Below are positions 1 through 64,000 of a stretch of 64,000 nucleotides of DNA, in pieces (the first letter of the stretch is position 1; each line of letters starts with the position of its first letter). The DNA comes from Planctomycetota bacterium (GTDB taxonomy: Bacteria; Planctomycetota; Planctomycetia; Pirellulales; Pirellulaceae). The position numbers were made by a program, and so were the translations under genes. The stretch covers positions 30,099 through 94,098 of the forward strand of contig JBCBOT010000001.1 of assembly GCA_039821165.1 (NCBI GenBank). The letters are read 5' to 3'. The notes beneath the pieces are model-generated. The model was not told the DNA's origin. It saw nothing but the letters and a program-made list of their open reading frames with translations, and ran no database searches.

Positions 1-968
1 AGTGTCAGCAGATGCTCGACACTCTTCTCGTCGTTTCCGTGGTGGGAAAGGCTGTGATAGGACTTGTCGATTCCCAGATTCTGCGGCAAGAAACTGCCGC
101 CGATTTCCAATGTTGCCACGCGTGTCGAATCCGTTTGCAACGCGAGAGCAATCAACTCGTAAAAGATCGGCAGATCGTCGACTGTGTTTCGATTCGCTGG
201 CTTCTCCATCGGCGCATCGGGCTTCGGCTGATCATGCCATTGTCGTCGCGACGCGAGACGTTTCTCGACGTCGCGGATGGATGAGAAGTACTCGTCGAGT
301 TTGTCTCGGTCTTCGTGATTGATCTCTTTGGAGAGTGCTTTCGCCTGCCCACGAATGGAGTCCAGGATCGAACCCTGCAACTCATTCGCTCGAGCTTTTT
401 CAGCCAACCTGTTTTTCGATTCCGATACGAAGAGTCTGTCGAACAACTCGGCGGGACCGGTGATTGGTGGAACACGGACGCCCGACTTGGTCCACGAAAG
501 TTGACAACCACCATGAATGCCACCTTCGGAGCCAACGGTGATCGACGGAAATCGAGTTTGCCGACCGACTTCATCGGCGATGAACTGATCGATCGTGACG
601 TTGCCGTCGGCGCGATGCTTTGACTCGTGATGCAGGACGCCGGACAAGAACGTGTGTACCGCGAAGTGACCGCCGCGGATACCATGATCCAGACCTCGAT
701 AGACGGTCAGTTGATCACGGTTGGGTTCGAGCGACTTCAGCAACCGAGTCGCTTCGAAGTTCGCACCGGTTGTTTGGGGGAAGAAGTGCTTCTGCTGGAA
801 ACCGAGCAGATTGGCGACCGCCACAAACCGGGGCGCCTGGACGCCGGCCCCAAGGGTCTTCAACACCGGAACGGCCGAATCGCTCGCGAGACTGGTCAGG
901 GTCGGTAACGCGAAGGAACCGCCGAGGGCTTGCAGCACAAAGCGACGTCGAGAATTGCGAAGTGTCAT
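1..968 (-). CDS. DUF1552 domain-containing protein (runs off the left edge; absent from the ORF track)
   Basis: Manual translation from ATG at 968: MTLRNSRRRFVLQALGGSFALP (Tat-like RRRF)...HTFLSG...TIDQFIA...DKLDEYFSSIRDVEKRL...LALQTDSTRVATL...YHSLSHHGND, all typical DUF1552 motifs; no stop before base 1. Confidence 0.9.
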   Translation of the reverse strand, partial: MTLRNSRRRFVLQALGGSFALPTLTSLASDSAVPVLKTLGAGVQAPRFVAVANLLGFQQKHFFPQTTGANFEATRLLKSLEPNRDQLTVYRGLDHGIRGGHFAVHTFLSGVLHHESKHRADGNVTIDQFIADEVGRQTRFPSITVGSEGGIHGGCQLSWTKSGVRVPPITGPAELFDRLFVSESKNRLAEKARANELQGSILDSIRGQAKALSKEINHEDRDKLDEYFSSIRDVEKRLASRRQWHDQPKPDAPMEKPANRNTVDDLPIFYELIALALQTDSTRVATLEIGGSFLPQNLGIDKSYHSLSHHGNDEKSVEHLLT

Positions 969-1230
969 CGATCTTGTCTCCGGGCGGGCTCTCGCACACG
1001 TGCGAGAGAGATTGGAGAAAATGAAGGTGGGCGATTTATCCTAGTATATCGACCGCCCAAGCCCGATTGAACAGTTGTTTCGGCATTGCTGGGACGATGC
1101 CGACTTTCCGCCACACGCATCCTGGCAGTGGAAGGCGTTTTGCGTGGATCACGCGAGAAGATCGAAAGAATTTGTGCGATGATGTGGGTTGCGTTTTGGT
1201 AATTGGCGAGGTCGTGGAACGAGCCCAGCG

Positions 1231-2691
1231 ATGAGCGTTGTGTTTTTGGTGGGGAGCGAAGAGCAACTGCGATCGGGGACGGATTGGTGTGTTGTCTTCG
1301 CGGAGACCCTTGGCACACCGGTCGTGCCCATGGTCGTAGGCAGTGAAACGAAAGTCCTCGCGAAACACGCGGAATCGGTACTGGCGGATCGTTTCGCCCG
1401 AATCAACAAAGGCGGAACACGCGTCGTTGCGGTGGCGAAGGACACCGAAGATCTGTTTGAGGCGTGCCGTGGCGAAAACGCAAAACTATTGGTGCTCGTC
1501 CATTCGATCGACCAAGAGGATTGGCAGCGGGACGTTTTTGAGAAATCGACGTGCCGAACGGTCTGGCTGTGCCCCGCCTCCGGGCCACCGGCAGATGAAA
1601 CGCACGTCGTCGGCGGATTTAGCCAATCGGCATCCGCGACGCGACGGTTGAGTGAAAAACTGATCGGAATGCGGCCGAGCCATTGGGCGTTCGAAGGGTC
1701 AACCGATCTCGGCGAAGCCGCGTTCGGCGATCACGTTCAACACATTCGTGAGCAGATCGACGACCAATCAAAACATCCCGAAACACTGATCCTCGTCCCC
1801 GTTGAGTCTTTGTCCAAAGAGGATGTCGAGTACACGGTCGGCCGAAGATTGCTCGACCATGATTTTGAAACCTCCGTCGCGCTCGCACGCGATGGCCAGC
1901 CGATGATGCCTGGATTGATGTTTGCGTTTCGACGCTGGACGAATTCGGTAACGCCGCCGATGAATCGCGAAGAACGAATCGCACTTCAGGAAGATCTCGA
2001 AAGCGGTTCGCAGCCGAGTTTCGAGTTTCTGGGATTGATCAGTGCGGCGAGCATGTTGGCCGCATTCGGGCTGCTTCAGAACAGTGCCGCAGTGATCATT
2101 GGTGCGATGCTGGTCGCGCCTTTGATGACTCCGATTCTGGGTGCGGGGATGGCAATCACACTTGGCAATCGACCGCTGTTCAACCAAGCGGGAAAAGCGA
2201 TTGGGCTGGGATTTGTTGGTGCCCTGGTGTCGAGTTGCTTATTCGGGTTGTTGGTCCGTGCGGTGCAATCGCGGGACCTCTCTCCGGAGAGCGCGACGGA
2301 AATGTGGGCCCGATGCAATCCTTCGCCGATCGATTTTTGCGTGGGTTTAGTGGGCGGTATGGCGGCCGCGTACGCGCGGACTCGGGTGTACCTTTCGTCG
2401 GCACTCGCGGGTGCGGCGATTGCGGCGGCTCTTGTGCCGCCGATCTCCACGGCGGGTTTGCAAATCGCATTTGGGGTTTGGGCGAGTGATGACGCGGGGA
2501 CCCCGGTGATCGGTCCGCTGATCGTGGTGGGCATCAACGTGCTCACGATCATGACGGCCGCCTCACTGGTTCTTTGGCTGCGTGGAATTCGTGTGCGAAG
2601 TATTGAGCTGCGGCCGCAGGATCGCTGGGCGATGCGGATGTTTGTCATGTTGCTCGCGCTGGTGTTATTCGCGTTGCTGTCGGTGGTTTGA
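1231..2691 (+). CDS. DUF389 (TIGR00341-like) integral membrane protein with a long soluble N-terminal region
   Basis: AVIIGAMLVAPLMTPI and AGAAIAAALVPP motifs, multiple TM helices in the C-terminal half; ATG 1231 preferred over ORF start 1189. Confidence 0.8.
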   Translation: MSVVFLVGSEEQLRSGTDWCVVFAETLGTPVVPMVVGSETKVLAKHAESVLADRFARINKGGTRVVAVAKDTEDLFEACRGENAKLLVLVHSIDQEDWQRDVFEKSTCRTVWLCPASGPPADETHVVGGFSQSASATRRLSEKLIGMRPSHWAFEGSTDLGEAAFGDHVQHIREQIDDQSKHPETLILVPVESLSKEDVEYTVGRRLLDHDFETSVALARDGQPMMPGLMFAFRRWTNSVTPPMNREERIALQEDLESGSQPSFEFLGLISAASMLAAFGLLQNSAAVIIGAMLVAPLMTPILGAGMAITLGNRPLFNQAGKAIGLGFVGALVSSCLFGLLVRAVQSRDLSPESATEMWARCNPSPIDFCVGLVGGMAAAYARTRVYLSSALAGAAIAAALVPPISTAGLQIAFGVWASDDAGTPVIGPLIVVGINVLTIMTAASLVLWLRGIRVRSIELRPQDRWAMRMFVMLLALVLFALLSVV

Positions 2692-2757
2692 CCGTAGGGG
2701 TAGTCCGGGAAGCATTCACTGGTGGATACCCCCAGAAGGCAGCCGGAGCTTGGCTCA

Positions 2758-2824
2758 GGAGTCCCTTGCTGACGCGGCGGGTTACTTGAATGGGTGGGAG
2801 TCCCTTGCTGACGCGGCGGGTTAC
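2758..2824. repeat. Two identical 28-bp direct copies of a REP-like unit (GGAGTCCCTTGCTGACGCGGCGGGTTAC), family A
   Basis: Copies at 2758-2785 and 2797-2824; a 27/28-identical copy lies at 44445-44472. Confidence 0.9.
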
Positions 2825-2958
2825 CAGAGTCGAAGTGATACTGGTGAGCTGATGCATCGCTTTACCAGCGCTAAATCTCGCGGTCGCGCAACAGGCATTG
2901 CCCCTTCGGTTGAGCTATGCTGACGGTGCTTCCACGCGAGCTTGAGAGGTCATTTGTG

Positions 2959-5900
2959 ATGGAGGGTTTGGGCGTCCGAATTTGGTTGTCGTGTTTGATG
3001 TTGCTTGGGTCGCTGTTGGTGTCGACGGCGGGGGCTCAAGACTTGAAATGGGTCACGAGCAAACCGCTTCCCGATTGGACCTGGGACGCCGCGGGATCGA
3101 AAAATGGCCAAAAGATTTACTTGCGAAAAAACTTTGCGATCACCCAGCCCATCAAGTCGGCGAAGGTCTATGCGACATGCGACAACAAGATGACGCTGTG
3201 GATCAACGGCGAGGAAGTCGGGAAGGCACGGGACTGGATGTACCCGCTGGTGACCGACGTTTCCAAGCAGCTTGCGTCAAGCCAAAACACCATCGCGGTC
3301 GAGGCGAGAAACGAAGGCGGAATCGCTGCGTTCGTGCTGAAGTTGGTGATCGATCACGGTGATTCAAAGACGATCGTGCTTTCCGACTCGACTTGGAAGA
3401 TGTCGCCGAGAGCCGCCAAGAATTGGACGGCGCAGGACTTCGATGACAGTTCCTGGCGTGGCAAGTTGAAATCGAGTGGCAAACTGGGTGTGTCGCCTTG
3501 GGGCGTCCTTGCTGTTCGTCGTGGCGGGTCCGGTGGACAGATTGCAGCGACAGATGAAATGGAAGTGGCAGAAGGCTTTGTCGTCGATCATCTCTACACC
3601 GTTCCTCGAGAAAAACAGGGATCGTGGGTCTCGTTGACGGTTGGGCCAGACGGACGTTTGATTGCCTGCGATCAAGGCGACAAGGGAGCGTTCTTCATTG
3701 CCGTCGGTGACTCGAAGACGAAACCGACGGTGCGAGTCGAGCCGATCGACGTCAATTCTCCGGGTAGCTCCAATCGTCTGAGCGGCGCACAGGGTTTGTT
3801 GTGGGCGTTCGACGCACTGTGGTTTCATCGTAACGGCGGGCATCTCTATCGGATCACGGACACCGACTCCGATGGCAAACTCGACACGGCGCAGCAACTG
3901 CCGAGTCAACGCGGCGGCGGTGAGCATGGCAACCACGCGCTGATTCTGACGGAGGATGGAACGGGCATTTACATGGACGGCGGCAATCACGCGCCGCTGG
4001 CCGAGACCTCTCGAAGTCGTGTTCAATCGTGGGAGGAAGACTTGTTGCTACCGCGCATGTGGGATGCAAATGGCCATGCGCGTGGCAAGTTGGCTCCTGG
4101 CGGATGGGTGACGCGACTCGACCCCGAAACGATGCAACAAGAATTGGTCTGCATCGGTTTTCGAAACCAGTACGACATCGCTCTCAATCGTCACGGTGAC
4201 TTGTTTACCTACGATGCGGACATGGAATGGGACATGGGCTCGCCCTGGTATCGTCCGACACGCGTTTGCCAAGTCGTCAGCGGTGGCGACTTTGGATGGC
4301 GGAGTGGCACGGGCAAGTGGCCGACGTACTACGAGGATTCCCTTCCACCGGTCGTCGACATCGGACCGGGATCGCCGACGGGCGTTGCGGCCGGATTGGG
4401 TGCAGCGTTTCCCGCCAAGTACCAGGACGCGATCTTCGCGCTTGATTGGACCTTCGGAACGATCTATGCGATCCACATGCAGCCTGAAGGGGCTGGCTAC
4501 AAAGGAACAAGCGAACCATTCGTGACGGGATCGCCGTTGCCCGTGACAGATGCCGTGGTAGGCAAGGATGGCGCGCTGTATTTCACGGTCGGAGGTCGAG
4601 GAACTCAATCCGCTCTTTATCGAGTTCGGTATGTCGGTTCGGCGAGTACCGCTCCAGCCAGTGAGGCACTTCCGAAAGCGGTTGCCGAGGCGAGGCGTCA
4701 ACGCAAATCGCTGGAAGCCTATCATGGCAAGTCGTTGAGTGGAGACGCGGCGAAGCAGGCGATCGACGCGGCTTGGCCATTCCTCGCCAGTGGAGATCGC
4801 TTCTTAAGGCATGCCGCCCGCGTGGCGATTGAATCGCAACCGGTCGAGTTGTGGGCGACACGTGCGATGAAGGAAGCCGAGCCGCAAGCAAGGATCACCG
4901 CCGCCGTCGCGCTTGCACGATCCGGCGGATCGGAGCACAAGAGTGAGCTTTTAAAGTCACTGCTCCAACTCGACTCGGCTTCTTTGACTGAATCGCAGTT
5001 GCTCGGCCTGCTGCGTGCCTACGCACTCACCACGATTCGACTTGGTGAGCCCGATGAGATGGAACGCGAGGCATTGATCGATGAACTCGATCCGCTGTTG
5101 CCGCATGCGAGCGAAGACGTCAATACGGAGTTGGTTCGAGTGCTGGTCTCACTACGCGCACCGAATGTGATCGAGAAAACGATGGCCTTGATCCGTGGTC
5201 GCAACGCCCCCTCGCTACCGGATTGGTCGGAGCTTGCGTCGAGAAATGCTCGCTACGGCGGCACGGTTCAGAAGATTCTCGACAACCCACCGCCTCGTGA
5301 GTTGAGCTACGCATTGATGCTTCGCACCTTGCGTGACGGTTGGACGCTCGCGCAACGCCGCGAGTACTTTGAGTTCTTGAACGTCACCGCCAAATGCGCC
5401 GGGGGCGCGAGTTACCCAGGATTCATGCGGAACATCCGCGACGAGGCGCTCTCCTGGTGCAGCGACGATGAACGTGTCGCACTGCAGGACATCACAGGTG
5501 AACGGTATGACCCGGTTCCTGATTTCGAGATCAAGCCGATCCAAGGTCCCGGTCGAACGTGGACGTTGGAAACGGCTCGATCACAGGCGGCGAACCGATT
5601 CAAGCAGGCGGACTTTGAGAACGGACGCAGTTTGTATTTCGCGGCCAGTTGCGGTAAGTGCCATCGCTTTTCGGGATTGGGTGGCAACATCGGTCCGGAC
5701 TTGACGACGATCCCGCGCAAGTTCGATGTTGGCTACTTGATCGAGCACATCATTGAACCGAGCAAAGTCATCTCGGATCAGTATCAGTCCTCATCGGTAC
5801 TCACCAGCGACGGTCGGAGCTACGTCGGGTTAATGAGCGAGGCCGATGGGAAAGTGGTGATCTACCCGGCGGACGTGAAGGCAGAGCCGATCTCACTGGA

Positions 5901-6051
5901 TGCCGATGATGTGGAGTTGGTCCAACCCTCCAAAGTGTCCCAGATGCCCAAGGGATTGATCGACGGAATGAACGCGGAAGAAGTTCGCGACTTGCTGGCA
6001 TACTTGATGAGCGGCGGGGACCGAAACGACCGGAAGGTGTATGGGAGGTAG
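2959..6051 (+). CDS. PVC-type heme-binding c-type cytochrome protein (galactose-binding-like domain, dehydrogenase-like beta-propeller, HEAT-like region, CxxCH)
   Basis: Signal peptide, GFRNQYD and DADMEWD propeller motifs, AASCGKCH heme site followed by GNIGPDLT...SQMPKGL (TIGR02603-like). Confidence 0.85.
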   Translation: MEGLGVRIWLSCLMLLGSLLVSTAGAQDLKWVTSKPLPDWTWDAAGSKNGQKIYLRKNFAITQPIKSAKVYATCDNKMTLWINGEEVGKARDWMYPLVTDVSKQLASSQNTIAVEARNEGGIAAFVLKLVIDHGDSKTIVLSDSTWKMSPRAAKNWTAQDFDDSSWRGKLKSSGKLGVSPWGVLAVRRGGSGGQIAATDEMEVAEGFVVDHLYTVPREKQGSWVSLTVGPDGRLIACDQGDKGAFFIAVGDSKTKPTVRVEPIDVNSPGSSNRLSGAQGLLWAFDALWFHRNGGHLYRITDTDSDGKLDTAQQLPSQRGGGEHGNHALILTEDGTGIYMDGGNHAPLAETSRSRVQSWEEDLLLPRMWDANGHARGKLAPGGWVTRLDPETMQQELVCIGFRNQYDIALNRHGDLFTYDADMEWDMGSPWYRPTRVCQVVSGGDFGWRSGTGKWPTYYEDSLPPVVDIGPGSPTGVAAGLGAAFPAKYQDAIFALDWTFGTIYAIHMQPEGAGYKGTSEPFVTGSPLPVTDAVVGKDGALYFTVGGRGTQSALYRVRYVGSASTAPASEALPKAVAEARRQRKSLEAYHGKSLSGDAAKQAIDAAWPFLASGDRFLRHAARVAIESQPVELWATRAMKEAEPQARITAAVALARSGGSEHKSELLKSLLQLDSASLTESQLLGLLRAYALTTIRLGEPDEMEREALIDELDPLLPHASEDVNTELVRVLVSLRAPNVIEKTMALIRGRNAPSLPDWSELASRNARYGGTVQKILDNPPPRELSYALMLRTLRDGWTLAQRREYFEFLNVTAKCAGGASYPGFMRNIRDEALSWCSDDERVALQDITGERYDPVPDFEIKPIQGPGRTWTLETARSQAANRFKQADFENGRSLYFAASCGKCHRFSGLGGNIGPDLTTIPRKFDVGYLIEHIIEPSKVISDQYQSSSVLTSDGRSYVGLMSEADGKVVIYPADVKAEPISLDADDVELVQPSKVSQMPKGLIDGMNAEEVRDLLAYLMSGGDRNDRKVYGR

Positions 6052-6120
6052 AGGAGGGAGTAGGTGAGTGGGGCAGTAAGGCAGTCGGTGACTTGGTGCA
6101 ACCGGTTTCGGACCCAACTG

Positions 6121-6184
6121 CCTCACTCCCCAACTGCCTCACTCCCCAACTGCCTCACTCCCCAACTGCCTCACTCCCCAACTG
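6121..6184. repeat. 16-bp tandem repeat (CCTCACTCCCCAACTG)x4 with partial or degenerate flanks
   Basis: Four exact units read directly; partial unit 6113-6120 and a degenerate tail to about 6206. Confidence 0.95.
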
Positions 6185-6292
6185 CCCTTCTCCCCGCTGC
6201 CCCTCCGTGAAACTGGTCTTGTGCCACGGTGACGCGCCCTTTATGAGTCCAGTATTCATTCGGCGCGGATGCCGGATGCGACCCGAATCAGG

Positions 6293-7171
6293 ATGACTCG
6301 GACGGTGATCAGTCGGACTTTCGAACAACGATTTCTTTGCCTCAGCCTTGCCGCTGCGGTGATCGCATTCGCAGGATGCCAGCAGAATCCGTACCTCTCG
6401 GTACCGGGCGCAGGCGCTTATCCGGCGCAGTCAGGTGCCCTCAATCCTGCGCTCGGTCCACAACAGGCGATCGATCCAAAAGACTCACGATTGGCCGAAT
6501 TGAGCCGTCGGGTCCAGTTGCTTGACGATAACAATCGACAGCTGCACACCCAGCTTGCACAAAGCGAGCAACAGGCGCAGGTGTACCGCGAAGAGTTGAA
6601 TTTGATTCGCCAGCAATTGGCCGATACCACCCAGCAACTCGAAACCGCCACAATCGCGGCCCGCGACGCCCAGAACCGTGTGCGTGGCTTCCAGGCTTCG
6701 ACACAAATGCGTGGCGGAACGACCATTCAACCAAACACGAACTTGAGTCAGCTGGCTTCGCGACTCAATCTTGGAGGACTGCCGGTTCGACAAGATGGTG
6801 ACCGCATCCGAATCTCGGTTCCGAGCGACCAGCTATTCGCTCCGGGCTCGGCTCAATTGCTGCCACAGGCAGTGAATGTATTGGATCCCGTTGCCGCGCA
6901 ATTGCGGAGCCTGTTTCCGCGGCAAAGAATCGGCATCGAAGGTTACACCGACAACTCGCAGGTCCAAGGCGGGGCCGCCGCGAGTCACCAGTTGGCGTCG
7001 GCACAGGCTTCTGCGATTCTGGACGTGTTGACGCGGCGGGCCGGTATGCCTTTGGGTCAATTCTTCATCGTCGCTCAAGGTGCAAACCGTCCGGCACAGT
7101 CCAATGCGTCCGCGGCCGGTCGAGCAGCCAACCGACGAGTTGAGCTGGTGATCTACTCAGAGACTTTTTAG
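6293..7171 (+). CDS. OmpA/MotB-domain lipoprotein with coiled coil
   Basis: Lipobox FAGC, Gln-rich coiled coil, C-terminal IGIEGYTDN...ANRRVELVIY. Confidence 0.8.
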   Translation: MTRTVISRTFEQRFLCLSLAAAVIAFAGCQQNPYLSVPGAGAYPAQSGALNPALGPQQAIDPKDSRLAELSRRVQLLDDNNRQLHTQLAQSEQQAQVYREELNLIRQQLADTTQQLETATIAARDAQNRVRGFQASTQMRGGTTIQPNTNLSQLASRLNLGGLPVRQDGDRIRISVPSDQLFAPGSAQLLPQAVNVLDPVAAQLRSLFPRQRIGIEGYTDNSQVQGGAAASHQLASAQASAILDVLTRRAGMPLGQFFIVAQGANRPAQSNASAAGRAANRRVELVIYSETF

Positions 7172-7197
7172 AACGCGTTGGCACGACTCGTCGGTGC

Positions 7198-8490
7198 CTA
7201 GCCGCCGTTCCCGTGCTCCTCTGGCAACTGATCGAGCTTTCGGGAGATGAGCTCTTTCTCGGCGCGCGTCGGCGCGAGCTGCCACGCTTGATTGAGTGAA
7301 TCACGGGCCGCGGCAAAGTCTCCGAGTTGTTTTGCCAGATCGGCGTGCGTCGCATGCCAGAGATAGTAGTCCTTCGAGAGCAATTCTGAGTCGATTTCAG
7401 AGAGCGCGGCCATTCCTGCTTCGGGTCCATCACGATAGCCAATGGCAATAGCCCGATTGAGTTGGTGAACGGGCGAGCCTTCGATGCGGCACAGCAAATC
7501 GTAACCTTGCGCGATACGTTGCCAGTCCGTGTCCTTGAAGTCCTGGACGCGGCAATGCTCGGACGCGATCCAAGCTTCAGCGTGATAGCGTGTCACCTCA
7601 TCGGACCGATTGGCTTCGCCGAACCACCGGAAGGCTTCTTGCAAAAGCCGAAGATCCCAAGTGCTACGATCTTGTTCTTTCAGTAACAGGATCGCTCCGT
7701 GCTCGTCGATGCGGGCGTCGAGCCGCGCAGAGTGAAAGAGAAGCAGTGCCATCAACGCGGCGGAACGTCCACCTGCGGTGATCTCATGTTGCGCAAGAAC
7801 GAAAGCGAGTCGCACCGCTTCCTCACAAAGCTCTTCGCGGATGAATTTGTCGGCGACCGAGGAGCTGTAGCCTTCGTTGAACAACAGGTAGATCACGGCT
7901 TGGACGTGGGGCAGCCGCTCCACGATCTCAGTTTCGGTCAAACGAGCTGGCTCGACACTCTCGTCGCGCAGGCGTTGCTTGGCGCGGGTGATCCGTTTTG
8001 CAACGCTGGCTTCGGTCGTCAGCAGAGCACGGGCGATTTCCTGATTGCCGAAACCACAGAGTGTTTTGAGCGCCAGTGCGATCTGTGATTCCGGGGGAAC
8101 ACAGGGGTCGCAGCAAACGAAGACCATTCGGATCAAGTCATCGTGAAAAGAGTGTTCCTCGGTAGGCTTGGATTCGTGCTCCCACTGTTCTTCGCCGAGG
8201 GAGCCCCAACGAGTGTCGCGACGCAGGCGATCAATCGCCTCGTTGGCGGCCACGCGGTGTAGCCAACCGGACGGATTTTCGGGGATGCCTTTGAGTGACC
8301 ACGAAGAGAGCGCTCGCTGGAGCGCCGATTGAACAACATCTTCAACAAGTTCCCAGTGACGCACGCCAAAACGGCGGGTCAGGGTTGCGACGAGTTGCGC
8401 GTACTCGTGACGAAAGAAGTGATCGACCAATTGCCGCGGTCCGGTGTCGCCACCGGCCACGGCTGGTTCCTCGATGTGGTTCACATTCAT
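7198..8490 (-). CDS. ECF42-type RNA polymerase sigma factor with C-terminal TPR extension
   Basis: VEDVVQSA (sigma2), EIARALL...KRITRAK (sigma4), YLLFNEGY, C-terminal TPR; directly downstream of a DGPF/YciI gene. Confidence 0.9.
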   Translation of the reverse strand: MNVNHIEEPAVAGGDTGPRQLVDHFFRHEYAQLVATLTRRFGVRHWELVEDVVQSALQRALSSWSLKGIPENPSGWLHRVAANEAIDRLRRDTRWGSLGEEQWEHESKPTEEHSFHDDLIRMVFVCCDPCVPPESQIALALKTLCGFGNQEIARALLTTEASVAKRITRAKQRLRDESVEPARLTETEIVERLPHVQAVIYLLFNEGYSSSVADKFIREELCEEAVRLAFVLAQHEITAGGRSAALMALLLFHSARLDARIDEHGAILLLKEQDRSTWDLRLLQEAFRWFGEANRSDEVTRYHAEAWIASEHCRVQDFKDTDWQRIAQGYDLLCRIEGSPVHQLNRAIAIGYRDGPEAGMAALSEIDSELLSKDYYLWHATHADLAKQLGDFAAARDSLNQAWQLAPTRAEKELISRKLDQLPEEHGNGG

Positions 8491-8498
8491 CTCGCCGT

Positions 8499-8846
8499 CT
8501 ACATTTCGGCCGAATAGCCGGCCAACTCACGAATTTCGATGCTGCCGCCGTGTTCGGCGATCGGACAACTGCGGGCAAGCTCGATGGCCGCGTCGAGCGA
8601 ATCGGCTTCGAGAATCGAGAACCCGCCGACGAGTTCCTTGGCTTCGATGAACGGGCCGTCGGTGACCGTGCCGTCACCATTGAGAACTTTACCAGCCGGC
8701 AGGAGCCCGTCGCCTCCGTCAACCAGTTTGTCACCGAGTTCGGTGAACCAGACACCCCATTTCTGCATCTGCGTCTGGATTTGCTCGGGCGAATAGTCGG
8801 GCTGTTCTTCGATGTTGTCTCGGTAAACGAACATGAACTTGGCCAT
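8499..8846 (-). CDS. YciI/DGPF family protein
   Basis: TDGPFIEAKELVGGF...GSIEIR motif. Confidence 0.9.
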   Translation of the reverse strand: MAKFMFVYRDNIEEQPDYSPEQIQTQMQKWGVWFTELGDKLVDGGDGLLPAGKVLNGDGTVTDGPFIEAKELVGGFSILEADSLDAAIELARSCPIAEHGGSIEIRELAGYSAEM

Positions 8847-8904
8847 GATGGAATTCCTTGAAGCGTTAGGGGATGAGCGACTTAAGCGTCGGTTTCAGCA
8901 GGTT

Positions 8905-8931
8905 GACGAACTGTTGCCACGAAAAAGGACA
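8905..8931 (-). promoter_or_regulatory. Candidate ECF42-type promoter TGTCCT-N17-CGTC
   Basis: Minus strand, about 60 bp upstream of the YciI start; resembles the reported ECF42 consensus TGTCGA / CG(A/T)C. Confidence 0.4.
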
Positions 8932-9013
8932 TCGGCCCGAAAAGATGTTGGAAATTTTATCAGCGAGATTTTGACGTGAGCGCGGCGTCCGCTCCGACCG
9001 CGACTCAGCCATC

Positions 9014-9074
9014 TTCTATTTTCATAGAAATACGAGTTGACGCGGCCGCCAACTGAAATTCTATTTAAATAGAA
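9014..9074. promoter_or_regulatory. Two TTCTAT-N4-ATAGAA inverted repeats flanking a TTGACG -35-like hexamer: candidate BlaI-family operator
   Basis: 9014-9029 TTCTATTTTCATAGAA; 9059-9074 TTCTATTTAAATAGAA (perfect palindrome); TTGACG at 9037-9042. Confidence 0.7.
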
Positions 9075-9106
9075 ATAACGCGATGCACGCTGCCCCAGGG
9101 GTCCTC

Positions 9107-9505
9107 ATGCCACGACCGAGTTCCGATCACCCGACGAAGCTCGAGCTTCAAATCCTCAAGATCCTCTGGCGTCGCTCGCCGATGACGGTCCGCGAGATTC
9201 GCAACTCCCTCGCCGAAGCGGGACGTGACCTTGCCCACACTTCGGTGATCACCACGCTCGGGACGATGGTCGAAAAGGGCCAACTCGGCAAGCTTGAGCC
9301 TGAATCGGGTAAGGCGTTTCGGTTTGAGCCCCACCTACAACGCCACGAAGTCTCCTCCTCCATGCTGGGAGAGTTGGTGGATCAACTGTTTGACGGATCC
9401 GCCGAAGCCGTGATGCAGAGCCTGTTCGACTCCAAAGAAGTGGATGAAGCCGAAATCAAGCGACTGCGTCGCATGCTGAGCCAAAAATTGAAGGAGCAAG
9501 AGTAA
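9107..9505 (+). CDS. BlaI/MecI/CopY family transcriptional repressor
   Basis: ELQILKILW...TVREI...LAHTSVITTLGTMVEKG winged HTH; its stop overlaps the M56 start. Confidence 0.92.
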   Translation: MPRPSSDHPTKLELQILKILWRRSPMTVREIRNSLAEAGRDLAHTSVITTLGTMVEKGQLGKLEPESGKAFRFEPHLQRHEVSSSMLGELVDQLFDGSAEAVMQSLFDSKEVDEAEIKRLRRMLSQKLKEQE

Positions 9506-12189
9506 TGTCTCCCATCGAGCACTTTGAATGGCAACTGCTTAGCCAACGTCTCTTGCTGACGCTGATCCACTTTGCATGGCAAGCCGCGCTGGCGACATGC
9601 GTTCTCGCCGTCGCATTGCGGCTGGTTCGAAACGATCAACCGCAGATACGCTACGCGGTTTCCTCGGGGGTTTTGTTTCTGCTACCACTCGTCGCGCTGC
9701 TCACGTTCTGTAAGACCCTTCCCCAGACAACCGGGTTCCTTCCCGCCGGTCCGATTGCGAATCGCGAAAGAACGATCGCGCCGAGCGCGATCATCGATGG
9801 GACGGGCCCCGCCCCGGTGTCCACAATGAGTTCGCAGGCCGGCGACGAACCAACCGCCTCAGAGTTCGACGTAGCGGCATCGAGTCCTCGAGTACCTGGC
9901 GTCACGCACCAACGAGACTTTGATCTTAACCCTTTCGGGTTGAATCAATTTGCACCTTGGATTTCGGTGCTCTATTCGCTTGGGGTTCTATGGATGTTGG
10001 TTCGAACGGCTGTCGGAGTCGGCGCGGGGTGGCGACTGTACCGACGGGCGGTGCCGATCACATCCGGACCGCTCGCAGAATTGATCACCGAGCTTTCCCA
10101 CCAGTTCGGACTTCGACGTGTACCGTGCATCGCGGAATCCGATTTGCTTTTAGCACCGGCCGTGATCGGTCTGCTTCGACCAACCGTCGTGCTGCCCTGT
10201 TCGTTGCTGACTGGTCTGACGCCGACCGAAATCTCGGCGGTCTTGAGTCATGAACTTGCCCACATTCGTCGCTACGATGTTTTTGTGGGGATAGGTCAAA
10301 GGGTGTTGGAATCGATTTTCTTTTTCCATCCGGGCGTGTGGTGGATCAGCAAGCAGGTAAGTCGCGAACGGGAACATTGCTGCGATGATGCGGCCATTCG
10401 AAGTGGCCATGCGACGACGGGTTATGTCGAGACACTTTTGCGGGCCGCGGAATTGTGTTTGGCGAAAAACAATCCTCAAGCAAACAGCCCCATGGTTGCC
10501 GCCAGCTTCTTTGGGAGGAATCGAACAGAGCTGTCTCGGCGCGTCGAGCGTTTGCTCGCGGGGAACGGCTCGCGGCAGTTGGCGTTACCACGTGTACTCG
10601 CGATCGCGATGGTGGTGACCCTGTTTGGTGCCTTCGCGTGCCTCGGCGCTGTTGGCCAAGGAAGTACACCGACTGAGAACGAAAACGAGGTTCGAGTCTC
10701 GTCCGAGAGTGACGACGTGATCGGACGAGCCGGCGTCGCCAAAGACTCCGCCAAGGCCAAGCCTGATTTGAACCTTTCACAATTCGAGGCCTATCGACGG
10801 CATCTCGTGAATGCGAGAACGACCAAGCGGGATGTTCTCTTGAAGTACTTTGGAGGAACGAAAGAGACGGAGCTCGCTGTTGCCGACGGCTTGCGGTGGA
10901 TTCTGCGTCAACAGCGAGACAACGGTTCGTGGACTTGCAGGCCTGGACATGTCGGTGGCAAGAACACCGGTAGCGAAGATCAAATGGCCGTTGCCGGAAC
11001 CGCGTTGGCGCTGCTGGCTTTGAGTGGAAGTGGCAGTACACACCAAGCAGGAGACCATCAGGCCGCGATCAAACGCGGAACGGCATTCCTTATGAAACAG
11101 CAACTGCCCGACGGAAGGTTCCGAGGGCAACAAATGTATGTCCACGCCATCGCGACCTATGCCGTCGCTGACCTCTACGCATTGACCGGAGACGACGCGA
11201 TTCGCGTGAGCCTGGAGAAGGCCGTTGCTTACTCGGTACAGGCACAGGACCCCGTTGGTGGCGGATGGCGATACGCGCCACGCCAAGCAGGCGATCTCTC
11301 GATGACATCGTGGTTTGTCGCAGGCCTGACGACAGCTCGTGACGCCGGCATTTCGATCCCAAAACCGACCCTTGCGGCGGCGAAGCGATTCGTTCTTTCC
11401 ACCGAAACAGGAAACGGGTTCGCCTATTTACCGGGCTCTCAAGCCACGCCGAGCATGACCGGCGCGGGGATATTGTGTTTGCAGCACCTGTCCGGCATGT
11501 GGTCGATCCCCTCGAATCATCGGAAGGGCGAGACTCTGGTGAAGAGCGTTCATCTGCGAATACCGCAACCTGACTCTTACGAGTGGCTTCATGTGACGCA
11601 GGCATTGCGCAATCACGGTGGAGAGATGTGGGACCAATGGAACGAAGCATTGCGCGTCGAGATCCCCCGTCTACAACTCAAGGATGGGCCGGAGGCCGGT
11701 AGTTGGCGTCACCAAGATTCGAAATATGGAAGTTCGGCGGGGCCCTTGTACACGACCTGTTTCGCAGTTTTGACGCTGCAAAGCTACTATCGCGAGGGCG
11801 CGTTACCGATCGGAAAGACGCCACGAGACCAGCCAACCGGTCACAAGCCTCCACCGGGTTCGGTCGTGCAACTCTCGATCGACGGCGAAGTGGCGACAAT
11901 CAGAGCATCGCAAGAGATTCAGATGGGCTTCCTGCAATCAATCCTCGCGAAACTCGAAGACCAAGGAATCGAGGAACATCAAATCGGAGTCCTCCAACAT
12001 CAAGACGCACCAAAACACGAAGCCCAAGCGAAGCAGGAAGAAAAGCGGCAACGAATTGAACTGCGTTTTGGTGACGAGGCCGTCGAGATCCAAATGAGCA
12101 GGGCACTGCCGTACAAGTACGTGATGACTGTGTTGGCAGCACTGAAAGAAAATGGATTCGAATCACGGCTTCAGCTCAGCGCAGATTAG
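9505..12189 (+). CDS. M56 (BlaR1-like) metallopeptidase fused to a prenyltransferase/squalene-cyclase-like (alpha/alpha) domain and two ExbD-like C-terminal modules
   Basis: LIHFAWQ, HELAHIRR, EREHCCDD; QW-type motifs RQQRDNGSW, KQQLPDGRF, QAQDPVGGGWRY; C-terminal LPYKYVMTVLAALKENG. Confidence 0.85.
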   Translation: MSPIEHFEWQLLSQRLLLTLIHFAWQAALATCVLAVALRLVRNDQPQIRYAVSSGVLFLLPLVALLTFCKTLPQTTGFLPAGPIANRERTIAPSAIIDGTGPAPVSTMSSQAGDEPTASEFDVAASSPRVPGVTHQRDFDLNPFGLNQFAPWISVLYSLGVLWMLVRTAVGVGAGWRLYRRAVPITSGPLAELITELSHQFGLRRVPCIAESDLLLAPAVIGLLRPTVVLPCSLLTGLTPTEISAVLSHELAHIRRYDVFVGIGQRVLESIFFFHPGVWWISKQVSREREHCCDDAAIRSGHATTGYVETLLRAAELCLAKNNPQANSPMVAASFFGRNRTELSRRVERLLAGNGSRQLALPRVLAIAMVVTLFGAFACLGAVGQGSTPTENENEVRVSSESDDVIGRAGVAKDSAKAKPDLNLSQFEAYRRHLVNARTTKRDVLLKYFGGTKETELAVADGLRWILRQQRDNGSWTCRPGHVGGKNTGSEDQMAVAGTALALLALSGSGSTHQAGDHQAAIKRGTAFLMKQQLPDGRFRGQQMYVHAIATYAVADLYALTGDDAIRVSLEKAVAYSVQAQDPVGGGWRYAPRQAGDLSMTSWFVAGLTTARDAGISIPKPTLAAAKRFVLSTETGNGFAYLPGSQATPSMTGAGILCLQHLSGMWSIPSNHRKGETLVKSVHLRIPQPDSYEWLHVTQALRNHGGEMWDQWNEALRVEIPRLQLKDGPEAGSWRHQDSKYGSSAGPLYTTCFAVLTLQSYYREGALPIGKTPRDQPTGHKPPPGSVVQLSIDGEVATIRASQEIQMGFLQSILAKLEDQGIEEHQIGVLQHQDAPKHEAQAKQEEKRQRIELRFGDEAVEIQMSRALPYKYVMTVLAALKENGFESRLQLSAD

Positions 12190-12270
12190 AGCGGAACACC
12201 TGGCTGGGCAGTCCTCCGCCGAATCACTAGCATGCAGTTCTAGGAATTGATTTTGAACTCATGCGATGGG

Positions 12271-12660
12271 ATGAAGATGACGCGGTTGTTCGCCGGAACG
12301 CCTTTTGATATCCCGCCTGAGTGTGACGATTGCGGAAAACCCGAGACGGATTGCGACTGCACCGCAGAACAAAAAGCGGCGGCGGAAGCGGCCCGTCAGC
12401 GGGAGGCCGATCGACTTCCCCCTGAGAAGCAGACCGCGCGAATCAGCGTTCAAAAGCGGAAGGGTGGCCGCAAAGCGACCGTGATTGAAGGCTTGACCGC
12501 GAAAGCCAACGACCTCCCGGAGTTACTCGGTCGACTGCAAACGGCCTGCGGTACCGGCGGGACAGCAAAGTCAAAGGAGGACCTGCTGGAATTACAGGGC
12601 GATCATGCGGAGCAAGTGAGACGGTCCCTCAAGGAGATGGGATTTCGAGTAAAGGGTTAG
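12271..12660 (+). CDS. yciH: Translation initiation factor SUI1/YciH
   Basis: RKGGRKATVIEGL...LQTACGTGGT...ELQGDH; N-terminal CxxC...CxC. Confidence 0.88.
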   Translation: MKMTRLFAGTPFDIPPECDDCGKPETDCDCTAEQKAAAEAARQREADRLPPEKQTARISVQKRKGGRKATVIEGLTAKANDLPELLGRLQTACGTGGTAKSKEDLLELQGDHAEQVRRSLKEMGFRVKG

Positions 12661-12776
12661 GGTGCGGCGGCACAGGGACATCGACACAGAAGAATCGATC
12701 AGGGCCAGGAGAGTGCGCCCTGATCGCCAGCAGGCGTTTCGCCCGCCTCAAGTTGATCTCCGCCTTGCGGCGTTTG

Positions 12777-13994
12777 TCACGCGAGAATCGATAGCGGCTT
12801 GAACTTGCCACCGAGGACGGTTTCGCTTTCGCAACCGAGCCAGTTTTCGAGGAGCGAGGCATAAACGGCTCGGAAGTCGGTGTGGAATCGAAGGTCGCCT
12901 TGATCCAGGTCGGTAAGACTCGGATGCTTGCCGATTAACCCCGACTGAACCGCATTGCCCGCCAAGAAAATCGGCCCCGCGGTTCCGTGGTCGGTCCCGT
13001 CGCTTGCGTTCTCCGCGACACGACGACCGAATTCGCTGAAGCACATCACCATCACACGATCACCGTGACCTTGTTGGTTGAGGTCCGTGATCAGGCTCGT
13101 GACCGAGTCGCTGACTTGTCGAAGCAGCGCTGCGTGAGCGTCGGGTTGGTTGGCGTGGGTATCGAATCCGTCGATCCGCACGTAGTAGATGGTCGACTGG
13201 ATACCGCCCGCAATCAGCTTGGCAACGGTGCCGAGCTTCTGGCCCAGACCGGTGGTGGGAAACTTCTTGGCTGGCTTGTACTTCATGCCTGCTGATTCGA
13301 GTCGATCGCTGGCTTCGACGGCGGACGTGGTGCTTTGTTGGACGAAGCCGAGCAGATCATTGGCGGCGGAACTTTGCGTCGCCGCGACCGTGCCGATGGC
13401 CTGCCGCAAGTCCAGACTGCCATTGTCCATCAACCGGAACTCATCGAGTGATTGAATGGATGGCACTCGGATGTCACGCGAAGTCAGCGCGAAGGGCTGC
13501 TTGTCGGCGCCCAGGTGCAGCGCGGCGGGGTCGCCCGAAGAGAGACCACCATTGACTTCGAGGTACCTGCCGATCCAGCCGTCGTTGCGGGTCTGGCTCT
13601 TGCGCAAGCAGGAGTGCCAGATGTCCATCGACTCAAAGTGTGAACGATTCGGGTTTTCGTATCCAACGCCTTGAATCACACCGAAACGATTCTGCTCAAG
13701 CAGTTCGGCGAATCCGGTCATGGCAGGATGCAGACCGATCTCGTCATCGATGGGAAGGCACGCGGCCTTGCTGATGGCAAGCGTCGGCCGTGCTTTTTTG
13801 TAGGCGGGGTCCGAGTGGGGGATCACCGAATTGAGGCCGTCATTGCCGCCGGCCATTTCGACGACGACAAGAATGCGGTCGTTGTCACCGCCCGCCGCGG
13901 CCGCGCGACAGAGTACCTGGGGCGCCGCTGCACCGAATGCCATCACGCCGGAAAGTTGCGTCAGGAATTGACGACGTTTGTATTGCTGGATCAT
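12777..13994 (-). CDS. DUF1501 protein (DUF1800-associated type)
   Basis: Tat-like KRRQFL, GGNDGLN, SHFESMDIW, GFDTHANQ, FSEFGRR, GTDHG. Confidence 0.92.
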   Translation of the reverse strand: MIQQYKRRQFLTQLSGVMAFGAAAPQVLCRAAAAGGDNDRILVVVEMAGGNDGLNSVIPHSDPAYKKARPTLAISKAACLPIDDEIGLHPAMTGFAELLEQNRFGVIQGVGYENPNRSHFESMDIWHSCLRKSQTRNDGWIGRYLEVNGGLSSGDPAALHLGADKQPFALTSRDIRVPSIQSLDEFRLMDNGSLDLRQAIGTVAATQSSAANDLLGFVQQSTTSAVEASDRLESAGMKYKPAKKFPTTGLGQKLGTVAKLIAGGIQSTIYYVRIDGFDTHANQPDAHAALLRQVSDSVTSLITDLNQQGHGDRVMVMCFSEFGRRVAENASDGTDHGTAGPIFLAGNAVQSGLIGKHPSLTDLDQGDLRFHTDFRAVYASLLENWLGCESETVLGGKFKPLSILA

Positions 13995-15346
13995 GCCAAT
14001 TGGAACTCCGGTAACGAGCAGAGAACGTGCAGGGCGTCTTTGAGACTTCTGTTTCGGTTTGCGCCTATTGAATCAAGCGATGCGACTTGTTGTTTCGCGG
14101 CTGGAGAAATCGGAACGGCGAAAAGCAACGGCTCGACCCAATCCACCAGCTGTTCGGTCGTCTTGATGTCGTGGCTTTCGAGATATTCGTCAAGCGTCGT
14201 GCGGGCAAATCGCGTCTTGTCACTATCAAGCACTTGTCGGATCAGATTCGCACGTCCCAACAAGGTCGACGAATTGATCCAAGTACGACCACCGTCCCAA
14301 CCTTTGACGCTCGGCGGATAGTACAACCCGAGTCCAAGCTTTCGGCAGCCGTCCGCGATCTCGTAGTTGTTGGTCGAACCATCCAGTGCGCGCAGCAAGC
14401 CGACCGCGACGTCGACGGGCGACTTGATTTTTCGCGCACGGGCGTGCGTGAAGAACAGGTTGCTGGAAAGAATGCGTTTGAGCGTCGGCGCGAGCTGCAA
14501 TTCGTTTTCGCGCAGTTCCGACGCGAGCGGTTCGATCAGCGCATCCGATGGAGCAGGCTCGTCGGCGACGAAATAGCGAATCAACTTGGAAACAATGAAA
14601 CGCGGCGCGGCGTCTTGTGCGAGCACGATTTCGACACCTTGCTCACCACTGAACTCGCCGGACTGATCGAGAAACGATTTTTCACCGAAATCGTGTTGGT
14701 AACGATTGAAGCGAAATTTGTTTCGTTTGATTTCCCAACCGGTGAAGCAGCGGGCGAGTTCACGAATGTCGGTTTCGGTGTAATTGCCTTCGCCGAGACA
14801 GAACAGCTCCATGATTTCACGGGCGTAGTTTTCATTCGGATGGGCTTTTCGATTTGTCGCCGAGTCCAAATAAATCAGCATCGCGGCATCTCGAGAAATG
14901 CCTTGCACGAGTGCATTGAAGTCACCGAGTGCGTGTTGCCGGAGTAGATCGTTTTGCCGCTGCATCAAATCGGCTTCTTCGACTTTTTCCGCACTGGTGG
15001 CGAAGTGCCCGTGCCAGAACAGCGTCGTTTTTTCGAGCAGCGGCGCGGGTGTCGAGAGCATGCGGTAAACCCATTGTGCCGCCAGCTGCGACACGCTTCC
15101 GCTGGCCAGCCCCGCGCGAATCAAAGCATCAAGTTGCTTGCGGTAGGCGGTCGGCTCCGTCGCGTGAACCAACTCTTCGACGACTTCGGACGGTGAGCGC
15201 TCCGTCGCCCGATCAAGGACGTCGCGACTGGCACCAAACCCGGCACGACGGTACAGGTGCGCCACCGCGGAGAGATCCCAAGGATTTTCATCGTTGGGCT
15301 CGAAGGGTTGCCAAGCCCAAGACGGATCAATCATTTCAAGATTCAT
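13991..15346 (-). CDS. DUF1800 protein
   Basis: HLYRRAGFG, TLFWHGHFATS, PNENYAREIMELFCLG, PPSVKGWDGG. Confidence 0.92.
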   Translation of the reverse strand: MNLEMIDPSWAWQPFEPNDENPWDLSAVAHLYRRAGFGASRDVLDRATERSPSEVVEELVHATEPTAYRKQLDALIRAGLASGSVSQLAAQWVYRMLSTPAPLLEKTTLFWHGHFATSAEKVEEADLMQRQNDLLRQHALGDFNALVQGISRDAAMLIYLDSATNRKAHPNENYAREIMELFCLGEGNYTETDIRELARCFTGWEIKRNKFRFNRYQHDFGEKSFLDQSGEFSGEQGVEIVLAQDAAPRFIVSKLIRYFVADEPAPSDALIEPLASELRENELQLAPTLKRILSSNLFFTHARARKIKSPVDVAVGLLRALDGSTNNYEIADGCRKLGLGLYYPPSVKGWDGGRTWINSSTLLGRANLIRQVLDSDKTRFARTTLDEYLESHDIKTTEQLVDWVEPLLFAVPISPAAKQQVASLDSIGANRNRSLKDALHVLCSLPEFQLA

Positions 15347-15353
15347 GACGGGC

Positions 15354-17060
15354 CTACTGTTGGACGCGAAGCTGCAGCGAAAGCTTGAGGTGATCGTCGA
15401 CGTCCCTTAGACGCAGCGAGAGATCTTGGAAGAAACCGACGATGTCGAGTAACAGATCAATCGCCGCCTCCGCTTCCTCGCGATCATTACCCTCTTCGAG
15501 CATGTTGTTTGCGATCAGTTGCTCACGATTGTCGCTCAGGATATCGCGGAGCGTTTCGGCGTTCAGATTCGACCACGTGTTGTCCGATGAACCCTGGTCG
15601 GATTCTTTAGCGAGCGTCAGCGTTTTCGCCAGTCCGATTTCGCTGGACAGAATGAAACGGTCTCCGGCGAAACCCACGGTCGGCGAAAAGTTGAATTGAA
15701 CGGGGGCCTCCGTCGACTCTTCCTGGCCTTCTTCGGCGACATAACTAGCCGTAACGACTTCGGCACCCGCATCGAGCTTTTCGATGTCCAGTTCGAGTTG
15801 ATTGAGCCCATTCATCGCGCCGACAACATTGAAAAATCCAACGGTGCTTTGAAAGGTGCGTCTCAGTTCGCGGCGCATTTTTTCGGGATCACGTAGTTCC
15901 GCAATGATCGCGAACGAAGGCAACTTGAGCGCCGGGATGGGGTTGCGTCCTGAAAAGTCTTGGCGGGTCGCGATGAAGGCGACTTCGGGTGAAAGCGAAC
16001 CGAGAATCTCTTCGCCGAAGTCGCGTCCCGCAAAAATGGTTGTCAGCCCCGCATCCGCCTGAGCGAATTGGTCGTTGGTTTCGGGACCGAATAGATCGCC
16101 GGCGCGCAGCCACATTTCTGAAAGGTCGCGGTACGTACTCAGGGTGAAGAGTGTTTGGTCCGGAGCGGTGATTGCGGGCGCGCGTCCGTTGCCTTCCGGA
16201 CCAAAGTAGTATTCGCGTTCCTCGGGGATCCAGTCGGCTTCGTGTGGCGTCGCAAGCTCAACCGAAACCGTTTGCTTGTCGGCCAAAACGGTTGCCGTTG
16301 CGTACTGCGTGTGCTGGAGGTTGCTTTGAATGCCTCCGAGCAATGCTTCGGCCACGGGGTTGTCGATCTGCTGTTCGTAGATCTCTTGCGCTTCGCCAGA
16401 GCTTCGAATCGCGTCCACGTTCGCATAGGCCCAAAGCGTTGCGTCGCCATCTTTGGTCGCGATGGCCTCTTGAAAACCTTCGCTGTCAGCCAGAGATCCA
16501 CCGCCATCGAGCATGCGGTCGATGACCGCTTTGCCGAGATCGCTGCTGTTGGTCAGCAACATTCGGTCTTCATAAACCGCAAGCCGAAGGTCGTTGGCAC
16601 GATGAGCTTCGATCCCGCGGTATTCGACGTTTGCAACGGGAGCACCTTCGTTGGCGAGGGCGATGATGGCGAGTGCCTTGTCGCGAAGTTCACGCATGGT
16701 TTTGGCATCTTTGCCGCGAACGACAGCCGCGAAGCTCTCCGATTCCGCGTCGAACCCGACGGAAGCTCCTTGGGCGAGAAATGTCTCGATGGCTTCACGA
16801 ATCGGCATGCCGATCATGCCTTCGGCCATCGAACGCCCCTGCTCGAATTGGCGGAACTGGGCAGATTCGGTGAACTGTTGGTACGCCGGCAAAGCTTCGA
16901 TACGAGCGCGAAGTGGATGTTCGTAGAGCGTGTCGGCCAGCTCTTTGGCGTGCGACAGTTCCGCGTAAATCACGGTGGACGGCGGAAAAAGACCGGCGTC
17001 ACCGGCGACGCAAGGAGCGATCGGAGTGAGGCAAAGCAGCCCCAGCAGAATTCGTTTCAT
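15354..17060 (-). CDS. Secreted hypothetical protein (DUF3352-like)
   Basis: Signal peptide from MKRILL (17060); long clean ORF heading the DUF1800/DUF1501 unit. Confidence 0.7.
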   Translation of the reverse strand: MKRILLGLLCLTPIAPCVAGDAGLFPPSTVIYAELSHAKELADTLYEHPLRARIEALPAYQQFTESAQFRQFEQGRSMAEGMIGMPIREAIETFLAQGASVGFDAESESFAAVVRGKDAKTMRELRDKALAIIALANEGAPVANVEYRGIEAHRANDLRLAVYEDRMLLTNSSDLGKAVIDRMLDGGGSLADSEGFQEAIATKDGDATLWAYANVDAIRSSGEAQEIYEQQIDNPVAEALLGGIQSNLQHTQYATATVLADKQTVSVELATPHEADWIPEEREYYFGPEGNGRAPAITAPDQTLFTLSTYRDLSEMWLRAGDLFGPETNDQFAQADAGLTTIFAGRDFGEEILGSLSPEVAFIATRQDFSGRNPIPALKLPSFAIIAELRDPEKMRRELRRTFQSTVGFFNVVGAMNGLNQLELDIEKLDAGAEVVTASYVAEEGQEESTEAPVQFNFSPTVGFAGDRFILSSEIGLAKTLTLAKESDQGSSDNTWSNLNAETLRDILSDNREQLIANNMLEEGNDREEAEAAIDLLLDIVGFFQDLSLRLRDVDDHLKLSLQLRVQQ

Positions 17061-17309
17061 GGCAGGCAGATCACGCTGAGAACGGACGTGGAGTGTGATG
17101 GTAACCCGTTGGTAGAGACTGGTACCCGGCTCGGGCACGATTCGATTCAAGAAACCGACTCTTGGTGAGACGATTGTTCAAAATTTGGTTTTTCAGCAAG
17201 GGAATTGCTCTTCGGCGGTTGAGACAGCCCTTGTGGATTTCGCGGAGTGGGTAATTAAACTGCCCAACGGTGGGTCCCCTGCCGTTCGACCCTTCTTTTT
17301 TGGTGCTTG

Positions 17310-19244
17310 ATGAGCGATTCCGATCAGTCGCGGGACGACGAAAACGGGAACGCCCCGCCGGCCGCGAGTGCGCGATGGTCCATCCCGATCGAGGTGACCG
17401 TTCGCGTGGGCAACTCGGCGGCGACAAACGATATCGCACAACAGGGGCCCGTTGAGAACGCCGCCCGACCGCTGCCTACGCATTCTCCGCCCACGCAACT
17501 TCCGCCCGCGCAAGCACCGTCCGAGGGCGTACACCCAAGCGTTGCATCGACCCGCACGCCGTCAACACAGCGGGCTCCCGCGGCAGTCCCAGCGACCACC
17601 GATGCGACGCAACAAGTGAACGCAACCCACGGCCCCGATGGCCAAGCCGCTCTTTCGGAGGTCGGTTTGACGGGTCCTTCCAGTCTGGCGGACGAACCTC
17701 GGAGTCTGAGACCATCGAGACGTAAGACCCGCTGGAATGTTGCCCAACTCGTCACGCAAGCGATTTGGCCACACTGCGACGAGACCGCGCTCAGGGCGAC
17801 GGTCTGGTACGTCCAAGCAAGATTTCCGGGCGGCATCAAAGAAGGCTCGGCGGTGATGATTCGCATCGGCCATCAACGCCAGCCTCAAGCGCAGAATGTG
17901 CTGCTGACGTGCCGTCACGTGATCTACAACGAAGAAGACGAGACGCTCGCCGAGGAGATTCGCTGCTGGCCCAATGGATCGGGCTACAACCCGGACTCGG
18001 ATGATCGACGCCGGCGTTGGACGGCAAAACCGTTTCTTCTCCCATCGAACGCCGGCAGTTTCCTGTCCGAGGGCAGCAAGGATTGGGTGCTACTGAGCGT
18101 GCAGCGTGATGGCGATGACGTCGACCAGGAGGCTTACGCGCCGGGATTCGACCAGCCCCGCTGGACACGCATCCAGCCACTCAATCCCTACCGACTGATC
18201 GGTTTCCCGTTCGGGCGGCGGTTGATGAATCGCAATGTCGCCAATGCAGAAGTCTCACGCGACTTTCGGCTCTCCAGTACAGACCCTCGAACGGGAACGA
18301 TCGCAATCACGGCGGGCGAGAAGACCGGCGGAGGTTTTAGTGGCGGGCCCTATTTTGATCGTGACGGTCGCGTCGTCGCGATTCATCGTGGCCTTGATGG
18401 AACGATCGTGGGAATCCACCCGGCAGGCATTGAGAACGAACTCGAGAAGCATGACTGGTTGGTGACTCGCGTCCGGCCGCAACACCTGTGGGTTTGGGGC
18501 ATCCGAGTGATACTCATGCTGCTGCTCTGCACAGGCGTGTTTGCAAGTTGGCGAGCCGCCCAACCAGGAGAGCAAACGCTGCACGCGATCGAGGGCCTGA
18601 CGACCAAGCATTTCCTTGGGCCGTCCCGAGCCTACACAGTCATTTCACAGGACAAAGGAGAACATGCCTCCGGCAGAATATTCGAGTACCAAGCCGCGGC
18701 ACTCGGCGACATCGGCTCTGCGCTCACCGTCGAGGATCGACTCACGTATCGTCGACAGGTTCTGGGCTTTCCCTCACCAGAATCACCGCTCGAGGTCATC
18801 GTCCATCGACACCGAACGTTTGGAACAGTCGATGAGTTTTGCGACGAGTTTCTGAAGTTTGAAGAACCCGGGAAACAAGCGTGGATGAATGAGGCGACCC
18901 GACCAGTCTTCTCATTCGCATTCTCCACACCGGCTAAAGAGGCTAAGAGTAACGAACGGCGATTCAGTACAGAGATGAACTCGGAAGCGATCTGGGTCAT
19001 CTACGACAAGAATTCGGAGCTCAATATCGAAGCCAAATTCTCTTTGGGAAACGACTCACCATTAAAAAGTGGCCAACAAAAATTTGGTTTCAGTCAATCA
19101 ATGAGCTTGGACCGATTTGAATTGGTTGGCTACTCGTTTAGCCAACAAGGCCCACCAAACTTCAATGGGGGCCCCAGGGAAGGTCCCAAGATTTCTCTCG
19201 AATTCGAATCCGCCTCGAAACGTTACTCCATCAGTTCTCAGTGA
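17310..19244 (+). CDS. Membrane-anchored trypsin-like serine protease (low-complexity N-terminus, protease, TM, unknown C-terminal domain)
   Basis: Intact triad LLTCRHV / KDWVLL / GFSGGP; TM LWVWGIRVILMLLLCTGVFASW; no signal peptide. Confidence 0.75.
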   Translation: MSDSDQSRDDENGNAPPAASARWSIPIEVTVRVGNSAATNDIAQQGPVENAARPLPTHSPPTQLPPAQAPSEGVHPSVASTRTPSTQRAPAAVPATTDATQQVNATHGPDGQAALSEVGLTGPSSLADEPRSLRPSRRKTRWNVAQLVTQAIWPHCDETALRATVWYVQARFPGGIKEGSAVMIRIGHQRQPQAQNVLLTCRHVIYNEEDETLAEEIRCWPNGSGYNPDSDDRRRRWTAKPFLLPSNAGSFLSEGSKDWVLLSVQRDGDDVDQEAYAPGFDQPRWTRIQPLNPYRLIGFPFGRRLMNRNVANAEVSRDFRLSSTDPRTGTIAITAGEKTGGGFSGGPYFDRDGRVVAIHRGLDGTIVGIHPAGIENELEKHDWLVTRVRPQHLWVWGIRVILMLLLCTGVFASWRAAQPGEQTLHAIEGLTTKHFLGPSRAYTVISQDKGEHASGRIFEYQAAALGDIGSALTVEDRLTYRRQVLGFPSPESPLEVIVHRHRTFGTVDEFCDEFLKFEEPGKQAWMNEATRPVFSFAFSTPAKEAKSNERRFSTEMNSEAIWVIYDKNSELNIEAKFSLGNDSPLKSGQQKFGFSQSMSLDRFELVGYSFSQQGPPNFNGGPREGPKISLEFESASKRYSISSQ

Positions 19245-19737
19245 AGTAATCAACGAGAGCACGAGCCTGTTCTGGTGTCAGATTTTTCTCGTTGTTGTTC
19301 TGCAGAATGTTGAGGATCAAGTCGCGAATTTTTAGGTTGTTGGTGGAGCCAACGATTTGCTGATAGGTCGGCGCCGCCAACAAGGGCGCACCGTCCGTGT
19401 CACGGCCATAGGGAGTGTCATTTGTTACCCCCGCAAAGCCATCGGGAGACATCGTTGTCATCACCTGCAAACCGACAGCACCAAACGAACAAGGCGCACA
19501 AGCGCTAGCACACCCTGTGTTGACGGTCGGCACCTGGCTCGCACAGACGGGCGCGGGGGCGTACACGTGCGTGGGTGCCACCTTCATCGTTGGCGATGGA
19601 GCACAGGTCGTTGGACAAGCGACAGGTGTTGATTGGCAACACTTACGCTTGCCGAAACAGGCCGCTTCCGATTGCGACGATGTAAAGACGCCGCCGAGGA
19701 GCGTCACGAGTGTGATTGCGGTTCGGAGGGACATCAT
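19231..19737 (-). CDS. Small secreted Cys-rich hypothetical protein
   Basis: Signal peptide ending SEA, then CFGKRKCC...C...C...C...CxxxCxxC. Confidence 0.65.
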   Translation of the reverse strand: MMSLRTAITLVTLLGGVFTSSQSEAACFGKRKCCQSTPVACPTTCAPSPTMKVAPTHVYAPAPVCASQVPTVNTGCASACAPCSFGAVGLQVMTTMSPDGFAGVTNDTPYGRDTDGAPLLAAPTYQQIVGSTNNLKIRDLILNILQNNNEKNLTPEQARALVDYFTEN

Positions 19738-19925
19738 GAAACCCCAGGGTGCAGATCAAGATGGAATGAAAACAGAGGCATGGTCACTACAGGGGGTACT
19801 ATAGTGGCCGGCCGATACCGCCAATAGTAGCGACTAGGCAAAATAGGTTGCTTTGCGATATTTGCTCGCTTGGAGCCGGGACGTGGTCTTCCACTCGGCC
19901 TGGGACTTTGCCGCAGCTTGGTTTT

Positions 19926-19980
19926 CACCGGACGGCTCGCGCCGCTCCAATTTTAGCGGTAGGGCGCAAGCCCTCCGGTG
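19926..19980. repeat. REP-like imperfect palindrome, family B
   Basis: CACCGGACGGCTCGCGCCGCT...AGCGGTAGGGCGCAAGCCCTCCGGTG; related to units at 42275 and 62036. Confidence 0.7.
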
Positions 19981-20059
19981 CGCACGCCCACACGGTGGCT
20001 CGGGATACCCGTGGCTTGGCTAAACTGTCGAGCCCAAACCGCTGCCTCGGGTTTTCACC

Positions 20060-20782
20060 ATGGAACTGTGCGTGCGTCCACTCGCGTTTGCGTTGCTACT
20101 CGCTGCTTTGCCCCTCCCTTCCTCGTTTGCCCAAGAACCGAAGCCGGGCATTCCGACGGCTCCCTATCGTGACGTCACGATCGAAGATTGGCCCGTCCGT
20201 GTGAGCGAAAGGTTGCTGGCTGACTCACCGAAAGCGACGCAAAAGGCCCTCGACCTGCTCGCGGCTCAGATCGTTCGACTTCGCGAGGCCCTTCCTGCGA
20301 CGGCGTTCGAGAAGGTACGGCGTGTCAGGATTTGGTTCTCACCGCCCTATCCCGGCTTTGGACCCAGCGGTGAGTACCATCCCAGTGCGGGTTGGCTCCG
20401 TCGCAATGGTCGTCCGGAGGGGCTTCATCGCTGCATCGAGTTCACGAACGTCAAGCGCTTTGAGGCCGAGATCGAGCGGATGCCGGTCTTGCTACTTCAC
20501 GAAGTCGCGCATGCCTATCACGACCAACAATTGGGGTTTGATCATCCGGAAATCGTGGAGGCTTACGAGCGTGCGAAGGCCGGGGCAAAATATGAACGCG
20601 TCGAGCGTCATGATGGGGCGGTCGTGAAGCATTATGCGTTGACTAATCCGATGGAGTACTTCGCGGAGTTGAGCGAAGCCTACTTCGGCGTCAACGATTT
20701 CTTTCCTTTCAATCGCGAGCAACTCGAGGCCTACGACCCCAAGATGTTTGCGCTGCTCAAACGAGTTTGGAACACTCCATGA
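20060..20782 (+). CDS. Secreted zinc metallopeptidase (ATLF/MtfA-like zincin)
   Basis: Signal peptide; [10 protein letters not shown]...[19 protein letters not shown]. Confidence 0.8.
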
Positions 20783-21882
20783 AAATCACTGGATGTGAGG
20801 TTTACCAAGTCGATCTTCCTCTGCACGAGGGCAACTACAGTTGGTCCGAAGGAAAGAGTGTCGACGTCTTTGATTCGACGGTGGTCAAAATTCTGACCGA
20901 CTCGGACGTGTTTGGTGTCGGGGAGGTCTGTCCGCTCGGACCGGTTTATTTGCCCGCGTACGCCAATGGAGCACGAACGGGAATCGCGGAGTTGTTTCCG
21001 CAATTGATTGGAGAGGACCCGACTCAGTTGCTCGCGATCAACCAGACGATGGATCGTGCGATGAAAGGTCACCCCTACGTCAAGTCGGCAATCGACATGG
21101 CCTGCTGGGACATCGTCGGCAAACTTGCGGGAATGCCGGTCTGCCATTTACTGGGGGGACGCTTCGCGGATGACTTTGTGTTGTATCGGGCCATCTCACA
21201 ACGCCCTGCGGCGGAGATGGCGGAAAACGTCGCTGGCTATCGCGCCGAGGGGTACACGCGTTTTCAGCTGAAGGTCGGCGGTGTTGCCGATGACGACATC
21301 GAACGCATTCGCGCGGTGCGTGCGATTCTCCAGCCAGAAGACAAACTGGTGGCCGACGCCAACACGGGTTGGTTGATGCACGACGCGATGCGAGTGGTCG
21401 GTGCGGTCAGTGACTTGGATGTCTACATCGAGCAACCGTGTTTGTCGTATGAGCAGTGTCTGAGTGTCAGACGGAACACCAATTTGCCATTCGTGTTAGA
21501 CGAAGTCATCGATTCGGTGGGCGCCATTCTCAAAGGCGCCGCGGATCGGGCAATGGATGTCGTCAACATCAAGATCAGCAAGTTCGGCGGCCTGACGCGT
21601 GCCCGGCAGGCGCGCGATCTGTGTGTGTCATTGGGCATCGCAATGACGCTCGAAGACAGTTGGGGCGGCGACATCATCACGGCTGCGATCTCGCATCTTG
21701 CCCACAGCACGCCGACCGATTTCTTATTCACGTCGACTGACTTCAATAGCTACGTGACGCAGCCCATCGCCGATGGAGCCCCACACCGTGACGGCGGACG
21801 AATGGCCGCGTCGACCGCCCCGGGACTCGGGGTCGACCCCAAATGGGACGTCCTCGGCGACCCAGTCTGGCGATGCGGCTGA
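20779..21882 (+). CDS. Enolase-superfamily (MR/MLE) enzyme, probable cis-3-hydroxy-L-proline dehydratase
   Basis: [12 protein letters not shown]...FDSTVV...[37 protein letters not shown]; closely resembles the characterised Labrenzia-type c3Hyp dehydratase as I recall it; ATGA overlap with the upstream gene. Confidence 0.8.
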
Positions 21883-21906
21883 GTGGACCAGCATCGAGAA
21901 CCGGCC

Positions 21907-22440
21907 TCAGTTGCCGGCGAGGATGTGGGCGTCGATTTGCTGCTCGGGACGACCTTGCACGACGCCGTGGATCCAGCGGGTGAGTTCTTCGCTTACCACC
22001 AGCTCGATCTCCGGAACTTGCCGGAACGCGAGCTTGACGGAGCTCGCGTTCACGAACCAGTCCGTTGGTGTCGCAACGATCTCTTCGTGCGGAATGAACA
22101 GCGGAGGACAAAAGGAGAAGTACCGAAAGGGGCGAGCGATACTCAGCCCGACGCCTTCGGTGTTGACCGTGACGTTCACGATCCCTCGGTAACTTTGAAA
22201 GGCGATTCCGGCTCCGAACAGAAACACGGACTCCATACGTCGCGAGGCGGCCCCTTGAATGGCCGTCTGAACGCCGTATCTGGCCGCGAGTTGTCGCCAC
22301 CGGAACGCAGCTCGATAGTGAACCGCGAGAAAGATCGCCCCCGCAATGAACGCTCCAAACCCACATCCGACGATCTGAACGGCCAGACTCGCCTCTGCCA
22401 GCAACGCCAATCGGCTTGAAACGACAAAGCAGTGGTCCAT
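21907..22440 (-). CDS. Hypothetical membrane protein
   Basis: Hydrophobic N-terminal helix, then FCPPLFIPHEEI; start uncertain. Confidence 0.6.
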   Translation of the reverse strand: MDHCFVVSSRLALLAEASLAVQIVGCGFGAFIAGAIFLAVHYRAAFRWRQLAARYGVQTAIQGAASRRMESVFLFGAGIAFQSYRGIVNVTVNTEGVGLSIARPFRYFSFCPPLFIPHEEIVATPTDWFVNASSVKLAFRQVPEIELVVSEELTRWIHGVVQGRPEQQIDAHILAGN

Positions 22441-22622
22441 TACACCGTACCCCGTTGAAAGGACTTTCTATTCGCTAGGGTAGGTCACGAATTGCAAGGA
22501 CGGATCACGAACGACGAACTGGTCGGGAAAGGTATCACACGGTTTTGACGTTCGTCTGACAATTCGCGGTCTGGTCTCTGACAGAATCCGAGCGTTGATG
22601 TTGCACGTTTCGGAGGTCAACC

Positions 22623-23309
22623 GTGTTTCTTTTCGCAAAGTTCCGCTGGCCGTTTGTCTGGTCGCTGTTAGCGTTGATCGGCTCCCTTGGGATCTTGGTC
22701 GGAGTGACGGTGTACTTTGACTCGGTGCGAACGGCCGTGTTCTTGTTGGAGAAAGGAACGCTACGTGAACACCCGCTTTGGAAGACGGCGTTCTATTTCC
22801 ACGTCGTGGGTTCCAGCGCCTGCTTGGCTGTGGGTCCTCTGCTGATGTTTCTGAGGTTAATCCGCGTTCGCCGATTCCACGCCTTCATGGGTTATGTGTA
22901 TCTGAACGCGGTTTTGTGGGTCGCCGCGCCGACGGGGCTGATTCTCAGTCCTGTTGCGAAAGCGGGATGGCCATCGGCGCTGGGATTCACCGTGACGGGG
23001 GTCCTTTGGTGGTGGTCGACTTGGCGTGGCTACCAGACGCTCGGGGAGATCGATCTACGCCCCCACATCCGTTGGATGCTGCGGTCGTACACCATCGCAC
23101 TCAGCGCGGTGTGGTTCCGAGTCGTTCATCAATTGATCGCATTCGGGCTACCGGCTGTAAGTGACTCCTCCAACTACATCGCTTCGGTTTGGTTGAGCTT
23201 GGCGATCAGTGTCTGGATCTCTGAGGCGTGCATTCATCGACATTTCGGTCGTGATCGATCGGCAACGGGCCGTGCGACACGTTCACTTGCGACACAGGAG
23301 ATTTTGTGA
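22623..23309 (+). CDS. DUF2306 membrane protein
   Basis: FYFHVVGS...FHAFMGYVY...HIRWMLRSY. Confidence 0.8.
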   Translation: MFLFAKFRWPFVWSLLALIGSLGILVGVTVYFDSVRTAVFLLEKGTLREHPLWKTAFYFHVVGSSACLAVGPLLMFLRLIRVRRFHAFMGYVYLNAVLWVAAPTGLILSPVAKAGWPSALGFTVTGVLWWWSTWRGYQTLGEIDLRPHIRWMLRSYTIALSAVWFRVVHQLIAFGLPAVSDSSNYIASVWLSLAISVWISEACIHRHFGRDRSATGRATRSLATQEIL

Positions 23310-23824
23310 TGAACCGCTACCTTTCGATTCCACTCGTTCTGACCTTGGCCGTCTTTTCCAGCGTCTGGTTTTCGCAGCGATCCAGTGGAGATCGGTTGCT
23401 AACGACCACCTTGACTTCCAAGGGTCGAGACAGGGCAAGAGAGCCTCTTCGCGAGTTGCTACCTGCGGAGGAAGTCGAAGCGATGATTCTCAAGGACTGG
23501 CCGACACTCAGTCCCCGCGAGCTCTTTTCACGCCGCGTACCAACGATGATGTACCATGCTCGGCTGATCGCGGAGCCCCAGCGTCAACCGAGCACGCATT
23601 TTCTCTGGGATCTCGAGGTCACCGTGTTTTCGGAAGAGCACCACTATCCGATTCATGTCGACCGAGAGAGCGGTACCGCGCACGTTTTCGCCGACAACCA
23701 ATGGCTGCCATACGACGCCTGGCGTATCAATGCTCAAGCAGGCGGCCTGATCCCGGGGGTCGAAAACGTTGAAACGGAAGTATTTGTACCCGGGAACGTG
23801 CCCGGCTCAGGCGTTGACACCTGA
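23306..23824 (+). CDS. Hypothetical protein with N-terminal anchor
   Basis: Overlaps the DUF2306 stop; hydrophobic N-terminus. Confidence 0.6.
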   Translation: MMNRYLSIPLVLTLAVFSSVWFSQRSSGDRLLTTTLTSKGRDRAREPLRELLPAEEVEAMILKDWPTLSPRELFSRRVPTMMYHARLIAEPQRQPSTHFLWDLEVTVFSEEHHYPIHVDRESGTAHVFADNQWLPYDAWRINAQAGGLIPGVENVETEVFVPGNVPGSGVDT

Positions 23825-23830
23825 TTGCGA

Positions 23831-25720
23831 TCAATCAACGACGCGCGCGGTTCCTTCCAGTTCGTTGAGGGCGCGATTGATAACGCGAACGCGATACTTT
23901 CCGTTGGAGTTGAATCCATTGGTGTACTTCAATCCGGAACGCATTTGCTGAAGGACCGGTCGTGCTTGTTCATCAATTTCATCAAGCACGATCGCGGCGT
24001 GCAGGCGTTCCCACTGGGCACCGGAGGTCATTTCGTCGATCAAGACCGACAACGCTTTCTCGGGTGCATCCATTCGGCAAAGTGCCCGTGCGGCTGCGGT
24101 GCGGACGGCAGACGAATCATCCCCGAGCATCGGCATGACGACCGATTGAGCCGACTTTTTTGCTTGTTTCCCGATATTGCCGATGCCCACGGCCGCCCAA
24201 TAGCGAACCACACTGTCGGCGTCGCTCGCGCGTTCCGTCAACTGCTCGAGGACGTCGATGCCTTCGGAGGCCATCACGGCGGTTTCAGCGATTCGAGCGT
24301 TGACCGCCTCCCGCCCAGGTTGCCGCAGGATTTCGTACTCGCTGCCGACCGATGCGCGGCGCTCGTGAATGATCGGTTCGGGGATCAATCCGAGGTCCCC
24401 CGTTTCCCGCACCCAAGCCAGATGAGCTTCGCGCATTCGCGTGAGCACCGGCGCGTAGCTCGCGTCTTCGGCGAGATTATGGATCTGGTGTGGATCAACG
24501 TTGCAGTCATAGAGTTCTTCGACAGGCTTGGTGGCAGAGAAAAGATGCTCGGCCTCGGGCGGCAGTTGGCCGGCCTCGTGCAGACGTCGCAACTCGCGCA
24601 TCGTGGCGCCCTTTTCGGGCGTGTTCATGTATTGATAGAAGGTCTTGAGCGGCTCGTAGTTGCGGATGTAACGAAAACGTTTGTCGCGGACGGTGCGAAT
24701 GATGTCGTATCGCTCGTCCATCCGATCACGGGCACCGTAGACATAGTCACGGGGCTCGCCGGCGCCCGCCCCAAGAAAGGCGCGACCTTGCACTTCGCTG
24801 GGCACGCTCACCCCCGCGAGGCTCAGCACCGTGGGGCCAAAGTCGATTGAGCTGACGAGCTGATCGGAAACGGAACCGGGGCTGGCTTGGCCCGCCTCTC
24901 GATACGCTTCCGGGATTCGCACAACCAGCGGAATCTGCGTCCCTGAGTCATAGAGCCAGCGTTTGGCTCGCGGCAAACCGACGCCATGGTCGGACCAGTA
25001 CATGATGATCGTGTTTTCATAGAGGCCGTCCTCTTTGAGTTGATCGATGAGTTCCCCGGCCCAATGATCCATCGCGGTGATCAGTTCATAATTGCGTTTC
25101 CAGTCCTCGCGGATGACGGGCGTGTCCGCGTAGTAAGGCGGCAGAGGAAGTGACTGGGGATTTTGGCGTTCGGCGGCGGTAAGGCTTTTGGTCACCGACT
25201 CGTACTTCGACTTTTTTGCGATCCCCGATTCGTGACATCCGGTGAAATTGAAAACGGCGAAGAAGGGTTGGTCGGCCTTCTTACGTTTGCGCCAATGTGC
25301 CTTGCCCGAGGAGTCATCCCAAGTGCCTTTGGGTGTCTCGAATTGGTAGTCCTGCTTTGAGTTGTTCGAACAGTAATAGCCGGCTTGACGCAAATAGGTC
25401 GGAAACGGCTTGATCGAATCGGGAAGCTTGGCGGTGCAACGCATGTGGTGCGTCCCGAGTGTGGTCTGATACAGGCCGGTGATGATTCCGCTTCGGCAAG
25501 GCGCGCAGACGCCGGCGGTCGTGAACGCGTTGGAGAATCGCACGCCTTCGGTTGCCAGTCGATCGATCCGCGGGGTGATCGCGTGTTCGTCGCCATAGCA
25601 GCCCAGGTGCGGACTAATGTCTTCGCAAGACAGCCAGAGAATGTTGGGCCTGCGTTCGCTCGCGTTCGCAGAGAAACCGCTAGCGAAACAGATCAGACAG
25701 ATTGCAACGAGCAGACGCAT
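23831..25720 (-). CDS. Sulfatase (S1) with C-terminal HEAT repeats
   Basis: RPNILWLSCED, CAPCRSGIITG (CxPxR formylglycine motif), SDHG; start MRLLV at 25720. Confidence 0.92.
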   Translation of the reverse strand: MRLLVAICLICFASGFSANASERRPNILWLSCEDISPHLGCYGDEHAITPRIDRLATEGVRFSNAFTTAGVCAPCRSGIITGLYQTTLGTHHMRCTAKLPDSIKPFPTYLRQAGYYCSNNSKQDYQFETPKGTWDDSSGKAHWRKRKKADQPFFAVFNFTGCHESGIAKKSKYESVTKSLTAAERQNPQSLPLPPYYADTPVIREDWKRNYELITAMDHWAGELIDQLKEDGLYENTIIMYWSDHGVGLPRAKRWLYDSGTQIPLVVRIPEAYREAGQASPGSVSDQLVSSIDFGPTVLSLAGVSVPSEVQGRAFLGAGAGEPRDYVYGARDRMDERYDIIRTVRDKRFRYIRNYEPLKTFYQYMNTPEKGATMRELRRLHEAGQLPPEAEHLFSATKPVEELYDCNVDPHQIHNLAEDASYAPVLTRMREAHLAWVRETGDLGLIPEPIIHERRASVGSEYEILRQPGREAVNARIAETAVMASEGIDVLEQLTERASDADSVVRYWAAVGIGNIGKQAKKSAQSVVMPMLGDDSSAVRTAAARALCRMDAPEKALSVLIDEMTSGAQWERLHAAIVLDEIDEQARPVLQQMRSGLKYTNGFNSNGKYRVRVINRALNELEGTARVVD

Positions 25721-26045
25721 TGAAACGGAGCCCTGGTTCGGTGGGACAAACGGGTGTGCGGCCACATGATATGCCAAGCTGCGGCCGCGCTCGAAAGAAT
25801 TCGGGTTGCCGAACCGGAGCGATTGCGTTCTGCCGTTCAAAACAGTAGCGGGACAGCGCGAGCCGTCCAGTGTCACCCTAATGTTCAATTGGAACAAAGC
25901 ACCAAGCGTTGGAATCGCGACAATCGGAACGTCTCGCATCACACGAACTCAAGACCGCACATCACGGACCACCGCGACGCATTCGGCGAAGCGCCGTCAC
26001 AAGTGACGTAGGCTTCTCGGACCACACACCCCCGGAGTTCTACCG

Positions 26046-26483
26046 ATGCCGAATCTACGCACCTTGCAAGCCGAATTGCTGAACGACAATCGAATCACTT
26101 TCGACGAAGTCAATAAGATCAAAGCGCACATCGAATCCGATGGGCAACTCGATCATGAAGATGTGAAGTTTCTCGTCGAGTTGATGTCGAATGCCGAGTC
26201 GGTTTGCCCCGAGTTCGACCGACTCTTCTTCCCGGCACTCCGTGCGGTTCTGCTCGAAGACGGAAAGATCGGACTCGACGAGCAGTACCAATTGCTTCGC
26301 ATGCTGTACGCCGATGGGCACGTCCGAGATTCCGAAAAGCAGTTCATTCAAGACTTGTACCATTCGGTCGACGAACGCACTCCTGAGTTTGAAGAGCTTT
26401 GCGAAACGGCAATGGGTAGCCCCGCCAAAGACTGGTGCACCGGTGGCCGAGCCTTCGGATCTTCCGCTGACGCCTCGGCGTAG
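26046..26483 (+). CDS. TerB-like small protein
   Basis: Four D(N/G)-x-(I/L/V)-xxx-(E/D) motifs in a helical protein. Confidence 0.6.
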   Translation: MPNLRTLQAELLNDNRITFDEVNKIKAHIESDGQLDHEDVKFLVELMSNAESVCPEFDRLFFPALRAVLLEDGKIGLDEQYQLLRMLYADGHVRDSEKQFIQDLYHSVDERTPEFEELCETAMGSPAKDWCTGGRAFGSSADASA

Positions 26484-26567
26484 CCACTCGACCACTGCCG
26501 TTGCATCGGCTCGGGCCCTGCGTGAAACTAGGCCGGAACCGTCCTGACCGCAGAAGCCGTCGCGCTG

Positions 26568-27113
26568 ATGAATCCGCCCTCCGAGCAGCAACCGCTTCGC
26601 CTTTCAAAACCGATGATCGTCATCGGTCTCGGTATCCTGTTGCTAGCCGCGTTTGACTCGTCTCAACCATCGATCGAGAGCACGCGGTTCGCATTCGGAA
26701 GCGACGTCAAACCGTCGATCGGCCGACTCAGCGGACCGCGTACTGAGTTCCCTGCGCTCGGTCTCGCGATTGTCCCGCAAGGCGACTTTCGTTTCTTCCG
26801 TGTCGATGGGATCGGTGGCGGGCCAAACGCGACCCTTGCATTTTCCAACGTGTCCGCTGGTTTGATTGGTCGTATCCAGCGTTTCGATCCTTTGAGAGAA
26901 GACTCGTCGGGGCCGAGTTCCACCGATGCGGCGGTGTTGTGGGACACACCCCAAATGGATCGTGGGTCGGGAGTCAAAATCCACGTCGGCAGGTGCTTGA
27001 TCGGCCAACATCGCTTTCGTGTTACAGTTCACGAACTCTTGCCAGGCACGGCCAGCCCTGCGGGCGAGTCGCGTGTGCTGGCGGACCTCATCGACAGTTT
27101 CGAGCCGCTCTGA
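26568..27113 (+). CDS. Hypothetical anchored or secreted protein
   Basis: Hydrophobic N-terminal segment; co-oriented with neighbours. Confidence 0.55.
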   Translation: MNPPSEQQPLRLSKPMIVIGLGILLLAAFDSSQPSIESTRFAFGSDVKPSIGRLSGPRTEFPALGLAIVPQGDFRFFRVDGIGGGPNATLAFSNVSAGLIGRIQRFDPLREDSSGPSSTDAAVLWDTPQMDRGSGVKIHVGRCLIGQHRFRVTVHELLPGTASPAGESRVLADLIDSFEPL

Positions 27114-27286
27114 GCGACCTGAAACACTCCGAGTGCGATTTATTGCCTGTTTCTGAGTCGGAGTGCCGGGTTGATTGACCGATTTCGAGATTGACAAGAT
27201 AGTGGTTGCTGTCGGTAAAGTCTCCGCAAACCCCCTAGTCTTCAGCGGTCGGTCTGTCCCGCTGACCCAACGGCATCGAGAAAATC

Positions 27287-29131
27287 ATGATTCGCAAAGT
27301 CCTCAGTGTTGCCTGCGTGATCGCCCTCTCGACTCAGCAATCGCCCGGGCAAACCGATGCCCTCGGCGGACGAACAGTGGCCGCATCGATCGCGCGAGCG
27401 GCTGCGGATTCGGTTGACGCGCTGGACCCGAATCGTATCGCGGAGATCGAACCTGCGACCGACGCGTTTCTGATGGCCGTGGAATCGCTTCGCGGCCATC
27501 TCTCGCGAACGGCGGATCCCTCCAACGCCGATGCATGGATTCGCTACCTGGGTATCGATGACGTCGTGGAGGGAATTGAAGACGATGTTTCAGAGGCCGC
27601 GCTGGCGAAGTTGGCATTCACGACATCGAAGCGTGGCGTGGGGATCCACCCTGGCTTGGAGATCGACGCGGTGGTCCGCGTCCGGGACGCTGCCTCGGAT
27701 CTGAGTAACGCACTCAGGTTTCGCAAACGTGAAGCGATCACCAAAGTGCTCGCCAAACGTCTTGGGTTGCTCGCGGAGGAGTGGGCATCCGTCGGTTCCG
27801 TGCCCTCGGCGAGCGAGAACGAGGGCCTGCGTTTGATTCTCGGTTTACTCGAAAAGACGGGTCAGGACGTTCCGCTCACCGCGCGAACACGATCACTCTA
27901 TCGCTACCCCAATTTGCAGGTGTTGGTCAGCGGCCGGTCGATCGAAGAGGTCGTTCGTCGTCCCGTCGATCAACCTTCTCCTGTGCGCGATTGCATTCTC
28001 GGGACGCGATTGATCGGAAACGCAAGACTCTGCGGTGATGTCACGGCCATTTTGATGCCCTCGATCGGCAGCGTTCGAATGCAACTGGTCATGAACGGCA
28101 CCGTTGAATCACGGAACACCGGCTACAACGGGCCGGTCCGACTCCAGACATCCAGCCAAGGCCAAGTCCAAGCGACCCGTTCGATGACGATCACGGAATC
28201 GGGCGTCACACTCGATCCGGTTTCGACATCCGGAACGCTGCGATCTCAAGTCAACCGCATTGAGCATCGCTTGCGAATCGTCCGTCGGATCGCGCGACGC
28301 AAAGCGGCCGAACAAAAACCACTCTCAGAGTCGATCGCTAAACGCAAGATGTTAGATCGAGTCGCCGATGGATTCGCCGAGCAGACCGATGCGGCGGTGT
28401 CCAAACCGATGCCGGACTTGATGGCTCAGGCCCGACCGTGGCTTCGACGGCTGGATCTTGCGGAGCCGACTCGGTTGATCGGTTCGACGAGCGATTCCGT
28501 TTATCTGACGGGCACGGTCCGGCGTGACGAGCAGCTCGCGTCGGCCACGCCGCCACCGCCGGTAAGCCCGCTTTACGACGCCGCCTTCCAAATTCACGAA
28601 TCACTCATCAACAACACGGCCGGCCCGATCCTCGGCGGACGAACGATGACCCGAAGCGAACTCGCGGCTTTGGCTCAGAAAGCTGGAAACGCACCACAAG
28701 CGGCTCCCGAGGAAGAAGACTTTGAACTCGACTTCGATCCGGTACGACCGATCATCTTTGAAGCTCGCGACGGCAAGCTTCGGGTCGGCATTCGCATGAC
28801 TCGTTTCAAGCAAGGGAAAACGGAACGTCGACAGACACTCGAGGTCACCGCAACCTATCAGCCCGTCTACACCACGACGGGTCAAGTGATGCTTGAGCGC
28901 GTCGGCGACGCGAAAGTAGATTTCCCCGGCAAGAAGAAAGTCGGCATTCGCGAAGCCGGTTTGCGAGGAGCCGTCAAAGACTCGATCGCCGAAGCCTTTC
29001 CTTCGGTGTTGCTCGACCAACCGATCCTTTTGCCGGCGGACTTCAAGCTTCCCGCGTTGGCGAATCAACAGCTCTCGGTGCGGCAGTTCGAAGCCCGCGA
29101 AGGCTGGCTGACGGTTGGCGTCGGCCGCTAG
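27287..29131 (+). CDS. Secreted conserved hypothetical protein (planctomycete type)
   Basis: 614-aa ORF with signal peptide, helical N-half and beta-rich C-half. Confidence 0.75.
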   Translation: MIRKVLSVACVIALSTQQSPGQTDALGGRTVAASIARAAADSVDALDPNRIAEIEPATDAFLMAVESLRGHLSRTADPSNADAWIRYLGIDDVVEGIEDDVSEAALAKLAFTTSKRGVGIHPGLEIDAVVRVRDAASDLSNALRFRKREAITKVLAKRLGLLAEEWASVGSVPSASENEGLRLILGLLEKTGQDVPLTARTRSLYRYPNLQVLVSGRSIEEVVRRPVDQPSPVRDCILGTRLIGNARLCGDVTAILMPSIGSVRMQLVMNGTVESRNTGYNGPVRLQTSSQGQVQATRSMTITESGVTLDPVSTSGTLRSQVNRIEHRLRIVRRIARRKAAEQKPLSESIAKRKMLDRVADGFAEQTDAAVSKPMPDLMAQARPWLRRLDLAEPTRLIGSTSDSVYLTGTVRRDEQLASATPPPPVSPLYDAAFQIHESLINNTAGPILGGRTMTRSELAALAQKAGNAPQAAPEEEDFELDFDPVRPIIFEARDGKLRVGIRMTRFKQGKTERRQTLEVTATYQPVYTTTGQVMLERVGDAKVDFPGKKKVGIREAGLRGAVKDSIAEAFPSVLLDQPILLPADFKLPALANQQLSVRQFEAREGWLTVGVGR

Positions 29132-29150
29132 CCGGCGCTAGCCCGCCCGA

Positions 29151-29762
29151 TCATCTTTCTTTCACGCGAATGTTCTTGAAGAACACCTTCATGTGGTGGT
29201 TCGCATGGAGCTGCAATCCGATGGGGCCTTCGTCGCTGAGAACGACGCCGGTGTAATCGACGAAGGGCTCACCATTGAGGAACGTTTGAATCCGTTTCCC
29301 GGTGACGATGACCTTGAGACGATTCCACTCGCCGACTTTGTGAAAGGCCTCAATTTTATCGGTCTTCCCCGGATAGCTTCCCCGTTTGTCTTTGGGTGCG
29401 TAGATGCACCCGGTCATGTCCTTTTTGAGGCTGCCTGAAATTCCGATTTGCACTTGGTGACCGTCACCACGGACGAACACTCCGGTGTCGTAATAGTCCG
29501 AAGGCGTTTGGTACTCGAGTTCCAGTTCGTAGTCGCGATACGTCTTTCTTGTCCAAAGGTTCGAGCCTTGCTTGTCGGGATTCTCGGCGACGATCTGGCC
29601 GTCCACGACTTTCCAGGCTTCGGCGATGTCACTCTTCTTGGACCGCACCTCCCAACCGTCCAGTGACTTACCGTCGAACAGAGGGATCCAATCGTCGGCA
29701 TGAACGAAGGGACCAAGGAACACAAGAGCGAGGGCGATCGGGACGAGACGCGGAATTTTCAT
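29151..29762 (-). CDS. DUF1080 / 3-keto-disaccharide hydrolase family protein
   Basis: WIPLFDGKSLDGW...WNRLKV...GPIGLQLH. Confidence 0.9.
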   Translation of the reverse strand: MKIPRLVPIALALVFLGPFVHADDWIPLFDGKSLDGWEVRSKKSDIAEAWKVVDGQIVAENPDKQGSNLWTRKTYRDYELELEYQTPSDYYDTGVFVRGDGHQVQIGISGSLKKDMTGCIYAPKDKRGSYPGKTDKIEAFHKVGEWNRLKVIVTGKRIQTFLNGEPFVDYTGVVLSDEGPIGLQLHANHHMKVFFKNIRVKER

Positions 29763-29950
29763 AGCGGCGAACGTTGGTCAGGGAGGAAACGTGTCACCCC
29801 CGATTCTACACCAGTGCTCGACCGCTTCGAGTTCACGTAGCCCGATCCACCCGGCACATCCGATCCGCCCGCGAGGACGCTGTGATCGCGTCGCCGCACT
29901 CGATGTGCGCCGGGCTACGATTGGCCGACTCGATGAAAACCGGGCCGAGA

Positions 29951-31609
29951 TTATCGCAGCTCGCGGTAGCGACCGATCAGCTTGTTGGTGCTGCTGTCGT
30001 GGGTCAGCGGTTCGTCGCCGGTTAGCTCAGGAATGATCTTCTTGGCGAGGACTTTGCCGAGTTCGACGCCCCATTGGTCGAAGGGGTTGATCTGCCAGAT
30101 CACGCCTTGAGTGAAGACGCTGTGTTCGTAGAGAGCCACGAGCTTGCCCAGAACCGATGGCGTCAACTTTTCAATGAGCAGAGTATTTGATGGCCGATTG
30201 CCTTCGAACACGCGATGCTGCGCGAGTTCTTCCGGTGTCCCCTCGGCGAGGACCTGCTCCTTCGTTTTACCGAACGCGAGAGCTTCGCCTTGGGCAAAGA
30301 CATTCGCGGTCAGTTTGTCGTGGTGGTCGCCCAGCGGGTTGAGCGATTTGCCGAACGCGATGAAGTCACATGGAATGAGATGCGTCCCCTGGTGGATCAA
30401 CTGATAGAACGAGTGTTGCCCGTTGGTCCCCGGTTCGCCCCAGAAGATCGGGCCGGTCTCGTAGTCGACGGTTTCTCCATCGAGCGTCGTCGATTTTCCG
30501 TTGCTCTCCATCGTCAACTGTTGAAGATACGCTGGAAACCGTTTGAGGTATTGGTCGTAGGGCAGAACCGCGATGGTTTGTGCGCCAAAGAAGTTGACGT
30601 ACCAGAGATTGAGCAACCCCATGATCATGGGAAGGTTCTTCTCGGGCGGCGCGGTTCGGTAGTGCTCGTCCATCTCACGGAAACCGGCGAGCATCTCGCG
30701 AAAATTCTCTGGACCGATGGCAAGCATCGTTGAGAGCCCGATCGCGGAGTCCATGGAGTAGCGGCCTCCGACCCAGTCCCAAAAACCGAACATGTTCGCA
30801 GTGTCGATTCCGAATGCCGCAACGGCCTCGGCGTTGGTCGACAGCGCGACAAAGTGTTTCGCGACGGCCGACTCATCGGTCTCCAATCCACCGAGCAACC
30901 ACTCGCGCGCGGTGTGCGCGTTGGTCATGGTCTCTTGAGTGGTAAACGTTTTGGAGGCGATGATAAAAAGCGTCTCGGCGGGATCGAGATCGACCGTGGC
31001 CTCGGCAAAGTCAGTTCCATCGACGTTGGAGACGAAACGCAACGTGAGGTCGCGTTGGCTGTAGTGTTTCAGGGCCTCGTAAGCCATTACCGGGCCGAGG
31101 TCGGAGCCACCGATGCCGACGTTGACGATGTTGCGGATCGACTTGCCGGTCTGACCTTTCCACTGACCACTTCGTACCTTGTCGGCGAAAGCGGACATTT
31201 TGTCGAGAACTTCGTGGACGTCTGGAACGACGTTGCGGCCATCGAATTCGATGTTGGCATCGCGAGGGGCTCGCAGTGCCGTGTGAAGGACCGCGCGATC
31301 CTCCGTCGTGTTGATTCGCTCGCCGGTCATCATCGCCTCGATCCGCTCAGGCAAACCGGAAGCCTTTGCGAGTTCGATCAACCGCGAGAGGGTTTCGCCG
31401 GTGATGCGATTCTTGGAATAATCCAAGTAGATACCGACCGCATCAAGGCTGAACGTTTCTCCGCGGTCGGGATCGCTTTCGAAGAGCGATCGGAGATGTT
31501 TCGAACGGATTTCCTCGTAGTGAGCTGAAAGATCCGCCCAGGCGTGCTGTGTCCTTAATACGGCCATCTCGTTCCGTCCGGTACTCTGGTGTTCGGCAAC
31601 TGCTGACAT
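29951..31609 (-). CDS. pgi: Glucose-6-phosphate isomerase
   Basis: [48 protein letters not shown]; start MSAVAEH at 31609. Confidence 0.98.
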
Positions 31610-31766
31610 AACAAACTCTTGTGAATTTTGGTGCCAAACGACGGTCTCCGGAAAGGGGGCGTGAGTCGTCTTTGGCCCCCGGCTCACGTCCTAACGGTCC
31701 CTACGTTGGAAAAACGAGCCGACCGGGAACTTCGCCAGCGAAGAGGGAACTCGGCCACACTAGACT

Positions 31767-34172
31767 ATGCGTCCGCTCGTCCGTCTCCTCTTGAGTCTCC
31801 CGAACGCCGTGAGAAACTGGCCCGCAATCGTCGCATTCTGTGTTTTTCACGCTTCGAGTTGCTTTCACCTCGCCTCCGCTGCGGACGAAGTGTCCTTCAA
31901 CCGAGACGTGAGGCCGATCCTGTCGAATCTTTGCTTCCGTTGCCACGGCCCCGACGCGGAGGAGCGTGCGGCGGACCTGAGATTCGACGTTGCCGAATCG
32001 GCTCTCGAATCCGCAATCGTCTCGGGTGATGCAGACGCGAGCGAAATCATCGCACGCATCGTGTCGAAGGATCCGGACTTGCAAATGCCGCCGCCGGAGA
32101 CGGGAAAGGAAGTTGATGCCGAACAACTCGAAACGCTTCGGCGCTGGATCAACTCGGGCGCCAACTATGAGCCCCATTGGGCATATGTCCCACCCTCGCG
32201 TGTGTCACTTCGGGAGGCTGCAACGAGGGAAACCTCAACCGCCATCGATCGCCTTCTGGAGCATTCCGCTCGCACGTCATTCGAGCCTGCGCCGCGTGCC
32301 GACCGCCGTGCGCAGCTCCGTCGACTTTCTTTCGACCTGACCGGCTTGCCGCCGGACTTCAACGACATCGCATCGTTTGAAGAAGACGATGCACCCGAGG
32401 CCTACTCGCGTCGTGTCGATGCACTGCTCGCGTCACCTGCGTTTGGTGAGCGGCTCGCCGAATACTGGCTCGACTTGGTTCGTTTTGCGGACACGGTCGG
32501 CTATCACGGCGACCAAGACCACAACATCACGCCGTACCGCGATTACGTGATCGATGCGATCAACGACGGGATGCCTCTCGACCGATTCAGCATCGAACAG
32601 ATTGCAGGCGACTTGCTTCCCGATGCGACAATCGAACAACGCATCGCAAGTGGCTACAACCGCTTGCTGCAAACGTCTCACGAAGGCGGTGTGCAGCCGA
32701 AAGAGTATCTGGCGATTTACTCGGCCGACCGGGTTCGAAATTTCTCGGCGGTCTGGATGGCGGCGACCGTCGGATGCGCCCAATGCCATGATCACAAGTA
32801 CGATCCGTATTCGGCGCGAGACTTCTATTCGCTGGCAGCGTTTTTTGCAGACATCGACGAAGCACAGCACTTCCGCTCTGGAACGAACTCCCTGCCGACG
32901 CGCCGACTGCCTGAGATCGACGTTCTCGATCGCACCGATCGACTCCGACTCGAGGAGGTCGATGCGGCAATCGCGTTGGCGGAAGCAGCGGGCAATGGCG
33001 CACAGCTTGCGGAGCTCAAGGCGGAAAAGGAACAAATCGAAAGCCGCAAACGCAGGACGATGATCACCCAGACGACCGAGCCGCGGGTGATTCGGTTCCT
33101 GCCACGCGGAAACTGGCTCGATGAAACTGGTGACGTGATGGAGCCCGCGATACCGTCCTTTCTGGGTGATCTTCGCGAGTCACTGGGCGTCGCGTCCGAC
33201 CAACGTCTCAATCGACTTCATCTCGCGCGATGGCTGTTTGATGTGGACCATGGGGTCGGTCGGCTGACGGCCCGCGTGTTCGTCAATCGTTTGTGGTATC
33301 TCTACACGGGTCGTGGGATCAGCCCATCGCTCGGTGATTTCGGCGGCCAGGGCCAACCGCCGGTCCACCCCGAATTGCTTGACCATCTCGCGAACGTGCT
33401 GATCGAGAATCGCTGGGACATCAAGGCGACGGTCCGCGAAATTGTGATGAGCGATACCTATCGCCGCGCGGTTTCCGCCGATCCCGAGTTGCGTCAGTCG
33501 GATCCGTATAACGAGTTGTGTCGTTCGCAATCGGGACACCGTTTGCCCGCCGAAACGGTTCGCGACGCAGCGTTAGAGATCGCGGGCTTACTCGACCACC
33601 GCGTCGGCGGCCGGAGCGTGAAACCGTTTCAGCCGGCGGGGTATTATCGCCACCTGAACTTCCCGACCCGGAAGTACAAGCACGATCAGGGTGTGATGCA
33701 ATGGCGGCGGGGACTCTACACGCATTGGCAACGCCAATTCCTGCACCCCATGCTCAAGGCACTCGATGCTCCGAGCCGTGAAGAATGCACCGCGGAGCGC
33801 CCCCGAAGTAACACGCCGGTCGAAGCGCTTGTCCTACTCAACGACCCCACCTTCGTCGTCGCGGCGCAGGCATTCGCCGCACGAGTGCTGCGTGAAACGC
33901 CGACCGTCACTGATGACGTCGCCCGTATCGACCATGCGATGCGGATCGCGATCGGGCGAGACGCCAACGATGGAGAGCAAGTTGCTCTTGTCGGATTGCT
34001 GCAAAGCGAACGCGAACGATACGGTGCGGACGCGGAAGCCGCAAAACGGTTCCTTTCGGAATCAAACGATCTCGCCCACTGGCCGACCACGACTTCATCG
34101 ACCGAACGCGCCGCCTGGTCCAGCGTTACGCGAGCGGTCCTGAACCTGCACGAAACTCTTTACCGACCCTAA
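31767..34172 (+). CDS. PSD1/planctomycete cytochrome C domain protein (DUF1549/DUF1553)
   Basis: SNLCFRCHGPD, CAQCHDHKYDP, RLTARVFVNRLW, TPVEALVLLND. Confidence 0.93.
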   Translation: MRPLVRLLLSLPNAVRNWPAIVAFCVFHASSCFHLASAADEVSFNRDVRPILSNLCFRCHGPDAEERAADLRFDVAESALESAIVSGDADASEIIARIVSKDPDLQMPPPETGKEVDAEQLETLRRWINSGANYEPHWAYVPPSRVSLREAATRETSTAIDRLLEHSARTSFEPAPRADRRAQLRRLSFDLTGLPPDFNDIASFEEDDAPEAYSRRVDALLASPAFGERLAEYWLDLVRFADTVGYHGDQDHNITPYRDYVIDAINDGMPLDRFSIEQIAGDLLPDATIEQRIASGYNRLLQTSHEGGVQPKEYLAIYSADRVRNFSAVWMAATVGCAQCHDHKYDPYSARDFYSLAAFFADIDEAQHFRSGTNSLPTRRLPEIDVLDRTDRLRLEEVDAAIALAEAAGNGAQLAELKAEKEQIESRKRRTMITQTTEPRVIRFLPRGNWLDETGDVMEPAIPSFLGDLRESLGVASDQRLNRLHLARWLFDVDHGVGRLTARVFVNRLWYLYTGRGISPSLGDFGGQGQPPVHPELLDHLANVLIENRWDIKATVREIVMSDTYRRAVSADPELRQSDPYNELCRSQSGHRLPAETVRDAALEIAGLLDHRVGGRSVKPFQPAGYYRHLNFPTRKYKHDQGVMQWRRGLYTHWQRQFLHPMLKALDAPSREECTAERPRSNTPVEALVLLNDPTFVVAAQAFAARVLRETPTVTDDVARIDHAMRIAIGRDANDGEQVALVGLLQSERERYGADAEAAKRFLSESNDLAHWPTTTSSTERAAWSSVTRAVLNLHETLYRP

Positions 34173-34173
34173 C

Positions 34174-35604
34174 ATGATCGACCACCTTCATCGCCGAACG
34201 TTTCTCTCGCGTGGCGGGGTCTCCATCGGTTCTGCTGCTTTGGCAACGATGCTCGGCGACTCCGCACTGCGAGGCGGCGAATCGCGTTCGGCATCAGGAC
34301 TACCCGCGGGCGTGCCAGGACTTCCGCATTTACCTCCGCGCGTGAAGCGGGTGATTTTTTTGTGCATGGCCGGTGGTCCATCACACCTCGAAACCTTTGA
34401 TCAAAAACCAGAACTGGAGCGACTGCACGATCAGCCGATGCCGGAGTCGTTCACGGCCGGACAACCGATCGCCCAACTGCGAGGTCAGTCGCTGAAGGTC
34501 CAAGGACCGATGCAATCGTTTCAGCGTTGCGGTGAGAGCGGTCAAACCATCAGCGATTACTTGCCGTTTCATCAAAAGATGGCGGACGACATTTGCGTGA
34601 TCAAGTCGATGGTCACCGAGCAGATCAACCACGACCCCGCACACACCTTCATGAACACGGGGACGGCGATCAGCGGTCGTCCCTCGATGGGTTCCTGGAT
34701 CACGTACGGCTTGGGCAGTGAGTGCGACAACCTGCCCGGCTTTGTGGTGATGACCAGCGTGGGTGGACGGAACCCACAACCGATCGCCTCGCGACAATGG
34801 TCCTCGGGCTTTCTACCGAGCCGCTACCAAGGGGTCGAGTTCAGCGGAACCGGCCAACCCGTTAGCTATGTCCGTCCGCCGGCCGGCGTCGATCGGGTCG
34901 GACAGCGTTCGGTGATCGACGCGATCGCCGCCATCAATCGCCAGCGATACGAAACGCTCCCCGATCCGGAAATCGAAACACGACTGGCCGCCTATGAGGT
35001 CGCGTTCCGGATGCAGACGTCGGTTCCCGACTTGATGGACGTTTCCGACGAATCGCAACAGACGCTGGACATGTATGGCGCCAAACCCGGCGATGGCTCC
35101 TACGCCAGCAATTGCCTGCTGGCGCGGCGATTGGCCGAGCGGGGCGTTCGCTTCATCCAACTCTACCACCGCGGCTGGGACCACCACGGCGATCTCGATC
35201 GCTACATGAAAATTTGCTGCTCGCTAACGGATAGAGCCACGTGGGCCCTGGTCCAAGACCTCAAAAACCGAGGGATGCTCGACGAGACGCTAGTGATTTG
35301 GGGTGGCGAATTCGGCCGCACGCCGATGTACCAAGGCAAGGGCGGCCCGGGACGGGACCACCACATCAAGGGCTTTTCGATGTGGATGGCCGGCGGTGGC
35401 ATCCGCCCCGGAACGAGCTACGGTGCGACGGACGAGTTGGGGTACAACGCGGTCGAAGACGTGGTCCATGTCCGTGATCTACACGCGACAATGCTGCATT
35501 TGCTGGGGATTCGTCACGACCGATTTTCCTACCCCTTCCAGGGACTCGACATGAAGCTGACGGGTGTCGAGCACGCCCGGGTGGTGTCCGACATTCTCAC
35601 CTGA
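34174..35604 (+). CDS. DUF1501 protein (PSD1-associated type)
   Basis: LHRRTFL, MAGGPSHLETFD, QINHDPA, GWDHHG, WGGEFGRTP. Confidence 0.93.
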   Translation: MIDHLHRRTFLSRGGVSIGSAALATMLGDSALRGGESRSASGLPAGVPGLPHLPPRVKRVIFLCMAGGPSHLETFDQKPELERLHDQPMPESFTAGQPIAQLRGQSLKVQGPMQSFQRCGESGQTISDYLPFHQKMADDICVIKSMVTEQINHDPAHTFMNTGTAISGRPSMGSWITYGLGSECDNLPGFVVMTSVGGRNPQPIASRQWSSGFLPSRYQGVEFSGTGQPVSYVRPPAGVDRVGQRSVIDAIAAINRQRYETLPDPEIETRLAAYEVAFRMQTSVPDLMDVSDESQQTLDMYGAKPGDGSYASNCLLARRLAERGVRFIQLYHRGWDHHGDLDRYMKICCSLTDRATWALVQDLKNRGMLDETLVIWGGEFGRTPMYQGKGGPGRDHHIKGFSMWMAGGGIRPGTSYGATDELGYNAVEDVVHVRDLHATMLHLLGIRHDRFSYPFQGLDMKLTGVEHARVVSDILT

Positions 35605-35721
35605 GCGAGAGGGACGCCGAGACGGCGAATCCACGTGTTTTTAGCCCTGTACGCCGCATCGACCGGTCGATACACTCTGGGGCCCAAATTCGAAGACCCG
35701 AGAGTTAGCACGACGGAAGTC

Positions 35722-36036
35722 ATGTACGCGATTATTGTTGACGGCGGACGCCAGTATAAAGTCGAACCCGGTATGGAAGTCGACTTGGATTACCGCGATG
35801 CCCCAGCCGGAGAGAGCATCACATTCAACAAGGTGCTCGCGGTGAAGGGCGATTCGGGGCTCACTCTGGGTTCTCCAACGGTGGACGGAGCCACGGTGAC
35901 GGCTTCGATCGTCGGTCCGAAGCAGGGCAAGAAAATCCACGTCCAGAAGTTCCGACGTCGCAAGCACAGCAAGAGCCGAATCGGCCACCGCCAGCTTTAC
36001 ACTCGGGTTAAAATCAACGAGATCGCTGGCGCCTGA
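35722..36036 (+). CDS. rplU: 50S ribosomal protein L21
   Basis: MYAIIVDGGRQYKV...KFRRRKHSKSRIGHRQLYT. Confidence 0.97.
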   Translation: MYAIIVDGGRQYKVEPGMEVDLDYRDAPAGESITFNKVLAVKGDSGLTLGSPTVDGATVTASIVGPKQGKKIHVQKFRRRKHSKSRIGHRQLYTRVKINEIAGA

Positions 36037-36089
36037 CCGCCCTCCCGGGTTCGTTCGGTTCGCCGAATGCTTCCCCTCGGAGTTTCGTC

Positions 36090-37112
36090 ATGCCTTCCAA
36101 CCAGCTCTCCGACTACGAGCTGGGTGAAGTCCTGGGTGTCGGCACGGTCGGCACCATCTATCTCGCCCGAGACAAAGAATCGGGTGAACTCGTCGCGCTC
36201 AAAAAATTGCACGCGCGGGTCAGCCAAAACACGTTGATTCGGGCACGGTTTCGTCGTGAGATGACGATCCTTGAGCGGTTACGTCACCCCAACATCGTTA
36301 ACTATCTGGGCGGTGGGCGTGACGACCAATCCCTGTTCTACGTGATGGAAGTTGTTCAGGGAGGAACCGTTGCGGACCTCCTGAATCGAGGCGGACCGCT
36401 CGCCTGGACCGCCGTCGTCGAACTCACTCGCCAGATTTGCAGTGCGCTGCAGTGCGCTCATAACCACGGCATCGTGCACCGGGATCTCAAACCGAGCAAC
36501 CTGTTCCTCACGCGGGACGGCGTCGTCAAGCTCGGCGATTTTGGAATCGCCCGCGACCTGACCGCAGGTGACCTCACAGGTAGCGGTGTCACGGTCGGCA
36601 CTCATGCTTACATGGCACCGGAACAAATCACTGGAGACCGATCGGTCGATGGAAAAGTCGACTTGTACGCGCTCGGTTGCTGCATGTTCGAGATGCTCAC
36701 CGCACGCAAGGTCTTCCTCGGCGATGACTACGCACGGCTCTTTGATCAGCACCTCAAGTCGCCGCCGCCCTCGGTTCGCGACCATGCGGACTGCCCCGAA
36801 GCGATCGACGCGATCATCAAGAGTTTGCTCGCGAAAGCTGCGGAGGATCGGCCATTCAATGCACGGCAAGTCCAGGGCGTGATGCTGGATGTGGCCCGCG
36901 ATTATGTGGGGGGGCAAGAAGATCAGGGCAATCCACCAAGCCCGGTGTTTGAGGCCGGACGTGAAGAGCTGGTCGAACGAATCAACCGCCGCGTCCAAGG
37001 TGCGACGGCCGATGTGAGTGGCAAGAAAGTCCTGCTCGCGGTCTGCGTCATGGTCGCGATCGTCTCAACCTTGGTGCTGATTTCTCAGTTCACCAATCCC
37101 GACGGACCCTGA
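36090..37112 (+). CDS. Ser/Thr protein kinase with C-terminal TM
   Basis: LGVGTVGTIY, VALK, HRDLKPSN, DFG, YMAPE; hydrophobic C-terminus. Confidence 0.92.
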   Translation: MPSNQLSDYELGEVLGVGTVGTIYLARDKESGELVALKKLHARVSQNTLIRARFRREMTILERLRHPNIVNYLGGGRDDQSLFYVMEVVQGGTVADLLNRGGPLAWTAVVELTRQICSALQCAHNHGIVHRDLKPSNLFLTRDGVVKLGDFGIARDLTAGDLTGSGVTVGTHAYMAPEQITGDRSVDGKVDLYALGCCMFEMLTARKVFLGDDYARLFDQHLKSPPPSVRDHADCPEAIDAIIKSLLAKAAEDRPFNARQVQGVMLDVARDYVGGQEDQGNPPSPVFEAGREELVERINRRVQGATADVSGKKVLLAVCVMVAIVSTLVLISQFTNPDGP

Positions 37113-37589
37113 TCAATCGCCAACAGCCATTTCGGCGTAGGTCGTTGTTTCGCCCGTTGACCGGTCGAGCGAAGCCTCCGCGAAGGACTCGTCCGTTTCC
37201 CAGATGCGGACTTGGCACGCACGGGAACCGGTGCCGGCAAGCACCTCGGGGCACATGACCTCCAGCAGATATTTGGCCATGTTCTCCGCCGTTGGGTTGT
37301 AGGGCAACAAAAAGAGTCGGCATGGCTTGACCATCTCAAGTGCCGTCCGCGCGTTCTCATCGCCCTCGTGAATCAGAAAGCTGTGATCCCAATGGTCGTC
37401 GATCCAGCCTTTGACGCGGCGTTTTAGCTCCGAAAAGTCGATGATCCTGCCGACCTCGTCCTGCTCCTCGCCCTCGACAAAAAAGTCAGCGACGTAATTG
37501 TGGCCGTGGAAGTTTTCGCACTTTCCACCGTGACCGAAGAGTCGGTGGCCGGCGCAAAACTTGATGCGCCTCATAATCGTCAATGGCAT
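37113..37589 (-). CDS. queD: 6-carboxy-5,6,7,8-tetrahydropterin synthase (QueD/PTPS)
   Basis: FCAGHRL...CENFHGHNY...DHWDHSF...PTAENMA...IWET. Confidence 0.9.
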   Translation of the reverse strand: MPLTIMRRIKFCAGHRLFGHGGKCENFHGHNYVADFFVEGEEQDEVGRIIDFSELKRRVKGWIDDHWDHSFLIHEGDENARTALEMVKPCRLFLLPYNPTAENMAKYLLEVMCPEVLAGTGSRACQVRIWETDESFAEASLDRSTGETTTYAEMAVGD

Positions 37590-37968
37590 CGGGATTCCAA
37601 CAAGAAGGTGTCGTGTCGAACGGGCAACACATAGTACGCGGCCGTCCACCGCAGGGCGAGCTTGATCGGCGTTGCCCGCAAGAAATGCGATCTCCAAACG
37701 ACTACTATGGAGGAGGCGGGGACCCGAGGGGGCCGCCCGGAAGTTCCGCAGCGAGAAACAATGCGCGGAATTGCCGCCTGGCATTGTCTAGCCCCGTCCC
37801 TGGGGTTTCGCCGGATGTGCCGTACCAAACCTGATTCAAGCGTTTCCGATCGACTGTCGAGTGAGAGACAATGAGCACCACTTCGCCGTGACAAAACGGT
37901 TTGCGTGAAACTCACCGAAGCGGCGACACTCAATGCCGGCCTGCATCAATCAAAACAAGACAGCCACG

Positions 37969-38415
37969 ATGAATCCGTACCAATCTCATCCGACGCACGA
38001 AGCGTTCACCGATTCGGGCTCGGAGCGATTCGAGACCCCCAGTCAGCTCCTCATTCCTCCGCAGATCCGGACTTTGGTTTTGCGAATGGTTTGGGGATAC
38101 CCGTTGATGCTCCTTGCTGCGCTCTATGCCACCTGGATGATCGGTTGGATGGAGTTGGGACATCCGCCACGGCCCTCACTCGATGATCCAAGTAGCATCA
38201 GCTGGGTCGTTAACACGGCATGCCTGATCACTGGCCTTCTGTTGGTGGGATTCCCCGCCGCCGTCTTCTTCGGCGCCACCATTCAGCTTTGTGATCGAGT
38301 CCGTTCACTCAGTGAACGATTCCTATCGGTGATCGGACTCTTCACCTGCTGGGTTTTCACCATCGCGTTTCTGCGATGGGATCCCTTTCTCGTGATGAGC
38401 TGGTTCATGGACTGA
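37969..38415 (+). CDS. Hypothetical membrane protein (about 3 TM)
   Basis: Hydrophobic segments, ends WDPFLVMSWFMD. Confidence 0.65.
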   Translation: MNPYQSHPTHEAFTDSGSERFETPSQLLIPPQIRTLVLRMVWGYPLMLLAALYATWMIGWMELGHPPRPSLDDPSSISWVVNTACLITGLLLVGFPAAVFFGATIQLCDRVRSLSERFLSVIGLFTCWVFTIAFLRWDPFLVMSWFMD

Positions 38416-38463
38416 CGCAAGTCTACCCGCCCGGACCTTGTGGGAAGGACGTCGCCTGCGGCA

Positions 38464-38511
38464 GCGTTGCCGCTCCAACTCGAGTTGCTGTGCAACTTGT
38501 TGGAGCAACGC
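38464..38511. terminator. Strong hairpin between convergent genes (possible bidirectional terminator)
   Basis: GCTCCAAC/GTTGGAGC and AGTTGC/GCAACT stems. Confidence 0.45.
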
Positions 38512-38570
38512 GATGCATCTGAGACGTTTACCCGATCGACACGTTCATCACGTTGCCCCGGTGACCAGAG

Positions 38571-38780
38571 TCACTCCGTGCCGACCAACTGCACATTCTC
38601 GGCGCGAGGCCCCTTCGGGCCTTGCCCCACGGTGTAAGACACTCTCTGGCCTTCACGAAGGTCATTGAAGTGCGTTCCCTCCAATGCCGAACTGTGAAAG
38701 AACATGTCGGTATTGCCTCCCGATGGAGCAATGAACCCGAAGCCTTTATCCGTAAGCTGCTTAATCGTACCTTCTTGCAT
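38571..38780 (-). CDS. Cold-shock domain protein (CspA family)
   Basis: MQEGTIKQLTDKGFGFI...DMFFHSS...GPRAENV; GAGGA Shine-Dalgarno upstream of 38780. Confidence 0.95.
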   Translation of the reverse strand: MQEGTIKQLTDKGFGFIAPSGGNTDMFFHSSALEGTHFNDLREGQRVSYTVGQGPKGPRAENVQLVGTE

Positions 38781-39059
38781 ATCGATGTTCCTCGATGGAT
38801 TTTTGGTGCGAGGGCGTTTCATGAAAACCGTTTTCGTGAACGACCGACGCGCCGCGTATTGCGAGCCATCAATGGCTCATTGTCTTGGTGATTGAGTATT
38901 TGTGATTCGACGTTACTTTCATCTTGTGGCGTGTCGCCGGAGACTTCTTGATCGCTTTCTTCTCTTGTCCATTTCACGTTGACCAAATGTGTTCTGATTT
39001 TTCGCGATGAGATTTCTCCTGAGAGCGGACACGTCCAAAGTCGATCAGTAAGCCCGTTT

Positions 39060-40412
39060 TCATGCAACAACGCTGGTCGTGCGACCGCCGGAACGCCGCT
39101 TTTTCTTTTTGTTCGTCTTGAACTTGCCACGACCGTTGCCCCGTCCCTTGCCACGACTTGAAGACTGTGAGCGAGAACCAGACTTCGGCTTTGAGCCGTT
39201 TGACTTACGCGAGGTGGCTTGTCGAGAAAACCCAATCGAATCGGGGTCTGAGATGACAAGTTCTTTCCCAAGCAGCTTTTCGATCGCTCGAAGCTTGTCC
39301 CGCTCATCCAGGGTGCAGTACGAAACAGCAACTCCCGAAGCACCGGCGCGACCGGTACGCCCAACGCGGTGAACATAGCTTTCGGGCTCGTCGGGCATGT
39401 CGTAGTTGATGACGTGTGTGACACCGTCGATGTCAATACCGCGTGCCGCAACATCGGTTGCAACGAGGGCAGAGACTTTGTTTTGGCGGAAAGCGTGGAG
39501 GGCCTTCTCCCGGGCTGCCTGAGACTTGTTTCCATGAATCGCAATTGCGTTGATGCCGGAGCGATCCAACTTTTTTGCAAGTGCATTCGCGCCATGCTTG
39601 GTCCGCGTGAAGACGATAGCGCGCTCAACATTTTCATCCCTTAGCGCACTGCAAATCGTTTTAAACTTGCTGCTTCGCTCGACGATCTGAATCGTCTGGT
39701 CGATCTTTGCGACGCTTGTCGACTTTGGACTCACATCTACCGTTACCGGGTTGAATAACAATTGGCTAGCGAGCTGCCTGATCCGTGGCGCGAGGGTCGC
39801 CGAGAAGAAAAGGGACTGACGTTCTCGAGGTAAATCCGCGATGATCTTTTTCAACGCGGGTAAGAAACCCATGTCAAGCATCCGGTCTGCCTCATCGAGC
39901 ACAAACATCTCGACGTTGCCGAGCTTCAGGTGCTTTTGGTCCATGAGATCCAGCAGTCGCCCCGGTGTGGCAACCAGCACATCCACCCCACGACGGAGCG
40001 CAGCCACCTGCTTCGCTTGATCCACACCGCCATACACGGTTGCTTGGCGGAAACGCATGTGCTTTCCATACTCGGCGAAGCTGTTGCTGATTTGCACTGC
40101 CAATTCACGGGTCGGTGCGAGCACGAGTGCGGTTGGAAGGCAGGGCGTACGCTTTGGTCGCTCATTTCCCAGGAAGTCGAGGACCGGCAACGCGAAAGCG
40201 GCGGTCTTTCCGGTTCCTGTTTGGGCACACCCAAGGATGTCTAAGCCCTCAACGGCTGACGGGATTGTCTTTGCTTGAATGGGAGTCGGTTTTTGATAGT
40301 CGAGTTCCGTGAGCGCACGCTCCAACGGGGCGAACAATTCGAGTTCTTGAAAGGATTTCAATAGATCATTTGATGTTGAAAGTTCGGTGCATTCGCTGGG
40401 CCTGAGACTCAA
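39060..40412 (-). CDS. DEAD-box RNA helicase (RhlE-like)
   Basis: Q-motif PTPIQ, AQTGTGKT, PTRELA, DEAD, SAT, HRVGRTGRAG, basic C-tail; TTG at 40361 may be the true start. Confidence 0.96.
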   Translation of the reverse strand: MSLRPSECTELSTSNDLLKSFQELELFAPLERALTELDYQKPTPIQAKTIPSAVEGLDILGCAQTGTGKTAAFALPVLDFLGNERPKRTPCLPTALVLAPTRELAVQISNSFAEYGKHMRFRQATVYGGVDQAKQVAALRRGVDVLVATPGRLLDLMDQKHLKLGNVEMFVLDEADRMLDMGFLPALKKIIADLPRERQSLFFSATLAPRIRQLASQLLFNPVTVDVSPKSTSVAKIDQTIQIVERSSKFKTICSALRDENVERAIVFTRTKHGANALAKKLDRSGINAIAIHGNKSQAAREKALHAFRQNKVSALVATDVAARGIDIDGVTHVINYDMPDEPESYVHRVGRTGRAGASGVAVSYCTLDERDKLRAIEKLLGKELVISDPDSIGFSRQATSRKSNGSKPKSGSRSQSSSRGKGRGNGRGKFKTNKKKKRRSGGRTTSVVA

Positions 40413-40495
40413 ACGATTGACTCAGCTGCGGCGGTCATCGACCACGCCGAAAGCGAACGGCGGAATCCCTCGACCAGATTCAGCCAAGGGATCGG

Positions 40496-40558
40496 CAAGC
40501 CTGCAAAACCAAAACAGAGGCGAACTCAGTCCGTCGCCGGCAGGCTTGATGTTTTGGT
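40496..40558 (-). promoter_or_regulatory. Candidate structured leader RNA (two crossing 9-bp helices plus an inner hairpin)
   Basis: 40496-40504 pairs with 40540-40548; 40508-40516 pairs with 40550-40558; 40519-40523 pairs with 40534-40538. Confidence 0.45.
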
Positions 40559-41162
40559 GAGACCCGTGACGAACAAGAAAGTCACGTGAATGTTTGCGTC
40601 GTCCGTGCGACGCGGCGGCTGTCCGTAATGGTCAAAAGACGGTCAGGAGGCTGCAAATGGCGAATTTCGCCAGCGGCAAATCGTTGTTATCAGTCGCAAC
40701 CTGAACGGCCCAAAGCCGTCGCTCTCGTCCGATCGTGACCAAGAATGAGAGAAACCCGGTGTCGCATCGAGTTTCGAACTCTCCAAACCCTACACGCGCG
40801 ATAGTGAATCACCAATGTCAGATTGCAAGAAATCGCAAAACCTCTGGCAGTTGGTCCTCGTTCGGAATCAACGCGATCTCTTGTCCAGGGACACTGTTGC
40901 CCGCTTTCCCACAGTCGGTGGACAGACTTAGGAACCGTTCGGAAACAAGTCCGGCGTTTGTCGGACGCGGTAGCGGCCGGGGAAGACCCGCTCCGGGCCT
41001 GAGAGCCCGACTCTCCCGCGAGCGGGAGAGTGAATGACGAAGTTGTTTCCGAACAATTCCTTAGCGGGCTTGTGTCAGAAGTCACGGAGGATCCTTTGGT
41101 TACCGATCACTGGAAGCTCAAGCACTTGCCCGAGCTTCCGCGGCAACAGAACTCCCCAGCGA

Positions 41163-42173
41163 CTACTCTTTCGATCGGATGTCGCTGACTACCGAAACCA
41201 ACTGAGTCACCAAGGGTTCGCCTGGTTGAGCTTGGAGAGCCCGCTCGAGTTCTTTTTGGCCACGGGCAAGATGCTCCAGCACCAAGTAGTGATATCCGAG
41301 CAGAAAGTGATGCGTCATGTTTGGAGCGGCCTTCCGCACCGCTTCGAGGGTACGCAAATGGTTCTCGTAGACTTCCTTGGATTGATAGAGGTCGCGGACC
41401 GCCTGCCAGTTCCATGTGTTGCCGAGCAGGAGTGCATCGTAAACATCCGCGGCTGCCGCGTCGTAATCATGCTTTGCGAAGTGGGCAAAGCCTCTGAACT
41501 GCAGGACGTCTGAATTCTCGGGCACCAGTTGAACGGCATTGTCCAGTGTCTCGATCGTTTCGTCGTACTTCTTCGCGCGAAACTGAGTCTTTGCGGTTTC
41601 GATGAGACGAAGGAGTTTTTGCTCGGCGGTATCAGCGACCGGGCCCGCGACCACGGTGTCGGCGGCGGTGACCGGTGTCTGTGCAACGATCGTCGTTGAG
41701 CCTGGACCGTGAATCACCTGAGCGGAGGTTCCGGGTGCACCAACGATGACTGTCGAACCGGGCGACGGAGAAACCGGAACGGGACACTGTTTTGGCTTCG
41801 CGGGTGCGAGCAGCGGTTGTGCAGGCTGAAAGTTGCGATTGACAGATTCGACCGCCGTACCGATGACGTCACGTCCGACGATGGTTCCCGGATTGTTGCT
41901 TCTCCGCATGCCGAATCCAATCGGTGGCGTTGGAAATCCCATCGACCCCATGCGTGGAGGAGTCAGAATCTGCGGTCCGCCCCAGGGAAAACTACCGCTT
42001 CGTTGCGACGCGCCCGAACCGCGTGGAGCGCTGCGAAGGGCCGGTCCGATGATGCCGCCGAGGCCGCTGTTCCCACCGGAAAGCCTTGAACCGAATTGGG
42101 CGTTCACGGAAGTGGAAAAGAAGCAAGTCGCGAGCGACAACAGTGCAGTGTATTGGAGAGTTCGTTTCAACAT
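41163..42173 (-). CDS. Secreted protein: Gly/Pro-rich N-terminus and planctomycete-type TPR C-terminus
   Basis: Signal peptide ending VNA|QF; TPR region ...WNWQAVRDLY...FLLGYHY. Confidence 0.85.
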   Translation of the reverse strand: MLKRTLQYTALLSLATCFFSTSVNAQFGSRLSGGNSGLGGIIGPALRSAPRGSGASQRSGSFPWGGPQILTPPRMGSMGFPTPPIGFGMRRSNNPGTIVGRDVIGTAVESVNRNFQPAQPLLAPAKPKQCPVPVSPSPGSTVIVGAPGTSAQVIHGPGSTTIVAQTPVTAADTVVAGPVADTAEQKLLRLIETAKTQFRAKKYDETIETLDNAVQLVPENSDVLQFRGFAHFAKHDYDAAAADVYDALLLGNTWNWQAVRDLYQSKEVYENHLRTLEAVRKAAPNMTHHFLLGYHYLVLEHLARGQKELERALQAQPGEPLVTQLVSVVSDIRSKE

Positions 42174-42239
42174 GGTTCTGATGTAGTTTCGTGGTTGTTG
42201 ATTGAATGAAGTCGATAGGACTTGAGTGATAAGACGTTG

Positions 42240-42437
42240 GCCGTCGGTCTGGCTGGTTTCCTGTTCGTATCTGAACCGGCGGCTAGCGCCGAACCGCTCA
42301 CACTTTGCATGGCCATGAGCGACAAGGCACTAGCTGTCGGTCTGTTTGGTTTCCTGTTCGTATCTAGACCGGCGGCTAGCGCCGAACCGCTCACTCTTTG
42401 CATGGCCATGAGCGACAAGGCACTAGCCGTCGGTCTG
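42240..42437. repeat. 93-bp tandem duplication (2 units plus partial) built from REP family B hairpins
   Basis: Unit starts at 42240, 42333, 42426; each unit has ACCGGCGGCTAGCGCC...GCTCA pairing with TGAGC...GGCACTAG...GTCGGT. Confidence 0.9.
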
Positions 42438-42499
42438 TCCATGCCAGCCCGCGCCGCTCACTCTCCCGAGGTCGGGAGAGTGAAACCCCGGACGCGGCA

Positions 42500-44203
42500 C
42501 TACTTACGGAACGGGTTCTTGAAAGTCGGTTTGGCGGGAGCCGTGACCGCTTGACTGCCGACCGTCGCTCCGGGAGCCGGTTGCACGTTCACGGCAGTTT
42601 GCCCCGACACTCCGATGGCACCGGCTGATTGGCCTTGAGTCGCTAACGCAGCTCCGTTGCCGCCATCGACTCCGGCTGCGAAGGCAGCCCCGCCTGTCGA
42701 GCCGAGTGCCATTGCGTTGCCGCCCTGCCCGGCAATGCCAAGACCTTGACCGCCAGCCTCTCCGATACCGATGCCGGTTCCGCCATCGACGCCAATGCCG
42801 ACTCCTTCGCCGCCATCCAGGCCAACCCCGATACCGGTTCCGCCGTTCGCTCCGATACCGGTGCCAACGCCACCGTTGACGCCGAGTCCTTTGCCGACGC
42901 CGCCATCGATGCCGATGCCAGTCCCCTGACCACCGTTGATGCCGATGCCTTTTCCGTAGCCGCCGTTGATTCCGACACCGGTTCCGATGCCGCCATTGAT
43001 GCCAACACCTTTGCCGACACCGCCGTTGATTCCAACGCCTTCACCGTATCCACCGTTGACACCGATCCCTTTGCCAACGCCACCGTTGATGCCGAGTCCC
43101 TTGCCGACTGCGCCGTTGACGCCGATTCCTTGACCCATGCCGCCGTTTACGCCGATGCCTTCGCCGTAGCCACCGTTGATGCCGACACCTTTACCGATGC
43201 CGCCGTTCATGCCGACACCACGTCCGACGCCTCCGTTGATTCCGACTCCCTTGCCATAGCCGCCGCGGTAACCTTCGCCGATTCCGACGCCGCCGTTGTG
43301 ACCGATACCGTGTCCGAATCCACCTTGGCTTCCAACGCCGAGTCCGACGCCTCCGTTGTGTCCTTCACCAAAACCAAAACCGCCTTCGGTACCGACGCCG
43401 ATTCCGGTGCCTCCGTTATTGCCCATACCGAGTCCAACGCCACCGGAATCTCCGATGCCAACACCCGTGCCGCCGTTCTTGCCGATTCCGATTCCGACGC
43501 CACCGTTGGATCCCACGCCGACTCCCGTGCCGCCTCCGGTACCGATGCCGATACCCACACTGCCTTTGGTGCTCGCGCCGACACCACCGCCGTTGGACGA
43601 TTGACCGGTTCCGCCGTTGACGCCGACACCAATGCCACCGAGCTTCGAATCCACGCCGACACCGACACCGCCTTGGCCGTCGATTGAAACGTTTGCGGGA
43701 CCCTTACCGAAATTCAGTTGCGGACCGTTATTGCCCATCCCGATTCCGATCCCGTTTTTTGGGCTGCTACCTCCGAGACTGTAGCCAGGTCCCGATGGCC
43801 CGCCGATCACATGACCAGACCCTGCTGGACCGCCGAACGCAGGGGCGGAGCCGCCGATCACATGATTCGAAATCCCCGAGCGTTGCTGCGGCAACAACCC
43901 TTGGATGCCTCCTCCGCTGAATGGCACGTGGGTCCCGGACGAGCTGCCGCCGAAGTTCGGGATGATGCCGCGGGGAAATCCAGTGCCACCGTTAGACGGC
44001 TGCACCGCCGGCATCGCGTTGCCACGAGGCATGAAACCACTGCGGATTCCGTTCCCGCCATTCTGCCCGCCCGAGTTCTTGATGCCTTGTTTGATCAGAT
44101 TGCCGAGGTCGAATTGGGCGTGCGCCGTTGCAATCGGCACAAACGCAAGAACCAGAGCGGCAATGAGCGTTGGCGGTCGGTGAATTCGTTGGAGAGTCTT
44201 CAT
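42500..44203 (-). CDS. Secreted glycine-rich decapeptide-repeat protein (GGxGxGxGxN)
   Basis: Signal peptide ending AHA|QF from MKTLQ (44203); 27 consecutive G-x-x-G-x-G-x-G-x-x units at 43564-42755, then 6 degenerate units. Confidence 0.85.
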   Translation of the reverse strand: MKTLQRIHRPPTLIAALVLAFVPIATAHAQFDLGNLIKQGIKNSGGQNGGNGIRSGFMPRGNAMPAVQPSNGGTGFPRGIIPNFGGSSSGTHVPFSGGGIQGLLPQQRSGISNHVIGGSAPAFGGPAGSGHVIGGPSGPGYSLGGSSPKNGIGIGMGNNGPQLNFGKGPANVSIDGQGGVGVGVDSKLGGIGVGVNGGTGQSSNGGGVGASTKGSVGIGIGTGGGTGVGVGSNGGVGIGIGKNGGTGVGIGDSGGVGLGMGNNGGTGIGVGTEGGFGFGEGHNGGVGLGVGSQGGFGHGIGHNGGVGIGEGYRGGYGKGVGINGGVGRGVGMNGGIGKGVGINGGYGEGIGVNGGMGQGIGVNGAVGKGLGINGGVGKGIGVNGGYGEGVGINGGVGKGVGINGGIGTGVGINGGYGKGIGINGGQGTGIGIDGGVGKGLGVNGGVGTGIGANGGTGIGVGLDGGEGVGIGVDGGTGIGIGEAGGQGLGIAGQGGNAMALGSTGGAAFAAGVDGGNGAALATQGQSAGAIGVSGQTAVNVQPAPGATVGSQAVTAPAKPTFKNPFRK

Positions 44204-44398
44204 GGTTGGCTCCGCTGCTTGCTGGGATCGTGATTTTTTGGAGAGCCGATCGCTCCCCAACAACCCATAGGCAAACGCCGCCGAGCAGGGACAACCTTTT
44301 CCGAGATTTCTTTTCTCCGCTCGAATCCAACTCGTCAGCAATGAACGCTACCCATGTGTCCGTCCGAAAAGGTGCAACGCAGTGCATCTCATCTGAGA

Positions 44399-44585
44399 GG
44401 TAACCCGAAACGTCAGTGAGGGAAAGCGAGTCTCGCACCGTCGCGGAGTCCCTTGCTAACGCGGCGGGTTACCCACGTTGGACATCTCGCCCAAAAAGTG
44501 CAACGCACGGGTAACCCGAAACGTCAGTGAGGGAAGCAGGTCTCGCGCACCGTCATGGAGCGCCTTGCTCACACGGCGGGTGAAC
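44399..44585. repeat. Two REP family A hairpins
   Basis: GTAACCCGAAACGTCAGTGAGGGA...TCCCTTGCTAACGCGGCGGGTTAC (44399-44473) and a degenerate second copy (44510-44585). Confidence 0.85.
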
Positions 44586-44633
44586 TTAGAGAAACGCGCG
44601 CGAGATCTGGTCCCTGCCCGTTAAAACCCATCC

Positions 44634-45254
44634 TTAGGCGAAGCCGCCGGCGGAACGCAATTTCGCCAGTGCACGCACGTGCCGCTTCTTCGCCGCTTCA
44701 TGGCTGATGCCGAGAACGATCGCAACCTCTGGACCCGACAACTGCTCAAAGTGCCAAAGCGCCAGGATTTCCCGATCCGCCTCCGACAACGCATCCAAGG
44801 CCGCACGCAGCTTGTCCTGCGTTTCCCGCTGCGAGACGACTCGCGAAGGCGTCGGCTGACTGGAAGACAACTCCATCGCGATGCAACCGGAGTTTGCCGG
44901 TGGAATCCCCTCCAAGTCACGCTCGCGGCGAACGTCGCGTCGCTTCGCATTGAGATGCCGACGATGCGCTTGCGTCAGACTTTGAAGTAGAAGCTTTCGA
45001 AGCCAGAGAAACACGGGCATTGGTCGTGTTTCCAGAAAACGTTCCAAACCATCGATCGCTTGCACAAATACTTCTTGCACGATGTCACAAGCGTCGATTC
45101 TCCCAGCCAGCGCCGGATGAAGCCGCAACTGAACCGTCCGCTCTAACCGTGCCGAGTACTGTTCAAAGAAATGGGTCAGCGCACCATCATTGTCCTGTTG
45201 GCTGAGGGCCAAGAGCTTGTCTGTCTGGTCGTCATCGATTTGAGGCGAAGTCAT
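44634..45254 (-). CDS. ECF sigma-70 factor, planctomycete kinase-associated type (TIGR02984-like)
   Basis: LRLHPALAGRIDACDIVQE...DREILALWHFEQLS..EVA..LGIS..AAKKRHVRAL. Confidence 0.9.
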   Translation of the reverse strand: MTSPQIDDDQTDKLLALSQQDNDGALTHFFEQYSARLERTVQLRLHPALAGRIDACDIVQEVFVQAIDGLERFLETRPMPVFLWLRKLLLQSLTQAHRRHLNAKRRDVRRERDLEGIPPANSGCIAMELSSSQPTPSRVVSQRETQDKLRAALDALSEADREILALWHFEQLSGPEVAIVLGISHEAAKKRHVRALAKLRSAGGFA

Positions 45255-45274
45255 ATCCACGGAAGCCTCTCCAT

Positions 45275-48200
45275 CTATCGAGATTGGTGCGAGGATCGCT
45301 TCGGAATCCACCAAGCATCGATCAAACGCCCATGACGTTCGTTCCCGGAACGATCGGTGATCCTTGTTTCGGTTTCTGCTTGATCCCGACTGAAATCAAA
45401 CAGCAATTCGCATCCTTCATGATTCGTTAGCTCGGACTCGGGTACAAAACCATCTTGGTAGAGCACCCGACTGGAGACCCGGACGGCTCGAATCAAACCC
45501 TCGCCCTTGGGGAGATAGGCGTTGCGATAGATTGAATCCCCAACAAAGAAGGGAGTCTTGACCGGCGGCGCGAACACTGCGGTCGGGATGCACTTCGCCT
45601 CGTTGGCCAGTACTCCATTGACGAACAAGCGTTCGTTTTCTCCGTCATTGCAGAGTGCCACATGAACCCAATGATCTGCTTGAAGCCGTGGCGATGGCAA
45701 GCGAATCCCACTCCTCGCTTGGACGCGCGATGCGTAGAGATCAGCGTAGCTGCGTGAGCGGAGAGGCCTGAATTGGGTTGCGATGGGTGATTCGTGAGCC
45801 TCGATCGAATGACTCCATCGCTGCACCCACGCCTCGATGGTGAAGCCGGAGAATTCATGAAACGGAAGACTTGGAGCGACAATGCGTGCTTCGCCATGGA
45901 GAAATAGGCAGGGTTCGCCGCAAATCATGCGCTTGGCGTTCAAATAATCTGCAAGCGTTTCGGCCGGCGGTCGTAAGTCCGCCGTGATTCGGCCTCGCAC
46001 CGAGAGATACCAGGGATCTTGCGGCGATTGAGCGATCGCTTTGTCGATGGACTCTTTCGCTCGCTCTTCCGCCCGCAAACGGCGTTTGCGAGTCGACAGT
46101 TGATCGGGATACCGCAAGGTGGACCAGATACTGACATCGTTGTCGAACCGATTCGCAGCGAGCTTTCTTCCATCGGGGCTGAAACGCACGCAGCCATCGA
46201 ATTGATAATCTTTCGGTCGAGGCCCGCGGCTGAGTTTGAGAACTTCCTCGCCGGCGAGATTCCAAACCGTCACGTCATCTCGGTTGGCTCCCGCGATTCG
46301 GTCTCCGTTGGGATGCCAGTGCAATTGTTCCACGTTCGGCGGGATCTTCATTTCGGCGATCGGTTTCCAACCCATCTCGCGATCGGGATCACTGGTCGCG
46401 AAGATACCCGCGTTTCCGTCCGTGGTCGCGAACGCGAATCGCCTTGAGTCCGCCGAAAAGTCCAGAGCGGAGATCCCCATACGGTCAGGCGGAAACATCG
46501 CGTCTGGCTCAAGCTCAAGTTCAATCCATTGGGCGTTGAGTGTGGGCATCTGAACGAGACCGATCGAATGGACAAAACCGCCTTGCGAATTCTGATCAGC
46601 AACCGAACGCGCTCCAACTAAAAGCCGGCTTCCGTCCGAATTGAGGCTGAGCTCATGGCACCCGCGCGAGAATCGTCGACGCTCAATCAACGACCATGCG
46701 CTCTTTGTCTCGTCAAAGCTCCAGCAATAGAGAATCGATTCTGAATCGGATTCGCTTGCCGGACAACACGCGACGAGTACTCTGCCGTCGCCGCTCATCG
46801 AAACACAGTTTGCGATTGAATCAAGCGGTTCCGTCGAGTGGACCCGACTGCCACTTTCGACATCATAGATTGCGATTGTCTGATCTTTCTGGACGACAGC
46901 CAATTGATTCCCGGCTTCGTCAAAGCACGCCTCTCGCCGGGAGGCGACTTGGGGAATACCAGCGATCCAATGGAGTTTGAGCAGCCTTCCGCTCTCCGCC
47001 TCGTAAACTTCGATTCGTTTTTCCTGGTAAACAGCGATGCCTGAGCCGCCCCATCGAAATGCAATCGCCTCGGTACCAGGGTAGTTCGAGGTTTTAGTAG
47101 GCGTCTCGCATCGCACATACTCCGGTCGCGAATCGGGTCTCCAAATCCGCACCTGCCCGCTCCAATCACCCGACGCAATCCATTCGCCGTCATGACTGAT
47201 CGCCAAGCTCTGAACGCGATCGGGATGTCCATGCAGCACCCGGACCGGACGGTCCTTGGTCACGTCCCAAACACAGATGCTACCGTCGGTGGCGCCGGTC
47301 GTGATCAGGCCTCGCCCTTCGTGAACTGCGCAAACCGGTTGATAGTAGCTTTTTTGATTGATGAGATGATCTTCGGTGCCTCTCAACTGTTTCCGCAGCG
47401 TTCCATCGCCCAAAGACCTCAACGCCAGGTCGCCGCCATCAACGCAGTCGACGATCAGCCCTAAGCCGGGTGAATAGAGTGCTGACGCAGCAACGGTCTC
47501 GATTGGCTCGGCGAGCCTCTCACCGGTTTCGACATCAAGCATCACTCTTCTCGCCAAATCGGGATAATTCTCCGGCGGTGATTCGCTGTAGTAGTACTCG
47601 ATGGCCTCGATCGTATCGCTCTCATTCGAATCGGCGAGTTCGGTCAGCGTGACGAGGTCGGCACTCCAAACCTGTTCACCCGTTTCCGCGTCCCATGCAG
47701 CGGTCCGAGCGTGTTGAATCCTGTTTCGATTCCAAATCGTCCCGAGAACCAAACGATCATCCGCTGAGAAGCGCAGCCGATAAACCCGTTGATCTTTGGG
47801 AAGCTCCAGCTTCGTAACGACCTCCCTTGATTCGAGTTCCCAAATTTGAACGAACCCCTCCCAACCGGTTTCAAAGTGATTGGTTGCAATCGCTTCGGAG
47901 ACGGCGGCGAAACGACTGTCATGACTGAAGGCGATGTCATAGGCCGAGTGTTCGACCGGTAACTCGCAAACCATCTTCGCAGTTCGCGTGTCCCAAAACG
48001 TCGCGCGGCCTTTGGGTGAGACCCCCCGCGGCCGGACAAACTCAGGCCTTCCTGTTGCGACGGCGATTAGCGAATCGTCGTGACTAAACGTCAAATCCCA
48101 AATCCACTCTGCCTGCGGCGCCGGAATATCAAAGACCGCGACATGCTGGTGCACCAGCGCTTGCAGGTAACCCCATTCCCAGCCCCGACGATCGGTTTGT

Positions 48201-49957
48201 TTTGAACCTGGGATCAGCTGGTCGAGCAACTCGCCAGCCGATTGAGCATCGGTCTCACTGAGCATCTTGACCCGGTCGATCGCGGCGCGGTAGAGCGCGG
48301 ACTCCGCGATTTCCAATCGCTCTTCGGCGAGTGTCTGATTCTTGCCGGCTGCCTTTTGCGCCGAACGTGCGATCTTTGTCTTGATGTTCGCGTCGACGAG
48401 TGCCTCTTCTGCACGAAGCCAACTCCACGCGACGAGCCCGAAAGAAACCAGGAAGAGTGTTGCGAGCGCCGCGGTCAAACCGGACACCAATGGCCTCCGG
48501 CGTATCCATTTGTGCAAACGTTCCAAATTGGTGATCGCGCGAGCCTTGATGGGTTCTCCCACCAGAAAACGCTGAAGGTCTCGCTCAAGTTCCGATGGGG
48601 AGGCATAGCGTTTTGCGGGCTCCTTCTCGATAGCTTTGAGAACGATCGTTTCCAAGTCTTTGGGAACGTTCGAGTTGATCTTTCGTGGAGGAACCGGGTC
48701 TCGCTCCGCGATCGCGCGGATCAGTTGGCTGCGATGCAGTTCTTTGAATGCCGGTTGCAGCGCGAGCAATTCATAGAGCGTCAGACCCAAACTGTAGACA
48801 TCGCTCCGAGACTCGGGCTGCCCCACGCATTGCTCCGGTGCCATGTAGCGGAGCGTCCCGATCATTTCGCCATCGCGTGTCAAATCATCTTCTTCCGTCG
48901 ATTTGGCGAGGCCGAAATCCATGACCCAAACGATGCCTGCCTGATCGAGCATCAAGTTAGCCGGCTTGATGTCTCGGTGCAGTGTGCCCTGGGCGTGTGC
49001 GTACGCTAAAGCATTGGCCACCTGCATGCCGATCTTCGCGACACTTTCCCAATACTTGCCGATATGGCTCGCGCTCCCTGATGACGTTGGTAATGCCGTC
49101 ACACCAGGAAGACTCACGTCAGCTGAGAGCGCGGTGGTTTTTGAAGGAAAGGAAACCGGTTCCAACGTTTCATGTGCTGCATCGATTGATGCCTCTTCCG
49201 CAAAGGCCTGCTCATCCGACACCGCCCCGCTCCCAAAAAGAGACCGAGCCACCTCGGAGGCTTCCGAGTGGACCTTCGGTTCGGCAGAGCCTGCGTTTAA
49301 TCGGGTGGTGGCCGTGGGCGAAGACTGCCACAGCTTCCTCAATTCGCGGATGACCTCGTCGAGCGAAGCTCCTCGAATGAACTGCATCGCGTAGAACAAC
49401 CGACCGTCTTCTTCACCGACCGCGAAGACCGGGACGATGTTGGTGTGGTGCAACATCGCCGCCGCGCGGGACTCTCGTCGGAAGCGTTCGCTATTACGCG
49501 GACTCATTTGGACCGTGGCGGGACACACTTTGAGCGCGACGTGTCGACCCAATGATTCTTGGAGCGCCTCGTAAACGATTCCCATCCCGCCACGACCGAT
49601 CACGCGACGAATCTTGAAGTCGCCGAGTCGGTCGAGTTGCGAGTCCTGGGATCTCGCCTCATCCGTTCCGCTGGGTGCGTTGTCTTCCATGAGCAACATC
49701 ATGGGAAAGACTTCATCGATTCGATCGGCGAGGTCTGGATAGTCTCGCTTGTAATGATCGATGTCGGGGTTCGCGCCCGCGCGGTAACGCTCCAGGTACT
49801 CGTTGGCCAAGTCAATGATCAGATCCGACGCATCGTCGTTTGCTTCCGATGAGAGTGCGGGTTTGGACTCCTGCTCAGAGCCAAACTTCGCAGCATCAAT
49901 GCGAAGCGTGTTTGAGGGGCAGGAACTCCCGCCAGGCACTTCGGAATCGGCGCTCAT
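45275..49957 (-). CDS. Ser/Thr kinase with TM/coiled coil, WD40 repeats and C-terminal LamG/ConA-like domain
   Basis: IGRGGMG, HRDIKPAN, DFG, YMAPE; GH...W-D/x repeats (LHGHPDRVQSLAISHDGEWIASGDWSGQVRIW); FTIEAWV...WVHVALC...LFVNG. Confidence 0.92.
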   Translation of the reverse strand: MSADSEVPGGSSCPSNTLRIDAAKFGSEQESKPALSSEANDDASDLIIDLANEYLERYRAGANPDIDHYKRDYPDLADRIDEVFPMMLLMEDNAPSGTDEARSQDSQLDRLGDFKIRRVIGRGGMGIVYEALQESLGRHVALKVCPATVQMSPRNSERFRRESRAAAMLHHTNIVPVFAVGEEDGRLFYAMQFIRGASLDEVIRELRKLWQSSPTATTRLNAGSAEPKVHSEASEVARSLFGSGAVSDEQAFAEEASIDAAHETLEPVSFPSKTTALSADVSLPGVTALPTSSGSASHIGKYWESVAKIGMQVANALAYAHAQGTLHRDIKPANLMLDQAGIVWVMDFGLAKSTEEDDLTRDGEMIGTLRYMAPEQCVGQPESRSDVYSLGLTLYELLALQPAFKELHRSQLIRAIAERDPVPPRKINSNVPKDLETIVLKAIEKEPAKRYASPSELERDLQRFLVGEPIKARAITNLERLHKWIRRRPLVSGLTAALATLFLVSFGLVAWSWLRAEEALVDANIKTKIARSAQKAAGKNQTLAEERLEIAESALYRAAIDRVKMLSETDAQSAGELLDQLIPGSKQTDRRGWEWGYLQALVHQHVAVFDIPAPQAEWIWDLTFSHDDSLIAVATGRPEFVRPRGVSPKGRATFWDTRTAKMVCELPVEHSAYDIAFSHDSRFAAVSEAIATNHFETGWEGFVQIWELESREVVTKLELPKDQRVYRLRFSADDRLVLGTIWNRNRIQHARTAAWDAETGEQVWSADLVTLTELADSNESDTIEAIEYYYSESPPENYPDLARRVMLDVETGERLAEPIETVAASALYSPGLGLIVDCVDGGDLALRSLGDGTLRKQLRGTEDHLINQKSYYQPVCAVHEGRGLITTGATDGSICVWDVTKDRPVRVLHGHPDRVQSLAISHDGEWIASGDWSGQVRIWRPDSRPEYVRCETPTKTSNYPGTEAIAFRWGGSGIAVYQEKRIEVYEAESGRLLKLHWIAGIPQVASRREACFDEAGNQLAVVQKDQTIAIYDVESGSRVHSTEPLDSIANCVSMSGDGRVLVACCPASESDSESILYCWSFDETKSAWSLIERRRFSRGCHELSLNSDGSRLLVGARSVADQNSQGGFVHSIGLVQMPTLNAQWIELELEPDAMFPPDRMGISALDFSADSRRFAFATTDGNAGIFATSDPDREMGWKPIAEMKIPPNVEQLHWHPNGDRIAGANRDDVTVWNLAGEEVLKLSRGPRPKDYQFDGCVRFSPDGRKLAANRFDNDVSIWSTLRYPDQLSTRKRRLRAEERAKESIDKAIAQSPQDPWYLSVRGRITADLRPPAETLADYLNAKRMICGEPCLFLHGEARIVAPSLPFHEFSGFTIEAWVQRWSHSIEAHESPIATQFRPLRSRSYADLYASRVQARSGIRLPSPRLQADHWVHVALCNDGENERLFVNGVLANEAKCIPTAVFAPPVKTPFFVGDSIYRNAYLPKGEGLIRAVRVSSRVLYQDGFVPESELTNHEGCELLFDFSRDQAETETRITDRSGNERHGRLIDAWWIPKRSSHQSR

Positions 49958-50559
49958 TCGGTCACCAACTTGCGAAGTCGGGCGAGCGCTCGAATATGGC
50001 GTGAACCGGCCGCCTTCTCTGAGATCTTCAGAACGTTCGCCGTTTCTTTCTGTGAGAGTTGCTCGAAATGTCTGAGAGAGAGCACCTCGCGATCCATCGG
50101 ATCCATCTGGCCGAGCGCTTGCTCTAGTCGCACGCGGACCTCGGCGCGAACCGCTGCTTGGCTCGCAGTGGTTAATTGCCCGACCAGCTGCGCCGCGAGC
50201 GCGGCCGAAGTCGCCGTGGAAACGAGCGGGGCGTGGATCGAGACTTCGCGTCCGGCATCGCGCGCCTTGGTACCGAGGTGTCTTCGGTGTGCTTGGGAGA
50301 GTTTTTGAAGGGCGAGGAACCGCAGCCAGACGAAGAGTGGAACTTCCTGCGAACCCAGGTATTCATCGGCGCGCTCGCATGCTTCGAGCTGCGTCTCCTG
50401 AATCACGTCCGACGCATCCACGCGACCGCGCACCCGGGGGTCCAAACGGATCTCGACGAGACGACGCAAGCGGTCCCGGTGTTCCTGCAACGAATCTTGA
50501 AAGCTCGATCGATCCAAGGTGCTCTGCTGGAGAGTCGCTGAGTTTTGGTAGCTAGCCAC
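49954..50559 (-). CDS. ECF sigma-70 factor, planctomycete kinase-associated type (TIGR02984-like)
   Basis: GTG start with GAGGAGG; RLDPRVRGRVDASDVIQET...DREVLSLRHFEQLS; ATGA overlap with the kinase start. Confidence 0.92.
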   Translation of the reverse strand: MASYQNSATLQQSTLDRSSFQDSLQEHRDRLRRLVEIRLDPRVRGRVDASDVIQETQLEACERADEYLGSQEVPLFVWLRFLALQKLSQAHRRHLGTKARDAGREVSIHAPLVSTATSAALAAQLVGQLTTASQAAVRAEVRVRLEQALGQMDPMDREVLSLRHFEQLSQKETANVLKISEKAAGSRHIRALARLRKLVTE

Positions 50560-50631
50560 GAAGATACCTCCTCAAGCACTACTACCAAGCGAAATCACCG
50601 GGCTGCTGCTATTTTTGGATTTTTGCAGAAT

Positions 50632-52341
50632 TCAACGATCGATGCGCGTCTCCGGCGATGAATTGCCGCCACGCTGTCGGTTGCGAGGCCCTCCGGGCGG
50701 TCGCGGACGATCGTCGCCGAAACGGTTGTTACCCTGCCCACCTGGAAGACCGCCGGGGCGGCCCCGAGGTCCACTTTCATCCTCGTTATCAAATCGTCGA
50801 TCACGATCACGACCGCCGGGTGGCTCCGGCGGAGGGGGCATGGCGGCCAATTCCTCCGTGCTGAGAAATCCATCTTCGTTTGAGTCGGCTTCCATCATCC
50901 GTGCACGCTCCAATTCAGGAATCTCCGACTCGCTCAGCTTGCCATCGTCGTTCGTATCGAACTGCCGTAAGAGTCGATTCACCGTTGGCTTGAAGAACCC
51001 GCCGCGATTGAGGTCTTGCGACGAATCCATTTCGTTCGCTTCACCAACAGACTCAGCATCCGACGCTTCCGCCGTCGTCGCTCTGTCGTCGTTGGTCGTT
51101 TCAGTAACTTGTTCAGAATCCTCGACGGGCGTCTTGCTTGGCTCCGACATGAAGAACAACAGACCGGGACCCAAAATTAATCCAAGGAGCAAACACCCTG
51201 CCGCAATCATCAAGACTGGAGGCGTCTTGCGAGGTCGATGCGCTCCCGGCCCGCGAAACGTTTGAACTTGATCCGTGTCCACCGACGGTAAATTGTCAAA
51301 CGGATTGGCAGCGGGTGTCGCGGGGCTACTCGAAGGCTCCACGGAAACCGGTTGTGTGACAGCCGCCGCGACGACCGGTTTGGTTCCCTTCTTTCGAGTC
51401 GACTTTTCAGCACCGCGAACAAACTTGGACAATGCCGCCGCGAAGTGCTTCATCGAAGCGAAGCGTTGCTCGACGTCTTTGGAGATCGCGCGTTCCACAA
51501 TCTTGCACAACCGTGGATCGACTCCCGGACGAAGGTCTTCGAGTTTGCGTGGCTCTTGCGTCAGAATATGCGTCAACAACGTGAGCGTGCTGGCGGAATC
51601 CTTGAACGGAAGTGAACCGCTGAGTGACTCAAACAACACAACGCCTAGAGCGTACTGATCGGTCGCGGGGCCGATGGAGTCACCGCGGAGTTGCTCCGGC
51701 GGCATGTAGGCCGGCGAACCAATCAGTGTTCCCTCTTGCGTGAGACGCGACTCGTCGTTCGCTTCGCTGGGGCAAGCCAATCCGAAATCCATCACGACCG
51801 GTTCCTTGCGGTGGTCGATCATGATGTTCGCGGGTTTCAAATCGCGATGGAGAATCCCGTTTTGGTGCGCTTCGGCCATCGCCAAGGCGACTTTCTGAAC
51901 GATGTTCGCGACGACCTTTTCGCTTTGCGGATTCTCTTTATCGATGTACTCCGAGAGTGGTCGACCTTTGATGTAGGCCATCGCGATGCAATGGATGCCA
52001 TCAATCTCGGTCACGTCATAGATCGGACAAAGGTTGGGATGGGTGATTTTTGCGGCCGCACGAGCCTCACGATAAAACCGTTCGCGCGCCTTGTCGTTTT
52101 CCTTGAGATCCGCTTTGGGCACCTTGAGCGCGACGTCACGATCGAGTTGCTCGTCGCGGGCCAGGTACACAGACCCCATCCCCCCACGACCGAGAAGCTT
52201 ACTGACTTCATAGCGACCGAGTTTCACCGGTAGCGCGTTTTCCGCCAGAGGTCCCTCGCCCCCCCGCGTATCCGACGCGGAAAAGTCGAGGGTCTCCTTC
52301 AGGTTGGAGTCAGACCGTTCTTTCCGAGTTTCTCTGGCCAT
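50632..52341 (-). CDS. Ser/Thr kinase with TM and two C-terminal EF-hands
   Basis: LGRGGMG, HRDLKPAN, DFG, YMPPE; TM IAAGCLLLGLILGPGLLFF; DTNDDGKLSESE and DSNEDGFLSTEE. Confidence 0.9.
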   Translation of the reverse strand: MARETRKERSDSNLKETLDFSASDTRGGEGPLAENALPVKLGRYEVSKLLGRGGMGSVYLARDEQLDRDVALKVPKADLKENDKARERFYREARAAAKITHPNLCPIYDVTEIDGIHCIAMAYIKGRPLSEYIDKENPQSEKVVANIVQKVALAMAEAHQNGILHRDLKPANIMIDHRKEPVVMDFGLACPSEANDESRLTQEGTLIGSPAYMPPEQLRGDSIGPATDQYALGVVLFESLSGSLPFKDSASTLTLLTHILTQEPRKLEDLRPGVDPRLCKIVERAISKDVEQRFASMKHFAAALSKFVRGAEKSTRKKGTKPVVAAAVTQPVSVEPSSSPATPAANPFDNLPSVDTDQVQTFRGPGAHRPRKTPPVLMIAAGCLLLGLILGPGLLFFMSEPSKTPVEDSEQVTETTNDDRATTAEASDAESVGEANEMDSSQDLNRGGFFKPTVNRLLRQFDTNDDGKLSESEIPELERARMMEADSNEDGFLSTEELAAMPPPPEPPGGRDRDRRFDNEDESGPRGRPGGLPGGQGNNRFGDDRPRPPGGPRNRQRGGNSSPETRIDR

Positions 52342-52497
52342 CTCGTTTGGTTCGTCGGCGTCATTCGTGGAACGCCTGAATCGCAGCCTCGCACCCAGGA
52401 ATTTCCAACACAACTATAGTACAGTCGCGGTCGGATCGAGAGGACTCGATTGACAAAGGGAATTGAGTCTTCGAAATGGAAAAAGTCGACGCAAACG

Positions 52498-53322
52498 CTA
52501 CGGCCGTCTTTCTGCCCGTGAAAGCACGACCACACGCGAGTCGACATTGAGAACCTGATGACCGCTGGCGTACTCCACGAACGGCCGCGTCCAGTGACAG
52601 TGCCCGCGGACGATCAGCGTCTTCGGCATCTGCTCCATCCACTGTCGAATCGGAGCGTGGCCTCGTTGGCGACCCACGGGGTCATCCGGCCCGTCGTGCA
52701 TCACAATCAGCTGAGGCTGTTGGGCGGCGACCTCCACGAATGCTTCGCTGTAGTCTTCTTCGGTCCTTCGCCACGGTCGTCGGACGTTGCCGATAATCCC
52801 ACTCACTCCACCGATGCTCATTCCGTGAACGCGGATCACTTGGCCGTCGAGAAAATGGAGTGGCGATGCGAATCGGGGAGCGCCCGAGCGATCGGAGTCG
52901 GCGAACTCATCATGATTGCCCGCAACACCGACGACAAAAGCAAACTCATCCGCAAAGCAACGCCAGACTTCGGTCACGTCACCGCTGCCCCCGCGTCGAT
53001 CGAGTGCGGGCACGGTGTAAAAGTCGCCTGCGAGCACCGCGCCGATTCGCTTGGGGTGGTGACCGTGATTTTCACACAGCTCCGCCAGTTGGCCGGGTAT
53101 CACTTCGCCGAGCAGTCTCGGCATCCGACCTCCGCTCGAGGCAAACGTTTCGCGTCCCTGCAAGTCGGCACAAACCACCATGCCGTCCAGCGTCTCCGGC
53201 AATCCATCGACATCCGCGAAATGAATCGGCAGCAGTTCGGTGCGATAGTCACGTGGTCTTCGACCCGCATTCAAAAACGGAATCGTAGCGACGGGCTCCT
53301 TTTCAAAATTTCGAATTCTCAT
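52498..53322 (-). CDS. Calcineurin-like metallophosphoesterase
   Basis: ADLQG, AGDF, GNHD, MHDGP, GHCH motifs; start MRIRNF at 53322. Confidence 0.85.
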   Translation of the reverse strand: MRIRNFEKEPVATIPFLNAGRRPRDYRTELLPIHFADVDGLPETLDGMVVCADLQGRETFASSGGRMPRLLGEVIPGQLAELCENHGHHPKRIGAVLAGDFYTVPALDRRGGSGDVTEVWRCFADEFAFVVGVAGNHDEFADSDRSGAPRFASPLHFLDGQVIRVHGMSIGGVSGIIGNVRRPWRRTEEDYSEAFVEVAAQQPQLIVMHDGPDDPVGRQRGHAPIRQWMEQMPKTLIVRGHCHWTRPFVEYASGHQVLNVDSRVVVLSRAERRP

Positions 53323-53459
53323 TCCGATCCGACACCAATGGGCGTGACCTTGTTCGCGATCCCGGCAAGATCGGTGTGAAGGAAATGAGAATGCGAGAGA
53401 AACGACCGCGTGCGTTATGATGTGCCAAACACGTATCAACCCAGTTTATCAATGACGTC

Positions 53460-55196
53460 ATGACTAACCTTCACTGCTTTTCGCGGACCTGGATTCACCT
53501 GTGCCTCTCCTTAGGCCTGATGCTGTCGATGTTGCCAAACGCATTTTCGCAAATTCCATACGACCGTCCGGGCGAGGAACTACACCAAACTCGATCCACC
53601 GTGATCGCGACCGGCGGAATGGTCGCGACGAGTCACCCGCTCGCAGCTCAAGCCGGCCTGGACATTCTCAAGGCGGGAGGGAACGCCGCCGACGCCGCGA
53701 TCGCCGCCAACGCGATGCTGGGATTAGTGGAGCCGATGAGCTGTGGGATCGGCGGCGACTTGTTTGTCATTTACTGGGACAACAAGACGAAGAAGCTCTA
53801 TGGACTCAATGCGAGCGGACGTAGCCCCAAAGCAATCAACCGAGACGTCTTCGCGAAGAAGGAACTCGAAGAGATTCCAATCGATGGACCCTTGGCTTGG
53901 AGTGTGCCCGGATGTGTCGATGGTTGGTTCGAGCTGCATGGACGTTTCGGAAAGACCCCCATGAACAAGATCCTCGAACCTTCGATTCGGTACGGTCGCC
54001 AGGGGTTCCCCGTCACCGAAGTCATTGCCGGCTATTGGAAATCCGCTGAGGAAAAACTCTCTGAAGACCCCGGTTCCACGGCAACCTATCTCATTGATGG
54101 TAAGGCGCCTCAAGAAGGAGACATCTTCCGAAATCCGCGGCTTGCAGACACCTACGCCTTGATCGCTCGTGAGGGGCGCGCCGCGTTCTACGAAGGTTCG
54201 ATCGCCGAACGAATCGTCTCTTTCAGCCAACAAAACGAAGGCTTCTTCGCGATGGAGGACTTCACCGAACATGAGTCGACCTGGGTGGAACCCGTCTCGA
54301 CAAACTATCGCGGTTACGACATCTGGGAGTTACCTCCCAACGGTCAAGGCATCGCGGCTTTGGAGATGCTGAATGTTCTCGAGGGCTACGACGTCGCGTC
54401 GATGGGACGCGGAAGCGCTGAGTATCTACACGTCTTGGTGGAAGCGAAGAGACTCGCTTTTGCCGATCGTGCAAAGTTTTATTCCGATCCGGCATTCAAT
54501 GAGCTTCCCATTCAAGAGCTCATTTCGAAAAAGTACGGTGACGCACAACGCACTCGCATCGATCTTGAAACCGCGGCGGAGGATGTCGAGGCTGGAGAAC
54601 CGAAGCTTCAAAACGGTGACACCGTTTACCTCACTGTCGTTGATGAAGAACGCAACTGTTGCTCATTCATCCAGAGTAACTATTACGGGTTTGGATCAAA
54701 ACGCACCCCCGCCGAACTGGGCTTTGCACTCCAGAATCGCGGAGCGTTGTTCTCTCTCGATGAGAATCACTTCAATCGTTTGGAACCCGGCAAGCGGCCA
54801 TTCCACACAATCATCCCAGCGATGGTGACACGGGACGGACAACCTTGGTTGTGCTTCGGTGTGATGGGTGGTGACATGCAACCACAGGGTCACGTTCAGA
54901 TTCTTGTGAACATGATCGACTTTGGAATGAACGTGCAAGCCGCGGGCGATGCGGCTCGCGTCCGGCATGTCGGATCACAACAGCCGACGGGTAAACCGGC
55001 AGACGGTGTCGGAACGATCAATGTAGAAGGCGGTATCACGGAAGCCGCCATCCGAGGCCTGCTGAGTCGGGGACACCGCATCGCGCGCGTCAAAGGTGGT
55101 TTCGGTGGATACCAAGCGATTCGAATCGATCATGAACACGGAACGCTGCACGGTGCAACGGAATCCCGTAAAGACGGCCTGGCGGTGGGTTACTGA
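53460..55196 (+). CDS. ggt: Gamma-glutamyltransferase (exported)
   Basis: GGMVATSHPLAAQAG, GGNAADAA, GIGGD, nucleophile region GDTVYLTVVD, PGKRPFHT, GVMGG. Confidence 0.95.
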   Translation: MTNLHCFSRTWIHLCLSLGLMLSMLPNAFSQIPYDRPGEELHQTRSTVIATGGMVATSHPLAAQAGLDILKAGGNAADAAIAANAMLGLVEPMSCGIGGDLFVIYWDNKTKKLYGLNASGRSPKAINRDVFAKKELEEIPIDGPLAWSVPGCVDGWFELHGRFGKTPMNKILEPSIRYGRQGFPVTEVIAGYWKSAEEKLSEDPGSTATYLIDGKAPQEGDIFRNPRLADTYALIAREGRAAFYEGSIAERIVSFSQQNEGFFAMEDFTEHESTWVEPVSTNYRGYDIWELPPNGQGIAALEMLNVLEGYDVASMGRGSAEYLHVLVEAKRLAFADRAKFYSDPAFNELPIQELISKKYGDAQRTRIDLETAAEDVEAGEPKLQNGDTVYLTVVDEERNCCSFIQSNYYGFGSKRTPAELGFALQNRGALFSLDENHFNRLEPGKRPFHTIIPAMVTRDGQPWLCFGVMGGDMQPQGHVQILVNMIDFGMNVQAAGDAARVRHVGSQQPTGKPADGVGTINVEGGITEAAIRGLLSRGHRIARVKGGFGGYQAIRIDHEHGTLHGATESRKDGLAVGY

Positions 55197-55423
55197 TCCG
55201 AAAATGGCGGGAAGCTGACAATCCCAAATTTTCCACCGAAACCTGAATGAATCGAACGGGTTGGCGCAACTCTCTTGCTATGAAACGCGACCCTCGCGTG
55301 ACAGTCGCGCGTGCGGTCGAAGTTTCGCATTTCGGAAAATCGCGTAGGAACAAAGTTCCGGCTACGCGGTTTTAGTAAACAGCAAGGCGGGCCTTCATTC
55401 CGCGTCAAAGTGAGTAGACGACT

Positions 55424-56560
55424 GTGGTTTCAAATCAATGCATGCGCGTACGGGGCGCGGCGGTAACAATCTTTACGACTCTCGCGTTGTTGTTTGTAGC
55501 AACACCCTTGCGAGCTCAGTCGGGACCCGCTGCCAACACTAAGTTCACCGTCACGCAGGGCTTTCTCTTCGTTGATGGAAAACACATTCCCACTCCGTTC
55601 GAAATCCAAGTTCGAGGTGGGGAACTTGCGATCAACGATACTCCCTATGCATCGGACTACTTTCTGCTTCCGAAGGAAGCGACCGAGCCGGGCATGCAGG
55701 GGGATGAACGCCCCCGACCTCGTTTCCGAGGCAACGGTCTCGGTGCCTTCAACCGCGGTGGAGGTCCTCCCGGTGGAGGTCCTCCCGGTGGCCGTGCCAA
55801 ACGGGGCAGTCGTTCCCGCCGTCAAGCGGAAGAGTTGCAAGGATTGCTTCGCGACCTGCACCTCGGATTTGTGGCAGTCCTCTACGAGGGTGAAGAACCT
55901 TTGTTGCTCGATCCAACGGGTGAAGGCCAGGACCTTCTCGAGACACTTACCGATCACGACCTCTCAGACTTCACCGCACCGGCGTCCTTAGATGCCGACG
56001 AACAAAAACTTTGGCTCCAGCTGGTCGCCGAGTTTGAATCGACGGAAAAGTTCGATTCGCAAGCCATGGCCGTATTGACCGATAACTGGCGGGCACAAGA
56101 AATCAACGAGCAAGAAGCGGCATCCAACATTCTGTTCAACCGCATTTCGTTTCCAATGACGGTCGCAGCGATGATCCTCGTCGTCCTCGCCTTCGGCCAT
56201 TTACTCGCCAACTCGCCGAGTCAAATGGTGACCACGGACGATCCTGACCAGTCGAAGCAGGTCCACAGCACGGTCGTCAAGTCACTCTGCTTCATCGGAC
56301 TGCTTTCAGTAATCGATCTCGTTTGGACGATCGGTGCCACTCAGGCCGGTGCAATGCGCGAGATGAATCCTCTCGGACAATCATTGATCGAAGATCCCGT
56401 CCAGTTGATTTTGTTCAAGCTTGGCGTCACAGGGCTCGCGATCGGGCTCCTCTACTACCTGCACCGCTCGCCGATGGCGCAGCGTGCAAGCTGGTGGTGC
56501 TGTTTGATCCTCACGCTTCTCACAGCCCGTTGGCTGACCTTTCAATCGATGTTTGTCTAG
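55424..56560 (+). CDS. Hypothetical membrane protein with DUF5658-like C-terminus
   Basis: Signal peptide, GGPP repeats, C-terminal TMs with DLVWT...EMNPL. Confidence 0.65.
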   Translation: MVSNQCMRVRGAAVTIFTTLALLFVATPLRAQSGPAANTKFTVTQGFLFVDGKHIPTPFEIQVRGGELAINDTPYASDYFLLPKEATEPGMQGDERPRPRFRGNGLGAFNRGGGPPGGGPPGGRAKRGSRSRRQAEELQGLLRDLHLGFVAVLYEGEEPLLLDPTGEGQDLLETLTDHDLSDFTAPASLDADEQKLWLQLVAEFESTEKFDSQAMAVLTDNWRAQEINEQEAASNILFNRISFPMTVAAMILVVLAFGHLLANSPSQMVTTDDPDQSKQVHSTVVKSLCFIGLLSVIDLVWTIGATQAGAMREMNPLGQSLIEDPVQLILFKLGVTGLAIGLLYYLHRSPMAQRASWWCCLILTLLTARWLTFQSMFV

Positions 56561-56652
56561 CGAGGCTGACACCGTGACGTCTCACTGAGGACAATCCTTC
56601 AAACGAGGCTTTACGGTCATCGAGCCGAAAGCCCGTTTCCGAAACCGAGTGC

Positions 56653-58824
56653 ATGGCTCACTTGAAAAAACGGAAACGGCGTCCATCACGCGTCGCGCGG
56701 GCTGTACCTGCGCCGACGGGCGAGTTGGTCTCGGAGGTCGAGCGCACGGTGGCCGAGGCGATGCAGGCCGCCGTTCGACTTCATCAATCCGGTCACTACG
56801 CCGAAGCGGCACAGCTCTATTCGCAGGTGCTATCGACCGTGCCCGAGCATGCCGATGCATGGCACCTATCGGGCGTTCTCGCGCATCAGCAACGCGACTA
56901 CTCGATGGCCGCTGATCTCATCCGGCACGCGATCGAGTTGCGAGGAGAAAACGCCGAATTTCATCTCAACTACGGCGCAGCGATTTTCGCCCTCGGCCAA
57001 GTGGATGACGCAATTGCCTCGTTCGAACGCAGCATTCAAATTGAACCGAGCTGTCTCGCTTGGAACAATTTGGGAAATGCACACAAGTCGATCGGCGAAC
57101 ATCAGACTGCCGTGGAAGCCTACGAAATCGCGATCGGATTGGACGCGAACGATGTTCGTCCCCTCGCCAATCTAGGTGCAGCCTTACTTGAAAAAGGCGA
57201 TCTGCTGGAAGCGGAGTCAACCCTCGAGTCGGCGTCTAAATTGGCGCCGGACTATGTTGAGATCCAAAGCAACTTGGCACTCACCCGAACACGCCTAGGA
57301 AAGTTTGAACAAGCCACAGAACTGTTTGTCTCTGTGCTTACTCAACAACCTGAGTTGTCTGCGGCGTGGAGAAATCTGCGGAACTGCCTGAACGATTCGG
57401 GGACTGTCTCCCGAAGCCGAAGTGCGTATTCCAAAGTCGTCGCTGAATCGGATCGAGTCCTGCTGGACGTTCTTTCCATCTCGACATGCCCCGTCGTCAA
57501 CGAGAGCGCCGAAACGATTGATGAGTACCGCGGAGAACTCGGAGCAGTCGCAAGTCGATACAACGGCGCATCGTTACTTGATCGGCATCGAGACTTGCAG
57601 ACGCACCAGATTCTCGCACCCTTCTATCTGCCGTATCAGGGATTGGATGATCGCCCGTTGAAGGAAGCCTACGCGCGGATGATCGAATCCGATCGCGTGC
57701 GTCCCCTACACAAATCGGTAACGCCTGTTTCAGAAAAGCTACGGATCGGATTCCCGGTCGCTCTGGACCGGCACCACATCTTCCTTCGTTTCATGCGTGG
57801 TTTGCTCGAAACTCTCGCGGCGTCGACCGAGTTTGAGATCGTCGTCGCTTGCATGCCGCAGAATCTCGGGACGCTCAAGTCTTCCTTGCCGGAGGACACT
57901 CGATTCATTCCGCTAGCCGAGGATTTGCTGGAGTCAGCGCAACGACTGGCGGAGTCACGGTGTCATGCGCTGTATCACTACGAAATCGGCACGGATACTC
58001 TGAATTACTTCCTGCCATTCTTTGGTGCAGCACCAACCCAGGTCACTTCGTGGGGTATCCCGGTGACGAGCGGCATCCCTGCAGTCGACTATTTCCTCAG
58101 CAGTGAACTCATCGAACCGACGGGAGCCGATGATCACTACAGCGAAACTCTGATCCAACTACGCTCACTGCCGGTCCTCTACGAGCGTCCCGTCGTTCGG
58201 CCGCAGGTTCATCGCCGTGAAGACTTCGGGTTTCATGTGGACGATCATCTCTACGGGTGTTTGCAGAGTCCCTTCAAGAACCACCCGGACTTTGACCTGC
58301 TGATCGGCAACATTTTGCGCGAAGACCAAGCGGCTCGCATCATCTTGGTGGGCGGCGCTCATGAGACCAGCAATGAGTTGCTTCGCCGAAGGATGGCGAA
58401 TTCAATCGGTGACCTAGTTTCTCGAGTGCGATTCATGCCACGAATGAACTCCTCGAAGTTCATTGATCTGATGCGGTGTTGCGATGTCCTATTGGACACG
58501 ATCCACTTCGGTGGAGGTGCCACAACCTACGAAGCCATGTCACTCGGCATACCCATCGTCACGCTACCGGGGCAATTCATGCGGGGCCGGATTACGGCTG
58601 GTTGTTACCGTAAGATTGAGATCGACGATTGCGTCGCGCTGAATCCGGAAGACTACGTTCAACGCGCCGTTATGCTGGCGACCGATTCAGACCGGAACCA
58701 CAATCTCCGTGAACGGATCCTCGAGAAAGCCGATTTGATCTTCGAAGACGCCGAGGCCGGCTACGAAATCCAGGAATTCTTTCACTCAGTCGTTAGCAAT
58801 GATTCGCCGAGGGCGGCCTCATGA
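56653..58824 (+). CDS. TPR + O-GlcNAc-transferase-like (GT41/SPINDLY) glycosyltransferase
   Basis: About 6 TPRs; APTQVTSWGIPVTSG..AVDYFLS, DVLLDT.HFGGGATTYEAMSLGIPIVT.PG...RGR. Confidence 0.88.
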   Translation: MAHLKKRKRRPSRVARAVPAPTGELVSEVERTVAEAMQAAVRLHQSGHYAEAAQLYSQVLSTVPEHADAWHLSGVLAHQQRDYSMAADLIRHAIELRGENAEFHLNYGAAIFALGQVDDAIASFERSIQIEPSCLAWNNLGNAHKSIGEHQTAVEAYEIAIGLDANDVRPLANLGAALLEKGDLLEAESTLESASKLAPDYVEIQSNLALTRTRLGKFEQATELFVSVLTQQPELSAAWRNLRNCLNDSGTVSRSRSAYSKVVAESDRVLLDVLSISTCPVVNESAETIDEYRGELGAVASRYNGASLLDRHRDLQTHQILAPFYLPYQGLDDRPLKEAYARMIESDRVRPLHKSVTPVSEKLRIGFPVALDRHHIFLRFMRGLLETLAASTEFEIVVACMPQNLGTLKSSLPEDTRFIPLAEDLLESAQRLAESRCHALYHYEIGTDTLNYFLPFFGAAPTQVTSWGIPVTSGIPAVDYFLSSELIEPTGADDHYSETLIQLRSLPVLYERPVVRPQVHRREDFGFHVDDHLYGCLQSPFKNHPDFDLLIGNILREDQAARIILVGGAHETSNELLRRRMANSIGDLVSRVRFMPRMNSSKFIDLMRCCDVLLDTIHFGGGATTYEAMSLGIPIVTLPGQFMRGRITAGCYRKIEIDDCVALNPEDYVQRAVMLATDSDRNHNLRERILEKADLIFEDAEAGYEIQEFFHSVVSNDSPRAAS

Positions 58825-60092
58825 GCATGGACGTCCAAACGGCAACCTCGGTCGGAATTCACGCGGGTTTCAAGCTACCCCACTGGAATCCGCAACTCGA
58901 GATGCTGGAATGCATCTCGTGTGGCAAGCAGGGGGTGACCGCGTTCATTGATGAAAGTCGCCGCCCGCTTGCGACGATTTGGTGGCCGCAATCGGAAGCA
59001 GAGGCGGTTGCGATGCAGCGATTGCCCCACTCGTTTGTGCGCTGTGTGTCTTGTGGACACATCTTTAACAAATCGTTCACGTATGACGACGTGCCCTATT
59101 CGCGGAAAGCGAATTTGATGTTCAACCAGGGCGTGCTCTGGCAGGGTCACCTTCGCAAGATCGTCCGTCGCTTGAGTGACGCAGTTTCTGAATCGCCGAC
59201 CGTCGTCGAAATCGGTTGCGGAGATGGATCGCTCTTGCGGGCGATGGATTCTCAACTCACCGGCGCGAATCTGATCGGCTTTGATCCGAATAATAAGCAC
59301 CATCGCTCCGCCAACATCGAATTCCGCGGTGAGCTATTCCTGCCGCAACGACACTTAAACGAACTCAAACCGGACTTGATTGTTTGTCGGCACGTGCTCG
59401 AACACCTGCAACAGCCGATGCGATTTCTGGAGCAAATCGCGGTCGTGACAGCGATCAGTGATCGTTCGATTCAACTGTACGTGGAAGTCCCTTGCGTCGA
59501 CCGCGCGGTCAAAACAACCCGGCTATCGGATTACTACTACGAGCACAATTCGCATTTCACCACACAGTCCTTCCGCGCGATGTTGGATCGCATCGGAGCA
59601 ACGACAACGTGGCTGGATCGGTTCTACGACGACGAAGTCCTCGGTGCGCTTTTCACACTCGCGCCGCAACCGCACCTGGCGGAGATGTCGCGTGTCACGG
59701 AACGACACCGACTCAATGCACTTCATACCGTCCGCAAGATTCGCGAACAGTTGAACTTCATTGCTCAAGCGAATCTCCGGGTGGCGATTTGGGGCGGAAC
59801 CGGAAAAGCGGCGGCATTCATGTCGTTGTACGGAATGGATCGCGCACGGTTCCCGCTGGTCGTCGACTCTGATCGTGACAAGTGCGACACCTTCGTTCCC
59901 GGAACCGGTCAACGCATTCGCCCGGCCGAAGTCTTGGTCCGTGAACCGGCCGACGTGGTCGTGATTCCGATGTCCTGGCGGGCACGTGACATCGTCCATG
60001 AGATGAGAAAGAAACAGATACAGTGCGAGCACATTTTGATCGAGCACGATCAACGGCTCGTCGATTTCCATCGGGATGAGCATCCTTATTAG
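58821..60092 (+). CDS. SAM-dependent methyltransferase, NDP-sugar C-methyltransferase-like
   Basis: CxxC...CxxC Zn motif, EIGCGDG, RHVLEH, YYEHNSHF, C-terminal IWGGTGKA...VVDSD...PGTG. Confidence 0.82.
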   Translation: MSMDVQTATSVGIHAGFKLPHWNPQLEMLECISCGKQGVTAFIDESRRPLATIWWPQSEAEAVAMQRLPHSFVRCVSCGHIFNKSFTYDDVPYSRKANLMFNQGVLWQGHLRKIVRRLSDAVSESPTVVEIGCGDGSLLRAMDSQLTGANLIGFDPNNKHHRSANIEFRGELFLPQRHLNELKPDLIVCRHVLEHLQQPMRFLEQIAVVTAISDRSIQLYVEVPCVDRAVKTTRLSDYYYEHNSHFTTQSFRAMLDRIGATTTWLDRFYDDEVLGALFTLAPQPHLAEMSRVTERHRLNALHTVRKIREQLNFIAQANLRVAIWGGTGKAAAFMSLYGMDRARFPLVVDSDRDKCDTFVPGTGQRIRPAEVLVREPADVVVIPMSWRARDIVHEMRKKQIQCEHILIEHDQRLVDFHRDEHPY

Positions 60093-60242
60093 ACTCGCGG
60101 TAGCGTATCACCTCTCACGAAGCCGCACTGCGTGCGACTGGTTTCCCGCGTGATCAAAGCGTCTGCTGCAAGATTCCAATGCTGAAATGTGCACCGAATG
60201 GCGAGAGTCTCTAGACTGAGACGGTCACCAATTCGCCTCAGG

Positions 60243-61409
60243 ATGGAACACCCGATGTTTCGCCCCATCACGCGCCTGCTCTACTGTTTCCTTCCGCTCC
60301 AATTGCTGATCACGATTGCCGCAGGCGCGGAGCCGCAAACATCCAAGAACAGGCGTCTCGTCAGGGAGCGTCCGACGAAAGGCCCCTTTGTTGAGACCGA
60401 CAAAGGGTTCATGGTGCCGTACACCCAACGGATCCCGGGCTCGAACGCAACGATCGAGATGATTCCTATCCGAGCGGGCCGAGTCACGCTTGGCCCCCTG
60501 CCCGCCCTGCCTGAATATGCGAGCGTCGAATCGAGCCGTTCGAAGTCCGCGAAGCCTGGTGCGACCGTTGATTTCCCGGCATTTTGGATGAGCAAATATG
60601 AAGTCACGATGGAACAATTCTTGCCCTATCGTGAGCTTTATTACAAACACAAACGTGATCCGGAATACGTTCGACGGTCTACCGGTCTGAAGCTCGATGG
60701 CGTGGACGCAGTGACCGGCCCCACCGAGGTCTACGAACCAGCATACATCTTTGAGTACGCGACCAAACCCAATTCACCGGTGCCGACAGTCACTCAGTTT
60801 GGGGCGCGACAATACACCAAATGGTTATCATTGGTGACCGGCGAGACTTATCGGCTACCGTTTCGCAGTGAGTGGCAACATGCTTGCCGCGCAGGGAGCA
60901 CAACAAAGTACTCCTTCGGGGATGACGCCTCACGCCTCAACGAGTTCGCGGTGTACTACGACGAATCCGATTCAGCCTCGGCAAGTGACGAGATTGAAAC
61001 ACTGCTCGTCGGCACCAAGAAGCCGAATCCTTGGGGCTTGTTCGACATGCACGGCAATGTTGCCGAATGGGTCATTGAAGACACAGCGACGTACGGGCTG
61101 ATCGAAGGCCATGTTGCTTGTGGCGGCTCGTGGCTTGTGGCGGGAAGTGACGAGTGCCAATCGGACTCCGTGATCCGGAGCGATCGGGACTGGTGGTCCG
61201 ACGACCCCGATTTCCCGCGTAGCTCATGGTGGATGACCTCCGAAGAGTCGCGTGGCACGGGGTTTCGAATCCTCTCGCCCTTGGAATCCCCGACTGCCGA
61301 CGAGGCTCGAATCTACTGGGAAGTCGACTCGGACAGCCTTCGAACGGATGTTCAGAGCCGAGTCGATGAAGGCCGAGGATCACTGGGCCCGGCAGTGATC
61401 CGCAAATAG
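60243..61409 (+). CDS. Formylglycine-generating-enzyme-fold (SUMF1/EgtB/PvdO) secreted protein
   Basis: YEVT, YRLP..SEW.HACRAG, KPNPWGLFDMHGNVAEWV, GFR. Confidence 0.88.
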   Translation: MEHPMFRPITRLLYCFLPLQLLITIAAGAEPQTSKNRRLVRERPTKGPFVETDKGFMVPYTQRIPGSNATIEMIPIRAGRVTLGPLPALPEYASVESSRSKSAKPGATVDFPAFWMSKYEVTMEQFLPYRELYYKHKRDPEYVRRSTGLKLDGVDAVTGPTEVYEPAYIFEYATKPNSPVPTVTQFGARQYTKWLSLVTGETYRLPFRSEWQHACRAGSTTKYSFGDDASRLNEFAVYYDESDSASASDEIETLLVGTKKPNPWGLFDMHGNVAEWVIEDTATYGLIEGHVACGGSWLVAGSDECQSDSVIRSDRDWWSDDPDFPRSSWWMTSEESRGTGFRILSPLESPTADEARIYWEVDSDSLRTDVQSRVDEGRGSLGPAVIRK

Positions 61410-61423
61410 GAGCCAGCCGGGAA

Positions 61424-61927
61424 TCAGATCACGATTGGTTTTCCCAGCTTGCGGCGAACAGGAACCATTTGCCCGACGTGCATCATCGCGTGGGTGGCGA
61501 TCAACACGAACAGGCCGCCCATATTCGGGCAAATGCTCTGAAAGTGCTCGGGTGCTGCTTTCGCTAAGTCTTCATCCGTTTGCGCATCCAAACCCTTGAA
61601 GGTCGCTTCCTTGAGCTTGGTAAAGTATCCGAGGTATTCGTCTTTGCTGCAAAAGTCAGCTGCGTCGTCCGAACTCGTATTCTCTTTTCCGTGCTTCTCG
61701 GCGAACCCTTCGGGAAGCTCGATCGAGAAACCCGGAGCGGCGGCATCGAGCAAGCCGCACTCGCTGCTGATCAAGTGCCCGAGTTGCCACGCGATGTGGT
61801 TGCAGCCTTCGGCCGGTCGGCTCAAGAGTTCTTCGTCACTGAGGTCGTTCACGTACGACGTGAGTACCATTTGGCTCAATTCGTAAGCGTTCCGGATAGC
61901 GTCTTTACCGTGCATAATGAGTTCCAT
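61424..61927 (-). CDS. DinB/YfiT family protein
   Basis: NHIAWQLGHL and HAMMHVGQ His triad. Confidence 0.85.
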   Translation of the reverse strand: MELIMHGKDAIRNAYELSQMVLTSYVNDLSDEELLSRPAEGCNHIAWQLGHLISSECGLLDAAAPGFSIELPEGFAEKHGKENTSSDDAADFCSKDEYLGYFTKLKEATFKGLDAQTDEDLAKAAPEHFQSICPNMGGLFVLIATHAMMHVGQMVPVRRKLGKPIVI

Positions 61928-62004
61928 GGGGAAACGAGTGAATCACTGTATCCAGCCTAGCACTCGTTGAAACGAGTGTCCTCCCCTCGCGTTTTGTTCA
62001 GCCG

Positions 62005-62063
62005 CAAAGCACTAGCCATGGGTCTTTCTGGGGAACCGGCGGCTAACGCCCTGCCGCCGCGCT
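62005..62063. repeat. Degenerate REP family B hairpin between convergent or adjacent genes
   Basis: GCACTAGCCATGGGT...ACCGGCGGCTAACGCCCTGCCGC. Confidence 0.55.
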
Positions 62064-63345
62064 AGTCTTGAAAGCGATCTCGATTCGAAGACGATTCGAT
62101 CATTCTCTCGAGTTCCTGCATGCCGATCGCGCGACGCTCGGATCGCTTTCCCGTCCAGCGATCAGAGACACTCTTTCGAGTCACACGGATTGCTCCCCCG
62201 AGTTCGGAAAGGCGAGCGAGTTCGTAGCCGAAACCAACCTGGTACCGAGCCTGCGGATAAATCGGCACGCGGCGAGACTCCAAGGACCAGGATTCGAAAT
62301 CGAGGGTCTGCCATCCGTCGCCTGATTCCGTTGCCACGAGATACGCCTGTGCCTCCGCTGGCAGTTGTTCAGTCGCCGAAGCATGGATTTGGATTTCGGC
62401 GCGACTGTTGTGGGGCGAGTACAACGCCCAAGACGTCCAATGATCCCACCAACCGTGACGCTCGCTGAGCGGAGCCAAGAGGACAACGAACGCGATTGCT
62501 TGAGCGATGCGAGGCGAAATGCGATTCGATTTTTCATCCGTGTCCTCAATGCTCGTCGCCGGATTGGATGCACTTCGAATGAAAAGCATCCATGCCTGTG
62601 CCGCCAACAGCGCATTCCAGAGCAGCACACCGAGGCTGTGATTCATTGCCCATGGTCCGAGTAACAAAATCAACGTCGCATGCATTCCGAGCGCGAGGCT
62701 CCCGCCGATGCTTCGTGTACGTGGAATCGTCAACAGGATTGCGATGAGTAGCTCGCTGATCGGCAACGCAAATGCCAGACCGACGAGCGTCTTTGGGGTA
62801 ACGTCGCCCACTGGAGTGAGCAGCGTCGCGACCATGTCACGCCCCACCGTGTGCACGAACTGGTAGTCCAGCTTGCCGATGGAACTGTAAAAATAGACGC
62901 TGATGGCGACGGCGGTCACCCAAGGCCGTGTTTGTCGCCACGGCGTGCTGCCAAGCAGCACGCCATAAATCAACGTCTGGTACACCCAGGGCTGCAACCG
63001 ATGCTGGTCCAAGAGCACCAGCAAACCGAGTGGCACGAGAAACCACCACCAAAGTGACCGATTGTCCGGTTTCCAAAGCAATGCGAACGCCGCCACGATC
63101 AACGGTCCGACAAAGATCAGGTCGAACCCCGTGAGTCCACGAAGTGTCTCGGGAAGAAATGAAACACGTGGAAAAGAGCCGAGAGTCCACCCCCAGAGCG
63201 GCGCGGTGGCAAAATGCAGCAATAGAAAACCGACTATCCAGAGTCGCGCGAACCGTGCACCCTCATCGCATTTTGGGTCGCAGCTCGCTTTCTCTAGCGC
63301 CGAATTTTTGATCTTGTTCAAATTGGCATCCCGTCGCCGGTTCAA
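62062..63345 (-). CDS. HTTM/MauE-DoxX-like multi-pass membrane protein
   Basis: DQHRLQPW, YFYSSIGKL, MHATL, HWTSWALYS; start uncertain. Confidence 0.65.
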   Translation of the reverse strand: MNRRRDANLNKIKNSALEKASCDPKCDEGARFARLWIVGFLLLHFATAPLWGWTLGSFPRVSFLPETLRGLTGFDLIFVGPLIVAAFALLWKPDNRSLWWWFLVPLGLLVLLDQHRLQPWVYQTLIYGVLLGSTPWRQTRPWVTAVAISVYFYSSIGKLDYQFVHTVGRDMVATLLTPVGDVTPKTLVGLAFALPISELLIAILLTIPRTRSIGGSLALGMHATLILLLGPWAMNHSLGVLLWNALLAAQAWMLFIRSASNPATSIEDTDEKSNRISPRIAQAIAFVVLLAPLSERHGWWDHWTSWALYSPHNSRAEIQIHASATEQLPAEAQAYLVATESGDGWQTLDFESWSLESRRVPIYPQARYQVGFGYELARLSELGGAIRVTRKSVSDRWTGKRSERRAIGMQELERMIESSSNRDRFQD

Positions 63346-63519
63346 AGCACAGAAGTTACACTGAAGCGACGTTGATAGCGTGAATCGTTTAGGAGACCGA
63401 GGACCGCTTTCCTGAAATCTAGCCTCGAGTCGTAACCACCCAATACCGCTGACGGCGACGAAGCCCGCCTCAGGGTACTTGCAAGGGTGATTTCGAGTTC
63501 CGACTCGTTGCTGAACCTC

Positions 63520-63592
63520 GCCCCCGTAGCTCAGTGGATAGAGCAGAGCTTTCCTAAAGCTAAGGTCGGACGTTCGAATCGTCTCGGGGGTG
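63520..63592 (+). tRNA. tRNA-Arg(CCT)
   Basis: Cloverleaf GCCCCCG/CGGGGGT, D-arm GCTC/GAGC with A20, loop TTCCTAA, T-arm GGACG-TTCGAAT-CGTCT; CCA not encoded. Confidence 0.95.
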
Positions 63593-64000
63593 CTCTTGGT
63601 GCAATTAGCTACTCACCAAGTCGCTTCGGCTACTGCTCGTGAAGTTTGAAGCTGTCTGTCGCGTAGGCTGCCTGCAGCCTCAACCGCGCTAGTATGCGTC
63701 TCAGTGAAAGATGCGATCCGGGTGCGGTTCCTTCCCCTCGAAAAAGAATTTGATCGGCGCACATTCGCCACTTATCAAACCCGCGTGCCGCGCTAACGTT
63801 CTAATGTCGCGGGTTGAGCCCGACTGCGCACGAGCATTCAGGGGCAAGGATGCTCTTCGCGTGCACCACTCGGTCGGGCTCACCGCGACTTTTTCTCCCA
63901 TGCTGGGCAGAGCCACTCAGGACACACACAAACCTCCGACTATTTTCCGCTGCGGTCGGATTCAAGATCAGCTGGCAACGCAACAGTCGTCATCCGACTC

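Follow-up and report, generated by a model that had tools for sequence, protein, structure and literature searches.

Among the closest described systems to the locus reported here are EcfP-PknT of Vibrio parahaemolyticus and EcfK-PknS of Xanthomonas citri (group ECF43), in which an ECF sigma factor is encoded with a transmembrane Hanks-type kinase and no anti-sigma factor, and the sigma factor is turned on by being phosphorylated directly. In ECF43, the DxxD of region 2.2 gives way to uncharged residues together with a conserved Thr (QTTA/STTA), and in the EcfP mechanism the phospho-Thr stands in for the missing acidic residues. EcfK is activated by phosphorylation of a site in the sigma2-sigma4 linker. 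Kinase-paired ECFs without an anti-sigma factor are also a known planctomycetal pattern, as in groups ECF59-62 and ECF217 (Jogler 2012, Casas-Pastor 2021), which have a neighboring Ser/Thr kinase whose periplasmic repeat domain is large. In the papers that we consulted, neither target genes nor promoters were named for ECF59-62 and ECF217, and no planctomycetal ECF was shown experimentally to be phosphorylated.

Gene content and conservation of the locus

The window analyzed here is the whole 64-kb stretch of DNA, and all of the features given with coordinates below lie on its minus strand, where seven co-oriented ORFs are found. The initial annotation had treated these seven genes as one cassette. 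The genes are present as it described them, and its domain calls were upheld, with Metallophos, Pkinase, EF-hand_5, EF-hand_1, Sigma70_r4, WD40, and Laminin_G_3 above the curated Pfam cut-offs and the TPR call marginal. However, the seven genes are not one unit. The conserved block consists of ECF1, a WD40/LamG kinase, ECF2, a Gly-repeat protein, and a TPR protein; these five are kept in the relative L008 in the same order and spacing, with 54 to 86% protein identity, whereas a metallophosphoesterase and an EF-hand kinase fall outside the block. The ECF1 and WD40/LamG kinase genes overlap by 4 bp (ATGA), an overlap that L008 retains, and about 20 nt separate the kinase gene from ECF2. The spacers 5' of the Gly-repeat and TPR genes are longer (430 and 326 nt, respectively). 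The genes flanking the block in L008 differ from those in the window.

The metallophosphoesterase (274 aa, 52498..53322; Pfam Metallophos), whose start agrees with the database gene call, has 587 homologues of about 50% identity spread over the Pirellulales. In three relatives (79%, 64%, and 56% identity), no kinase or ECF gene is immediately adjacent to it, and the nearest recorded ones are 6 to 8 kb away. A divergent gamma-glutamyl transpeptidase gene is its conserved neighbor, both in the window and in the closest relative (L096, 79%). The phosphoesterase is therefore an unrelated conserved gene that adjoins the cassette and lies outside the functional unit.

The EF-hand kinase (50632..52413) is a Ser/Thr kinase of the Hanks type that carries a TM segment along with two EF-hands placed extracytoplasmically (Pkinase, 159 bits; EF-hand_5, 31.1 bits; EF-hand_1, 25.7 bits). 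Canonical DxNxDG...E loops and the VALK, HRD, and DFG motifs are readable in its translation, and an alternative start is possible at ATG 52341. The gene was not found 5' of ECF1 in L008, the sole relative with the rest of the cassette, so that the Ca2+ input proposed earlier hangs on one genome. The EF-hand kinase is tied to the unit in the window's lineage only and would at most add an input specific to that lineage.

Sigma factors and the WD40/LamG kinase

ECF1 (201 aa, 49954..50559) and ECF2 (about 206 aa from ATG 45254; 44634..45254) are paralogues with 39 to 43% identity. Both match Sigma70_r4, above the cut-off in ECF2, whose Sigma70_r2 score is below it (20.0 bits versus 24). The longest ECF2 ORF begins at 45314; its L008 counterpart is 205 aa long and starts 9 nt past the kinase stop. 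The two proteins share 86% (ECF1) and 69 to 70% (ECF2) identity with those of L008, and the ECF2 gene lies directly 5' of the Gly-repeat gene. TIGR02984 (Sig-70_plancto1) is by far the best NCBIfam model for both (171.6 bits for ECF1 and 164.2 bits for ECF2), but both score below its cut-off of 183.75, and they are known by this closest model and not by ECF group. As in ECF59-62, ECF217, and ECF43, no anti-sigma domain was found among the cassette genes, in agreement with the proposed pairing of such ECFs with Hanks-type kinases.

EcfP-style activation had also been suggested. In the alignment, ECF1 (DASDVIQE) and ECF2 (DACDIVQE) both retain the acidic DxxDxxQE of region 2.2, in contrast to ECF43, and the Vibrio EcfP mechanism is therefore not directly transferable. 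In the linker, where EcfK is regulated, the motif T-x-[PA]-S is common to all seven aligned ECFs and is a candidate phosphosite. The window also differs from the ECF43 pairs in having one kinase between two paralogous ECFs.

That kinase (1,560 aa, 45275..49957; Pkinase, WD40, and Laminin_G_3) has an N-terminal helical region, the kinase domain, a TM segment at about residues 490 to 515, WD40 propellers (79.7 bits), and a C-terminal LamG domain (Laminin_G_3, 35.8 bits), and its identity to the L008 orthologue, taken over the full length, is 62%. The VALK, HRD, and DFG motifs are intact in both window kinases. The propellers and the LamG domain are placed extracytoplasmically; WD40/TPR arrays of single-span planctomycetal kinases have been described as periplasmic (PMC11032199), and a large periplasmic repeat domain is what this kinase has in common with those of ECF59-62 and ECF217. 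The kinases beside the Gly/TPR pair differ in their sensor domains (WD40/LamG here and TPR elsewhere), so that no particular cue, such as the glycan suggested initially, is conserved.

The Gly-repeat protein and its TPR partner

Along the secreted Gly-repeat protein (567 aa, 42500..44203) are a signal peptide (AHA|QFDLG), a stretch of low complexity, the conserved core (NGPQLNFGKGPANVSIDGQGGVGVGVDSK...), and 30 decamers, free of indels, of the form G-x-(N/D)-G-G-x-G-x-G-(I/V); its C-terminal sequence is NPFRK. The autocorrelation of the repeats is higher at lag 20 than at lag 10, as expected if there are two repeats per coil. An AlphaFold2 model from the single sequence has 7-residue strands and 3-residue turns over residues 205 to 490 (pLDDT, 80 to 94), so that an all-beta, regular array is predicted for the repeats. 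No Pfam or NCBIfam family, no PDB sequence, and no structure in PDB or BFVD (Foldseek) matched the protein, and a search of 1.84 billion representatives yielded only about three true relatives. In the L006 orthologue, Asn/Ala repeats stand in place of the Gly decamers. A 313-aa ORF overlaps the Gly-repeat gene on the opposite strand.

The secreted TPR protein (336 aa, 41163..42173) combines a signal peptide (VNA|QFGS) with a Gly/Pro-rich disordered N-terminal half and a C-terminal helical-repeat domain (residues 180 to 336; pLDDT, >90 in the AlphaFold2 model), with a marginal match to TPR_14 (24.5 versus a cut-off of 23.5). The best Foldseek matches of this domain were 3-TPR modules with C-terminal peptides as ligands (RPAP3, CHIP, Hop, SGT, and PP5), a likeness at the general fold level (TM, about 0.55, with a large rmsd). 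As with these carboxylate clamp TPRs (CHIP/STUB1 among them), there is a possible tail for it to bind, since its Gly-repeat partner has a near-invariant C-terminal pentapeptide. However, carboxylate clamps are cytosolic, eukaryotic, and use basic residues to grip acidic EEVD tails, whereas the secreted window protein has acidic or aromatic invariant residues, and its putative target tail (NPFRK) is basic. Across eight homologues, 35 columns are invariant, including D243, D246, E308, E319, and aromatics, and the acidic and aromatic residues would complement a basic Pro/Phe tail.

We found the Gly/TPR pair in about 16 distinct loci of Pirellulaceae. Of 13 informative loci, 8 have a kinase-linked sigma gene at a distance of 17 to 547 nt from it. 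Four arrangements are seen: co-directional ECF-kinase-ECF, divergent ECF-kinase, and an S243-type sigma that is either divergent, with a kinase, or convergent. In the remaining five loci, no sigma gene is near the pair: it is solitary in L005, L011, L012, and L015, with no sigma or kinase gene within 8 to 10 kb, and in L056 kinases are 4 to 7 kb away. The distal flanks of the loci gave no sigma match. The sigma genes beside the pair belong to two unrelated families, and adjacency therefore does not single out one cognate sigma factor. Synteny thus mostly favored the link between regulators and outputs that had been drawn from adjacency, the five loci without a sigma gene standing against it; the regulators and the Gly/TPR pair are truly linked, though more loosely than first proposed.

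Promoters and intergenic elements

The consensus sequences of the Bacillus subtilis ECF promoters are TGTAAC-N17-CGAC for sigma-X and TGAAAC-N16-CGTA for sigma-W (Helmann reviews). A similar motif, TGTAACA-N14/15-CGTAT, with AAC in the -35 and CGT in the -10 element as in these classical promoters, occurs 65 to 150 nt 5' of the Gly-repeat gene in loci other than the window and L008, and, in L006, L013, L014, and L056, also 5' of genes for TPR or TPR-like proteins. It was recovered in loci outside matrix building (L011, L015, L056, L006-TPR, and L101), against a background of four matches in 1.26 Mb. Judged by this motif, the pair in those loci carries its own conserved ECF-type promoter. The motif was not found in the window or L008. 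There, its slot is occupied by TGTCCC-N15/16-CCTAT, and the candidate promoter of the window's Gly-repeat gene is TGTCCC-N13-TTGCCTAT (44267..44293), 90 nt 5' of the ATG. The dyad TGTCCC-N13/14-TTGCCTAT lies at -90 in the window and -91 in L008, in a spacer that has otherwise diverged, and such sharing arose in none of 300 shuffles; it is drawn from these two genomes and, unlike sigma-X and sigma-W promoters, is without the AAC and CGT hallmarks. Neither motif was found 5' of the sigma genes, which therefore have no autoregulation signature. A GCAGCC-N15-GTAGTA dyad 5' of ECF1 was marginal (p ~0.04).

Between ECF2 and the Gly-repeat gene are two direct copies of an intergenic element, 111 to 126 bp apart (44360..44590). 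Its 24- to 26-nt identical core occurs twice in the window (0 expected by chance), the element is absent from all fetched loci, and its folding as RNA is unremarkable (z = -1.3). A GC-rich hairpin, ACTCTCCCG-N4-CGGGAGAGT, without a U tract, follows the Gly-repeat stop by 16 to 40 nt (42460..42484), and a second copy follows the TPR stop by about 130 nt (41010..41034); these are the only two copies in the window. The Gly-TPR spacer also holds a 93-bp element in about 2.2 to 3 tandem copies (42218..42439; 92% matches). The spacer RNA has an unusually stable predicted fold (z = -6.1) and matched no Rfam family.

Proposed mechanism and alternative explanations

We propose that ECF1, the WD40/LamG kinase, and ECF2 belong to one tightly coupled regulatory operon, followed by the separately promoted Gly/TPR pair, and that this five-gene unit is activated by phosphorylation, a reading to which we give about even chances. 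The WD40/LamG region of the kinase would sense an envelope or extracellular cue, and the kinase would phosphorylate ECF1, ECF2, or both. Given the acidic region 2.2 that both retain, the likelier target would be the conserved T-x-[PA]-S of the sigma2-sigma4 linker. Once activated, the ECF (most probably ECF2, the lineage-specific copy) would steer RNA polymerase to TGTCCC-N15/16-CCTAT. Outside the cytoplasm, the Gly-repeat protein would fold as a long regular beta array, and the TPR partner may bind it, acting as a chaperone, anchor, or assembly factor and plausibly docking at the basic NPFRK-COOH tail. Because of the hairpin past the Gly-repeat gene, the repeat protein would be made in larger amounts than its TPR partner. 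The silk, amyloid, or fibre role suggested at the outset is a hypothesis.

The same regulation could serve an envelope or periplasmic stress pair, for example an outer membrane- or wall-associated structural protein and its chaperone, with no fibre, silk, or amyloid. This is somewhat unlikely, although ECF systems mostly answer envelope stress (literature), both proteins carry Sec signal peptides only, no dedicated secretion or usher gene was found in any of the loci, and the TPR partner is modeled as resembling a peptide-binding co-chaperone module. A 300-residue indel-free repeat, predicted to be beta, is more common in surface and fibrous proteins than in stress chaperones, and Pirellulaceae have been reported with matrix, fibres, and holdfasts (PMC7716919); in the literature on these structures, we found no paper assigning proteins to them. 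We consider it unlikely that the genes are merely juxtaposed, with ECF1-kinase-ECF2 serving a distant regulon, the Gly/TPR pair read by a sigma factor encoded elsewhere, and the mobility and high density that ECF and kinase genes have in Pirellulaceae explaining the adjacency. The phosphoesterase is demonstrably such an unrelated neighbor, the putative ECF-type promoter is retained at the pair in the five loci without an adjacent sigma gene, the adjacent sigma factors are non-orthologous, and no sigma gene is preceded by an autoregulatory motif copy. However, with about 40 ECFs per planctomycetal genome (literature) and assumed genomes of about 7 Mb, we estimate a chance sigma neighbor in a few percent of loci, far below 8 of 13 over four arrangements. 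Moreover, the five genes of the block have traveled together between the window and L008, and the promoter switch falls exactly in the lineage where the neighboring sigma type switched.

The repeats themselves invite comparison with RTX beta-rolls (GGxGxDxUx) and mycobacterial PE_PGRS repeats, with which they share a short Gly-rich tandem repeat, a GGxGx turn, alternating hydrophobics, an all-beta character as modeled, and a two-repeat super-period. That the protein is an RTX-like Ca2+-binding beta-roll adhesin, under a calcium-responsive adhesion switch in which the EF-hand kinase senses Ca2+, is nevertheless improbable. The decamer, written GGxGxG(I/V)Gx(N/D), resembles the RTX nonamer, the lag-20 signal is as for two repeats per coil, and the two canonical EF-hand loops of the kinase lie outside the membrane; but the period is 10 instead of 9, Gly replaces the Ca-ligand Asp of RTX position 6, neither HemolysinCabind nor another Pfam family matched, and Foldseek returned no beta-roll. 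Export would use the N-terminal Sec signal instead of a T1SS signal at the C-terminus, the EF-hand kinase has not stayed with the conserved block, and the L006 orthologue has Asn/Ala repeats. We give hardly any credence to the Gly-repeat ORF being a low-complexity artefact, even though it has no family match, is overlapped by the opposite-strand ORF, and is handled poorly by HMMER and word-based searches. Its repeats are in frame and free of indels, and its putative promoter is conserved at a fixed distance. Judging from its conservation, the ORF is a real gene, because about 16 loci keep the signal peptide, the QFDxG mature N-terminus, the 50-residue non-repeat core, and, in all family members read except L056 (NPFAP), the NPFRK/NPFRR end.

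If the phospho-activated five-gene unit operates as proposed, the locus would offer a candidate target pair and a candidate promoter for the kinase-associated ECFs of planctomycetes.

Gene organization and extent of the conserved block

Seven consecutive, co-oriented genes lie on the minus strand at 41163-53322, all of them present as the initial annotation had described. In order of transcription, the first encodes a metallophosphoesterase (53322-52498) and the second a Ser/Thr kinase that has a transmembrane segment and carries two canonical EF-hand loops outside the cytoplasm (52413-50632). The sigma factor ECF1 (50559-49954) comes next, then a 1560-aa Ser/Thr kinase with a transmembrane segment, WD40 propellers, and LamG at the C terminus (49957-45275), and the sigma factor ECF2 (45254-44634). 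The last two genes encode a glycine-repeat protein (44203-42500) and a TPR protein (42173-41163), each with a signal peptide. Every domain previously named is backed by Pfam, with the TPR assignment marginal, as TPR_14 alone reached its curated cutoff. The ECF1 and large kinase genes overlap by 4 bp (ATGA), the kinase stop codon is followed by the ECF2 start after ~20 nt, and the genes for the two secreted proteins are preceded by spacers of 430 nt (Gly-repeat protein) and 326 nt (TPR protein). Both kinases are of the Hanks type (Pkinase, 159 and 134 bits) with intact catalytic motifs VALK (catalytic Lys), HRD, and DFG. The paired EF-hand loops, DTNDDGKLSESE and DSNEDGFLSTEE, are of the 12-residue DxNxDG...E type, and Ca2+ binding is predicted from the EF-hand_5 (31.1 bits; cutoff, 25.9) and EF-hand_1 (25.7 bits; cutoff, 25.4) matches.

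The proposal that all seven genes form one cassette stands in part. In L008 (Pirellulaceae SGMAG-91), the one relative among the database loci fetched for comparison that keeps most of the cassette, the genes for ECF1 (86% identity), the WD40/LamG kinase (62% over the full length), ECF2 (70%), the Gly-repeat protein, and the TPR protein occur in the same order as in the window, with the ATGA overlap kept. In L008, a spacer of 485 nt separates ECF1 from a divergent HEAT-like gene upstream, and both the EF-hand kinase and the phosphoesterase are absent there. The conserved block therefore comprises five genes, and the EF-hand kinase is joined to it in the window's genome only.

The phosphoesterase belongs to a family with 587 matches in Pirellulales, with ~50% identity to Stieleria, Novipirellula, Bremerella, and Rhodopirellula baltica RB11420; a PDB sequence search with it gave no match. 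No kinase or sigma gene immediately adjoins it in three relatives (79%, 64%, and 56% identity), the nearest on record being 6 to 8 kb away. Its neighbors in the window are also found in L096, the closest relative (79%), namely, a divergent gamma-glutamyl transpeptidase, DUF5658, TPR/GT41, and methyltransferase genes. The phosphoesterase is therefore a bystander, and synteny rules it out as the partner phosphatase of the kinases. In a TARA marine Pirellulales genome (L098/L099, 4786-7172), its orthologue adjoins a serine recombinase, an HNH nuclease, and an antitoxin-like gene, surroundings that look like a mobile island. A short soluble Ser/Thr kinase (340 aa) is encoded directly 3' of ribosomal protein L21 both in the window (35635-37112) and in L096 (16822-18203), a placement conserved between the two. 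With the phosphoesterase as the reference, the L21-kinase-PTPS block has opposite orientations in the two genomes, which places the cassette in a region that has been rearranged.

Class of the sigma factors and possible phosphorylation

The paralogous ECF1 and ECF2 consist of sigma2 and sigma4 domains alone, at about 200 aa, which places them among the ECF (group 4) sigma factors. Both match Sigma70_r4 and Sigma70_ECF, the cutoff of the latter being reached by ECF2 only, and Sigma70_r2 was matched in ECF2 only, at 20.0 bits and below its cutoff of 24. TIGR02937 gave 60.5 bits for ECF1 and 71.2 bits for ECF2 (cutoff, 42.9). By far the best model for both was TIGR02984 (Sig-70_plancto1; Planctomycetaceae-specific subfamily 1), with scores of 171.6 (ECF1) and 164.2 (ECF2) bits, below its cutoff of 183.75. 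Both have a kinase neighbor, and no anti-sigma domain was seen. The literature agrees with the initial annotation that in planctomycetes, ECF groups lacking an anti-sigma factor are associated with kinases (ECF59-62 and ECF217) and that an ECF can be activated by direct phosphorylation, as for EcfP of ECF43 and likewise for EcfK.

The hallmark of ECF43 is the replacement of the acidic DxxD of region 2.2 by uncharged residues with a phospho-acceptor Thr (QTTA/STTA). ECF1 and ECF2 resemble ECF43 in that a Hanks-type Ser/Thr kinase is co-encoded with them, but their region 2.2 is acidic (DASDVIQE in ECF1 and DACDIVQE in ECF2), and both Asp residues are also kept in the orthologues of L008, L013, and L014. 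Because the acidic DxxD is kept, ECF1 and ECF2 are not members of ECF43 and the EcfP mechanism is not simply transferable; the earlier analogy with EcfP is to that extent unsupported. A T-x-[PA]-S motif is present in the sigma2-sigma4 linker of all seven aligned ECFs, one of which is just 20 to 25% identical to the rest. The crucial site of EcfK is a linker phospho-Thr, and by analogy, the T-x-[PA]-S motif would be the target of the kinase. No target gene, promoter, or phospho-site for planctomycetal kinase-paired ECFs was found reported in the literature consulted.

Synteny of the secreted pair with sigma and kinase genes

The TPR protein is rare, with 13 matches among 5.8 billion clusters, and an exact look-up of the window's protein returned no record. 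From GTDB genomes, JGI metagenomes, and context look-ups, the pair of Gly-repeat and TPR genes (the Gly/TPR pair) was found at ~16 distinct loci, all in Pirellulaceae or Planctomycetales metagenome-assembled genomes. A TPR orthologue (35 to 74% identity) lies directly 3' of the Gly-repeat orthologue in each. Thirteen of these loci had informative flanks and entered the synteny count; distant TPR matches from soil and freshwater metagenomes (L018-L095), which represent a different pair, were left out. This comparison mostly favored the proposed association of the output genes with the regulators, with a kinase-linked sigma gene 17 to 547 nt from the pair in 8 of the 13 loci. There are four arrangements: a co-directional ECF-kinase-ECF module (the window and L008), a divergent ECF(1/2-like)-kinase with another sigma gene after it (L013 and L014), a divergent sigma gene of a second family, here called S243 type, with a kinase (L002, L010, and L006), and a convergent S243-type sigma gene (L017). 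The S243-type sigma has no BLAST similarity to ECF1 or ECF2, and its profile matches are limited to Sigma70_r2 and a weak TIGR02937. The kinases beside the pair in other loci carry TPR sensor domains, not WD40/LamG. The proposed integration of Ca2+ and glycan cues draws on an EF-hand kinase that accompanies the block in one genome and on sensor domains that are not conserved.

The main rival explanation is that the genes are adjacent without regulation. No sigma gene was found within 6 to 10 kb of the pair in L005, L011, L012, L015, and L056, the last having kinases 4 to 7 kb away. Planctomycetes encode ~40 ECFs per genome, and members of the Pirellula clade encode 20 to 60 Ser/Thr kinases; assuming genomes of ~7 Mb and a neighbor within 1 to 2 kb, we estimate that a few percent of loci would have a neighbor by chance. 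That adjacency recurs although the arrangement changes is therefore an argument for a functional link, one to a kinase-coupled sigma rather than to one orthologous regulator or sensory cue. On balance, we consider adjacency without regulation rather unlikely.

Promoters and spacer elements

An ECF-type dyad, TGTAACA-N14/15-CGTAT, lies 65 to 150 nt 5' of the Gly-repeat gene in every locus that is not of the window type. It also precedes the TPR gene in L006 and L056 and an extra TPR-like gene in L013 and L014, and it occurs in loci that were not used to build the matrix (L011, L015, L056, the TPR gene of L006, and L101). The background was 4 matches of at least 15 bits in 1.26 Mb of unrelated loci. 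L002 also has the dyad 5' of the kinase that adjoins its S243-type sigma, and L010 has a weak match there. Since the motif is present also in loci with no adjacent sigma gene, the Gly/TPR pair looks ECF dependent throughout. The extra secreted protein of L013 (7469-8356) and L014 (7321-8196) is encoded 5' of the Gly-repeat gene behind its own TGTAACA...CGTAT promoter; it is ~290 aa, weakly TPR related, and has no Pfam match. In L005, a good TGTAACA-N13-GGTAT site at ~16354 precedes a gene for an 810- to 929-aa protein with no Pfam match, 5 kb from the pair, which from its upstream sequence may be a further regulon member.

Neither the 64-kb window nor L008 contains a TGTAACA-N14/15-CGTAT site. 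The two instead have in common TGTCCC-N13/14-TTGCCTAT at -90/-91 from the Gly-repeat start codon, in a spacer that has otherwise diverged between them, and such a common dyad arose in 0 of 300 shuffles. As this dyad replaces the TGTAACA motif, the promoter differs exactly in the lineage that has ECF2, not the S243 type, beside the pair, and we infer regulatory rewiring from this difference. Copies of either motif were absent 5' of the sigma genes; autoregulation through TGTAACA...CGTAT was accordingly rejected. A GCAGCC-N15-GTAGTA dyad 5' of ECF1 in the window and L008 was marginal (p about 0.04), and scans for sigma-70 promoters and intrinsic terminators were at or below shuffle expectation.

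The spacers also contain repeated elements. A tandem 93-bp element in ~2.2 to 3 copies occupies the spacer between the Gly-repeat and TPR genes (42218-42439), and the RNA of this spacer is predicted to fold with unusual stability (z = -6.1). The 93-bp element includes a palindrome of the GGCGCTAGCC type and may be REP- or MITE-like; the divergent spacer of L014 has a similar palindromic repeat. Between ECF2 and the Gly-repeat promoter (44360-44590) are two direct copies of another element, 111 to 126 bp apart with an identical 26-nt core; these are the only two in the window, and none of the other fetched loci has the element. Their interpretation as structured RNA was unsupported (z = -1.3), and Rfam matched no family across the whole cassette. 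A GC-rich hairpin of 9 to 12 bp, ACTCTCCCG-N4-CGGGAGAGT, lies 3' of the Gly-repeat (42460-42484) and TPR (41010-41034) stop codons. These are exactly two copies in 64 kb, and neither has a U tract; they would fit either a difference in transcript stability or partial termination.

Properties of the secreted proteins

The Gly-repeat protein has a Sec signal peptide, a mature N terminus QFDLG, a low-complexity stretch, and then a conserved nonrepeat core. It contains 30 consecutive, indel-free decamers of the form G-x-(N/D)-G-G-x-G-x-G-(I/V), with a 20-residue periodicity stronger than the 10-residue one. AlphaFold2 run on the single sequence modeled residues 205-490 as 7-residue strands and 3-residue turns (pLDDT, 80 to 94). 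The C terminus is NPFRK or NPFRR in all family members read but one, L056, where it is NPFAP. In the L006 orthologue, Asn/Ala repeats take the place of the Gly decamers, and both termini and the core are kept. No family was found in Pfam or NCBIfam, a PDB sequence search gave no match, and Foldseek matched nothing to the model in PDB or BFVD. The protein is thus without homology in Pfam, NCBIfam, or PDB to the known fiber families (curlin, Fap, chaplin, and spidroin). The protein is not an RTX/HemolysinCabind beta-roll (nonapeptide GGxGxDxUx; PF00353): it has no Pfam or structural match, its repeats have a period of 10, and Gly stands where RTX repeats have the Ca-ligand Asp.

A word-indexed homology search with the Gly-repeat query returned two irrelevant or partial matches and failed to recover the query itself. 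A full HMMER scan of 1.84 billion representatives gave mostly low-complexity look-alikes, the true relatives being P0014, P0167, and P0232 only. P0014, on a 1.4-kb JGI contig, is a 317-aa relative with a TPR-like helix pair (..AARVAFRRGDYRQAENLMRE..) in its nonrepeat N-terminal region, fused 5' of the conserved Gly-repeat core, a fusion that may hint at linked repeat and TPR functions. In L056, a 1454-aa minus-strand open reading frame (4168-8532) matching Pfam NAD-GH (PF10712) lies directly 5' of the Gly/TPR pair and is probably an antisense reading of a very large Gly-rich plus-strand gene.

The N-terminal half of the TPR protein is disordered, and its C-terminal helical-repeat domain is confidently modeled (nine helices with AlphaFold2 pLDDT of >90; TPR_14, 24.5 bits versus a cutoff of 23.5). 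Foldseek matched TPR domains at E values of 1e-5 to 1e-3, and the best PDB matches were three-TPR modules whose ligands are C-terminal peptides (RPAP3 with HSP90 MEEVD, CHIP, Hop, SGT, and PP5). The invariant residues are acidic and aromatic; together with the near-invariant basic tail of the partner, they provide a lead, suggesting that the TPR protein may capture the C-terminal tail of the Gly-repeat protein. Both proteins start with Q-F-(D/G)-x-G straight after the AxA cleavage site (window, 44203-44100 and 42173-42090), and this holds in the orthologues of L002-L017 and L101. The common N terminus may be a processing or sorting feature or a pyroglutamate N terminus. In L018-L095, distant relatives of the TPR C-terminal domain end proteins of 600 to 800 aa, each with a ~320-aa secreted protein encoded 5' of it (C-terminal end, ..V(R/V)RKPPxP..); this is a widespread, conserved pair of its own.

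Proposed regulation and possible role of the secreted pair

We give an even chance to the reading that the five genes act as one unit, with a kinase-coupled ECF module turning on the secreted Gly/TPR pair from the pair's own promoter. A fiber or matrix role for the pair, as in the initial annotation, is rather unlikely, and the evidence favors it no more than a role in the periplasm or envelope. The most extensive reading would be a new Pirellulaceae surface system. Its 30-unit Gly-decapeptide beta-solenoid, of a fold unseen in PDB, would have its NPFRK-COOH tail held by a secreted partner, a three-TPR "reverse carboxylate clamp" lined with acidic residues, and would serve matrix, holdfast, or fiber assembly. 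Expression would be gated by kinase phosphorylation of the ECFs at the linker T-x-P-S, and in the course of evolution, control of the module would have passed between two kinase-coupled sigma families that are unrelated, together with a matching promoter switch from TGTAACA...CGTAT to TGTCCC...CCTAT. Taken jointly, these propositions are improbable.

Planctomycetes have dozens of ECFs paired with Ser/Thr kinases in place of anti-sigma factors, and a kinase-associated planctomycetal ECF is a kind of system already known from comparative genomics. What is new here is the ECF-kinase-ECF layout, along with a candidate target pair whose promoters are defined, an apparent swap of sigma and promoter, and the uncharacterized protein pair itself. 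The locus is thus a concrete test case, with a compact ECF-kinase-ECF operon and a candidate target pair behind a defined promoter, and the same pair with a different promoter beside a different sigma family forms a natural comparison set. The analysis also defines a rare secreted pair, a Gly decapeptide-repeat protein with a near-invariant NPFRK tail and its TPR partner; the pair could be a component of the matrix or holdfast material that Pirellulaceae are reported to produce.

What the first reader, a model, noticed from the sequence alone, without database searches (positions are those of the whole stretch)
42500..44203. Secreted protein of 27 perfect-phase GGxGxGxGxN decapeptides (silk/functional-amyloid-like)
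Seen: Gly at positions 1, 2, 4, 6 and 8 (position 2 is S/A twice), mostly N/D at 10, with no indel over 270 aa. Early and late units carry V/I/L at position 5; central units carry K/E/R/Q/T there and I/V/M at position 9. Six degenerate units fade into Ala-rich caps and a basic tail (KPTFKNPFRK). Codons vary between units, so phase appears maintained at protein level rather than by recent slippage. It is not RTX (no GGxGxD), collagen (Gxy) or curli. Inference: (Gly-X)n strands with NG/GG turns forming a flat beta-sheet, beta-roll or cross-beta fibre, possibly for holdfast, stalk or matrix.
Basis: partly seen in the sequence, partly recalled or inferred. Interest (0 to 1): 0.88.

Follow-up and report, generated by a model that had tools for sequence, protein, structure and literature searches.

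The report
Exported glycine-repeat beta-rod protein family
A planctomycete gene encodes an exported protein built from 27 perfectly in-phase ten-residue glycine repeats; it belongs to a small unannotated family that always sits beside a secreted TPR protein, and it is predicted, not shown, to fold into a long regular beta-rod unlike any solved structure.

Summary
Window 42500-44203 (- strand) encodes a 567-aa, 37% Gly protein with a Sec-type signal peptide. It has 27 uninterrupted GGxGxGxGx(N/D) decapeptides (residues 214-483), six degenerate Ala-rich units, and a KNPFRK tail.

It is a real gene under strong purifying selection (dN/dS about 0.05 against an 88%-identical orthologue at dS about 1). 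The units are old at the DNA level.

I found at least 12 related loci, all from Planctomycetota/Pirellulaceae MAGs or metagenomes. Every Gly position is invariant, and every indel in the repeat region is a whole number of units. Units show a 20-residue (two-unit) super-period. Specific units carry conserved charged or aromatic residues.

Pfam, NCBIfam and PDB sequence searches gave no match. Foldseek (PDB, BFVD) gave no significant match.

AlphaFold2 on the single sequence gives 7-residue strands and 3-residue NGG turns (pLDDT 87.8, pTM 0.82).

A secreted TPR protein is adjacent in all 12 loci with enough flank.

Best reading: a capped, tethered beta-solenoid-like rod of the cell envelope, handled or anchored by its TPR partner. 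Amyloid fibre, holdfast and stalk roles remain untested.

The parts
42500..44203 (-). CDS of the glycine-repeat protein (567 aa plus stop)
   Evidence: ORF and translation. dN/dS is 0.04-0.08 against the L001 orthologue. Collinear relatives are seen.
44117..44203 (-). Signal peptide, residues 1-29 (MKTLQRIHRPPTLIAALVLAFVPIATAHA | QFDLG); there is no lipobox Cys
   Evidence: Read from the sequence. The A-x-A|QF(D/N)(L/F)G junction is conserved in the 7 rows of alignment A3 that hold the N-terminus and in L015. No signal-peptide predictor was available.
43730..44116 (-). Variable Gly/Ser/Asn/Pro-rich linker, residues 30-158, with a recurring PAVQP motif
   Evidence: AF2 pLDDT is below 50. Length and sequence vary between relatives, but PAVQP/AVQP is kept.
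43565..43729 (-). Conserved N-terminal cap, residues 159-213 (NGPQLNFGKGPANVSIDGQGGVGVGVDSKLGGIGVGVNGGTGQSSNGGGVGAS...), with out-of-phase proto-units
   Evidence: Alignments A2 and A3. dN/dS is 0.039.
42755..43564 (-). 27 in-phase decapeptides GGxGxGxGx(N/D), residues 214-483, organised as 20-residue double units
   Evidence: The Gly columns are invariant in 8 sequences and indels are whole units. Lag-2 similarity is 0.33 against 0.22 for lag 1. AF2 gives 7-residue strands, 3-residue turns and pLDDT 90-98.
42575..42754 (-). Six degenerate, Ala-rich units, residues 484-543; proposed C-terminal cap
   Evidence: Strands are still predicted, with pLDDT 83-91.
42500..42574 (-). C-terminal tail with invariant NPF followed by R/Q and K/S (…KPTFKNPFRK) and the stop codon
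   Evidence: N563, P564 and F565 are invariant in A3. The same ending is seen in L011, L014 and L015.
41163..42173 (-). Co-oriented downstream partner gene: a secreted 336-aa protein with a signal peptide, a low-complexity Pro-rich linker and a C-terminal TPR domain
   Evidence: Pfam gives weak TPR hits. A profile search against PDB hits consensus and three-repeat TPR domains, E down to 2e-18. It is adjacent to the repeat gene in all 12 loci with enough flank.
42459..42482 (-). Stem-loop 18 nt downstream of the stop codon. It is the core of a longer predicted stem (dG -30.9 kcal/mol for the 50-nt stretch 42450-42499, z = -3.7) and has no U-tract.

Best explanation
The gene encodes a member of an unannotated family of Sec-exported structural repeat proteins. 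So far the family is seen only in Pirellulaceae-like Planctomycetota.

After signal-peptide cleavage (inferred), a disordered Gly/Ser/Pro linker tethers a rigid core. The core has a conserved N-cap, 22-28 decapeptides GGxGxGxGx(N/D), and an Ala-rich C-cap.

Each decapeptide is predicted to give one 7-residue strand (x-G-x-G-x-G-x) plus an N-G-G turn. One face of each strand is bare glycine. The other carries V/I/Y and, in the central units, K/R/E/T.

Units are equivalent in pairs, with a 20-residue structural period. This fits a flattened two-sheet beta-solenoid, beta-roll-like but without the RTX calcium site. A hairpin meander with alternate strands equivalent would also fit.

Charged residues sit mid-strand on the side-chain face. 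I therefore infer that the glycine faces pack inward, as in silk or the Rhagium antifreeze protein. The aliphatic and charged stripes would then be exposed for lateral contacts.

The caps would make it a rod of defined length, set by unit number. From the 4.8 A strand spacing of beta-sheets (general knowledge), I estimate about 5-7 nm if two units form one rung.

The co-encoded secreted TPR protein most likely binds one of the conserved terminal peptides, with the C-terminal NPFRK-COOH as prime candidate. It would act as chaperone, anchor or adaptor in the periplasm or envelope.

Shown: the gene, selection, family, phase conservation, super-period and synteny. Predicted: the beta-architecture. 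Inferred: glycine-in packing, rod function, TPR-tail binding and envelope location.
For: Reality and constraint:
- dN/dS is 0.039-0.079 at dS 1.0-1.3 over an ungapped 420-aa alignment.
- Units are diverged at the DNA level.

Family:
- Related loci are L001-L005, L008, L009, L011, L012, L014 and L015, plus protein fragments P0001, P0031 and P0092.

Structural constraint:
- All Gly columns are invariant and all repeat-region gaps are multiples of 10 residues.
- Particular units keep conserved R260, E280, E310 and Y312, and H/Y at 282.
- Unit similarity at x positions is 0.22 / 0.33 / 0.27 / 0.29 for lags 1 to 4 in all 8 sequences. It is strongest at positions 3 and 5.

Fold:
- AF2 on the repeat domain gives pLDDT 87.8 and pTM 0.82, with strictly periodic E7/turn3. 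The full-length model agrees.
- There is no significant Foldseek match. The weak top hits are beta-helices and ice-binding solenoids, including Rhagium AFP.

Export:
- Signal peptides are conserved on both proteins.

Partner:
- It is adjacent in 12/12 loci. One protein fragment (P0001) has a partner-like TPR motif fused in front of the cap and repeats.
- The partner profile matches three-repeat TPR domains such as PP5, Hop/STI1, CHIP and SGT. That these bind C-terminal peptides is my own knowledge.

Published analogue:
- AF2-based beta-solenoid models for (Gly-X)n silk repeats, with laterally interacting exposed faces (PMC11217467).
Against: - The AF2 result is single-sequence. The five models ranged from pLDDT 28.8 to 87.8, and AF2 is known to idealise repeats.
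- I could not inspect coordinates. Solenoid versus meander, two versus three strands per rung, and glycine-in versus glycine-out are therefore not established.
- TRF's best period in the central units is 90 nt. Some Tyr/Glu features recur at lag 3, which would suit a three-sided helix.
- Unit-number differences between orthologues are both odd and even.
- There is no expression, localisation or interaction data.
- Net charge is not conserved, from +16 to -11, so no common ligand can be inferred from charge.
- 37-42% Gly is also typical of disordered or elastomeric proteins.
Confidence: 0.5

Rival explanations
1. Functional amyloid or silk-like fibre subunit. Monomers polymerise end-to-end or laterally into cross-beta fibres of the cell surface (fimbriae, holdfast, stalk or matrix). 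The TPR protein keeps them soluble until export or nucleates them.
For: - GX strands with one glycine face and one aliphatic face.
- Exposed V/I stripes are implied if the glycine faces pack inward.
- Silk GX repeats are modelled as laterally associating solenoids (PMC11217467).
- A dedicated secreted partner is present, loosely as in the curli and Fap systems.
- The composition of planctomycete surface fibres is not resolved in the papers I retrieved.
Against: - Conserved, non-repetitive N- and C-terminal caps and unit-specific conserved residues are features of discrete beta-solenoids that avoid open-ended growth.
- No outer-membrane secretion channel or nucleator genes are conserved nearby.
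- There is no homology to curli or Fap.
- Nothing has been tested experimentally.
Confidence: 0.2
2. An intrinsically disordered or elastomeric glycine-rich envelope protein (a hydrogel-like filler or spacer). On this reading the AF2 beta-rod is an over-confident idealisation of a repeat.
For: - Gly content is 37-42%.
- Two of the five AF2 models were poor, at pLDDT 52.2 and 28.8.
- There is no Foldseek neighbour.
- The published silk solenoid models had pLDDT of only about 50.
Against: - Disordered repeats do not normally keep 108 invariant Gly positions, whole-unit indels only, a 20-residue super-period, unit-specific conserved charges, and dN/dS of 0.05 at the x positions.
- About 20 Asn-Gly dipeptides would be deamidation hot spots if unstructured. 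This point rests on general knowledge and inference.
Confidence: 0.12
3. A surface-recognition beta-solenoid, such as an ice-binding or antifreeze, mineral-binding or polysaccharide-binding protein, using a flat, regularly spaced face.
For: - The weak Foldseek neighbours include DUF3494 ice-binding proteins and Rhagium AFP.
- Thr recurs at position 3 of alternate early units.
- The geometry is flat and periodic.
Against: - All Foldseek E-values are 0.08 or higher and TM-scores are 0.11 or lower when normalised by the query.
- There is no T-x-T array.
- Surface residues and net charge are not conserved across the family.
- Nothing in the data I have points to a cold habitat.
Confidence: 0.05
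4. A divergent RTX-type calcium-binding beta-roll exported by type I secretion.
For: It has GG-initiated glycine-rich repeats with a two-unit rung, superficially like the 2 x 9-residue RTX rung.
Against: - The period is 10, not 9.
- Position 6 is invariant Gly, not Asp.
- There is no PF00353 hit for any of 8 members.
- It has an N-terminal Sec signal peptide.
- No ABC/MFP secretion genes are nearby.
Confidence: 0.03

Closest known systems
RTX / haemolysin-type calcium-binding beta-roll (nonapeptide GGxGxDxUx, Pfam PF00353)
   Same: Tandem GG-initiated glycine-rich repeats. Two consecutive units form one structural period. It is an elongated all-beta repeat domain of exported bacterial proteins.
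   Different: The unit is 10 residues, not 9. The Ca-ligand Asp is replaced by invariant Gly. Strands are longer, at 7 residues by AF2. It uses a Sec signal instead of a C-terminal T1SS signal, and there is no Pfam hit.
Silk fibroin (GAGAGX)n crystalline repeats and their AF2-based beta-solenoid model (PMC11217467)
   Same: Gly at every second residue gives a strand with a glycine face and a small or aliphatic face. AF2 builds solenoids from such repeats, and lateral association through the exposed face is proposed.
   Different: The silk protein is eukaryotic, has a hexapeptide period, no regular N-G-G turns and no caps, and its AF2 confidence is low (pLDDT about 50, against 88-97 here). The two are not homologous.
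Rhagium antifreeze protein (compressed two-sheet beta-solenoid with a core of small residues)
   Same: It is the nearest structural precedent I know for two beta-sheets packed without a bulky hydrophobic core. It appears among the weak Foldseek hits (6xnr; 149 columns, E about 5).
   Different: The structural match is not significant. There is no sequence similarity, the repeat length differs, and the Thr-rich ice-binding face is absent here.
Left-handed beta-helix hexapeptide-repeat proteins (GlmU, gamma-carbonic anhydrase, serine acetyltransferase)
   Same: They are the top, non-significant Foldseek neighbours and are regular parallel beta-helices built from short repeats.
   Different: E is 0.08 or higher and TM is 0.12 or lower. 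Their architecture is three-sided with 18 residues per turn. They are cytoplasmic enzymes, and there is no PF00132 hit.
Three-repeat TPR domains of PP5, Hop/STI1, CHIP, SGT and TOM70 (for the partner protein); their binding of C-terminal peptides is my own knowledge
   Same: The partner's C-terminal domain matches these and consensus TPRs by profile. Its neighbour carries an invariant C-terminal peptide.
   Different: Those proteins are eukaryotic cytosolic co-chaperones that bind EEVD-COOH, whereas the partner here is a secreted bacterial protein. Binding is entirely inferred, and the carboxylate-clamp residues were not examined.

Membership tests
RTX / HemolysinCabind (PF00353) | Nonapeptide period with consensus GGxGxDxUx | tested here: not met
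   The period is exactly 10 over 270 aa. Position 6 is Gly in 27/27 units and in all relatives.
RTX / HemolysinCabind (PF00353) | Match to the Pfam model | tested here: not met
   No Pfam hit at E <= 10 for the window protein, or at E <= 1 for 8 family members.
RTX / HemolysinCabind (PF00353) | No N-terminal signal peptide; C-terminal T1SS signal with an adjacent ABC/MFP exporter | tested here: not met
   A conserved N-terminal Sec-type signal peptide is present, and there are no exporter genes in the neighbourhoods.
Curli (CsgA, PF07012) / Fap functional amyloids | Curlin or Fap repeat motifs and a csgEFG/fapF-type export operon | tested here: not met
   No Pfam or NCBIfam hit. The only conserved neighbour is a TPR protein.
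Curli / Fap functional amyloids | Forms SDS-resistant, ThT/Congo-red-positive cross-beta fibres | not testable with these tools
   This requires recombinant protein or native fibres.
Collagen-like (Gly-X-Y)n | Gly at every third residue | tested here: not met
   Gly is at positions 1, 2, 4, 6 and 8 of a 10-residue unit.
Glycine-rich polyproline-II helix bundles (snow-flea AFP type) | Three-residue periodicity of Gly so that every third residue faces the bundle core | tested here: not met
   Periodicity is two within strands. AF2/DSSP assigns beta-strands. The family definition rests on general knowledge and on the abstract of bioRxiv 10.1101/2023.11.25.568672.
Pentapeptide repeat (PF00805) and hexapeptide LbH (PF00132) | A(D/N)LXX or [LIV]GXXXX repeats recognised by the Pfam models | tested here: not met
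   No Pfam hits. Foldseek hits to LbH proteins are not significant.
Silk fibroin-like GX repeat proteins | Homology to fibroin heavy chain, or a GAGAGX hexapeptide period | tested here: not met
   The period is a decapeptide with NGG turns. An exhaustive HMMER search found only low-complexity look-alikes outside the planctomycete family.
New family proposed here (Pirellulaceae GGxGxGxGxN repeat protein) | Signal peptide ending A-x-A|QF(D/N)(L/F)G; PAVQP linker; conserved cap; 22 or more in-phase decapeptides; Ala-rich C-cap; C-terminal NPF(R/Q)(K/S); adjacent secreted TPR gene | tested here: met
   All of these features are present in the window protein. They are shared with L002-L005, L008, L009 and L015, and with L001, L011, L012 and L014 as far as those contigs reach.
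TPR (partner protein) | Match to TPR profiles or structures | tested here: met
   Pfam TPR_14 is above its cut-off; TPR_16, TPR_19 and TPR_2 fall just below theirs. A profile search against PDB gives consensus TPR at E 2e-18 and PP5 at 2e-9.

The most novel reading that the evidence does not exclude
This is a previously unrecognised bacterial 'silk-like' fold. It would be a capped two-sheet beta-solenoid whose interior is lined only by glycine, with 20 residues per rung and N-G-G arcs. It would have its own secreted TPR chaperone or anchor. In most relatives it would also have an ECF-sigma-type promoter. It would form a length-tunable rod or laterally assembling fibre of the planctomycete envelope, and so be a candidate for the still-unidentified surface fibre or periplasmic scaffold material of Pirellulales.
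Probability: 0.25. Interest if true: 0.8.

Novelty: new variant of a known kind. Interest (0 to 1): 0.62.

Why it matters
Beta-solenoid and glycine-rich structural proteins are well known. This family, however, has no detectable relative in Pfam, NCBIfam, the PDB (by sequence or fold) or BFVD.

Its architecture is unusual. It has Gly at every second residue, an exact 10/20-residue register kept across proteins down to 50% identical to the window protein, defined caps, and an obligate TPR partner.

If the predicted fold is real, it would be a new, very simple and highly designable repeat scaffold. It would also be a rare bacterial counterpart of silk-type GX beta-structure.

Biologically, it gives a concrete, testable candidate for an envelope or surface structural element in Pirellulaceae, whose envelope and fibre components are poorly defined.

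There is also a practical lesson. The exact sequences of four such proteins were not found in the large protein collection I queried, so families of this kind are easy to miss.

Tried and rejected
- Pfam, NCBIfam and PDB sequence searches with the single protein and with the family profile gave nothing beyond one chance-level hit each (NF033849 at E 9.5, 1hux at E 0.49).
- The word-indexed protein search with the full protein returned one true relative (P0001). With a cap-region profile it returned nothing, because the 8000-candidate limit filled with low-complexity sequences.
- The exact sequences of four family proteins were not found in that collection.
- The exhaustive HMMER search gave 241 hits, but nearly all were unrelated. 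They were (GVGx)n out-of-frame-looking ORFs, eukaryotic repeat proteins and other decapeptide families such as NGIVGSGxxx. Only P0001, P0031, P0086 and P0092 are family members.
- Foldseek with the full-length model and with the repeat-domain model against PDB and BFVD gave no significant match.
- I tested for a conserved link to the adjacent ECF sigma and Ser/Thr kinase genes. Kinases or sigmas are near several family loci, but they are not orthologous between loci, so I do not claim linkage.
- I considered a conserved cationic surface. This is rejected, because family net charge ranges from +16 to -11.
- Rfam gave no hit on the flanking repeats.
- A sigma-70 scan found no promoter.
- The ECF-like motif found in relatives is absent from the whole window.
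- An exact look-up of the partner protein, done to identify the source record, found nothing on record.
- Literature searches for the repeat strings and for glycine-rich planctomycete fibre proteins found nothing.
Full report
**1. What is there**

The finding lies on the minus strand. The ORF listed mechanically runs 44341-42500. The biologically sensible start is the ATG at 44203, with GGAG 9 nt upstream, giving a 567-aa protein ending ...KPTFKNPFRK*. Gly is 37% of residues, and there is no Cys or Trp.

Printed in phase, residues 214-483 are 27 consecutive decapeptides with no insertion or deletion.
- Gly is 27/27 at positions 1, 4, 6 and 8, and 25/27 at position 2.
- Position 10 is N or D in 21/27 units.
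- Position 7 is I/V/L/M in 25/27 units.
- Position 5 switches from aliphatic (early and late units) to K/R/E/Q/T (central units).

Six further units degrade into Ala-rich sequence. With 37% Gly, 108 invariant Gly positions are about 1e-47 by chance (my arithmetic).

**2. It is a real, constrained gene, not slippage debris**

Unit-to-unit nucleotide identity is only 62%. Codon identity at identical residues (0.44) is close to what Gly codon usage alone predicts (0.36). TRF reports only 61-77% matching arrays of period 30, 60 and 90 nt.

Against the 88%-identical orthologue in locus L001, the alignment is ungapped over 420 residues. The other long ORFs across the repeat are frame shadows.

**3. 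The family**

Pfam, NCBIfam and PDB sequence searches find nothing for the protein or for a family profile.

DNA-level scans and neighbour look-ups recovered relatives in:
- Planctomycetota/Pirellulaceae MAGs L001-L004;
- assemblies L005 (identical copies L006 and L007), L008, L009, L014 and L015;
- metagenome contigs L011 and L012, and a distant variant L013 with GGTGxGxGNK units.

The protein fragments P0001, P0031, P0086 and P0092 also belong. The other roughly 240 HMMER hits are unrelated low-complexity or other repeat proteins. The exact sequences of four family proteins were not found in the large protein collection. Their rarity in protein searches is therefore partly an artefact, and the true range is a lower bound.

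An alignment of eight members (A3) shows the shared architecture:
- a signal peptide ending A-x-A|QF(D/N)(L/F)G;
- a variable Gly/Ser/Asn/Pro linker with PAVQP motifs;
- a conserved cap (…NGPQLN.G.G.ANV..D..GGVGVGVD…GVNGG.GQSSNG.GVGAS…);
- 22-28 in-phase units;
- an Ala-rich C-terminal block;
- an invariant NPF three to five residues from the C-terminus.

Every Gly column of the repeat is invariant. Every gap in the repeat region is a multiple of 10 residues. The first ten or so units are one-to-one orthologous, with unit-specific conserved residues: R/M260, E280, H/Y282, H298, E310 and Y312. The central GGxG(K/E/T)G(V/I)G(I/V)N units vary in number.

**4. Structural signal**

Similarity between units at the x positions is higher at lag 2 (0.33) and lag 4 (0.29) than at lag 1 (0.22), lag 3 (0.27) or lag 5 (0.23). 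This holds in all eight proteins. It is strongest at positions 3 and 5 (0.14 and 0.07 at lag 1, against 0.33 and 0.28 at lag 2). The structural period is therefore most likely two units, or 20 residues.

AlphaFold2 without an alignment gives strictly periodic 7-residue strands separated by 3-residue N-G-G turns. For the full protein, pLDDT exceeds 90 over residues about 230-330, and the N-terminal 177 residues are disordered. For the repeat domain alone, mean pLDDT is 87.8 and pTM 0.82, although the five models ranged from 28.8 to 87.8.

Foldseek finds no significant neighbour in the PDB or BFVD. The weak top hits are left-handed beta-helices, DUF3494 ice-binding solenoids and the Rhagium antifreeze protein. 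Coordinates are not exposed, so I could not verify the topology.

My inference of glycine-in packing rests on one argument. Positions 3, 5, 7 and 9 share one face of a strand, and position 5, which is mid-strand, is K/R/E in the central units. That face is therefore unlikely to be buried.

The 90-nt TRF period and some lag-3 recurrences (E280/E310, Y282/Y312, Y316/Y346) leave a three-sided helix possible. A hairpin meander would also give a two-unit period.

**5. Context**

Immediately downstream on the same strand lies window 41163-42173. It encodes a 336-aa protein with its own signal peptide, a low-complexity Pro-rich linker and a C-terminal TPR domain. A profile of 14 such partners hits consensus TPRs (E 2e-18) and the three-repeat domains of PP5, Hop/STI1, CHIP, SGT and TOM70. 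From my own knowledge, those domains bind C-terminal peptides.

A partner gene is adjacent in all 12 family loci with enough flank. It is downstream in most, upstream in L004 and L012, and on both sides in L003. P0001 has a partner-like first TPR motif fused in front of the cap and repeats. The distant L013 variant has no partner within the 4 kb held.

The partner-plus-invariant-tail arrangement suggests TPR binding of the NPFRK-COOH peptide. This is inference only.

Upstream in the window are an ECF sigma (44634-45314), a 1560-aa Ser/Thr kinase with WD40 and LamG domains (45275-49957), and another sigma (49954-50559). Kinases or sigmas also lie near several other family loci, but they are not orthologous between loci, so I do not claim linkage.

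**6. A regulatory side-finding**

In L003, L004, L009, L010, L012 and L013, the repeat gene, the partner gene or both are preceded by TGTAAC(A/G)-N15-16-CGTA(A/G)G. L005 and L008 carry the motif with A instead of C in the -10 element. The exact pattern has a chance expectation of about 0.4 per 64 kb.

The motif is essentially the GTAAC(g,a)-N14-15-(c,t)CG(t,a) target of the ECF16-type sigma EcfF (PMC3420878). The window has no such site anywhere; the best PWM score is 13, against 17-20 for the instances.

Instead, its upstream spacer holds a tandem duplication of about 110 nt. Its downstream spacer holds a strong stem-loop and a 93-bp x 2.2 tandem repeat that relatives lack.

**7. Interpretation**

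The data establish a new, narrowly distributed family of exported repeat proteins. They are under strong constraint to keep an exact 10/20-residue register, with caps and terminal peptide motifs, and they are genetically coupled to a secreted TPR protein.

The most economical mechanism is a tethered, capped beta-solenoid-like rod of the envelope, whose length is set by unit number and which is handled or anchored by the TPR partner (confidence about 0.5). Open-ended amyloid or silk-like fibre formation (0.2), disorder or elastomer (0.12), surface or ice binding (0.05) and RTX-like calcium beta-roll (0.03) are the rivals. The last fails its defining features.

The nearest published analogue for how it may work is the AF2-based solenoid model of silk GX repeats, with lateral association through the exposed face (PMC11217467). 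Holdfast, stalk or matrix roles remain speculation.

**8. Verdict**

Novelty: a new family and a new variant of the glycine-rich beta-repeat kind. Interest is moderately high, because the register conservation, the absence of any structural neighbour and the obligate TPR partner make it a clean target for structural and cell-biological work.

Noticed in passing
window 42240-42439 (intergenic, between the repeat gene and the TPR gene): There is a 93-bp tandem repeat, 2.2 copies at 92% identity. It occurs nowhere else in the window and is absent from orthologous loci, whose spacer is only 35-68 nt (L001, L002). It reads as a window-specific insertion of unknown function.
   Followed up: partly
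window 42450-42499 (- strand), core stem 42459-42482: A very stable stem-loop lies 18 nt downstream of the stop codon (dG -30.9 kcal/mol, z = -3.7) and has no U-tract. It could be a transcript-stabilising or terminator-like element between the two genes.
   Followed up: partly
window 44340-44575 (- strand, upstream spacer of the repeat gene): There is a tandem duplication of an element of about 110 nt (about 80% identity). It contains an exact 24-mer, CCCTCACTGACGTTTCGGGTTACC, at 44399-44422 and 44510-44533. There is no Rfam match and no sigma-70 or ECF-like promoter consensus.
   Followed up: partly
L003 8328-8352 and 9511-9535; L004 8087-8111 and 9436-9459; L009 3923-3947; L010 5867-5890; L012 889-913 and 2142-2165; L013 140-163; relaxed in L005 3891 and L008 193: A conserved ECF-type promoter-like motif, TGTAAC(A/G)-N15-16-CGTA(A/G)G, lies upstream of repeat genes and TPR-partner genes in relatives. 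It closely matches the published EcfF/ECF16 motif (PMC3420878). It is absent from the whole window.
   Followed up: yes
window 44634-50559 (- strand): The gene order is sigma (49954-50559), then a 1560-aa Ser/Thr kinase with WD40 and LamG domains (45275-49957), then an ECF sigma of the planctomycete PF07638 type (44634-45314, overlapping the kinase end by 40 nt). This cluster is directly upstream of the repeat gene. The two sigmas are 43% identical. Kinases and sigmas near other family loci are not orthologous.
   Followed up: partly
P0001 (JGI metagenome protein, 317 aa, from a 1424-bp contig): An N-terminal segment resembling the upstream-type TPR partner, including its first TPR motif, is fused directly to the linker, cap and repeats. 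It is either a natural deletion fusion of the L004-type gene pair or an assembly chimera.
   Followed up: partly
L013 229-1074: This is a distant 282-aa secreted variant with GGTG(I/V)G(V/I)GNK decapeptides. It ends in GKK rather than NPF and has no TPR neighbour in the 4 kb held, but it is preceded by the same ECF-like motif.
   Followed up: partly
L010 6001-6777: This partner-like TPR protein has no signal peptide and no repeat-protein neighbour, yet it carries the same upstream motif. It sits next to a 1953-aa multidomain protein (polysaccharide deacetylase, LamG, GDSL, HEAT).
   Followed up: no
protein collection look-up (L005, L008, L009 and window proteins): The exact sequences of these four family repeat proteins were not found in the 15-billion-protein collection, although three of them are listed as called genes on contigs returned from the assembly look-up. 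This explains why protein-level searches nearly missed the family.
   Followed up: yes
P0005, P0042, P0064 (hits of the exhaustive search): These belong to an unrelated family of signal-peptide-bearing proteins with another decapeptide repeat, (N/S)GIVGSG(V/I/A)xx or NSSIGSGVAx, after a folded N-terminal domain. It may be another uncharacterised beta-repeat family.
   Followed up: no
window 50632-52413 (- strand): A Ser/Thr kinase with C-terminal EF-hand motifs. The window holds at least three Ser/Thr kinase genes (36090-37112, 45275-49957, 50632-52413), so kinase proximity to the finding carries little weight.
   Followed up: no

What the first reader, a model, noticed from the sequence alone, without database searches (positions are those of the whole stretch)
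45084..50418. Paralogous sigmas differ at the putative phospho-switch: DASD vs DACD
Seen: the sigma2.2 motif (canonically DAED) is DASD at 50407-50418 and DACD at 45084-45095. Known: kinase-associated ECFs replace acidic residues here with Ser/Thr whose phosphorylation restores RNAP binding. Inference: one sigma is kinase-activated; the Cys variant may be thiol/redox-gated, use another site, or act as a decoy.
Basis: partly seen in the sequence, partly recalled or inferred. Interest (0 to 1): 0.62.

Follow-up and report, generated by a model that had tools for sequence, protein, structure and literature searches.

The report
Kinase-linked sigma pair: Ser versus Cys
Two related sigma factors flanking a receptor kinase gene in a planctomycete differ at one residue (Ser vs Cys). 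The Ser is strongly conserved and may be a phosphorylation site, while the Cys is a recent, dispensable-looking substitution and shows little sign of being a redox switch.

Summary
On the minus strand, sigS (49954-50559) reads RVDASDVIQE and sigC (44634-45254) reads RIDACDIVQE, at the stated coordinates. They are 43% identical ECF sigma factors of the Planctomycetota kinase-linked family (best NCBIfam hit TIGR02984, below cut-off). They flank a 1560-aa Hanks kinase with WD40 and LamG domains in a tight sigma-kinase-sigma operon. That operon is conserved in at least four other assemblies.

- Both proteins keep the whole core-binding motif DxxDxxQE. The EcfP/ECF43 logic, where phosphate replaces missing acidic residues, therefore does not transfer directly.
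- In the sigS subfamily, Ser at position 3 is nearly invariant (117/120; never Thr, Asp or Glu). It remains a plausible modulatory phospho-acceptor.
- In the wider family the position is S 61%, D/E 21%, A 8%, C 1%. Kinase adjacency is the same for Ser and Asp forms.
- In another kinase-coupled orthogroup the position varies freely (A/S/V/L/G/T/F/C/I).
- The sigC Cys occurs only in three close lineages. The 70%-identical syntenic orthologue has Ala.

SigC has most likely just lost this hydroxyl and is controlled by co-expression or elsewhere. One weak hint for a thiol pair remains: both sigC cysteines (C56, C124) are missing together in that orthologue (p about 0.04).

The parts
49954..50559 (-). 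sigS: 201-aa ECF sigma factor (TIGR02984-like), first gene of the sigma-kinase-sigma unit; its stop overlaps the kinase start (ATGA)
   Evidence: orthologues in L001, L002, L003
50407..50418 (-). DASD (D48-A49-S50-D51) of sigma region 2.2 in sigS; the S50 codon TCG is at 50410-50412
   Evidence: Ser is 117/120 in the sigS subfamily
45275..49957 (-). 1560-aa Hanks-type Ser/Thr kinase with an N-terminal helical region, a kinase domain carrying a ~90-aa insert, one TM segment, WD40 beta-propellers and a C-terminal LamG/ConA-like domain. All catalytic motifs are present (GxGxxG, VALK, HRDIKPAN, DFG, APE).
   Evidence: orthologues of 1550-1674 aa in L001/L003; 40%-identical paralogue on contig C72
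44634..45254 (-). sigC: 206-aa ECF sigma factor, paralogue of sigS (43% identity); it starts 20 nt after the kinase stop
45084..45095 (-). DACD (D54-A55-C56-D57) of sigma region 2.2 in sigC; the C56 codon TGT is at 45087-45089
   Evidence: Cys occurs only in window/P0002/L003/P0003, Ala (GCT) in L001
44883..44885 (-). C124, the second and only other Cys of sigC. It lies in the conserved amphipathic linker helix (S122-x-x-L125-A126-x-x-L129). It is lost (Tyr) together with C56 in the L001 orthologue.
44844..44852 (-). T135-P136-S137 of sigC: the family-wide conserved linker motif T-[ST]-P-S just before the first sigma-4 helix. It is a candidate alternative regulatory or contact site.
50632..52413 (-). 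Upstream Hanks kinase (up to 593 aa) with a TM segment and EF-hand motifs, 73 nt upstream of sigS. Conserved only in the closest relatives (L002, L003), not in L001.
50580..50606 (-). Promoter-like motif GCAGCC-N15-GTAGTA, 21 nt upstream of the sigS start. The pattern GCAKCC-N15-GYAGTA is conserved upstream of sigS in all four loci with DNA.

Best explanation
SigS and sigC are intact paralogous ECF sigma factors of the Planctomycetota family that is genomically coupled to Hanks Ser/Thr kinases. They are co-transcribed with a receptor kinase as a sigma-kinase-sigma operon. Both keep the complete canonical RNAP-core-binding motif DxxDxxQE, so neither is an intrinsically inactive EcfP-type sigma.

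The Ser of sigS occupies the position of the ECF43 phospho-Thr, in the first turn of helix 2.2. It is under strong purifying selection in its subfamily. It is most likely a functionally important residue, and the best guess is a modulatory phospho-acceptor that adds charge to the beta'-clamp-helix contact.

The Cys of sigC is a lineage-specific replacement of that hydroxyl at a site that many kinase-coupled relatives do without (Ala in the nearest orthologue). SigC is therefore probably not gated at sigma 2.2. Its activity would be set by co-expression from the operon and/or through other sites, such as the conserved linker.

Shown here: anatomy, homology, conservation patterns and synteny. 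Inferred: phosphorylation of S50, the lack of gating at C56, and any cascade between the two sigmas.
For: - Motifs and paralogy.
- Operon: ATGA overlap between sigS and the kinase, and a 20-nt gap between the kinase and sigC. The triad is conserved in L001, L002, L003 and the P0002 contig.
- DxxDxxQE is kept: D54 97%, D57 99-100%, Q60 99-100%, E/D61 98-99%.
- SigS subfamily, position 3: S117/A2/G1 over 54-92% identity.
- Unbiased sample of 150 cluster representatives: S92, D20, E12, A12, G6, C2, T2. A Ser/acidic interchange is what is seen at validated sigma phosphosites (EcfK T106 column, PMC13147305).
- The Cys is restricted to three close lineages. Ala (GCT) in the 70% syntenic orthologue and Cys (TGT/TGC) are each one step from TCT Ser and two steps from each other.
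- A second kinase-coupled orthogroup (C61) at 75-98% identity has A67/S23/V13/L7/G3/T3/F2/C1/I1 at this position, with invariant flanks.
- SigC keeps all family-invariant residues and is under purifying selection, with pN about twice that of sigS.
- EcfK T51A remains functional when neighbouring charges are present (PMC13147305).
Against: - There is no phosphorylation evidence for any member of this family.
- Ser:Thr is 92:2, whereas ECF43 uses Thr. Together with D54 as N-cap and Pro/Ala at N1 in the AF2 model, this is equally compatible with a purely structural role for the Ser.
- Kinase adjacency does not depend on Ser versus Asp (31/36 vs 23/27, Fisher p=1.0). That sample was drawn with a pattern that allowed only S/A/D.
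- The sigS homologue search is word-seeded and may slightly favour Ser-bearing sequences.
- Both sigC cysteines are conserved across lineages with saturated synonymous divergence and are lost together in L001 (p about 0.04), which is not what a purely neutral reading predicts.
Confidence: 0.55

Rival explanations
1. Position 3 plays no regulatory role in either sigma. The Ser of sigS is structural, for example a first-turn or capping hydrogen bond of helix 2.2. The kinase acts on other sites (for example the invariant linker T-[ST]-P-S or S122) or on other substrates. The Ser/Cys difference is then functionally silent.
For: The full DxxDxxQE motif is kept. Ser outnumbers Thr 92:2. The AF2 helix starts at residue 55, with D54 at N-cap and P/A at N1. 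Kinase linkage is equal for S, D and A forms. Position 3 varies freely in the C61 orthogroup while its linker TTSPSG is invariant. EcfK T51A is functional and the linker T106 is the key site.
Against: A purely structural small-residue role would predict frequent Ala/Gly/Thr in the sigS subfamily, yet Ser is 117/120. The family-wide Ser/Asp/Glu alternation (84% S/T/D/E) resembles a charge-requiring site. The linker S/T-P motif is itself a helix N-cap motif (T135 precedes helix 136-155), so its conservation is not proof of phosphorylation either.
Confidence: 0.28
2. SigS is an EcfP-like sigma that is off until phospho-Ser restores RNAP binding, and sigC is a thiol/redox-gated counterpart. In that model a C56-C124 disulfide, or oxidation of C56, blocks the beta'-binding face. 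The operon would then integrate a kinase input and a redox input.
For: Position 3 is homologous to the ECF43 phospho-Thr (PMC8999054, PMC13147305). SigC has exactly two Cys. Both are conserved in three lineages with saturated dS and both are absent in the L001 orthologue (A56, Y124), with p about 0.04 for joint loss. The linker leaves helix 2.4 at the same end of the sigma-2 bundle as the N-terminus of helix 2.2, so proximity is geometrically possible (inference).
Against: The acidic core-binding residues are all present, so 'off until phosphorylated' lacks its structural basis. The L001 orthologue works in the same triad without either Cys. The linker Cys at column 124 recurs in 9 other family members that carry S, D or A at position 3, so it is not coupled to C56. 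Cys at position 3 is 1% of the family and a singleton in the C61 group. No coordinates were available to measure the C56-C124 distance.
Confidence: 0.1
3. SigC is a decoy or competitor. In this model it is a non-phosphorylatable paralogue that titrates the kinase or RNAP core and dampens sigS output.
For: It is co-transcribed directly behind the kinase. It lacks the hydroxyl at position 3. It evolves about twice as fast as sigS at non-synonymous sites.
Against: SigC keeps all invariant sigma-2 and sigma-4 residues of the family (R52, D57, Q60, W84, R86, R98, R106, E162, L181, R191). Its dN/dS is about 0.06-0.12 where measurable. The AF2 model is a normal ECF fold (pLDDT 86). It has clade-specific changes in sigma-4 (R167W) that suggest its own promoter specificity rather than decay.
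Confidence: 0.05

Closest known systems
EcfP/PknT of Vibrio parahaemolyticus (ECF43; Iyer et al. 2020, as summarised in PMC8999054 and PMC13147305)
   Same: An ECF sigma encoded next to a Hanks kinase with no anti-sigma gene. A hydroxyl residue sits at position 3 of the sigma 2.2 'DAED' motif, which is where EcfP Thr63 is phosphorylated.
   Different: EcfP has STTA (ECF43 consensus QTTA): all acidic residues are missing, so it is intrinsically inactive. SigS and sigC keep D1, D4, Q7 and E8. The residue is Ser or Cys rather than Thr. Two sigmas flank one kinase.
EcfK/PknS of Xanthomonas citri (ECF43; PMC13147305)
   Same: It retains a negative charge next to the sigma 2.2 hydroxyl (QATE). T51A is still functional, and a second site in the sigma2-sigma4 linker (T106) is the important one. 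This shows that position 3 can be dispensable and that linker sites matter.
   Different: It belongs to a different ECF group and phylum and has a single sigma per kinase. The linker motif here (T-[ST]-P-S before sigma-4) has not been shown to be equivalent to T106.
Planctomycete kinase-associated ECF groups ECF59/ECF61/ECF62/ECF217 (Casas-Pastor et al. 2021, PMC7826278; review PMC8999054)
   Same: Planctomycetota ECFs that are co-encoded with Ser/Thr kinases instead of anti-sigma factors. The review states that these non-ECF43 groups keep a DAED-like motif, with Ser/Thr in or near it as possible kinase targets. That matches what is seen here.
   Different: No member has been characterised. 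Group assignment of sigS and sigC could not be made, because no group models are available here. The sigma-kinase-sigma triad and the Cys variant are not described in the texts I could read.
NCBIfam TIGR02984 (Sig-70_plancto1, Planctomycetaceae-specific subfamily 1)
   Same: It is the best-scoring curated model for both proteins, matched over the full length.
   Different: Both score below the curated cut-off (164.2 and 171.6 vs 183.75 bits).
Thiol-based sigma control such as RsrA-SigR (zinc-associated anti-sigma; own knowledge) and Cys-bearing ECF groups (PMC7826278 notes conserved Cys in several groups)
   Same: The idea that cysteine oxidation gates an ECF response.
   Different: In the known cases the redox sensor is the anti-sigma factor or a C-terminal extension, not sigma region 2.2. 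Here the Cys is shallowly conserved.

Membership tests
ECF (group 4) sigma-70 family | [quoted passage not shown] | tested here: met
   TIGR02937 sigma70-ECF scores 71 and 60 bits against a cut-off of 42.9. Pfam Sigma70_r4/r4_2 match. The AF2 model matches ECF sigma structures (SigH, SigE, AlgU, CnrH, SigW) at Foldseek probability 1.00.
TIGR02984 Sig-70_plancto1 | Score at or above the curated cut-off of 183.75 bits | tested here: not met
   164.2 bits (sigC) and 171.6 bits (sigS). It is the best hit over the full length but below the cut-off.
ECF43 (EcfP/EcfK type) | Adjacent Hanks-type Ser/Thr kinase and no anti-sigma factor gene | tested here: met
   Kinase genes lie directly up- and downstream. 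No anti-sigma domain was found among the neighbouring ORFs scanned. Family-wide, about 85% of members are kinase-adjacent.
ECF43 (EcfP/EcfK type) | Loss of the acidic residues of the sigma 2.2 DxxD motif (consensus QTTA) | tested here: not met
   Both sigmas have D-x-x-D-x-x-Q-E. D54, D57, Q60 and E61 are 97-100% conserved in the family.
ECF43 (EcfP/EcfK type) | Conserved Thr at position 3 (88% of ECF43) | tested here: not met
   SigS has Ser and sigC has Cys. Family counts are S92, T2 of 150.
ECF43 (EcfP/EcfK type) | Direct phosphorylation of the sigma by the cognate kinase | not testable with these tools
   Needs kinase assays or phosphoproteomics.
Planctomycete STK-associated ECF groups (ECF59/61/62/217) | Planctomycetota origin, kinase in the conserved neighbourhood, DAED-like motif retained | tested here: met
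   Relatives are Pirellulaceae, Planctomycetota, Gemmataceae and Isosphaeraceae MAGs. Kinase adjacency. Motif.
Planctomycete STK-associated ECF groups (ECF59/61/62/217) | Assignment by the ECF classification group HMMs | not testable with these tools
   The group models and supplementary descriptions are not held.
Thiol/redox-switch sigma | Cysteine(s) conserved across the orthogroup | tested here: not met
   C56 and C124 are present in window/P0002/L003/P0003 but are A56 and Y124 in the syntenic 70% orthologue L001/P0004.
Thiol/redox-switch sigma | Reversible oxidation that changes activity; the two Cys close in space | not testable with these tools
   The structure tool returns no coordinates. 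Biochemistry is needed.

The most novel reading that the evidence does not exclude
The sigma-kinase-sigma operon is a two-input device. The receptor kinase tunes sigS through phospho-Ser50. The co-transcribed sigC has swapped that hydroxyl for a thiol and is gated by oxidation: a C56-C124 disulfide would tie the conserved linker helix over the beta'-binding face of sigma 2.2. That would be the first sigma factor whose own region 2.2 is a redox switch. The only support is the joint conservation of both Cys in three lineages with saturated synonymous divergence and their joint loss in the L001 orthologue (p about 0.04, post hoc).
Probability: 0.07. Interest if true: 0.7.

Novelty: new member of a known kind. 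Interest (0 to 1): 0.3.

Why it matters
Direct phosphorylation of sigma factors is a recently established control mode, shown only for ECF43 (EcfP, EcfK). The much larger set of planctomycete kinase-coupled ECFs is uncharacterised.

This locus, and the comparative data gathered around it, show that the ECF43 'missing acidic residues' logic does not apply to this family. They also show that the homologous position behaves very differently between subfamilies: nearly invariant Ser in the sigS group, acidic in others, free-varying in a third. A conserved linker motif is a better family-wide candidate for kinase control.

That sharpens which mutants are worth making: sigS S50A/D and the linker T/S-P-S. 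The Ser/Cys contrast itself is probably not a special switch, so the finding is of modest interest.

Tried and rejected
1. Whether the Cys is deeply conserved: rejected. Only three close lineages carry it, and the 70% syntenic orthologue has Ala.
2. Whether Ser at position 3 predicts kinase adjacency: rejected in a sample of 77 loci from other genomes (S 31/36, D 23/27, A 6/9). The within-genome contrast is confounded by including other ECF families.
3. Whether the linker Cys124 is coupled to C56 across the family: rejected. Column 124 is Cys in 9 other members with S/D/A at position 3.
4. Whether a sigma downstream of a kinase generally lacks Ser: rejected. The C72 paralogous kinase-sigma module and L032/L078 have DASD.
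5. Whether sigC is a decaying or decoy gene: not supported.
6. A search for a regulon with the conserved promoter-like motif upstream of sigS gave only 2 genome hits against about 4 expected by chance, so no regulon could be defined.
7. The sigma-70 promoter and terminator scan was at background level.
8. Iyer et al. 2020 and the ECF-classification supplements could not be read. Statements about them rest on the reviews cited.
9. The AF2 model gave fold and helix boundaries but no coordinates, so the C56-C124 distance could not be measured.
Full report
**1. Observation**

Window 45084-45095 reverse-complements to GAC GCT TGT GAT (D-A-C-D). Window 50407-50418 reverse-complements to GAT GCG TCG GAC (D-A-S-D).

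They lie in two minus-strand ORFs:
- **sigS**, 49954-50559, 201 aa, with context RVDASDVIQE.
- **sigC**, whose longest ORF is 44634-45314. The gene as called in this genome and in all orthologues is 206 aa (44634-45254, MTSPQ...), with context RIDACDIVQE.

Both are ECF sigma factors. TIGR02937 is above its cut-off. The best specific model is TIGR02984 'Planctomycetaceae-specific subfamily 1' at 164 and 172 bits, just below its 183.75 cut-off. They are 43% identical to each other (E=4e-40).

The motif is the sigma region 2.2 'DAED' position:
- phmmer aligns sigS VDASDVIQE to CnrH TDVDDVVQD (PDB 4cxf).
- Unrelated ECFs of the same genome have DAED/EAED/QAED in this column.
- An AlphaFold2 model of sigC (pLDDT 85.9) is a normal ECF fold. 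Helix 2.2 starts at residue 55, so D54 is the N-cap and C56 lies in the first turn.

**2. Anatomy of the locus**

On the minus strand the order is as follows.
- A Hanks kinase with a TM segment and EF-hand motifs (50632-52413).
- After 73 nt, sigS.
- Overlapping by ATGA, a 1560-aa Hanks kinase (45275-49957). It has all catalytic motifs, one TM segment, WD40 propellers and a C-terminal LamG-like domain.
- After 20 nt, sigC.
- After a 292-nt spacer, the glycine-repeat protein gene (42500-44341).

No anti-sigma domain was detected.

The genome is a 9.07-Mb, 57% GC Pirellulaceae-like draft (names of relatives). It has about 141 kinase-like ORFs and about 36 ECF-like ORFs. Many sit in sigma-then-kinase pairs on one strand.

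The sigS-kinase-sigC triad is conserved in four other places:
- a Pirellulaceae MAG (L001; kinase 1550 aa);
- an ENA contig (L002; low-coverage assembly with frameshifts);
- a Planctomycetota MAG (L003);
- a Logan contig that carries P0002.

Synonymous sites are saturated between all of these (pS 0.69-0.85). Both sigmas are under purifying selection. SigC changes about twice as fast as sigS (pN 0.12-0.22 vs 0.05-0.12).

The EF-hand kinase is conserved only in the closest relatives (L002, L003), not in L001.

**3. What the position looks like across relatives**

(a) *The canonical core-binding pattern is intact.* The pattern DxxDxxQE is described as the beta'-contacting polar surface in PMC13147305. 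In 163 family members D54 is 97%, D57 99%, Q60 99% and E/D61 98%. In an unbiased set of 150 representatives of 50%-identity clusters, D57 and Q60 are 150/150. Only position 3 departs from DAED.

This differs from ECF43. There EcfP reads STTA and the group consensus is QTTA, and the lack of acidic residues is what makes the sigma inactive until Thr is phosphorylated (PMC8999054, PMC13147305). [quoted passage not shown] That is the situation here.

(b) *Position 3 across the family.* In the unbiased 150 the counts are S 92, D 20, E 12, A 12, G 6, C 2, T 2, Q 2, H 1, F 1.

(c) *SigS subfamily.* In 120 hits at 54-92% identity the counts are S 117, A 2, G 1, with no Thr and no acidic residue, while position 2 flips freely between A and P. 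The Ser is therefore strongly constrained in that subfamily. The search is word-seeded, so a slight bias towards Ser is possible.

(d) *A control orthogroup.* A second kinase-coupled ECF of the same genome (contig C61, DPCD, with a 733-aa kinase 117 nt downstream) belongs to a large Pirellulaceae orthogroup. Its 120 closest members are 75-98% identical. Position 3 reads A 67, S 23, V 13, L 7, G 3, T 3, F 2, C 1, I 1. The flanking D-P-x-D-I-V-Q and the linker TTSPSG are invariant. In that group the position is free, and Cys is a singleton.

(e) *Kinase adjacency.* In 77 loci from other genomes, a kinase within 500 nt on the same strand is as common for Asp forms (23/27) as for Ser forms (31/36) and is frequent for Ala forms (6/9). 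Fisher's test for S versus D gives p=1.0. That sample was drawn with a pattern allowing only S/A/D, so it says nothing about Cys frequency.

**4. The Cys**

DACD is found only in the window, P0002/L003 (95% identical to each other) and P0003/L002. That makes three independent lineages at 76-84% identity.

The next relative, at 68-70% identity and with the same triad synteny, has DPAD. The next hits are 48% identical or less and mostly DASD.

The Cys codons are TGT/TGT/TGC and the Ala codon is GCT. Each is one step from TCT Ser and two steps from the other. This fits two independent departures from an ancestral Ser.

SigC has one other Cys, C124, in a conserved amphipathic linker helix (S122-x-x-L-A-x-x-L; helix 122-130 in the model, pLDDT about 70). 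It is also present in the three Cys lineages and absent (Tyr) in L001.

Among the four Cys-bearing sequences, 149 of 208 columns are invariant, and 19.5% of those differ in L001. Joint loss of two named positions therefore has p about 0.04. This is a post hoc calculation.

Against a coupled pair, column 124 is Cys in 9 other family members that carry S, D or A at position 3.

**5. Mechanism**

The best-supported reading has three parts.
- Both sigmas can bind core through an intact DxxDxxQE surface.
- The Ser of sigS is a functionally constrained residue at the position where ECF43 sigmas are phosphorylated. It is the best candidate in this operon for a kinase-dependent, modulatory charge. The family-wide Ser/Asp/Glu alternation (84% S/T/D/E) resembles that reported for the validated EcfK T106 column (76.9%; PMC13147305).
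- SigC has lost that hydroxyl, as have about 15% of the family. It is probably not gated at sigma 2.2, so its level and activity would follow operon expression and possibly other sites.

The EcfK work is a useful precedent. With one neighbouring charge retained (QATE), T51A is still functional, and the linker site T106 carries the effect.

In this family the linker motif T-[ST]-P-S is conserved more uniformly than position 3. Column 135 is S/T in 89-91% of members, P136 is 84-87% and S137 is 82-83% (93% S/T in the 163-sequence set). S122 is 74-85% conserved. Both sigS (TTAS) and sigC (PTPS) carry the linker motif. However, T135 also caps the first sigma-4 helix in the model, so conservation alone does not prove phosphorylation.

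The main rival, which I rate at about 0.28, is that the Ser is structural and position 3 is not regulatory at all. In its favour are the 92:2 Ser:Thr ratio and the first-turn location.

The redox reading keeps about 0.07-0.10. The decoy reading keeps about 0.05.

**6. Comparison with what is known, and novelty**

The pair works like, but is not a member of, ECF43. Kinase adjacency is met. Loss of the acidic residues and the conserved Thr are not met.

It fits the description of the uncharacterised planctomycete kinase-associated groups (ECF59/61/62/217). Formal assignment could not be tested here.

The sigma-kinase-sigma triad is not described in the texts I could read. It is conserved in at least five assemblies, and an unrelated one exists in L044 (DTAD - kinase - DADD). 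It is a modest elaboration of a known theme.

Overall this is a new member of a known kind. The headline contrast (Ser vs Cys as two kinds of switch) is probably not what it seemed. The more useful results are the subfamily-specific constraint on the Ser and the conserved linker motif.

**7. Earlier notes of this scan**

These were used only as context: the glycine-repeat protein downstream, the EF-hand kinase and a metallophosphoesterase upstream. A follow-up on a myxobacterial kinase-sigma pair reached a similar conclusion, that the ECF43 switch does not fit. None of these was taken as evidence.

Noticed in passing
window 44342-44633 (spacer between sigC and the glycine-repeat gene): Two tandem ~111-nt copies of a palindromic element. 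The 26-nt core GGTAACCCGAAACGTCAGTGAGGGAA is at 44399-44424 and 44510-44535, with inverted arms of 25-26 nt. The core occurs 39 times genome-wide at up to 4 mismatches, often in pairs. It looks like a REP/MITE-like intergenic repeat family. It appears to have displaced the promoter-like motif seen at this place in the orthologous loci.
   Followed up: partly
window 50580-50606 (-); L001 ~4737-4763, L002 and L003 upstream of sigS: A conserved promoter-like motif GCAKCC-N15-GYAGTA lies upstream of sigS in all four loci, including L001 where the upstream gene differs. There are only 2 matches in the whole genome, so no regulon could be defined. It is a candidate autoregulated promoter.
   Followed up: partly
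L001 10640-10670, L002 10690-10722, L003 7640-7672 (downstream of sigC, upstream of the glycine-repeat gene): A second conserved motif, TGTCCCCG-N15-17-GC(C/T)TA(C/T), sits between sigC and the next gene in three orthologous loci. It is not recognisable in the window. It may be the promoter through which one of the two sigmas drives the exported glycine-repeat/TPR genes.
   Followed up: partly
sigC residues 120-137 (window 44844-44897); same columns in sigS: The sigma2-sigma4 linker of this family is unusually conserved: A-[TS]-S-x-x-L-A-x-x-L (predicted short helix), then T-[ST]-P-S immediately before sigma-4. It is invariant (TTSPSG) in the C61 orthogroup. It is a candidate RNAP contact or alternative phosphosite cluster, by analogy with EcfK T104-S110.
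   Followed up: partly
genome contig C72: 9343-14473 (-): A paralogous module. A 1494-aa kinase, 40% identical over its full length to the 1560-aa kinase, is followed by a DASD sigma that is the closest paralogue of sigS. No sigma lies upstream of that kinase. This suggests the triad arose by joining a sigma to a kinase-sigma pair, or by duplication of such a pair.
   Followed up: partly
genome contig C61: 19053-19703 (-) and its orthologues P0223-P0342: A widely conserved Pirellulaceae kinase-coupled ECF orthogroup (Roseiconus, Stieleria, Novipirellula, Rubripirellula...). Position 3 of the sigma 2.2 motif is hypervariable (A/S/V/L/G/T/F/C/I). The usual Q-E of region 2.2 is Q-[LV]-T, so it has lost an acidic core-binding residue that sigS and sigC keep.
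   Followed up: partly
L044 3501-8684: An independent sigma-kinase-sigma triad in an uncultured Planctomycetaceae MAG: a DTAD sigma, a 1244-aa kinase, then a DADD sigma.
   Followed up: no
window 45275-49957, N-terminal ~100 aa of the kinase: A conserved helical segment precedes the kinase domain (..EYLERYRAG..PD..Y...YPDLADRIDEVFPMMLLMED..). It is shared with the C72 paralogue. Its function is unknown; it could be the sigma-docking region.
   Followed up: no
L002 4072-5968: In this 2.75x long-read ENA contig the sigS and kinase orthologues are split by frameshifts. Given the coverage, these are most likely assembly errors rather than pseudogenes.
   Followed up: no
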